Source of the DNA: Pseudoxanthomonas kaohsiungensis
Lineage (GTDB): Bacteria > Pseudomonadota > Gammaproteobacteria > Xanthomonadales > Xanthomonadaceae
Reading direction: 5' to 3'
Assembly (NCBI RefSeq): GCF_010211765.1
Contig: NZ_PDWO01000002.1
Location: 139,581 to 163,580 of the forward strand
DNA length: 24,000 nucleotides
Shown here piece after piece: positions 1 through 24,000 of the stretch (position 1 is its first letter; each line of letters opens with the position of its first letter). The position numbers and the translations under genes are program-made. Under the pieces are notes generated by a model. The model made no database searches and had not been told where the DNA came from. It worked only from the letters and a program-made list of their open reading frames with translations.

Positions 1-766
1 CGCCGCCGGCATCATGCCCGCGCTGCTGATGACCGTCGTCCTGATGCTCACCGGCTACCTGGTCGCGCGCCGCCGCGGCTACGGTGTCGAGCCGTTCCCG
101 GGCTGGCGCGCCGTGGCGGTGCGGCTGGTTTCGGCGCTGCCCGGGCTGGGCCTGGTGGCGCTGATCTTCGTCGGCATCCGCGCCGGCATCTTCACCGCGG
201 TCGAGTCGGCGGCGATCGCCGTGGTCTACGCGCTGCTGGTCACCGCGGTGCTGTATCGCGAGCTGAAGTTCCGCGTGTTCCTGGAGACGGTGACCCATGC
301 GGCGCGCAGCACCGGCGTGATCCTGTTCGTGATTGCCACCGCGGCCGTGTTCGGCTGGCTGCTGGCCTACCTGCAGGTGCCCGCCGCCGCGGTGGAGTTC
401 CTGCAGTCGTTCGCGCACAGCAAGTACATGGTCCTGCTGATGATCATCGTCATGCTGCTGCTGCTGGGAACCTTCATGGACCTGGCGCCGATGATCCTGA
501 TCTGCACCCCGATCTTCCTGCCGGTGGCCAAGGCCTACGGGATCGATCCGATCCATTTCGGCCTGGTGCTGGTCCTGACCGGCGGCATCGGCCTGGTAAC
601 CCCGCCGGTGGGCTCGGTGCTGTTCATCGGCACCGCGATCGGCAAGATCTCCATCGCCGAGAGCATGCGCACGATCTGGCCGTTCTGGCTGGCCGGCCTG
701 GTCGTGCTGCTGGTCGTGGCCTTCTTCCCGCAGCTCTCGCTCTGGCTGCCGGACCTGCTGGCCTGA
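1..766 (+). CDS. TRAP transporter large permease subunit (DctM family), C-terminal part; 5' end lies outside the window
   Basis: The frame is open from position 2 with no stop before the listed Met at 14, and ends at TGA 764-766. The translation is a polytopic hydrophobic protein with the DctM-type C-terminal block GTFMDLAPMILICTPIFLPVAKAYGIDPIHFGLVLVLTGGIGLVTPPVGSVLFIG. Confidence 0.85.
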   Translation, partial: AAGIMPALLMTVVLMLTGYLVARRRGYGVEPFPGWRAVAVRLVSALPGLGLVALIFVGIRAGIFTAVESAAIAVVYALLVTAVLYRELKFRVFLETVTHAARSTGVILFVIATAAVFGWLLAYLQVPAAAVEFLQSFAHSKYMVLLMIIVMLLLLGTFMDLAPMILICTPIFLPVAKAYGIDPIHFGLVLVLTGGIGLVTPPVGSVLFIGTAIGKISIAESMRTIWPFWLAGLVVLLVVAFFPQLSLWLPDLLA

Positions 767-852
767 CGCGCCCGGAGCGGCGGGGCCCCCCGGACCGGCC
801 TGGACCCCGCCGCACCCGCTAGAATCAACGCACCCTTCCGTCGAACCGCCCA

Positions 853-1908
853 ATGTCCGCGCGCACCCCCACCGCCCAGCCGCTCGCCCGGCCCGCCGCC
901 GGCAAGGCCGCGACCATCAATGACATCGCGCGGCTGGCGGGGGTCTCGAAGAAGACCGTCTCGCGGATCATCAACAACTCGCCGCTGGTGCGTAAGGACA
1001 CCCGGGAGAAAGTGGAAACGCTGATGCGCGAGGTCGGCTACGTGCCCGACCCGCTGGCGCGCGGCCTGGCCTTCCGCCGCTCGTTCCTGATCGGCATGGT
1101 CTACGACAACCCGACCGCCCAGTACATCGTCGACATGCAGTACGGCGCCCTGGACGCGCTGCGCGAATCGGGCTTCGAACTGGTCGTGCACCCCTGCGAC
1201 ACCCGCAGCCCCGGCTACATCGACGGCGTGCGGCGCTTCGTCCAGCAGCAGAAGCTGCACGGGGTGATGCTGATCCCGCGCGCCTCCGAGGACCAGAACC
1301 TGGCCGACATGCTCGCCGAGATGGGCTGCCGCTACACGCGCATCGTCCCGGTCGGCTTCGAGGACACCGACGGCCGGATGATCGTCACCCACGACCGCGA
1401 CGGCGCGGCCGAGGCGGCCGACTACCTGCTGACCCTGGGCCACCGCGACATCGCCCTGATCACCGGTCCGCTGGCCTACCGCTCGGCGATCGAACGCACC
1501 GAAGGCTTCGTCGGCACCCTGGCCAGGCGCGGCGTGGAGGTGCCCAAGTCGCGGATCATCGAGGCCAGCTACACCTTCGAGTCCGGCGTGGCGGCGGCCG
1601 AGAAGCTGCTGGCCGGCAAGCAGCGGCCGACCGCGATCTTCTGCGGCAACGATGAAATGGCCGCCGGCGTCTACAAGGTCGCCATGCGCGCCGGCATCAA
1701 CATACCGCGCGACCTGTCGGTGGTCGGCTACGACGACAGCCCGCTGGCGGCGCGCCTGTGGCCGTCGCTGACCTCAGTGCGCCGCCAGACCCGCGACACC
1801 GGGCGCATCGCCGCGACCATGCTGATCCGCACCGACACCGGTCCGCTCCCGGTCGCCAGCGTGCGCCCGCACCTGATCGTCCGCGACTCCTGCCAGCCTC
1901 CCGCCTGA
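853..1908 (+). CDS. LacI-family transcriptional regulator, probably controlling the adjacent TRAP/kdu hexuronate genes
   Basis: 351 aa. N-terminal HTH ATINDIARLAGVSKKTVSRIINNSPLVRKDTREKVETLMREVGYVPDPLARGLA is followed by a periplasmic-binding-protein-like sugar-binding core (SVVGYDDSPLA). Its position between the transporter and kduI fits a local regulator. Confidence 0.9.
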   Translation: MSARTPTAQPLARPAAGKAATINDIARLAGVSKKTVSRIINNSPLVRKDTREKVETLMREVGYVPDPLARGLAFRRSFLIGMVYDNPTAQYIVDMQYGALDALRESGFELVVHPCDTRSPGYIDGVRRFVQQQKLHGVMLIPRASEDQNLADMLAEMGCRYTRIVPVGFEDTDGRMIVTHDRDGAAEAADYLLTLGHRDIALITGPLAYRSAIERTEGFVGTLARRGVEVPKSRIIEASYTFESGVAAAEKLLAGKQRPTAIFCGNDEMAAGVYKVAMRAGINIPRDLSVVGYDDSPLAARLWPSLTSVRRQTRDTGRIAATMLIRTDTGPLPVASVRPHLIVRDSCQPPA

Positions 1909-1920
1909 CCTGATCCGACC

Positions 1921-1945
1921 ACCGGGGGGGAGCTCCGGTCTTTTG
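1921..1945 (+). terminator. Candidate intrinsic terminator after the LacI-family gene
   Basis: ACCGGGG-GGGAG-CTCCGGT forms a 7-bp stem with one G-U pair and a 5-nt loop. It is immediately followed by CTTTTG, 13 nt after the stop codon. Confidence 0.5.
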
Positions 1946-1957
1946 CCGCAACGCGGA

Positions 1958-1987
1958 ATGACACCGGTTACCGTCCTTCGCTAGAAT
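1958..1987 (+). promoter_or_regulatory. Candidate sigma-70 promoter for kduI (ATGACA-N18-TAGAAT) with an internal 9-bp palindrome CGGTTACCG
   Basis: -35-like ATGACA lies at 1958-1963 and -10-like TAGAAT at 1982-1987, 64 nt upstream of the kduI ATG. The palindrome CGGTTACCG (1965-1973) sits in the spacer and could be an operator. Confidence 0.4.
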
Positions 1988-2051
1988 GGTCCCAATACAA
2001 GGCCAGAGCCGCCCCCGCGTCGCTGGCGCACCGCCCCAGGAGCCCGATCCG

Positions 2052-2900
2052 ATGTACCAGAAGACCTACTACGCGACCCACCCCGGCGTCATGCAGGGCG
2101 CCAGCAACGACGAGCTGCGCGACCTGTACCTGATCGGCGAGCTGTTCGCCGCCGACGAAGTGCGGCTGAGCTACACGCACTACGAGCGCTTCGTGATCGG
2201 TGGTGCCGCGCCGGTGTCCAAGTCGGTGTCGCTGCCGAAGCAGACCGAGCCCGCCTCGGCCGCGGGCAAGCCCTTCCTGGAGCGCCGCGAGCTGGGCGTG
2301 ATCAACGTCGGCAACGGTGCAGGCACGGTCACCGTGGACGGCACCGACTACGTGCTCGGCCCGAAGGACGGCCTGTACGTGGCGATGGGCAGCGAGGACG
2401 TGAGCTTCGCCTCGGCCGACGCCGCCAACCCGGCCAAGTTCTACCTGACCTCGACCCCGGCGCACGCGCGCTTCGAGACCAAGCAGCTGTCGATCAAGGA
2501 CGCGGTGGCGCTGGAGCGCGGCGCGCTGGAAACCAGCAACGAGCGCACCATCTACCAGTTCATCGTGCCGGCCACCTGCCAGTCCTCGCAGCTGCTGCTG
2601 GGCCTGACCGTGCTCAAGCCGGGCAGCGTCTGGAACACCATGCCGCCGCACCTGCACGACCGCCGCAGCGAGGTCTACTTCTACTTCGACCTGGGCGGCA
2701 ACGACCGCGTCTACCACTTCATGGGCCAGCCGGACCAGCAGCGCCACATCGTCATGCAGAACGACGAGGCGGTCGTCTCGCCGCCGTGGTCGATCCACAT
2801 GGGCTCGGGCACCAGCAACTACGCCTTCATCTGGGCGATGGGCGGCGAGAACCTGGACTACACCGACATGAACGTGCTGGACATCTGCCAGCTGAAGTAA
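2052..2900 (+). CDS. kduI: 5-dehydro-4-deoxy-D-glucuronate isomerase (KduI)
   Basis: 282 aa from the ATG at 2052, with AGGAG about 11 nt upstream; the listed ORF start at 1986 is probably too long. The cupin-type KduI sequence includes [34 protein letters not shown] and [25 protein letters not shown]. It is adjacent to kduD as in classical kduI-kduD pairs. Confidence 0.9.
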
Positions 2901-2921
2901 CGCCCCGCAGGCGCAACGGGC

Positions 2922-3026
2922 GTAGAGCGGGGCTTGCCCCGCTGCTATTCCAAGCACGTACGAACAGGCCGGAGCCCAAACAGCCGGCTTCTCCACACGG
3001 CTCCAGCGGGGCAAGCCCCGCTCTAC
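2922..3026. repeat. Pair of inverted GTAG-type REP-like palindromic elements (SMAG/REP class) in the kduI-kduD spacer
   Basis: GTAGAGCGGGGCTTGCCCCGCT lies at 2922-2943 and its inverted copy AGCGGGGCAAGCCCCGCTCTAC at 3005-3026. Each is itself a hairpin (AGCGGGGC-NN-GCCCCGCT) with a terminal GTAG/CTAC tetranucleotide. Confidence 0.6.
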
Positions 3027-3038
3027 AGAGGATCTGTC

Positions 3039-3797
3039 ATGGCAAGCAACCCGTTCAGCCTCGAAGGCAAGGTCGCGCTGGTCACCGGCGCCAACACCGG
3101 CCTGGGCCAGGGCATCGCACTGGCGCTGGCCGCCGCGGGCGCCGACATCGCCGCCGCCGGCATCGTCCCCGCCGACGAGACCGGCGAGAAGGTGAAGGCC
3201 CTGGGCCGCCGCTTCCTCAACATCGAAGCGAACCTGATCAGCATCGAACCGGTCGAGCGCATCGTCGCCGAGACCGTCGCCGGCCTCGGCGGGCTCGACA
3301 TCCTGGTCAACAACGCCGGCCTGATCCGCCGCGCCGACGCGGTCGATTTCTCCGAGAAGGACTGGGACGACGTGATGAACGTCAACATCAAGTCCGCGTT
3401 CTTCATGTCGCAGGCCGCCGGCAAGCATTTCATCGCCCAGGGCCGCGGCAAGATCATCAACATCGCCTCGATGCTCTCGTTCCAGGGCGGCATCCGCGTG
3501 CCTTCGTACACCGCCTCCAAGAGCGGCATCGCCGGCATCACCCGGTTGCTGGCCAACGAGTGGGCGGCCAAGGGCGTGAACATCAACGCGATCGCGCCGG
3601 GTTACATGGCCACCGACAACACCGCCCAGCTGCGCGCCGACGAGGACCGCAACAAGGCGATCCTGGACCGCATCCCGGCCGCGCGCTGGGGCGAGCCGGC
3701 CGACCTGGGCGGCACCGCGGTGTTCCTGTCCAGCGCCGCGTCCGACTACGTCAACGGCGCGGTGATCCCGGTCGACGGCGGCTGGCTGGCGCGCTGA
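3039..3797 (+). CDS. kduD: 2-dehydro-3-deoxy-D-gluconate 5-dehydrogenase (KduD), SDR family
   Basis: 252 aa from the ATG at 3039 (MASNPFSLEGKVALVTGANTGLGQGIA). Rossmann motif TGxxxGxG, NNAG, catalytic YTASK, and the C-terminal VDGGWLAR typical of KduD. Confidence 0.9.
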   Translation: MASNPFSLEGKVALVTGANTGLGQGIALALAAAGADIAAAGIVPADETGEKVKALGRRFLNIEANLISIEPVERIVAETVAGLGGLDILVNNAGLIRRADAVDFSEKDWDDVMNVNIKSAFFMSQAAGKHFIAQGRGKIINIASMLSFQGGIRVPSYTASKSGIAGITRLLANEWAAKGVNINAIAPGYMATDNTAQLRADEDRNKAILDRIPAARWGEPADLGGTAVFLSSAASDYVNGAVIPVDGGWLAR

Positions 3798-3892
3798 ACC
3801 CCACGTCGGGGCGCGCTCCGGCCGCGGTTGCGCATCCGTCGTGCCGCCGGATGCACTCTCTCCGCATCCGCGGCCGGAGCCAGTACCGACCC

Positions 3893-3930
3893 AGCCCCGC
3901 CCGGCACAGCCGTCAGCGGGGCTTCTTTTT
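3893..3930 (+). terminator. Candidate intrinsic terminator after kduD
   Basis: AGCCCCGC (3893-3900) pairs with GCGGGGCT (3916-3923) around a 15-nt loop, followed by TCTTTTT (3924-3930). A second long imperfect hairpin (CTCCGGCCGCGG...CCGCGGCCGGAG, about 3825-3879) lies just upstream. Confidence 0.35.
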
Positions 3931-3943
3931 GCGAGTGACCACC

Positions 3944-5083
3944 ATGCACAAGCGCCTGCTGCCGATCGCCCTGGCTTTCGCCGCCCTCGCCTCGCTTGCC
4001 AGCGCGGCCGACGCATGGGCCGGGCCGCGCCGGGTGTTCATCGCCGGCGACTCCACCGCCGCCGAGTACGGACCCGAGCGCGCGCCGCGCAATGGCTGGG
4101 GCCAGCAGCTGCAGGGCTTCCTCGACCCCGCGGCCTTCGAGGTGCGCAACCACGCGATGGGCGGGCGCAGTTCGCGCAGCTTCATCGAGGAAGGCCGGCT
4201 GGAGCCGGTCGCGCGCGAGCTGCGCAAGGGCGACGTGCTGCTGATCCAGTTCGGCCACAACGATGCCAAGTACGAAGATCCGCGGCGCTACAACGAGCCC
4301 GGGCAGGCCTATCCGCAATGGCTCATGCGCTACGTGTCCCTGGCGCGCGAGCGCGGCGCGACGCCGGTCCTGCTGACTCCGGTGTCGCGGCGCGTCTGGG
4401 ACTTCGGCTCGCTGCTGGACACCCACGCCCGCTACACCCAGGCGGTGCGTGAACTGGCCGCGCGCGAACAGGTCGCACTGATCGACCTCAACGCCAGCAC
4501 CACCGACTGGCTGCGCGCGCTCGGCGACCAAGCGTCCAAGGCGTACTTCGAGCACGTGCCGGAGCGCGAGGTGCGCGACGACACCCACTTCAGCGTCGCC
4601 GGTGCGACCATGGTCGCCTGCCTGGTGGTGCGCGACTGGAAGGCGCTGGACCCGGCGCTGGGCGCACACGTGGTGCGCGACACCGACTGCGGTGCACCGG
4701 CCAGCGCGCGCGCCGACCTGGCCGCGCAGAAGAATCCGTCTTCGGTGGTGCACGAGCGCGACCTTGCGCGGCAGCAGCCGGGTCCGCATGGCGGCGCGGG
4801 CACCACCACCGCCTATCCGCTGTTCGCCGAGGCGCCGGGGCTGTCCTTCGTGATGCGCAAGCGGGTCCTGCACAAGGGCGCCGGTATCGGCCTGCACCAG
4901 CACCACAAGGACGAGATCTACTACGTGCTCGCCGGCCGCGGGCGCTACGTGCTCGATGGCAAGGTGCATGACGTGGCCGCCGGCGACGCCATGCTGACCC
5001 GCCCCGGCAGCACCCATGCGATCGAACAGGTGGGCGAGGACGACCTGGTCCTGCTGTTGGCCTACCCTGCTTCACCTCGCTGA
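3944..5083 (+). CDS. Secreted SGNH/GDSL hydrolase (rhamnogalacturonan acetylesterase-like, CE12-type) fused to a C-terminal cupin domain
   Basis: 379 aa. Signal peptide MHKRLLPIALAFAALASLASAADA. SGNH blocks are present: FIAGDSTAAEY (block I Ser), GGRSS, FGHNDA and DDTHF (Asp-x-x-His). The C-terminal ~100 aa carry cupin motif 1, GAGIGLHQHHKDEIYYVLAG, which fits G-x5-H-x-H-x3-E-x6-G, and motif 2-like GDAMLTRPGSTHAIEQ. Confidence 0.8.
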   Translation: MHKRLLPIALAFAALASLASAADAWAGPRRVFIAGDSTAAEYGPERAPRNGWGQQLQGFLDPAAFEVRNHAMGGRSSRSFIEEGRLEPVARELRKGDVLLIQFGHNDAKYEDPRRYNEPGQAYPQWLMRYVSLARERGATPVLLTPVSRRVWDFGSLLDTHARYTQAVRELAAREQVALIDLNASTTDWLRALGDQASKAYFEHVPEREVRDDTHFSVAGATMVACLVVRDWKALDPALGAHVVRDTDCGAPASARADLAAQKNPSSVVHERDLARQQPGPHGGAGTTTAYPLFAEAPGLSFVMRKRVLHKGAGIGLHQHHKDEIYYVLAGRGRYVLDGKVHDVAAGDAMLTRPGSTHAIEQVGEDDLVLLLAYPASPR

Positions 5084-5101
5084 ACAACTCATCATGCTGA
5101 A

Positions 5102-5122
5102 GGACAGACAGGACGTCTGTCC
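5102..5122 (+). terminator. Hairpin just after the esterase-cupin stop; possible terminator without a U-tract
   Basis: GGACAGAC-AGGAC-GTCTGTCC forms an 8-bp perfect stem with a 5-nt loop, starting 19 nt after the stop codon. No T-run follows. Confidence 0.3.
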
Positions 5123-5318
5123 TGTCCTCCTGGCCACCAGCGTTTTCCCGGATACAGCCGTCATTCCAACCTGCGCGGCTGGCAACACGCTTTTCTCCGG
5201 GGGAACACCATGGCACGCCGAGATCGTCCGCCCTATCCGATCCCTTCACCGAATCGGACCCGCCGCGATGCGGCCGCGGGCGGACACTGAGGTGCAGCGC
5301 CGATGGCACGCGGCCGGC

Positions 5319-5348
5319 TTGCCCGGGCGCCTTTCATCCACCTATTAA
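5319..5348 (+). promoter_or_regulatory. Candidate sigma-70 promoter for the EBP gene (TTGCCC-N18-TATTAA)
   Basis: TTGCCC at 5319-5324 and TATTAA at 5343-5348 lie in the lower-GC spacer about 100 nt upstream of the ATG at 5452. Confidence 0.3.
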
Positions 5349-5451
5349 CCGCCTGTCACGAAGCGTAGGCAGGCTGCGCCGACGGCCGTCCGCAAGGATG
5401 TCCGTCCCGCAAACGTCCCGTTCGCCGGGATGGCACCAGGAGCAAGGAACT

Positions 5452-6762
5452 ATGGCGGCAGTTCCCGAGATCCGACCGCGTTGCATGATCTGGCTGGGTC
5501 GCCCGGAGGCACAGGAGCGCGATGTCCTCGCCGCTGCCGGCTGGGATGTCCGCGTCATCGAGGAGCCGCGCGGAGCAAGGATCGGCCTGCGGGGTGGCGA
5601 CCGCGTCGCCGCGCTGCTCGACCTCCGCCATGCCGACGAGGCCTGGTCGGCGGCGATGCTCGACCTGCTCGCGCCGCACTCGGACCTGCCGCTGGTGATC
5701 CTGGGCGATGCCGACATGCCGCCCCGGGGTTGCCTGCTGCAACTGCGCGAGCCGCTTGACCTGGTGCAGATCCAGCGCCTTGCCAAGATCGTCGACGGCG
5801 ACACTCGGCCCAGCGTGGGCAATGGCATCGACTGCCTGGTCGGCTCGAGCACGGCGATGCTCGCCGTGCATGCGAACCTGCACAAGTTCGCGCCGGTCGA
5901 ATTGCCGGTGCTGGTGACCGGCGAGACCGGTACCGGCAAGGAGCTGGCCGCGCGCGCCCTGCACGAAATGTCGTCGCGGCGCGGCCGCCCCTTCATCGCG
6001 GTCAACTGCGGCGCCCTGCCGGCCAGCCTGGTGCAGGCCGAACTGTTCGGCCACGAGAAGGGCGCGTTCACCGGTGCCGCGGCGCGCCGGATAGGCCTGT
6101 TCGAGGCCGCCGACGGCGGCACCATCTTCCTGGACGAGATCGGCGACCTGCCCCTGGACGCGCAGACCAACCTGCTCCGCGTCCTCCAGGAAGGCACGAT
6201 CGAACGCGTCGGCAGCCACCATTCGATCCACATCGACGTGCGCGTGGTGGCCGCCACCCATGTCGACCTGGAAGAGGCGATCGCACACGGCCGCTTCCGC
6301 CAGGACCTGTTCTACCGCCTCGATGTCCTGCGCCTGCACATGCCACCGCTGCGCGAGCGGGGCGCCGACGTGGAACTGCTGGCCCGGCACTTCCTGGCCC
6401 AGTTCCGCGAACAGCACCGGGTGCGCGCCCGCGGCTTCGATGCGTCCGCCCGCCGGCAGATGCATTCGCACCGGTGGCCGGGGAATGTCCGCGAGCTGAT
6501 GAACCGGGTGCGGCGCGCGGCCGTGGTCAGCGAAAGCGAGCTGATCGACGACCAGGCGCTGCAGCTGTGCGATGGCATCGCGACCGGCGCCGACGCCCTG
6601 GGCGAAGTCCGGATCCATGCCGAGCGCGAGGCCATCTTGGCCACCCTGCGCGATTCGGGCTTCAACGTCAGCGAATGCGCGCGACGCCTGCGCGTTTCGC
6701 GAGTCACCGTCTACAGGCTGTGCAAGAAGCACCAGCTCGAGCTCGAGGCACTGCGGGTGTAG
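5452..6762 (+). CDS. Sigma-54-dependent transcriptional activator (bacterial enhancer-binding protein) with a degenerate N-terminal receiver-like domain
   Basis: 436 aa from the ATG at 5452, with AGGAGCAAGGAAC just upstream; the listed start at 5398 is possible but has no SD. AAA+ core has Walker A GETGTGKE, the sigma-54 contact loop GAFTGA (HEKGAFTGAAARR) and Walker B IFLDEIGD. C-terminal Fis-type HTH is FNVSECARRLRVSRVTVYRLCKKH. The N-terminal ~120 aa look REC-like but lack the usual acidic pair and conserved Lys. Confidence 0.9.
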   Translation: MAAVPEIRPRCMIWLGRPEAQERDVLAAAGWDVRVIEEPRGARIGLRGGDRVAALLDLRHADEAWSAAMLDLLAPHSDLPLVILGDADMPPRGCLLQLREPLDLVQIQRLAKIVDGDTRPSVGNGIDCLVGSSTAMLAVHANLHKFAPVELPVLVTGETGTGKELAARALHEMSSRRGRPFIAVNCGALPASLVQAELFGHEKGAFTGAAARRIGLFEAADGGTIFLDEIGDLPLDAQTNLLRVLQEGTIERVGSHHSIHIDVRVVAATHVDLEEAIAHGRFRQDLFYRLDVLRLHMPPLRERGADVELLARHFLAQFREQHRVRARGFDASARRQMHSHRWPGNVRELMNRVRRAAVVSESELIDDQALQLCDGIATGADALGEVRIHAEREAILATLRDSGFNVSECARRLRVSRVTVYRLCKKHQLELEALRV

Positions 6763-6862
6763 GAGCCGGGGAGACCGGACATTCGTCCGGGACAAGGCGC
6801 CCGTGGCTGGAAGCTACGGCAAGGCCGGCGCCTACGCGCTCACGCCGCCTGCAGGCTGCGCC

Positions 6863-8230
6863 CTACAACGAGTAGGGCACCCGGAAGCCGAGGGTGAAGT
6901 CAGGCGCGTCCGGCGTCAGGCCGATGCCGAGGAGGCCGACCATGGTGGCGTGGTCGCTCAGCGCGTAGGTCACGCCCAGGTTGAACAGGGCCGAGTTCGC
7001 GTCGCTGCCGATGACCTTGTTCCAGGGCTGGCCGTCGTAGCGCATCCGCGCACGGGCGCTGAGCCGGTTGCTCAGTGACATGCTGAAGCTGGTCCGCTCG
7101 TTGAAGGCGAACGCCACGCCCGCGCCGAAGTAGAACGAATCGCCCAGCTTCACGTCGCCCGGATTGACCGTGTCCGGATTGTTGTCGATGTCGTCGAAGC
7201 TGGCCTCGAACGAGTAGGTATAGCCGATGTTGCCGTACAGGATCGCCGGGTCGCTGGTCTTGACCGCGGAGACGCCGACGCTGGCCTGCCATGCGCCATT
7301 GCCGGTGGGCTGTTCGTCGGGGACGGCGAAGCGGATGAAATCGTCGTCGTCGCGCTCGAGCACCGTCCACGGGATTCCGTAGGGCTCCTGGCCGGTCGGC
7401 GCGGTGATGCCGACGTTGAGCACGGTTTCCGGACGGCCGTTGTTCTCCGGCAGCATCAGGTAGTTGCCGCTGACGGTGATGTCGCCCAGGCCGCTGCCGG
7501 TGGTTTCCTCCTGCGCGATCGCTGCCGCCGCGCCGCCGGCACCGCCCTTCTGGTAGACGGTCTTGCGCCAGAGGTAGGGCGCATCCAGGTTGAGGGTCAG
7601 CTTCGGCGTCACGCCCCAGCGCGCGGCGAAGTTGTAGTTCATGGTGTCCGACTCGACGTTCTCGATGGCGATGTTGCCGAGGAAGATCGCGTCCAGGGCG
7701 AGGAAGCCATTGAGGGTGAGCTGCTTGCGGTCGTAGCGGTTGTAGGTGAGGCCGTTCTCGATCACCAGGCGCTGGTTGAACAGGGTCCGGGTCGCCTGCT
7801 TCACATCGGCGACGCTGCGCGGCAACTCCTTGCGCGCGGCCTCCGCTTCGGCGGCGGTGCTGGCATAGCCGGCCTGCGACGGTGGCGGCGGTTCGGCGGC
7901 GGCGGCGGCCGCGGGTGCCGGGGCGGCCACGATCGGCGCGGCAACGGTCGCGGTGCCCACCGCACCCGGGGTGGCGGCCGGAACCTTGCCGGCCAGGCGC
8001 GCCTGCAGGGCCTGCACCTGCATGTCCAGCTCGCGCAACCGGCGCACTTCCTGCGCGTAGGCGGCCTTCAGTTCGGCGAGGTCTTCGGTCAGCTGGCGCA
8101 GCTCGGCTTCGTCGGCCGGTGTGCTGGCCGCCTGCGCGCACGCAGGGGGTACGAAGGACGCGGTGGCCAGGGCCGAGACCACGGCCAGGCGCAATGCAGT
8201 GGAAGGTCCCGCCGTAGTCTTCCTGCTCAC
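6863..8230 (-). CDS. fapF: FapF-type outer-membrane amyloid secretion channel: signal peptide, coiled coil, Ala/Pro linker and beta-barrel
   Basis: 455 aa from the GTG at 8230, with AAGGAGAGA 7 nt upstream; upstream in-frame codons overlap fapE. Signal peptide ends ...ATASFVPPACAQAAS. Heptad-like coiled coil is ADEAELRQLTEDLAELKAAYAQEVRRLRELDMQVQALQARLAG. An Ala/Pro-rich linker leads to a C-terminal domain of alternating amphipathic strands with Gly/aromatic residues (YNFAARWGVTPKLTLNLDAPYLW ... GFRVPYSL). It is the last gene of a fapABCDE-like series. Confidence 0.8.
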   Translation of the reverse strand: MSRKTTAGPSTALRLAVVSALATASFVPPACAQAASTPADEAELRQLTEDLAELKAAYAQEVRRLRELDMQVQALQARLAGKVPAATPGAVGTATVAAPIVAAPAPAAAAAAEPPPPSQAGYASTAAEAEAARKELPRSVADVKQATRTLFNQRLVIENGLTYNRYDRKQLTLNGFLALDAIFLGNIAIENVESDTMNYNFAARWGVTPKLTLNLDAPYLWRKTVYQKGGAGGAAAAIAQEETTGSGLGDITVSGNYLMLPENNGRPETVLNVGITAPTGQEPYGIPWTVLERDDDDFIRFAVPDEQPTGNGAWQASVGVSAVKTSDPAILYGNIGYTYSFEASFDDIDNNPDTVNPGDVKLGDSFYFGAGVAFAFNERTSFSMSLSNRLSARARMRYDGQPWNKVIGSDANSALFNLGVTYALSDHATMVGLLGIGLTPDAPDFTLGFRVPYSL

Positions 8231-8258
8231 CCTTGTCTCTCCTTGTCGGGCTGCCGCC

Positions 8259-9077
8259 TCAGTAACCGATCGCGATGCCCCGGCTGAGGGCGATCGCCTG
8301 CGCCACGTTCTGGCCCAGTATGGTGCGTCCCTGCGAGGTGCTGCGGACCACCTCCAGCTCCATCCAGTTGCTGGCCTGCTGTCCGTCCGCGGCCAGCTGG
8401 ATGGTCTGGCCCATGCCGCTGCGGCTGATCCACTGCTCGACCGCGCCTTGCCCATCGATCTGCAGCAGGATGCGGGCCGCATTGTTTTCCAGCTGGGCGA
8501 CGGCGTTCATGCCGTTGACCGATGTGCTGGCGACCATCGACTGCGCGGCGGCCGGAGCCGACGAGGCCGCCGTCGCCGAGGCTGTGCCCGCCGACGGGGA
8601 CGGTTCGTCGCGGATGGTGATCCTGGCCGTGTTGTGGGCGAGGTTGCCGTCGCCGGCGACCTGCACGCTCTGGGTCACGCCGGTCACGTTGGCCAGGCCG
8701 GCGTTGTCGATCTCGCGCTGGCCCGAGGGCGTCGGTGCGGGCGCATCGACGGCGGTGATGCTCACATGCGGCTGGAAGGTCACCACGGGCTTGTCGCCCT
8801 GCCGGGCGTCCATGGTCACGGTCATGGTGCTGGTCAGCTGCTGGCCGGTCTGGGTCTGCCAGGTCGACACCATGGTGACGCCGAACCAGGCCACGGTGTT
8901 GCTGCTGACCGTGTAGCGGCCGCGCATGTCGCCCATTTCCTCGTCGGTCAGTTCGGTCAGTCCGCTGGCGGCCGGCGCGTTCGTGGCCTGCGCTTCCTGC
9001 ACCTGCGCCCAGGCAGGCAACGCGGCCGGTGCGGTCGCCAGTCCTACGGCGATGCAGAGGGTGCGTTTTCCGTTCAT
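8259..9077 (-). CDS. fapE: FapE-like secreted accessory protein of the Fap amyloid system
   Basis: 272 aa with signal peptide MNGKRTLCIAVGLATAPAALPAWAQ. It sits between the C39 peptidase (fapD) and the barrel (fapF), 12 nt after the fapD stop. The assignment rests mainly on operon position and size, not on a motif I can verify by eye. Confidence 0.6.
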   Translation of the reverse strand: MNGKRTLCIAVGLATAPAALPAWAQVQEAQATNAPAASGLTELTDEEMGDMRGRYTVSSNTVAWFGVTMVSTWQTQTGQQLTSTMTVTMDARQGDKPVVTFQPHVSITAVDAPAPTPSGQREIDNAGLANVTGVTQSVQVAGDGNLAHNTARITIRDEPSPSAGTASATAASSAPAAAQSMVASTSVNGMNAVAQLENNAARILLQIDGQGAVEQWISRSGMGQTIQLAADGQQASNWMELEVVRSTSQGRTILGQNVAQAIALSRGIAIGY

Positions 9078-9089
9078 GGTCGTGTCCTT

Positions 9090-9800
9090 TCAGAACAGGT
9101 CGGCATGGGTGAAGCCGAAGTCGAGCAGCTCGGCGTCCGTGATCGGTCCCTGCCGCGCGTACAGCGCCCGCGCACTGGGCTTGGTGCTGGGCTGCAACAA
9201 AACCGTGTTTCGATCGAAGTCGGAGCCGATAACGACGAAAACCGCGCGGGAGGGCCACGCGGCCAGGAACTCGGGCAGGGGAACGACCCGGTTGCCCAGG
9301 ATCGGATCGCCGATTTCGACCATTTCGCCGGAGACCTGCTTCAGCACGACGAAATGACGGAAGCCGTTCACGTCCATCAGCACCAGGCCGGGCACGCGCA
9401 GACTGCGCAGCCGCGCTTCGTCGACGCGGTAACCGCGCCCGCGCATGCCCAGCGACTCGACGTAACGCTTGATGTCGAGCAGGGAGAATCCGCGCTCCTT
9501 GACCACCTCGGCGTCGGCCAGCGACAGCATGCCCTCGATGACCGTGGTCTCGTTCGCATCCAGGTGGTAGGCGTAGCGCAGGATGGTCGCCAGTGCCGCG
9601 GCGCCGCAGCTGTAGTCGGTCTGCTGGCGCACGAGGTTGCTGAAGCGTGCCTCGCGCATGCTGACCACCGGCGCATGGTAGAGCGCGCCATTGGGCAGGA
9701 CGCCGGTGAAGGCCACGTCCGCGGCCTGAAGCGGACGCGGTGAAGCGGCGCACAGCAACAGCATCAGCAGCATCAGGCTCGATCGCGGGAAGCGAGGCAT
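9090..9800 (-). CDS. fapD: FapD-like periplasmic C39-family cysteine peptidase
   Basis: 236 aa from the ATG at 9800, with signal peptide MPRFPRSSLMLLMLLLCAASPRPLQA; the longer listed ORF from 9926 has a non-signal Pro/Gly-rich N-terminus. C39 catalytic Cys context is QQTDYSCGAAALATILRY, and a downstream His lies in NGFRHFVVLKQV. It is stand-alone, with no ABC-transporter domains. Confidence 0.85.
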   Translation of the reverse strand: MPRFPRSSLMLLMLLLCAASPRPLQAADVAFTGVLPNGALYHAPVVSMREARFSNLVRQQTDYSCGAAALATILRYAYHLDANETTVIEGMLSLADAEVVKERGFSLLDIKRYVESLGMRGRGYRVDEARLRSLRVPGLVLMDVNGFRHFVVLKQVSGEMVEIGDPILGNRVVPLPEFLAAWPSRAVFVVIGSDFDRNTVLLQPSTKPSARALYARQGPITDAELLDFGFTHADLF

Positions 9801-9854
9801 GGAGGCATGTCCCTGTTGCGGCGCTTGCGGGAATGGGCCGCCGTGGGAGTGGAA

Positions 9855-9920
9855 GCCCCGTCCCGCGGGGGAGGCGGGACGGGGCGTTCCGTGAGTTCCC
9901 GGCCACGGCGGATGGCCGGG
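9855..9920 (-). terminator. Two strong GC hairpins in the fapC-fapD spacer; candidate attenuator or mRNA-stabilising structures after the major subunit gene
   Basis: On the minus strand, CCCGGCCA-N7-TGGCCGGG (9898-9920) has an 8-bp stem. GCCCCGTCCCGC-N7-GCGGGACGGGGC (9855-9885) has a 12-bp perfect stem followed by TTCC. Both lie in the 165-nt gap between the fapC stop (9966) and the fapD start (9800). Confidence 0.5.
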
Positions 9921-9965
9921 AGTCACTCTTTCATCCCTTGCGGGACATGGTTTCGTCGTTACCGA

Positions 9966-11489
9966 TCAACCACCACCACCCGTGCCGCCGCCACCGCCAC
10001 CGGTGGACGGCTGCGCCACGGCCATCGACAGGCTGTTGGCCTGCTGGTTGCCGGTGCCGGCCGACACGTTCACGCCGATGTTGCCGGACGCGCCCGAGAA
10101 GGCGCTGCCGGACAGCGTCGCGCTGTTGGTCGCGGCGGCTACGGTTTCGACGGTCGGGACCGCGAGTACGCCGGACAGCGACGCGCTCAACTGGTCCGGC
10201 CCCAGCTCGCCGAAGCTGATGGTGCCACTTTCGTCCGTATCGAAGGCGATGCCACCGACGCCGTCGGCGTACGGATTGTCGACCGCGTTCTGGATGTCGC
10301 CGTCCATGTCGAGGTGGCCGGTCGAATCCCCGTTCGGATGATCGAGCTCGCCATCCCAGCTATCCAGGTAGAAGTTGTCCTTCTGGTAGGCGCTTCCCCT
10401 TCCCGCATAGGTCACCCGGCCGAGGCTGCCGGTGATGTCACCCTGCAGGTTGATTGCGACTTCCCTGGTGCCTTCCTGGGTCAGCGGCGCATTGGAGACC
10501 GTATTGCCCTCGGAGATCTGGTTCGAGCTGACGCTCGCCTGGGCATAGGCACTGGTGGCGACCGAGGCTGCCAGCGCGTTCTTCTGGGCATTGTTGTTGC
10601 CGGACGTCACATTGACGCCGATGTTGCCGCTGGCGCCCCCGAACGCGTTGCCGCCAACGCTGGCGTCGTTGGCCACGCCCACGTTCACGGTCTGGTTGCC
10701 CGTGCCCTTCTGGTTGACGAACACTTCCGCATCGGCCAGGCCGAAGGAGAAGCTGGCATCGGCGGCCGAGAGTGCAGCCGCATTGTCCTGCACGTTGTTG
10801 TCGCCGGCAGCGGCGTTGAACTGCAGGTTTCCGGAGGCACCCGACGCGGCGTCTTCATCGATCGAGGCGTCATTGGTCAGCTGGGTGTTGACCCCGACGT
10901 TGCCGGACACCGACTGGCGGTTGTCGATCACGGCGATCGCAGCCGAGTCGATGTCGATGTTGCCGCTGAGGGTGGGTTCGCCGCTGAAGGAGATGTCGGA
11001 CGACAGCGAGAGGTCCTTCTCGAGGGTCACCGAGGTGTTGTGTTCCTCGCGATCGATGTTGGAATCGACATTGACCTGCTCGTCATGGGTGATGACGGTC
11101 TGGTCGTAGGTGAGCGATTCGTTGAGCTCCTGGTTGACCGTCAGGTTGGCTTCCTGGTTGACCGTCGTATTGAACTCTTCGTTGATCGCGGTATTCCATT
11201 CGAAGGTGTCGCTGTAATCGGTGCTGTAGTTCTCGGTATTGGTCACGTCCGAGGTGTAGTTGTCGGTGTAGCTGGTGCTGCTGGTAGCGTCGTTGGTCGT
11301 GGTGTTCGTGGTGGTGTTGGTGGTGGTATCGGTGTTCGTCGTGGTGTTGGTTTCGTAGTTGCGCGTGTCGTCGATGGTGACGTCCTCGTCCCAGACGATG
11401 ATGGTTTCAGTGGTCTCGGCATGAGCCACGGACGCAGTCGCCGCCGCCACTGCCATGGCAAGCACGGTCCACTTCAGATTCCTTTTCAT
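9966..11489 (-). CDS. fapC: FapC-type major functional-amyloid subunit, unusually long, with an N-terminal acidic Thr/Asn-rich extension
   Basis: 507 aa with signal peptide MKRNLKWTVLAMAVAAATASVAHA. It has three 37-aa imperfect repeats of the Fap signature (A-x-x-G-A-S-G-N-I-G-V-N-V-x-A-G-x-x-N-x-Q-x-N): DASIDEDAASGASGNLQFNAAAGDNNVQDNAAALSAA, DASVGGNAFGGASGNIGVNVTSGNNNAQKNALAASVA and SATLSGSAFSGASGNIGVNVSAGTGNQQANSLSMAVA. Good SD (GAGAGGACACC) before the ATG. Confidence 0.85.
   Translation of the reverse strand: MKRNLKWTVLAMAVAAATASVAHAETTETIIVWDEDVTIDDTRNYETNTTTNTDTTTNTTTNTTTNDATSSTSYTDNYTSDVTNTENYSTDYSDTFEWNTAINEEFNTTVNQEANLTVNQELNESLTYDQTVITHDEQVNVDSNIDREEHNTSVTLEKDLSLSSDISFSGEPTLSGNIDIDSAAIAVIDNRQSVSGNVGVNTQLTNDASIDEDAASGASGNLQFNAAAGDNNVQDNAAALSAADASFSFGLADAEVFVNQKGTGNQTVNVGVANDASVGGNAFGGASGNIGVNVTSGNNNAQKNALAASVATSAYAQASVSSNQISEGNTVSNAPLTQEGTREVAINLQGDITGSLGRVTYAGRGSAYQKDNFYLDSWDGELDHPNGDSTGHLDMDGDIQNAVDNPYADGVGGIAFDTDESGTISFGELGPDQLSASLSGVLAVPTVETVAAATNSATLSGSAFSGASGNIGVNVSAGTGNQQANSLSMAVAQPSTGGGGGGTGGGG
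10014..10124 (-). repeat. FapC amyloid repeat R3 (aa 456-492)
   Basis: SATLSGSAFSGASGNIGVNVSAGTGNQQANSLSMAVA. Confidence 0.8.
10557..10667 (-). repeat. FapC amyloid repeat R2 (aa 275-311)
   Basis: DASVGGNAFGGASGNIGVNVTSGNNNAQKNALAASVA. Confidence 0.8.
10761..10871 (-). repeat. FapC amyloid repeat R1 (aa 207-243)
   Basis: DASIDEDAASGASGNLQFNAAAGDNNVQDNAAALSAA aligns position by position with R2 and R3. Confidence 0.75.
11292..11351 (-). repeat. Imperfect 12-nt tandem repeat encoding (Thr-Thr-Thr-Asn)n inside the fapC N-terminal extension
   Basis: It translates to TNTTTNTDTTTNTTTNTTTN (aa 47-66). The plus strand shows reiterated gttggtggtggt-like units. Confidence 0.6.
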
Positions 11490-11532
11490 GGTGTCCTCTC
11501 TCTCTTGCTCTTTGGTTGGTTGGATTACCGCC

Positions 11533-12195
11533 TCACGGGCCGGGCGGGAGCGACAACGTCAGGACGTTGCCGGTCTCGTTGGCCGAACCCGCGATCTGAT
11601 TGAGCTGGAAAACGCCTTCGAACCCACGCAGCGCGGTGGCTTCCACTGCCACCTTGCGACTGGCGGTCCTCCCCGCCGGGTTGAAGGCGGTTTGCCGCTC
11701 CGCCGACGCGGCAACGCCACTGGACAGCTGGCTGTCCGGCGTTTCGCGTATGCCCTGTTGCGCCAGCACCATCGCCACCGCGTTGTGTTCCGCGTTGCCG
11801 CTGCCGCTGGCCTGGTTGATCGATGCGATGCCGCTGGCGCCCGCCAGCGCCGAGCCGCCGATGGTCGCGCTGGCGGCCACTGGCACGTCGTAGACGTCGT
11901 CGCTGCGTGCCTGGGAGGTACTCACCTGCACCATGGCCGCGCCGTCGCCGATGGCGATCGCGCGCAGGTTGGACTGCTGGTTGAGGTCGCCGGCCGCCAT
12001 GTTCACGCCGATGGCGCCGCTGCTGCCGGCCAGCGCGCGATCCGCGATCCGGGTCTGCGCCAGGTAGCCGAGCATGTCGGCGTAGTCATCGGCGGCACGC
12101 GCAGGGCCGGCTGCGAGCCAGGCGGCGCAGGCCAGCGCCAGCAGTGGCTGCCAGATGCCCCGTGCGGGGCGAGGGACGGCGACCGGCCTGCTCAC
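11533..12195 (-). CDS. fapB: FapB-type minor or nucleator amyloid subunit
   Basis: 220 aa from the GTG at 12195, which overlaps the fapA stop (GTGA). Signal peptide is (M)SRPVAVPRPARGIWQPLLALACAAWLAAGPARA. Three Fap-type repeats are ALAGSSGAIGVNMAAGDLNQQSNLRAIAI, SALAGASGIASINQASGSGNAEHNAVAMVLA and ALRGFEGVFQLNQIAGSANETGNVLTLSL. The listed 394-aa ORF upstream of the GTG is a shadow of fapA. Confidence 0.75.
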   Translation of the reverse strand: MSRPVAVPRPARGIWQPLLALACAAWLAAGPARAADDYADMLGYLAQTRIADRALAGSSGAIGVNMAAGDLNQQSNLRAIAIGDGAAMVQVSTSQARSDDVYDVPVAASATIGGSALAGASGIASINQASGSGNAEHNAVAMVLAQQGIRETPDSQLSSGVAASAERQTAFNPAGRTASRKVAVEATALRGFEGVFQLNQIAGSANETGNVLTLSLPPGP

Positions 12196-12686
12196 GGACC
12201 GGTTCCCTGGTTGCCACCCAGCGGGAACTGGGACAGTGCGCCGGTGACGGTCGAGCCGATGCCGCGGGTGGCGCCGGTCACCGCACCCGTCGCGCCGCCG
12301 ACGCTGCGGCTGAAGCCGCTGCCTGAGAAGACGCTGCTGTCGCCCGTCAGCCGACCCATCGATCCCTGCAGCGCCTGGCTGGTCATCTGCTCGGGCATGG
12401 TGACGCCGCCACGCGCGTCCAGTTGGCCCGACGCCATGCCGGCGATCTCGTCGTCCGACATCTCCCCGGTGCCCAAGGCATGGTCGATCTCCCGGTTCGG
12501 GGTCGGATCGACGATCAGGGCGATACTGGGCGGCGCCTCGCGATAGGCGTGGCGGGCGTTGACGTCCCGCAACAGCACCATCTCGCCGCGCTCCGGATGC
12601 ACGCCGACGTGGGCATCGGCGGCGCGTACGGCGGCCGGAGCCGCCAGCAAGGCGAACAAGGGCAGGCAGACAAGGCGTCGTGACAT
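12192..12686 (-). CDS. fapA: FapA-like small secreted, Gly/Ser/Thr-rich and probably disordered protein; first gene of the fap operon
   Basis: 164 aa from the ATG at 12686, with GGGGA 9 nt upstream. Signal peptide is MSRRLVCLPLFALLAAPAAVRA. The C-terminal half is low-complexity (GSGFSRSVGGATGAVTGATRGIGSTVTGALSQFPLGGNQGTGP). Assignment is by position and size; FapA is poorly conserved. Confidence 0.55.
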   Translation of the reverse strand: MSRRLVCLPLFALLAAPAAVRAADAHVGVHPERGEMVLLRDVNARHAYREAPPSIALIVDPTPNREIDHALGTGEMSDDEIAGMASGQLDARGGVTMPEQMTSQALQGSMGRLTGDSSVFSGSGFSRSVGGATGAVTGATRGIGSTVTGALSQFPLGGNQGTGP

Positions 12687-12721
12687 GGATGCAGTCCCCG
12701 CGTATAGGCGGAGACAACAGC

Positions 12722-12736
12722 GCACGTCCCGTGCCA
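12722..12736 (-). promoter_or_regulatory. Sigma-54 (-24/-12) promoter upstream of fapA
   Basis: The minus strand reads TGGCACGGGACGTGC, against the consensus TGGCAC-N5-TTGC. GG and GC are at exactly the canonical spacing, and the element ends 36 nt upstream of the fapA ATG (12686). Confidence 0.65.
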
Positions 12737-12754
12737 AGCCCTTTTTGTTTTATT

Positions 12755-12767
12755 TATCAGTCGCTTG
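12755..12767. promoter_or_regulatory. IHF-like site with A/T tract just upstream of the sigma-54 promoter
   Basis: The plus strand reads TATCAGTCGCTTG, against WATCAANNNNTTR, flanked by the only strongly AT-rich tract in the region (CTTTTTGTTTTATTTATCAG, 12741-12760). This is about -45 to -57 relative to the predicted start. Confidence 0.3.
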
Positions 12768-12914
12768 CGTTCTAACGCGAGGTTGCGCCCGTCCCGCTGT
12801 GTTACATCCGTGAAGCGGCGCGGACATGTGTTCCGGCCGCCAGAGCCCGCCACTACGGCCTCCGCCATGCTGTTTCAGGAGTGATACACCCCGTGCGGCG
12901 GGTTTACAGTCGGC

Positions 12915-13997
12915 TCAGAACAGCTCGCGCTGGGCAGGCGCGGCCAGTGGCGGGACGAACCGGCTGCAGTCCAGCGCCGCCAGGGACTGTGCGGGATAGC
13001 CGGCACGGCGACGGGCGAGCGCGAAACGCCGCTCGAGCAGGTCGGCATAGGGGCCGCGGCCGCGCATGCGCGCGCCGAACCCGGACTCGTAGTCCCGCCC
13101 CCCGCGCATCTGGCGCACGGCCGCCATGACCCGCGCGGCGCGTTCCGGCATGTGCGCCTCGAGCCAATCGCGGAACAGCGGGGCGACCTCGTGCGGCAGG
13201 CGCAGGAGCACGTAGCCGGCGCTTGCGGCGCCGGCGCCGCGCGCCGCCTCCAGCACCGCCTCCAGCTCGTGGTCGTTGACCCAGGGGATCGCCGGGGCGA
13301 ACAGCACGCCGACCGGGACGCCGGCATCGTGCAGCCTCCGCATCGCCCGGAGCCGGGCATGCGGCGCCGCCGCGCGCGGCTCCAGGCGCGCCGACAGCTG
13401 CGGATCGAGCGTGGTCACGGAGAAGTACACGTGCACCAGCCCCAGCGCCGCCAGGGGCTGCAGCAGGTCGAGGTCGCGTTCGACCAGGGCATTCTTGGTG
13501 ACGAGGCTGAAGGGGTGGCGGCACTCGAGCATGACCTCGACCAGCCGGCGGGTCAGCTCCAGGCGGCGTTCGACCGGCTGGTAGGCATCGGTGTTGATCC
13601 CGAGCGCGATCGGGCTGGGGCGGTAGCCGGGCCGGGCGAACTCGCGCCGCAACAGTTCCGGGGCGTTGGTCTTGGCGAAGATCTTCGTCTCGAAGTCCAG
13701 CCCGGGAGACAGGTTGAGGTACGCATGCGACGGCCGGGCGAAGCAGTAACTGCACCCGTGCTCGCAGCCGCGGTAGGGGTTCACCGACTGGGAGAAGCCG
13801 ACGTCCGGCGAGCGGTTGCGGGTGACGATGCTGCGGGCGCTCTCCTCGTGGACCTCGGTCCTGGGCCGCGACGGGTCCGGGCCCGCCTCCGGCTCCGCCA
13901 GCGGCGCCCAGCCGTCATCGGCCGCCTCGACGGTGGTCGTTTCGAATCGCCCTGGCAGGTACTGCCGCGAGCCGCGGCCCTTGATCGTGTCGGCCAT
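12915..13997 (-). CDS. Radical SAM protein (PA0069/SplB-like family)
   Basis: 360 aa with the CxxxCxxC cluster in [22 protein letters not shown]. The remainder is consistent with a TIM-barrel radical SAM fold. Confidence 0.85.
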
Positions 13998-14102
13998 GGT
14001 CCAAGGCTACGCCCGCGGCGTCGCGCCAGGCGCGATGGCGGTCGCGCACTGGGGCGACGTTCATCACCGGGCCTGCGCCGCGCGCTCGCCTAGAATCCGC
14101 CC

Positions 14103-15545
14103 ATGACCTATTTCGAAACGGCCTGGGCCTGGCTTGGCGAGCTGCCCGCCCTGGGGCTCTACCTCCTCCTCGCCTGGCTGGCATACGTGCTCGGCCTGAG
14201 CCTTTGGATCATCCTGCAGAAGCGGGAGCCGGTGGCCACGCTCAGCTGGGTGATGTCGCTGGCATTGCTGCCCTATGTCGGCTTCCTGATCTACTTCCTG
14301 CTCGGCCCGCAGAAGATCCAGCGCCAGCGGCTGCGCCGCGGGCGGTCGCGTTCGGGCCTGGAGCAGTTCTCCACGCCCAATGGCGACAAGCCCGAATGCC
14401 TGGAACTGGCGCGGCTGGGCCAGGCCACCACGGGCCTTCCGCCTTCCAGCGCCACTTCCGCGCAGTGGCTGGTCGATGGACACGCGAAGTACGAGGCGCT
14501 GTTGTCGGCCATCGCCGATGCCCGCCACCACGTGCACCTGGAGTACTACATCTGGGCACCGGACAAGACCGGCTTGCGCCTGCGCGACGCGCTCGTGGAC
14601 CGCGCCCGCGAAGGGATCCAGGTGCGCTTGCTGCTCGACGCGGTCGGTGCCGGCGGCATGCGCCGGCGCCACCTGCGGCCGTTGCTGGACGCCGGCGCGG
14701 AGATCGGCTGGTTCCATCCGACGAAGTTCAGGCCGTTTACGCGGCCGTGGCTCAACCTGCGCAGCCACCGCAAGATCGTCGTGGTCGACGGCCGGGTGGG
14801 CTTCGTCGGCGGGATCAACGTCACCGACGAGGAGAACGAGGCATTGCGGACCGATGCGTTCCGCGACCTGCACCTGCGCCTGGAGGGCCAGGTGGTGCGC
14901 AGCCTGCAGCTGGTGTTCGTGGAAGACTGGGTCTATGCCGCCGGCTGCGACCCGCGCGCATTCGGCGAGGCCGAATACTGGCCGCAGCTGGAGGACGGCA
15001 CGATCGGCGCGCAGGTCCTCGTGTCCGGCCCGGATTCGTCATGGGAGGCGATCCACCGCCTGAAAGTGGCGGCGATCCACGAGGCCAGGCGGCGGGTCTG
15101 GCTGGTCACGCCCTACTTCGTGCCGGGCGAGGCGGCGCGCATGGCGCTGACCTCGGCAGCGCTGGGCGGCCTGGACACGCGCCTGCTGGTGCCGCGCCGG
15201 AGCGACTCCCGCCTGGCCACGCTCGCAGCGAGGTCGTACTTCGACGAGCTGCTCAAGGCGGGCGTGAAGGTCTACGAGTACGGGCCTCGGATGCTCCACA
15301 CCAAGGCCCTGCTCGTCGACGAAGACCTGTGCATCGTCGGCAGCGCGAACTTCGACCACCGCAGCTTCAGGCTCAACTTCGAGATCTCGGCGATGTTGCG
15401 CGACCAGGACAGCTGCCAGGCGCTGGAGCGGCTGCTCGGGGGCGAGTTCGACCAGGCGGAGCGGGTCCGCGTCGACCGGCCGATGGGCCTGTGGCGGCAC
15501 CGCCTGCCGGAAGCGTTCGCCCGCCTGCTCTCGCCATTGCTGTAG
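14103..15545 (+). CDS. cls: Cardiolipin synthase (phospholipase D superfamily)
   Basis: 480 aa. Two N-terminal TM helices are followed by two HKD motifs, [19 protein letters not shown] and [23 protein letters not shown]. Confidence 0.92.
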
Positions 15546-15665
15546 CGGCACGACGGGCGGATCGCGGCGACGGACGCGCGGGTGGCAGGGGCGCCCGCCG
15601 AAGCGGCATCATGACCGCGCCCGGCGGCATCTGCGCCGCCAGGCCATCTTCCGGGGAGGTCCGCG

Positions 15666-15947
15666 ATGCACTGGTTCTACCTGCTCCTGTCCTTTGGCGC
15701 GCTGCTGCTGGCGATCACCACCGTGCACGGCTGGCTCCTCCTGCTGTCGTTGCTGGCGGCGCTGGGATTCTTCCTCGCCTGGATCCGCGGCTGGTATCTC
15801 GACCGGATCGGCGGGCGCCAGCAGAACGAGCTGGCGATGATCGACCCGGCCGAGCTGCGCCGGCTGCGCGAGCTGGCGGAGGCGCGCAAGCGCGAGGCCG
15901 CCCCCGCGAGCGCGCCGCCGCAGGGGCCGGCACCGCCAGCCGCATGA
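15666..15947 (+). CDS. Small two-TM membrane protein of unknown function with a charged C-terminal tail
   Basis: 93 aa, [44 protein letters not shown]... A strong SD (GGGGAGG) lies 7 nt upstream. Its stop overlaps the pdxJ start (ATGA at 15944-15947), implying translational coupling. Confidence 0.55.
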
Positions 15948-16708
15948 GCACGCACCTCAGCGTCAACGTCAACAAGGTCGCCGTGCTGCGCAACTCGCGC
16001 GGCGGCCGCGAGCCTGACGTACTGGCGGCCGCGCTCGCCTGCCTCGAGGCCGGCGCCCAGGGCATCACCGTCCACCCGCGCCCCGACCGCCGGCATATCG
16101 TGGCCGAGGACCTGCCGCCGCTGGCCGCGCTGGTGCGACGGTTCGGCGTGGAACTGAACATCGAAGGCAATCCGTTTGCGCCACCGCGTCCCGGCTATCC
16201 CGGCCTGCTCGCGCTGTGCGAGCAGGTTCGCCCCGCGCAGGTGACCCTGGTGCCGGACAGCGACGGCCAGCTGACATCCGACCATGGCTTCACCTTCGAC
16301 GGCGACAACGCGGCGCTGGCGTCCCAGGTGGCTGCGTTCAAGGCACTGGGCTGCCGGCTGAGCCTGTTCGTCGATGCGGGCGTCGCCGGCCTGGAGAAGG
16401 CTGCCGCGCTCGGCGCGGACCGCATCGAGATCTATACCGGGCCGTTCGCCGAGGCCTTCGCCGCAGGCGATGCAGCCAGCGAGCTGGCGTTGTGCGCCGA
16501 TACGGCGCGGCGCGCGCGGGTCGCCGGACTGGGCGTCAATGCCGGGCATGACCTGTCGCAGGCGAACCTCGGCGCGTTCCTGGCCCAGGTGCCGGGCGTT
16601 CTGGAGGTCTCGATCGGCCACGCACTGATCGGCGAAGCCCTCTACGACGGCCTGGATGCTACCGTCCGCGCCTACCTGGCCATCGCGGCAGGCGCCGACC
16701 CGGCCTGA
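15944..16708 (+). CDS. pdxJ: Pyridoxine 5'-phosphate synthase
   Basis: 254 aa from the ATG at 15944. N-terminus is [27 protein letters not shown]...[13 protein letters not shown], and the C-terminal GVNAGHDL and EVSIGHALI motifs are typical of PdxJ. Confidence 0.92.
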
Positions 16709-16744
16709 CGCCACGTCGCTCGCGGCGGCCAAGGCCGCAAAAGA

Positions 16745-16768
16745 AAACGCCGCCCGGAGGCGGCGTTT
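16745..16768. terminator. Bidirectional intrinsic terminator between convergent pdxJ and exbD2
   Basis: AAACGCCGCC-CGGA-GGCGGCGTTT forms a 10-bp stem. The minus-strand transcript is followed by TTTTCTTTT and the plus-strand one by TTTCA. Confidence 0.7.
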
Positions 16769-16830
16769 CACGGCGCTGGGTCCCCGGTCGCCGCCGCTGC
16801 AGGGGCGGCTTCCGTGGACGTCACCGTCTA

Positions 16831-17244
16831 CTACGGCTGGACGAAGTTGATCTTCTTCATGTCCGCGTTCTTGGCCGAAGCGAGCACCCGCGCCATGACC
16901 TCGTACTCCGAGTCGGCGCTGGCGTCGATGCGCAGCTCCGGCTGGTTGGTCGGGTCGCGCTGCACTTCGGTCTCCATCATCTGCGGCAGCGCGGTCACCG
17001 AGACCGGGCTGTTGTTCCAGAAGATCTGGTTGGACGCGTCGATGCGCAGCTCGATCGGCGGCGGCGGCTCCTTCGTGACCGGCGGCGGGTTGATCACCCG
17101 CTGCGGGAGGGCCACGTCGATCGGGTAGGTCATGATCGGCGCGGTCACGATGAAGATGATCAACAGCACCAGCATCACGTCCACGAGGGGCGTGACGTTG
17201 ATGTCGGCCATGGGGCCCTTGCCGGAACCGGAACTGAAAGCCAT
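16831..17244 (-). CDS. exbD2: ExbD/TolR-family biopolymer transport protein (second copy)
   Basis: 137 aa, [36 protein letters not shown]... It is the last gene of a tonB-exbB-exbD-exbD series, the arrangement described for Xanthomonas campestris. Confidence 0.9.
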
Positions 17245-17247
17245 GGC

Positions 17248-17670
17248 TTACTGACCCTTCTCTTTGGTGGCGACGAAGCCGATGTCCAGCATGCCGTTGC
17301 GCTGCGCGATCTGGGTGATGTCGTTGATCGTGCGCATCTTCGTGGTCTTGTCACCACGAAGGTTCAACTTGGGCTGGGGCACCTGCTGCGCGCTGCTGGA
17401 CAGGCGCGACTCGAGGATCTCGCGCGAGATCTCCTCGTCGTTCCAGAACAGCGAGCCATCCTCCTTCACCGAGATGGTGATGGGCATGACCCGCGGTTCG
17501 TCCTCGTCCTTGGCGACGACGTCCGTTTCCGGCAGCTCGATCTTCACTTTGTGCTGCATCAGCGGCGCGGTGATGATGAAGATGATGAGCAGCACCAGCA
17601 TCACGTCCACGAGGGGCGTGACGTTGATGTCGGCCATCGGGCCGCCGCTGTTGTCAGAACTGAAGGCCAT
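17248..17670 (-). CDS. exbD1: ExbD/TolR-family biopolymer transport protein (first copy)
   Basis: 140 aa, [36 protein letters not shown]... It lies 3 nt upstream of exbD2. Confidence 0.9.
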   Translation of the reverse strand: MAFSSDNSGGPMADINVTPLVDVMLVLLIIFIITAPLMQHKVKIELPETDVVAKDEDEPRVMPITISVKEDGSLFWNDEEISREILESRLSSSAQQVPQPKLNLRGDKTTKMRTINDITQIAQRNGMLDIGFVATKEKGQ

Positions 17671-17714
17671 GCGGGCTCTCCGTTACGTGCCTGGATCGTT
17701 CTTCGGGTACCGGC

Positions 17715-18470
17715 TCAGCGAACGCGCGAGCCGGTGGCGAAGAAGTCGTGCAGATCGTGGGCGAACGAATCGAACTTGGCGATCGTCGAGCTGTTGATCT
17801 TGCTGAAGAAGTTGTAGGCGAACACGGCCGGGATCGCGACGAACAGGCCGATCGCGGTCATGATCAGCGCTTCACCCACCGGGCCGGCGACGGCGTCGAT
17901 CGAGGCGGAGCCGGTGGCACCGATCTTGATCAGCGCGCCGTAGATGCCCCACACGGTACCCAGCAGGCCCACGAAGGGAGCGGTCGCGCCGACGGTCGCC
18001 AGCAGCACCATGCCCGACTGCAGCCTGGAGCTTTCGCGGGTCACGGCCTGGCGCAGGGCGCGATCGACGAACTCCGAGCGGGTCAGGGTCTCGCCGAGGC
18101 CGGCACCGGTGCCTTCCGAACGCTGGTGGTGGGCGGCGGCCTGGGCGGCGTCCAGGGCGATCTTGGAGAACGGCTCGCTGCGCGGCTGCTCTTCCATCAC
18201 GCGGATGGCTTCCTGGGCGTTCGGGGCGTCCCAGAACGCGTTGACGACGCGGTCCGCGTACGACTTCAGGCGGGTGTTCTTGATGGCGTTGAAGATGGTC
18301 CAGTACCAGGACGCGGCCGACATGAAGACCAGCGTCAGCAGCACGATCCAGGAAACGGCGAATTCGCCCGGATTGGCGATCATCTCGGACAGAAGGTGGT
18401 CGAAGCCCATCTGCGTGAGGGCCGATGCGTTGCCCCCGGCGGCGGCGGCGATGAAGAGTTCCTGCAGCAT
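17715..18470 (-). CDS. exbB: ExbB (MotA/TolQ/ExbB proton-channel family)
   Basis: 251 aa with three TM helices and the conserved C-terminal block APFVGLLGTVWGIYGALIKIG...VAGPVGEALIMTAIGLFVAIPAVFAYNFF. Confidence 0.9.
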   Translation of the reverse strand: MLQELFIAAAAGGNASALTQMGFDHLLSEMIANPGEFAVSWIVLLTLVFMSAASWYWTIFNAIKNTRLKSYADRVVNAFWDAPNAQEAIRVMEEQPRSEPFSKIALDAAQAAAHHQRSEGTGAGLGETLTRSEFVDRALRQAVTRESSRLQSGMVLLATVGATAPFVGLLGTVWGIYGALIKIGATGSASIDAVAGPVGEALIMTAIGLFVAIPAVFAYNFFSKINSSTIAKFDSFAHDLHDFFATGSRVR

Positions 18471-18528
18471 GACGCTTACCTTTGGTTTGATTGGTGGAGA
18501 AGGAAGGCGGAAACGCTAGGCCCGGTTG

Positions 18529-18552
18529 CCGTGGCGGCGGACACCGCCACGG
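18529..18552 (-). other. Perfect 9-bp-stem hairpin in the tonB-exbB spacer
   Basis: CCGTGGCGG-N6-CCGCCACGG lies 11 nt after the tonB stop. There is no U-tract, so it is possibly an attenuator or processing/stability element. Confidence 0.4.
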
Positions 18553-18562
18553 AGTGCGGACA

Positions 18563-19228
<666 letters not shown>

Positions 19229-19260
19229 GCGCCTAGTAACTCAGGTGTGGGGCCAGGCCG

Positions 19261-19280
19261 CCGGTGGGAATTTCCACCGG
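19261..19280. promoter_or_regulatory. 20-bp near-perfect palindrome in the tonB upstream region; candidate operator
   Basis: CCGGTGG-GAATTT-CCACCGG has 7-bp perfect arms and lies 33-52 nt upstream of the tonB ATG. Confidence 0.3.
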
Positions 19281-19334
19281 GCAGCCCAGATTCTCGCGGG
19301 TGACACCGCATGAACCGCCAAGCATATACCAATC

Positions 19335-19359
19335 CCGCGCCCCTGTGCCTAGGGCGCGG
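19335..19359 (-). terminator. Hairpin after the TPR-protein gene; candidate terminator
   Basis: CCGCGCCC-N9-GGGCGCGG forms an 8-bp stem starting 16 nt after the stop. On the minus strand it is followed by GATTGGTATAT, a weak U-tract. Confidence 0.4.
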
Positions 19360-19374
19360 CGCTTTTCCGTGACG

Positions 19375-20553
19375 TCACTTCAAGTTGATGATTTTCCTGG
19401 CATCCTCGGGCTTCTTGACGCCCTTGGCCAAGGCCTGCTGGGCGGCCTGCTTGGCCTCGGGGACGCGGCCTTCCTGCCACAGGACCCGCGCCAGGTTGAG
19501 GTAGGTCTCACCGTCCTTCGACATCGGCGCGGCCTTCTGCCAGTTCTCGATCGCCTGCGGGATCTGCTCGCTGTAGTAGTACGACTGCGCCAGCGCCAGG
19601 TAGGTCTGGTGGTCCGGCTTCAGCACGCCCTTCTGCATGCCTTCGTTGATCACCGAGATGACGTCCTTCTCGCGACCGTCCATGTTGGCGTAGGTGATGT
19701 AGAGCTGGCGGTACTCGCGCTCGTCGCTGAGCTGGCCCGAGGCGCGCAGCTTCTCGAGCACGCCGGCGGCCTTGTCCATCTGGTCGGCCTGGGCATAAAC
19801 CGTGGCCAGGTTCATCTGGGCCTTCTTGTCGGCCGGATTCTTCGCCGCCAGCTTCTCGGCCAGCGCGACCGCGTCGGCATTCTGGTTGGCTTCGGCGTAG
19901 GAGGCCATCAGCAGCTGGACCCAGCTGTCCTTCGGCTCGGGGCTGCTGTCGACGGCCTGCTTCAGCACCGGGATCGCCTCCTGGAAGCGCTCCATCTGGT
20001 ACAGCGCCTGGCCCTTGAGCACCAGGTCGTCCGGCTTGGTCGACTTGGTTTCCGACAGGTAGCGGTCAAGCGTGGCCAGGCCCGCCTGGTACTCGTCGTC
20101 GGCCAGCTGCAGCTGCGCCAGCATCAGCATCGACTGGTAGTGGCCATTGTTCTCCAGGCCGTTGAACTGCAGCACCTGCTGCAGGTAGGCCTTGGCCGCG
20201 GCGGTGTCGTCGAGGTTGTACGCGGCCTGCGCGGCGAGCTGCGATGCCAGCGACTTGTCGTACTCGTTGGCGCCCTCCAGGGCGATCAGCTCGTCGGCGA
20301 GCGTGCGGGTCTGCGCGTAATCTTCCTCGTTGTACACGTCGATGAGCTTCTGCAGCGGCTTGCCCGCCTTCTTCGACGTCTTGGCTTCCGGTTGCTGCCG
20401 GGTCGCCTCCGGGTACAGCACTTCGGCCTTCTCGGACTTCTCGGACTTCTTGCTCGAGCGCGAGGATTGGGCCGATGCGTCGGCCACCACCATGCCACCG
20501 AGCGCGGCGCCGATGAAGATCGACAGGAGGACGTGCTTGCTGCGGAGTTTCAT
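19375..20553 (-). CDS. Secreted tetratricopeptide-repeat (TPR) protein
   Basis: 392 aa with signal peptide MKLRSKHVLLSIFIGAALGGMVVADASA. A Lys/Ser/Glu-rich linker is followed by multiple 34-aa TPR-like units (e.g. AKAYLQQVLQF, ALYQMERFQEAIPVLKQAV, LARVLWQEGRVPEAKQAAQQAL). SD GAGGTGA precedes the ATG. Confidence 0.8.
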   Translation of the reverse strand: MKLRSKHVLLSIFIGAALGGMVVADASAQSSRSSKKSEKSEKAEVLYPEATRQQPEAKTSKKAGKPLQKLIDVYNEEDYAQTRTLADELIALEGANEYDKSLASQLAAQAAYNLDDTAAAKAYLQQVLQFNGLENNGHYQSMLMLAQLQLADDEYQAGLATLDRYLSETKSTKPDDLVLKGQALYQMERFQEAIPVLKQAVDSSPEPKDSWVQLLMASYAEANQNADAVALAEKLAAKNPADKKAQMNLATVYAQADQMDKAAGVLEKLRASGQLSDEREYRQLYITYANMDGREKDVISVINEGMQKGVLKPDHQTYLALAQSYYYSEQIPQAIENWQKAAPMSKDGETYLNLARVLWQEGRVPEAKQAAQQALAKGVKKPEDARKIINLK

Positions 20554-20664
20554 TGAATCACCTCGTGCGGAGCTCCGCCGGCAGGCGGGGCGGGAACCGG
20601 GTCGGCAACGCTAACAGAACCGGCTTTCTTACGGAATGCCACCAAAAGTGCGTTGTACCGCGGG

Positions 20665-21477
20665 TCAGGAACCGCACCGGGGCGTATGGCCGGCCTTGCG
20701 CGCGGCCTCGTAAACGGGCTGCAGCGAGGGCGTCCGCGCCTCCAGCGCCCGGATCCGGTTCTGTGGATCGGGATGCGTCGACAGCCATTCCGGCGAGCGG
20801 TTCGCCGATGCGGCCACCATGTTCTGCCACAGGTCTACGGCCTGGCCCGGATCGAAGCCGGCTTGCGCCATCAGCTGCTGGCCGATCTGGTCGGACTCGG
20901 TTTCCTGCGTGCGCGAGAACGGCAGCAGCAGGCCCATTTGCGCCAGCGTGCCGCCGCCCTGGGTGACCAGGTCCGAACCGGCCTGTCCGTAGCGGGCACC
21001 GGCCAGCGCGCCCAGCACCGCCAGGCCGGTCGAGGTGGCGCTCTGCCGGGATACGCGCTCGTTGGTGTGGCGCGCATAGACGTGGCCGATCTCATGGCCG
21101 ATCACTGCCGCCAGCTGGTCCTGGTTCTTCGCCACCGTGAACATCCCGGTGTTCACGCCAACCTTGCCCCCCGGTAGCGCGAACGCGTTCGGACTGTCGT
21201 CGACGAATACCGCCGTTTCCCACTGCAGCTGGCGCCATTCGGGTGGCAGCTGCGCGACCAGGGCCTTGACCACGCATTGCACGTACGCGCTCTGCTGGCC
21301 CCCGGTCTGGGTCTTCTGCTTGCTCTTCATCTCGGCGAACGCCTGCGCGCCCATCTGGTTGAGCTGGCTGTCCGAATAGGCCATGTACTGCGTACGGCCG
21401 GTCGGCGACGTCGTGGTCGCGCATGCGGCCAGACCCGCCCCGAGCGCCACCGCCACTCCCAGATGCTTCCAGCGCAT
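20665..21477 (-). CDS. M48-family zinc metalloprotease lipoprotein (YcaL/LoiP-like)
   Basis: 270 aa with lipobox MRWKHLGVAVALGAGLAAC. The zinc motif HEIGHV lies in LAAVIGHEIGHVYARH, with the downstream ESDQIG Glu ligand region. Confidence 0.88.
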   Translation of the reverse strand: MRWKHLGVAVALGAGLAACATTTSPTGRTQYMAYSDSQLNQMGAQAFAEMKSKQKTQTGGQQSAYVQCVVKALVAQLPPEWRQLQWETAVFVDDSPNAFALPGGKVGVNTGMFTVAKNQDQLAAVIGHEIGHVYARHTNERVSRQSATSTGLAVLGALAGARYGQAGSDLVTQGGGTLAQMGLLLPFSRTQETESDQIGQQLMAQAGFDPGQAVDLWQNMVAASANRSPEWLSTHPDPQNRIRALEARTPSLQPVYEAARKAGHTPRCGS

Positions 21478-21549
21478 GTTCGACTCCCGCCCTGTTCACT
21501 TTCGCGTTCAGTGTCCGCGCTGGCGGCTTAACTTTTCGTCAAACCCGCG

Positions 21550-22353
21550 TCAGGCGAGCCCGTGCACGGCCAGGGCGATGCCGTTGTTCAGCGCGTGTGC
21601 AAGGAACGGCGCCCACAGCGATCCGGTGCGCCAGTAAAGCCAGGCGAAGGCCGCACCCATGCCGCCATAGATGAGCCAGAGCTGCACTACCGCCAGCGGC
21701 GGATTGGCGCTGATGCCAGGCACCTCGTGGACCAGCGCGAAGGCCACGCTGCTCACCAGTATGCCGAGCCACGGCCGGCCCGCGGCCAGGAACCGGCCGA
21801 AGAACACCCGCCGGAACAGCAGTTCCTCATAGGCCGGGGCCAGCAGCACCGCGAACAGGAAAAGGAAAACCGGCCATTGCCGGGAGGCTTCTTCGACCAG
21901 CGCCAGGTTGGTCGGTACCGGCGCGCTGCCTGCCTGTTCGCCGAGCCAGCCCAGCAACGAGCTGCCGAGGAACACCGCCACGCCCACGAGCACTGTCCAC
22001 CCCCAGGTGGCGCGTTGCCGCAGTGCGGCATGGGCCAGCGCCCGCTCGGCCGCATCGGCGCGTCGGCGCCAGAAGTAGAGCACCAGCGCCGCGAACGAGG
22101 TCGCGCCCAGGGCAAAGAGCATCTGCGCCAGCGCACCGGGATGGCCGATGCCTGCCTGGATCGCGGCTGCATCGCGGCCGACTTCGCCTGCCACCGCCAT
22201 CGCACGCCAGGCGGTCCAGATTGCGGCAGCGGCAAGAGTTCCACCAATCACCAGCACGACCGCGATCAGGGCATCGAAGGCGAACGCGCGCAGCAGCGGG
22301 AACACCGAAGCGGCCGGGACCGGCGGCCGTGCCTGCCGCGGCTCCCCGGCCAT
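21550..22353 (-). CDS. CPBP-family intramembrane glutamic endopeptidase (CAAX protease-like)
   Basis: 267 aa and polytopic. The three CPBP motifs are present: EELLFRR, FALVHE and HALNN. Confidence 0.85.
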   Translation of the reverse strand: MAGEPRQARPPVPAASVFPLLRAFAFDALIAVVLVIGGTLAAAAIWTAWRAMAVAGEVGRDAAAIQAGIGHPGALAQMLFALGATSFAALVLYFWRRRADAAERALAHAALRQRATWGWTVLVGVAVFLGSSLLGWLGEQAGSAPVPTNLALVEEASRQWPVFLFLFAVLLAPAYEELLFRRVFFGRFLAAGRPWLGILVSSVAFALVHEVPGISANPPLAVVQLWLIYGGMGAAFAWLYWRTGSLWAPFLAHALNNGIALAVHGLA

Positions 22354-22369
22354 GTCCGTCGACGCGGGA

Positions 22370-24000
<1,631 letters not shown>

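Follow-up and report, generated by a model that had tools for sequence, protein, structure and literature searches.

A region of the Pseudoxanthomonas kaohsiungensis genome very probably encodes a Fap functional-amyloid locus, comprising seven genes and a promoter region; the roles in fibril formation and regulation that we propose for its parts are based on homology. Within the window (the whole stretch of DNA that was analyzed, 24,000 nucleotides), six open reading frames (ORFs) with Fap-like products lie next to a gene for a sigma-54 activator. The fap operon itself is intact and ordinary, and it is of a kind known in Xanthomonadales since 2013.

Six fap genes lie in the conserved order

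The six fap ORFs are co-directional on the minus strand at 6863-12686, in the order fapA-B-C-D-E-F. Their products are 164, 220, 507, 236, 272, and 455 aa long, in agreement with public gene calls (GCA_042675825.1). The first-pass annotation had read this arrangement as a fapABCDEF-type operon and had proposed profile-HMM searches as a check. In these searches, NCBIfam Fap models match all six proteins, each gene with its cognate model, at E-values from 5e-9 to 2e-113, indicating similarity far beyond chance and bearing out the assignment. All six bit scores are below the equivalog cutoffs of the models (FapA, 37 against 110; FapB, 83 against 190; FapC, 170 against 195; FapD, 259 against 330; FapE, 91 against 250; FapF, 380 against 700), which, together with the significant E-values, suggests that the proteins are homologues forming a diverged subfamily or clade. 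The cutoffs appear to us to be tuned to close Pseudomonas relatives. None of the PADLOC anti-phage defense models matches any of the six Fap proteins.

An n-region, a hydrophobic core, and an AxA-type site can be read by eye at the N terminus of every product, consistent with the Sec signal peptides claimed earlier for all six. The Xanthomonadaceae-like core-genome context described in the first-pass annotation is also confirmed: the genome belongs to a member of the Lysobacteraceae/Xanthomonadaceae, and housekeeping genes flank the locus.

A sigma-54 activator and a fapA promoter belong to the module

Convergent with fapF, and separated from it by 100 nt in the window, is a brfA-like gene for a sigma-54 enhancer-binding protein (EBP) at 5485-6762 on the plus strand. 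This activator and a -24/-12 promoter belong to the fap module, which has seven genes, not six; the first-pass annotation had the six genes right but missed the activator and the sigma-54 promoter. The protein is 425 aa long in the public call (the longest version of the ORF starts at 5398) and matches Pfam Sigma54_activat (4e-70), AAA_lid_14, and HTH_8. The AAA+ domain, with GAFTGA, and the Fis-type HTH are clear, and the diverged N-domain may be VpsR-like. Pfam VpsR matches 15 of 23 relatives and gives 2e-9 for the Pseudomonas protein, whereas the N-domain of the window's own activator falls short of threshold (E = 0.22). BLASTP between the activator and the Pseudomonas protein shows no similarity in the N-domain and 51% similarity in the AAA+ domain. 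When a profile of the N-domains of the 23 relatives is compared with the fap-linked EBP of P. fluorescens, hhalign gives a probability of 94.8% (E = 5e-8). At the positions that we take to be FleQ-type c-di-GMP contacts, placed on the alignment, one of five residues is kept in the window activator. The rpoN gene is located outside the 24-kb window.

The sigma-54 promoter element (-24/-12, GG-N10-GC), TGGCACGGGACGTGC, is located at 12722-12736 on the minus strand, 35 nt upstream of the fapA ATG. The first-pass annotation had placed the operon correctly but extended it to 12736; fapA starts at ATG 12686, and 12722-12736 is promoter. TGGCACGGGACGTGC is the sole -24/-12 match with one mismatch in an appropriate place, and all 78 loci have a -24/-12 element matching at 8 or more of 10 positions, located 30-100 nt upstream of fapA, whereas 6-7 of 10 is typical of the opposite strand. 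Inside an AT-rich tract at 12755-12767 (minus strand) is a candidate IHF-like site, which reads TATCAGTCGCTTG on the plus strand and has one mismatch to WATCAANNNNTTR. IHF-like sites with at most one mismatch are present in 48 of the 78 loci, against 0-1 of 78 in control regions; in 39 of the 48, the spacing to the -24 element is constant (offset, -31).

Farther upstream, TGTAACACAG (12797-12806, minus strand, about 70 nt upstream of the -24 element) is a candidate proximal upstream activating site. It is the only strict occurrence of TGT(A/T)ACA(CC) in the 24-kb window; across the loci, this motif has a density of 3.06 per kb upstream of fapA versus 0.017 per kb elsewhere (about 180-fold), and TGTAACA-type sites are concentrated at -75 and -160. 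More distally, at 12871-12908 on the minus strand, the motif recurs in degenerate form (TGTAAAC, GGTGTATCAC, and TGAAACA), at a distance of about 135-172 nt from the -24 element. P. fluorescens carries the related TGAAACACC/GGTGTTTCA upstream of fapA at comparable offsets, as well as a -24/-12 counterpart, CGGCAC-N5-CTGC, at the same place.

Could the operon be genuine and the adjoining activator unrelated to it, with fap driven by another promoter or regulator? An EBP is absent nearby in 3 of 66 testable loci and located upstream in 4, the N-domain of the window activator has diverged too far for Pfam to call it directly, and the 51% AAA+ similarity is unspecific among EBPs. We nonetheless consider such an arrangement improbable. 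In 59 of the 66 testable loci, a convergent EBP lies no more than 700 nt from fapF, and the two stay linked in two families even though every other neighbor changes, with the fap-EBP block on either side of a radical-SAM gene depending on the genus. The -24/-12 promoters found upstream of fapA in every locus examined require an EBP, and no sigma-70-like promoter was found in 5200-13100. The same arrangement has been proven genetically in P. fluorescens, where the fap RpoN promoter of strains PF07 and SBW25 was mapped by 5'-RACE and where brfA and rpoN mutants lose fap expression and biofilm (PMC9207406). BrfA has been reported to be a c-di-GMP-sensing EBP (PMC13101488), and a seven-gene fap locus has been described (bioRxiv 10.64898/2026.01.27.702051).

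Predicted fibril subunits carry three repeats, which in FapC align to the fibril core

[quoted passage not shown] The product of fapB (11533-12195, minus strand) is predicted to be the minor subunit and putative nucleator (NCBIfam FapB, 1.9e-23; PF27129 FapBC on the public gene call), and that of fapC (9966-11489, minus strand) the major amyloid subunit (NCBIfam FapC, 7.5e-50). Three GASGNIGVN-type repeats had been claimed for each subunit. Both proteins do contain three, but the FapB cores are more degenerate: GSSGAIGVN (aa 57), GASGIASIN (aa 119), and GFEGVFQLN (aa 191). The cores in FapC are GASGNLQFN (aa 217) and GASGNIGVN (aa 285 and 466), each followed by xxAGxxNxQxN.

In FapC, the signal peptide is followed by a Thr/Asn/Asp-rich N-extension (aa 25 to about 165). 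The repeats R1 (aa 205-243, nt 10761-10877), R2 (aa 273-311, nt 10557-10673), and R3 (aa 454-492, nt 10014-10130; all on the minus strand) are followed by linker L1, the long linker L2, and a Gly-rich tail, respectively. FapC matches the FapC fibrils in the PDB (9nqd/9u4u) at 6e-12, with its three repeats aligned to the fibril-core repeats, and Pfam PF27129 (FapBC) is present on every FapC homologue. The structure model of FapC is of low confidence (mean pLDDT, 49.7).

The spacer between fapC and fapD (9801-9965) holds two strong GC hairpins at 9851-9926 on the minus strand (MFE, -75 kcal/mol; z, -4.2). Folding of this spacer gives z < -2 in 74 of 78 loci, and P. fluorescens has a canonical hairpin and U-tract at the same position. 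The hairpins are a candidate attenuator or 3' stabilizer setting the fapABC:fapDEF ratio.

Protease and secretion channel are of the Fap type

Downstream of the spacer, fapD (9090-9800, minus strand, starting at ATG 9800) encodes a stand-alone C39 cysteine peptidase that is predicted to be periplasmic (Pfam Peptidase_C39, 3.8e-18; NCBIfam C39_FapD, 3.6e-77). Residues Gln59, Cys65, His149, and Asp165 line up with the catalytic residues in the C39 domain of LahT (6mpz), as expected from the Cys/His peptidase proposed in the first-pass annotation. The 236-aa protein has a signal peptide and no attached ABC-transporter domain. Peptidase-containing ABC bacteriocin exporters (PCATs) consist of a C39 domain fused to an ABC transporter and act on double-glycine leader peptides; we rejected FapD as a PCAT, as PCAT chains match its C39 domain only. 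The next gene, fapE (8259-9077, minus strand), encodes a predicted secreted minor fibril component (NCBIfam FapE, 5.4e-26). It has 31% identity (252 aa) to P. fluorescens FapE, and an RGRY N-terminal motif and a C-terminal GY are common to both.

The last gene, fapF (6863-8230, minus strand, starting at GTG 8230), encodes a predicted outer-membrane amyloid secretion channel (NCBIfam FapF, 1.7e-113; PDB 5o65, 5e-79). Its AF2 model has the coiled coil and plugged barrel anticipated earlier: the signal peptide is followed by a coiled-coil helix (aa 38-79; Leu/Tyr/Val in the a/d heptad), a disordered linker rich in Ala and Pro (aa 81-123), plug helices (aa 126-151), and a beta-barrel (aa 155-454). 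The best Foldseek matches of the model are the FapF crystal structures 5o67/5o65 (TM, 0.9; rmsd, 2.3-2.9). Two PTG motifs (P278-T279-G280 and P308-T309-G310) show no variation across 32 sequences.

Pfam annotates FapF solely as Phenol_MetA_deg, NCBI labels the homologues of FapF "transporter" and those of FapC "adhesin," and the FilB and FilC models also match FapD and FapF (5.5e-29 and 3.6e-20). These labels would suit a related non-amyloid secretion or pilus system, either Acinetobacter-type Fil or a generic C39 peptidase with a COG4313 barrel, whose repeat proteins are ordinary adhesins. We regard this as very unlikely, as Fap models far outscore Fil models (259 versus 101 bits for FapD against FilB; 380 versus 73 for FapF against FilC), the matches of FapA, FapB, FapC, and FapE are Fap specific with no alternative family, the FapC repeats align to a solved fibril core, and the fold of FapF has a TM of only 0.69 to COG4313 (Foldseek).

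The locus is widespread in Lysobacterales

The fap cluster is found in 79 Lysobacterales genomes, Stenotrophomonas and Rhodanobacter among them, and 73 of the 79 loci share the order of the six genes. The first-pass annotation had singled out the operon for its presence in a non-pseudomonad; the host is indeed one, but this is no surprise, as Dueholm 2013 reported fapABCDEF in Xanthomonadales (Stenotrophomonas and Rhodanobacter) without naming Pseudoxanthomonas (PMC3792158). The bacterial order and the complete fapABCDEF layout are common to those operons and this one; the activator, promoter, upstream sites, and fapC-fapD hairpins are not described there. In the literature searched, we found no expression or fibril data for Lysobacterales Fap systems.

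Identity declines from Pseudoxanthomonas to Luteimonas, Stenotrophomonas, and Rhodanobacteraceae, as expected for vertical descent. It is 57-89% to other Pseudoxanthomonas, in conserved synteny, versus only 30-45% to P. fluorescens FapA-F. That the cluster is silent or decaying, or was recently acquired from a pseudomonad by horizontal transfer, is the least probable reading: G+C does fall to 0.61-0.62 across 10.5-12 kb and other taxa are known to have fap operons with partial deletions, but the dip falls on the stretch of fapC that encodes its Thr/Asn-rich part, all six ORFs are uninterrupted with signal peptides and catalytic residues present, and the identities are higher to other Pseudoxanthomonas than to Pseudomonas.

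Discussion

The P. kaohsiungensis operon matches Pseudomonas fapABCDEF (Dueholm 2010, 2013; 5O65/5O67; 9NQD/9U4U) in the content and order of its six genes, in the three repeats of both FapB and FapC, in the signal peptide on the C39 peptidase FapD, and in the coiled coil, linker, plug, and barrel of FapF; an overlap of fapA with fapB is likewise present in P. fluorescens. FapC differs. It is twice as long in P. kaohsiungensis (507 versus 244 aa), with about 140 aa in the Thr/Asn/Asp-rich N-extension and 140 aa in linker 2, which carries invariant residues, and it ends in a Gly/Pro-rich tail where Pseudomonas has a Cys-x-x-Cys tail.

The regulatory part resembles the BrfA/RpoN system of P. fluorescens (Guo 2022, Guo 2024; Ru 2026) in the convergent EBP gene directly downstream of fapF, the size of the EBP (425-454 versus 441 aa; both AAA+ with GAFTGA and a Fis HTH), N-domains homologous at the profile level, a -24/-12 promoter upstream of fapA, and a related AACACC-containing upstream motif at similar offsets. 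This motif includes TGTAACA in P. kaohsiungensis and TGAAACA in P. fluorescens, and the N-domain of the EBP is strongly diverged in P. kaohsiungensis. Curli (csgBAC/csgDEFG of Enterobacteria) works in a similar way, with Sec-exported repeat-containing major and nucleator subunits, a dedicated outer-membrane channel, polymerization outside the cell, and periplasmic anti-aggregation factors (review, PMC6173800). Curli and Fap have no sequence relationship, however, and differ in the channel (a CsgG nonamer versus a FapF trimer of barrels), in the lack of a protease in curli, and in the divergent operons of curli and their control by CsgD/RpoS rather than an EBP and RpoN.

Homology suggests how the module may work. 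The BrfA-like activator would bind the TGTAACA-type sites about 75 and 160 nt upstream of the sigma-54 promoter, IHF would bend the DNA between these sites and the promoter, and ATP hydrolysis by the activator would open the RpoN-polymerase complex, allowing transcription of fapABCDEF; by analogy with BrfA, the signal may be c-di-GMP. The hairpins 3' of fapC probably lower read-through or stabilize the upstream transcript, such that the subunit genes would be expressed above the machinery genes. All six Fap products would be exported by Sec. FapA would then hold back premature fibrillation, the periplasmic C39 protease FapD would be needed for secretion, and FapF would assemble in the outer membrane as a trimer of helix-plugged barrels whose coiled coils lie in the periplasm. 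Fibrils would be nucleated by FapB, and the three repeats of FapC would stack into a cross-beta core, with the N-extension and linker 2 on the fibril surface and FapE as a minor component. Judged by its sequence, the P. kaohsiungensis locus has the fapA-F plus brfA/RpoN layout that has been shown experimentally in P. fluorescens.

Gene content and protein identities of the fap operon

As the first-pass annotation had proposed, both open reading frames and public gene calls place six tightly packed genes on the minus strand at 6863 to 12686. These are fapA (12686 to 12192, 164 aa, ATG start), fapB (12195 to 11533, 220 aa, with a GTG start that overlaps the fapA stop as GTGA), fapC (11489 to 9966, 507 aa), fapD (9800 to 9090, 236 aa), fapE (9077 to 8259, 272 aa), and fapF (8230 to 6863, 455 aa, GTG start). 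The boundaries derived from the sequence equal the public gene calls of P. kaohsiungensis GCA_042675825.1. The gene block had been extended to 12736, but this position falls in the promoter, and fapA begins at 12686. On direct reading of the sequence, each of the six N termini fits a Sec signal peptide, in line with the earlier claim.

All six proteins significantly match the cognate NCBIfam Fap models in the correct order, with E values of 4.6e-9 for FapA, 1.9e-23 for FapB, 7.5e-50 for FapC, 3.6e-77 for FapD, 5.4e-26 for FapE, and 1.7e-113 for FapF, supporting the Fap identity put forward for them. All six scores fall below the NCBIfam equivalog cut-offs, which sets these proteins in a diverged clade that is not closely related to the Pseudomonas one, and pairwise identity to the proteins of a P. 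fluorescens fap cluster is 30 to 45%. A PADLOC scan gave 0 matches, ruling out a defence-system reading of the six proteins, and an Rfam scan of 6700 to 13000 found no known RNA family.

By sequence, FapF matches the Pseudomonas FapF barrel whose crystal structure is known (E 5e-79). The coiled coil and plugged beta-barrel expected of this product (6863 to 8230) were found in an AlphaFold model built from an alignment of 32 homologues: a 42-residue helix with a Leu/Tyr/Val heptad (residues 38 to 79), a disordered Ala/Pro linker (81 to 123), plug helices (126 to 151), and a barrel (155 to 454). Foldseek ranks FapF structures first (TM 0.9, rmsd 2.3 to 2.9 Å), with a COG4313 channel at TM 0.69. 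FapD is a stand-alone C39 peptidase whose Gln59, Cys65, His149, and Asp165 align with the catalytic residues of LahT. FapC aligns with the chains of cryo-EM FapC fibrils (~6e-12) over three of three repeats, the cores of which read GASGNLQFN, GASGNIGVN, and GASGNIGVN; FapB also has three repeats, more degenerate than those of FapC. The window operon is supported as a Fap functional-amyloid system and is a predicted amyloid former.

Clade-specific features of FapC

FapC carries an N-terminal extension from residue 25 to ~165 (10995 to 11417, minus strand) that is low in complexity and rich in Thr, Asn, and Asp, which accounts for a local dip in G+C. It contains short 12-nt tandem repeats (TTTN three times at 11292 to 11334) and abundant N-x-T/S triplets. 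The extension varies in length among species of Lysobacteraceae, whereas the FapC proteins of Rhodanobacteraceae and Pseudomonas are without it.

Linker 2, between the second and third repeats (aa 354 to 461; 10107 to 10430, minus strand), holds many residues that are invariant among 32 homologues, including Y361, Y368, Q369, N372, Y374, D376, H384, H392, D394, D396, N405, P406, D417, and E420. An EF-hand-like calcium site at aa 417 to 428 (DTDESGTISFGE) was considered and rejected, as the pattern occurs in only 2 of ~80 homologues; the residues beside this loop are conserved. Structure prediction gave no confident fold for the N-extension or linker 2 (mean pLDDT 49.7), and the model is too poor for any statement on a folded insert in linker 2.

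Across the 79 related fap loci, Lysobacterales FapC has a tail in which a conserved ...NSLxxAVAQP(S/G)(T/A) leads into a stretch rich in Gly and Pro and the last residues are GGE or GGEQ; Pseudomonas FapC has a Cys-x-x-Cys tail in its place. The window protein ends in GGGGGGTGGGG, without the Glu (tail at 9966 to 10031, minus strand). In view of the invariant-residue motif of linker 2 and the conserved Gly-rich ...GGE C terminus, a less likely reading is that the clade's FapC forms an amyloid that has been functionalised. The ...GGE terminus is also a candidate target of the double-glycine protease FapD, which we offer as an open guess at what it might do.

A structured spacer between fapC and fapD

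In the 165-nt spacer between fapC and fapD (9801 to 9965, minus strand), two very stable GC hairpins are predicted (-75 kcal/mol, z -4.2), and 74 of 78 loci show significant structure in the equivalent spacer. At the corresponding place, P. fluorescens has a textbook hairpin with a U-tract, a canonical intrinsic terminator. The hairpins fit a role in partial termination or in 3' stabilisation, either of which would raise expression of the subunit genes over that of the machinery genes.

A sigma-54-type promoter region upstream of fapA

Upstream of fapA lies a -24/-12 element, TGGCACGGGACGTGC (12736 to 12722, minus strand), with one mismatch to the consensus. Each of the 78 loci with a fapA match has a corresponding element 30 to 100 nt upstream of fapA that agrees with the consensus at 8 or more of 10 positions, and in 74 the agreement extends to 9 or more. 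On the opposite strand of these regions, scores of 6 to 7 of 10 are typical. Within the element (12722 to 12734, minus strand) is a perfect 4-bp palindrome around GGGAC (GCAC-GGGAC-GTGC), probably coincidental, and it is because of this palindrome that our terminator scan flagged the site. Terminator-like sites in the scanned fap region did not exceed shuffle expectation, and no sigma-70-like promoters were found there.

The AT-rich tract preceding the promoter contains an IHF-like site. It departs from the IHF consensus by no more than one position in 48 of the 78 loci, at one fixed offset in 39 of them, compared with 0 to 1 of 78 in control regions. Further upstream sites, TGT(A/T)ACA(CC), have a density of 3.06 per kb in fapA upstream regions versus 0.017 per kb in the rest of the loci, and they cluster at distances of ~75 and ~160 nt from the -24 element, on its upstream side. 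The copy at 12797 to 12806 is the only strict one within the 24-kb window.

Published 5'-RACE data from P. fluorescens PF07 place the fapA promoter at a -24/-12 element, and rpoN and brfA mutants of this strain lose both fap expression and biofilm matrix (PMC9207406). In the P. fluorescens fap locus that we compared, an AT-rich tract lies ahead of a CGGCAC-N5-CTGC element upstream of fapA, and TGAAACACC/GGTGTTTCA repeats occur at offsets similar to those of the Lysobacterales upstream sites.

A linked seventh gene encodes a putative BrfA-type activator

The module had been described as six genes; these are present, but a seventh gene, along with the regulatory region, was overlooked. This gene is convergent with fapF (5485 to 6762, plus strand; longest open reading frame from 5398). 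Its product is a sigma-54 enhancer-binding protein that has a GAFTGA motif and, besides the AAA+ lid, an HTH of the Fis type. Of 66 testable loci, 59 carry a convergent homologue within 700 nt of the end of fapF (median gap, 56 nt), 4 carry an enhancer-binding protein gene upstream of fapA, and 3 carry none. The linkage is kept in Rhodanobacteraceae and Stenotrophomonas although other neighbours differ, and in Luteimonas the whole block lies on the opposite side of the radical-SAM gene, indicating that the seven genes travel together. Folding of the 100 nt separating fapF and the activator gene (6763 to 6862) is unremarkable (z 0.4 and -0.95). As a side observation, in the deep-branching loci L062, L069, L070, L071, and L079, from Mizugakiibacter-like and Sulfuriflexus MAGs, the homologue precedes fapA and is co-directional with it rather than convergent after fapF. 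No homologue was seen within the flanks fetched for L061, L072, and L076.

The P. fluorescens locus likewise has a convergent enhancer-binding protein, of 441 aa and with a VpsR-type N-domain (2e-9), and SBW25 has the same seven-gene locus (bioRxiv 10.64898/2026.01.27.702051). The window activator is 51% identical to the P. fluorescens protein over the AAA+ and HTH regions, a level that is unspecific, and BLASTP of the two N-domains gave no significant match. A profile of 23 Lysobacterales N-domains does match the Pseudomonas N-domain (probability 94.8%, E 5e-8). Singly, 15 of these 23 match Pfam VpsR; the N-domain of the window activator has diverged too far to be assigned directly (E 0.22). 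The profile match and the VpsR matches in relatives point to a probable BrfA orthologue.

BrfA is reported to be a c-di-GMP sensor in work cited in PMC13101488. In the window activator, the positions presumed equivalent to the c-di-GMP contacts of FleQ are mostly not conserved. Judging from the diverged N-domain and the missing FleQ-type contacts, a less likely reading is that the activator responds to a signal other than c-di-GMP.

Distribution and inheritance

With each species represented by one genome, our scan gave 79 loci with a FapC relative, almost all of them from Lysobacterales, in genera including Pseudoxanthomonas, Luteimonas, Stenotrophomonas, Lysobacter, Rhodanobacter, and Dyella. 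The fapA-F genes are complete and in the same order in 73 of the 79, identity drops with taxonomic distance, and the Pseudoxanthomonas loci are syntenically flanked by cardiolipin synthase and radical-SAM genes. The remaining genes of the window (1 to 5300 and the flank at 12915 to 24000) are ordinary: a TRAP DctM fragment, a LacI regulator, a GDSL lipase/cupin, the radical-SAM protein, cardiolipin synthase, PdxJ, ExbB, TonB, a TPR protein, an M48 peptidase, a CPBP protease, and a GyrB fragment, placing the locus near gyrB in a core region.

The fapABCDEF operon is known from Beta-, Gamma-, and Deltaproteobacteria, including Stenotrophomonas and Rhodanobacter of the Xanthomonadales, and vertical inheritance has been argued for it (Dueholm et al. 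2013, PMC3792158). The Pfam family FapBC (PF27129) is precomputed on all FapC homologues. Given those earlier reports and this family, the finding in Pseudoxanthomonas is correct but not new in kind; it adds a further genus, in which public labels for the genes read "adhesin," "transporter," or "hypothetical protein." A less likely reading is that Lysobacterales Fap forms a subfamily of its own, passed on vertically, which goes back to a unit of fapABCDEF and a brfA-like activator. This unit would have a separate enhancer grammar, made up of TGTAACA sites near -75 and -160, an IHF site at a fixed position, the -24/-12 promoter, and a post-fapC attenuator.

Implications for Fap biology

The Pseudoxanthomonas operon leaves knowledge of how Fap works unchanged. 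Three features are added to it: the activator gene as a seventh member, the arrangement of sigma-54 promoter, IHF-like site, and upstream sites before fapA, and the hairpins that follow fapC. By sequence comparison, all three are conserved across Lysobacterales and shared with Pseudomonas. Pseudoxanthomonas and its relatives, among them environmental, plant-associated, and wastewater bacteria, now have a named candidate biofilm-matrix system, and concrete candidate activator-binding sites are available for experiments. The activator, sigma-54 promoter, and post-fapC hairpin shared by Pseudomonas and Lysobacterales suggest that BrfA/RpoN control, recently found in P. fluorescens, is ancestral to the Fap system.

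Follow-up and report, generated by a model that had tools for sequence, protein, structure and literature searches.

The fapABCDEF operon of Pseudoxanthomonas kaohsiungensis is preceded by a -24/-12 element that we read as a functional sigma-54 promoter served by the product of an adjacent activator gene, and we give this reading a probability of about 0.88. The analysis covered a window of 24,000 nucleotides (24 kb), with a GC content of 68.5%, and the fap loci of 80 related species. In these sequences the promoter elements are conserved and keep a fixed geometry, the linked activator gene encodes the domains of a sigma-54 activator, and the system has homologues in Pseudomonas. The initial annotation of this DNA had proposed that a sigma-54 promoter drives fap, and the proposal gained support from the conservation of the element in 79 of 79 loci, from the linked activator gene, and from published experiments in Pseudomonas fluorescens.

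The operon is complete and lies on the minus strand of the window, and all six NCBIfam Fap models were matched: fapA (12686-12192; chaperone_FapA, E 4.6e-9), fapB (about 12183-11533, with a start that is not fixed; FapB), fapC (11489-9966; FapC), fapD (9800-9090; FapD, together with Peptidase_C39), fapE (9077-8259; FapE), and fapF (about 8230-6863; FapF). Since all six matches fell under the equivalog cut-offs, the Fap proteins of the window are diverged members of their families. The solved structure of the FapF barrel (PDB 5o65) was matched by the window FapF with an E value of 5e-79, and the nearest FapD proteins, with 87-97% identity, came from Pseudoxanthomonas. Fap operons have been known in Stenotrophomonas and Rhodanobacter since 2013 (PMC3792158). 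A radical-SAM gene of the PA0069 family (13997-12915, minus strand) is located upstream of fapA in the same direction, and the gap of 228 nt between the two genes contains the promoter, the IHF-like site, and the palindrome. An Rfam scan of the whole 24-kb window gave no match.

The -24/-12 element, TGGCACGGGACGTGC, occupies positions 12736-12722 of the minus strand and can be read directly as TGGCAC (12736-12731), the spacer GGGAC (12730-12726), and GTGC (12725-12722). Its GG (12735-12734) and GC (12723-12722) have the canonical spacing, one helical turn apart, and nine of the 10 specified positions agree with TGGCAC-N5-TTGC. The initial annotation had described a match to this consensus with exact GG and GC spacing, and we confirmed it apart from one position, -15, where the window has G, most relatives have C, and the consensus has T. 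A conserved T at 12737 lengthens the element to TTGGCACG. The motif does stand upstream of the fapA ATG (12686-12684, minus strand), as claimed, at a distance of 35 nt (12721-12687, coding strand) instead of the 36 nt given earlier. Standard sigma-54 promoter geometry predicts a transcription start near 12710 on the minus strand, 12 nt beyond the C of the -12 GC; the predicted leader would be about 24 nt long, with GGGGA (12699-12695) as its likely ribosome-binding site. Leader folding was compared with shuffles in the 80 loci, and the mean z was -0.68, with 13 of the 80 below -2. By eye, a leader hairpin formed by a CUCC-like stretch and the ribosome-binding site looked conserved, and its 5' arm is partly upstream of the predicted start.

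The comparison set was fetched by FapD alignment, with one locus per species, and comprised Pseudoxanthomonas, Stenotrophomonas, Luteimonas, Lysobacter, Xanthomonas, Dyella, and Rhodanobacter (Lysobacterales); the genes were placed by tblastn. The synteny of fap was kept across the 80 loci, and a fapA homologue was found in 79 of them, with 33-73% identity to the window FapA (most about 50%). The fapA upstream regions, which were anchored on the T of TGGCA (position 0), could not be aligned outside the motifs, and the information profile stayed at about 0.05 bits per column off the motifs, with sharp peaks on them. TGGCA[CT]-N6-TGC was present upstream of fapA in all 79 loci with fapA; in the sequences displayed among the loci, it lay about 20-30 nt before the probable fapA start. 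The GG and GC were invariant, and the spacer and the flanks varied. Conservation extended to positions outside the search pattern, namely a T before TGGCA (65 of 80 loci) and a G after TGGCAC (77 of 80). The 80 loci are kin, and part of the motif conservation reflects ancestry; the low FapA identity and the near-zero information of the flanking columns argue against ancestry as the whole explanation.

The candidate activator gene (5452-6762, plus strand) is convergent with fapF, and the two genes end 100 nt apart (fapF at 6863). Its ORF opens at 5398, and the probable start Met at 5452 gives a protein of 436 aa, which resembles a BrfA-type sigma-54 enhancer-binding protein. The domains found were Sigma54_activat (E 4e-70), AAA_lid_14, and HTH_8 (a Fis-type HTH), and the GAFTGA motif, Walker A, and Walker B are intact and conserved. 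No receiver-domain model was matched by the 125 N-terminal residues. The VpsR domain (PF20161) was detected in 24 of 30 orthologues of the activator, with a best E value of 1e-12, and the window copy reached only E 0.22. Linkage of the activator gene to the fap operon was seen in 72 of the 80 loci; it was convergent downstream of fapF in about 65 of the 80 and divergent upstream of fapA in six S. maltophilia-type loci.

An 18-bp inverted repeat of the form TGT-N12-ACA, TGTATCActccTGAAACA (12888-12871, minus strand), has the features of a distal enhancer (UAS). Relative to the predicted start, the window copy, TGTATCA-N4-TGAAACA, covers about -178 to -161, and relative to the anchor it lies at -152, within the 80-200 bp or so that are usual for a UAS; with 26.8 bits, it was the sole matrix match of at least 8 bits in the whole 24 kb. 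Of the 80 loci, 70 have TGT-N12-ACA between -148 and -170, counted from the anchor, and by weight matrix a distal site was present in about 78 of the 80. The consensus of the distal palindrome is TGTWWCA-N4-TGWWACA; its C6 and G13 had been left free in the search and were nevertheless invariant in 70 of 70 palindromes. The palindromes occur in two registers, -152 and -164, about 11-12 bp apart, which is consistent with the same helix face being kept. The BrfA-like activator probably binds at this distal palindrome.

Half-sites also lie on both sides of the distal palindrome. At the proximal enhancer position, CGCTTCAcggaTGTAACA (12817-12800, minus strand; about -107 to -90 from the predicted start), an intact right half, TGTAACA (12806-12800), is paired with a degenerate left half, and the window 18-mer scored just 6.1 bits. 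Across the 80 loci, proximal half-sites cluster at -75 to -66 (45 and 48 matches to two overlapping patterns), and full 18-mers of at least 10 bits occur at about -81 in about 20 loci. Further upstream, a half-site TGTAAAC (12908-12902, minus strand) stands 6 nt past the stop codon of the radical-SAM gene; across the loci, such half-sites are concentrated between -190 and -175, and close relatives show them too. The initial annotation had noted an imperfect inverted repeat, ACATCCG-N10-CGGACAT (12804-12827), symmetric at 5/7 positions, and had suggested it, as a speculation, for the activator site. The repeat is there, but it is not conserved in close relatives, and it overlaps the conserved TGTAACA half-site by just 3 nt. 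The likely main enhancer at 12888-12871 falls outside the coordinates that this annotation covered.

The same annotation had described an AT-rich tract as the only one in the neighbourhood, and this held: GC content is 0.40-0.48 at 12720-12779 and 0.6-0.88 around it. The portion between the -24 element and the IHF-like core is aataaaacaaaaagggct (12737-12754, minus strand), and the loci share an A/T enrichment at -18 to -7 relative to the anchor. The core itself, TATCAGTCGCTTG (12755-12767, plus strand; about -45 to -57 from the predicted start), has one mismatch to WATCAANNNNTTR, and on the plus strand it is preceded by CTTTTTGTTTTATT, a 5' A/T tract as in canonical IHF sites. Read in the orientation of fap, WATCAANNNNTTR becomes its reverse complement, YAA-N4-TTGATW. 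Among the 80 loci, 33 have this motif at -30 to -32 with one mismatch or none, versus 2 of the 80 for a control region, and many more have it with two mismatches; the information profile, whose background is about 0.05 bits, peaks at -31 to -29 and at -24 to -19. An IHF-like site at 12755-12767, as first annotated, is supported by these counts, by its fixed distance to the -24 element, and by a site at -32 in Pseudomonas. S. maltophilia-type, Rhodanobacter, and Dyella loci, about one third of the set, lacked the site, so IHF bending would not be universal. We regard the IHF-like site as a well-supported, non-universal part of the promoter design and, judging from its sequence and position, consider it reasonably probable that IHF takes part at the fapA promoter.

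A sigma-54 promoter could be real and CAA-N4-TTGAT with its A/T tract could still be something else, such as an intrinsically curved A-tract, an UP-like element contacted by the alpha subunit of the polymerase, or a site for a different regulator. The tract (12737-12767) abuts the -24 element, nearer than many textbook IHF sites, and about one third of the loci lack the motif and yet have both promoter and enhancer. This interpretation nonetheless seems rather unlikely to us, because the match to WATCAANNNNTTR with its 5' A/T tract is the canonical IHF layout, and because the site keeps a fixed register, between enhancer and promoter, in most Lysobacterales loci and in Pseudomonas.

A more radical alternative is that the element is a chance TGGCAC-N5-GTGC in a GC-rich genome and that fap is expressed from a weak sigma-70 promoter or by read-through from the radical-SAM gene. 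Within the window, TGGCAC-N5-TTGC with at most one mismatch gave three matches versus 2.46 expected, and TGGCACG-N5-TGC gave one match versus 0.28 expected per 24 kb, with at least one match in 23 of 100 shuffles. Because the bare motif is unremarkable in 24 kb, the comparison with random TGGCAC occurrences in this GC-rich genome, which the initial annotation had put forward, was made with the context of the site and with related sequences. The bare motif did remain near chance, but its placement at fapA did not: TGGCA[CT]G-N5-TGC occurred 93 times on both strands of 2.5 Mb (the window and the 80 loci), 77 of these occurrences were the fapA site, and from the background one strand of a 230-nt upstream region would be expected to contain 0.0015 occurrences. 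With the element present in all 79 loci that have fapA, its GG and GC invariant and the spacers variable, the sequence comparison identifies this conservation as a phylogenetic footprint, and we reject chance.

Read-through would find a co-directional radical-SAM gene and no strong terminator before fapA in the window, but in the comparison set this gene stands upstream of and co-directional with fapA in a minority of loci, mostly Pseudoxanthomonas-type, and the element is always there. To the eye, TTAGAA-17-TAAAAC in the AT tract looks like a weak sigma-70 promoter, but no sigma-70-like site passed the scan of 12500-13100. The chance explanation with either of these sources of transcription is therefore very improbable, and a basal share of sigma-70 transcription or read-through would add to the sigma-54 promoter and not replace it.

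Least credible of all is that GCACG-GGA-CGTGC with a T-rich stretch is a terminator or RNA hairpin that ends the radical-SAM transcript, as might be suggested by a terminator scan whose only hit, at 12734-12722, combines a stem of 5 bp, a loop of 3 nt, and GCTGTTGTCT as its tail; this was rejected because the stem pairing is not conserved, with full 5-bp complementarity in just 13 of the 80 loci, only the three pairs inherent in GCA...TGC in 54 of the 80, no covarying stem positions seen, conservation of the sequence (GG, GC, and TTGGCACG) and not of the pairing, a poor T-run, and the element also in place where no radical-SAM gene lies upstream.

The sigma-54 promoter with a linked activator has a counterpart in Pseudomonas. 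In P. fluorescens PF07, a start mapped by 5' RACE and a -24/-12 element were reported upstream of fapA, the fapA-E transcripts were lower in rpoN and brfA mutants, and the next gene after fapF, in reverse orientation, is brfA, an ORF of 1,326 bp (Guo et al., 2022; PMC9207406). According to PMC13101488 and a 2026 preprint, both of which cite Guo et al. (2024), BrfA is an enhancer-binding protein with direct sensing of c-di-GMP, and factors of its type are widespread in Pseudomonas.

We reached Pseudomonas loci from the FapF sequence of PDB 5o65 through FapF proteins of the P. fluorescens group to the loci L081-L083. In L081 and L083, fapABCDEF is followed by a convergent gene of 441 aa with VpsR and Sigma54_activat domains. 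We infer that the gene at L081:9705-11030 is brfA itself, from its position and from the length of 441 aa, which matches the 1,326-bp ORF. By BLASTP, the window activator and the Pseudomonas protein in the BrfA position share 51% identity over 316 residues (E 2e-100), which cover the AAA+ and HTH domains. Their N-terminal domains are too diverged for BLAST and were aligned by profile alone: hhalign gave a probability of 100% over 407 columns, from residue 25, with most of the N-domain included. A wide protein search with the N-terminal domain of the window activator returned 27 proteins, mostly fragments, none of them from Pseudomonas.

The two systems share the operon, the position and orientation of the activator gene, the -24/-12 element upstream of fapA, and the architecture of the activator, which consists of a VpsR-type N-domain, a sigma-54 AAA+ domain, and a Fis-type HTH. 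The cis-elements of the P. fluorescens-group loci also correspond to those of the window in enhancer motif, -81 register, IHF-like position, and core promoter. Counted from the anchor, the window has its core at 0, the IHF-like site at -31, the half-site at -81, and the palindrome at -152. The Pseudomonas loci have cGGCACgccttcTGCt, that is cGGCAC-N6-TGC, upstream of fapA, the IHF-like site at -32, and palindromes TGTTTCAgggtTGAAACA at -81/-80 and TGTTTCAtcacTGATACA at -139, with the forms TGTTTCA-N4-TGAAACA or TGTTTCA-N4-TGATACA. The host of the window differs in belonging to the order Lysobacterales, with 68% GC. Its TGGCAC is nearer to the consensus than the CGGCAC of the P. fluorescens-group loci, whose counterpart in PF07 was validated by experiment. 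The distance from the anchor to the start codon is about 50 nt in the window and 69-70 nt in Pseudomonas, the distal palindrome lies at -152 instead of -139, and the proximal site of the window is degenerate.

Other known systems resemble the fap arrangement in part. VpsR of Vibrio cholerae (PDB 7v2b) has the same succession of a VpsR-type N-domain, an NtrC-type AAA+ domain, and an HTH, and it also acts on biofilm matrix genes. It is a c-di-GMP-dependent master activator that acts together with sigma-70 polymerase and is not known to possess a functional GAFTGA loop; the window activator, in contrast, keeps GAFTGA and has a -24/-12 promoter as its partner. A review listed no c-di-GMP contact residues for VpsR. 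The layout of an activator palindrome, an intervening IHF site, and a -24/-12 core is that of nifH in Klebsiella and of Pu in Pseudomonas putida, and IHF acts between enhancer and promoter at many sigma-54 promoters. Compared with the classical IHF-assisted promoters, the window has its IHF-like site unusually near to the -24 element and an activator of the BrfA/VpsR type instead of NifA or XylR. The form of the enhancer recalls the NifA site TGT-N10-ACA and the TyrR boxes TGTAAA-N6-TTTACA, but it differs from both in its N12 spacing and its conserved C6 and G13.

Taken together with the Pseudomonas work, these features suggest the following mechanism. RNA polymerase with sigma-54 (RpoN) would form a closed complex at 12736-12722 on the minus strand, and fapABCDEF would be transcribed from about 12710. 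The BrfA-like protein encoded at 5452-6762 would occupy the palindrome at about -170, with weaker sites at about -100 and -200, and would remodel the closed complex in an ATP-dependent manner. An IHF-type bend at about -50, made by the WATCAR-N4-TTG core and the A/T tract, would loop the activator onto the promoter. By analogy with BrfA of P. fluorescens and with VpsR, high c-di-GMP would switch the production of the amyloid matrix on. Each step has its own footing. RpoN dependence in Pseudoxanthomonas kaohsiungensis is expected by analogy, and the binding of the activator to the palindromes, like that of IHF to the IHF-like site, is presumed from their sequences. That c-di-GMP is the activating signal in the Lysobacterales lineage is, on the same analogy, slightly favoured. 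The rpoN and ihf genes are absent from the 24-kb window; we take them to be present in the source genome, as general knowledge of Xanthomonadales suggests.

The novelty of RpoN control of Fap was overstated in the initial annotation, since publications of 2022 and 2024 had already dealt with it in Pseudomonas. The later of these, Guo et al. 2024 (Microbiol Res 287:127864), reportedly also concerns BrfA-RpoN control of fapA-E in P. fluorescens PF07. What was known before is the control of Fap of the RpoN/BrfA type; our comparison extends it to Lysobacterales and adds the palindrome common to both groups and the IHF-like site at its fixed position, and it indicates, at the level of sequence, that a circuit of this type is also found throughout Lysobacterales. 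For the enhancer motif and the IHF component, this may be the first description. We found no report on fap regulation in Xanthomonadales in the literature on Stenotrophomonas fap or on RpoN and biofilm in S. maltophilia.

The Fap amyloid is a major component of the biofilm matrix, and its regulation, still an open point in a 2018 review (PMC6173800), was obscure until 2022. The Lysobacterales include Stenotrophomonas, which is relevant to cystic-fibrosis infection, and the comparison names concrete sites at which the activator and IHF may bind. It also provides a rule for annotation that combines a fap operon, a convergent gene for a VpsR/BrfA-type activator, a TGT-N12-ACA enhancer, and a -24/-12 promoter. 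In the proposed layout, the -24/-12 core is preceded by an IHF-like site at a fixed 31-32 nt before its -24 element and by two or three enhancers of the form TGTWWCA-N4-TGWWACA. The chances seem to us evenly balanced that the fap operon, the BrfA-type activator, and this cis-layout form a self-contained module of Pseudomonas and Lysobacterales that is inherited or transferred whole. If they do, the amyloid of Stenotrophomonas, including the opportunist S. maltophilia, and that of Pseudoxanthomonas, Lysobacter, and their relatives would be under a dedicated switch from c-di-GMP to sigma-54 that can be predicted from sequence.

In six S. maltophilia-type loci (L029, L056, L061, L064, L068 and L070) among the 80 Lysobacterales fap loci compared, one per species, the gene for the BrfA-like sigma-54 activator has moved from downstream of fapF, its place in the window (5452-6762, plus strand), to upstream of fapA, where it is divergent. 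These six loci retain the -24/-12 element (12736-12722, minus strand, in the window) and the distal palindrome (TGT-N12-ACA, a putative enhancer; window 12888-12871), and they lack the IHF-like site (window 12755-12767) and the AT tract. Two Stenotrophomonas loci, L073 and L077, have an extra TGGCATGCACCGTGC match about 500 nt upstream of fapA (at about 4698 and 4654, respectively, + strand). It might represent a further sigma-54 promoter that serves a neighboring gene.

The core of the -24/-12 element in the window is itself palindromic (GCACG-GGA-CGTGC, 12722-12734, minus strand) because of the G at -15, and it was flagged by the terminator scan. Just 13 loci among the 80 have the complete 5-bp palindrome, the Pseudoxanthomonas-type ones included.

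A potential hairpin was also observed in the fapA leader (12714-12687, minus strand; UCUCCGC...GCGGGGA, -10.8 kcal/mol), and its 3' arm covers the ribosome-binding site. CUCC/GGAG pairings like those of the window were found in many of the 80 loci, with differing inner stems; when the leaders were compared with shuffled sequences, the mean z was only -0.68 across the 80 loci. Because some of the 5' arm precedes the predicted transcription start (about 12710), this arm may be absent from the transcript.

The FapC encoded in the window (fapC, 9966-11489, minus strand) is of unusual length, with 507 aa. Its N-terminal region is of low complexity and rich in Thr and Asn (TNTTTNTDTTTNTTTNTTTND...), residues 179-491 are the span matched by the FapC model, and a glycine run (GGGGGGTGGGG) occurs at the C-terminal end.

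The genes around fap (16831-19240, minus strand; 2-5083, plus strand) are ordinary housekeeping and transport genes, and none in the window had an obvious tie to fap. They include TonB-ExbB-ExbD-ExbD (19240-16831, minus strand), a PLD-type cardiolipin-synthase-like gene (14103-15545), a GDSL-lipase/cupin fusion (3944-5083, plus strand), and genes for a TPR protein, an M48 peptidase, a CAAX protease, a DctM fragment, a LacI-family regulator, and KduI. The end of the window is occupied by gyrB (22370-23998, minus strand). Pseudoxanthomonas sp. NC8 (L006) has a complete genome, in which the homologous fap locus is at positions 1221-17877 of the chromosome record. Based on these two positions, the fap cluster may lie near the replication origin in this group.
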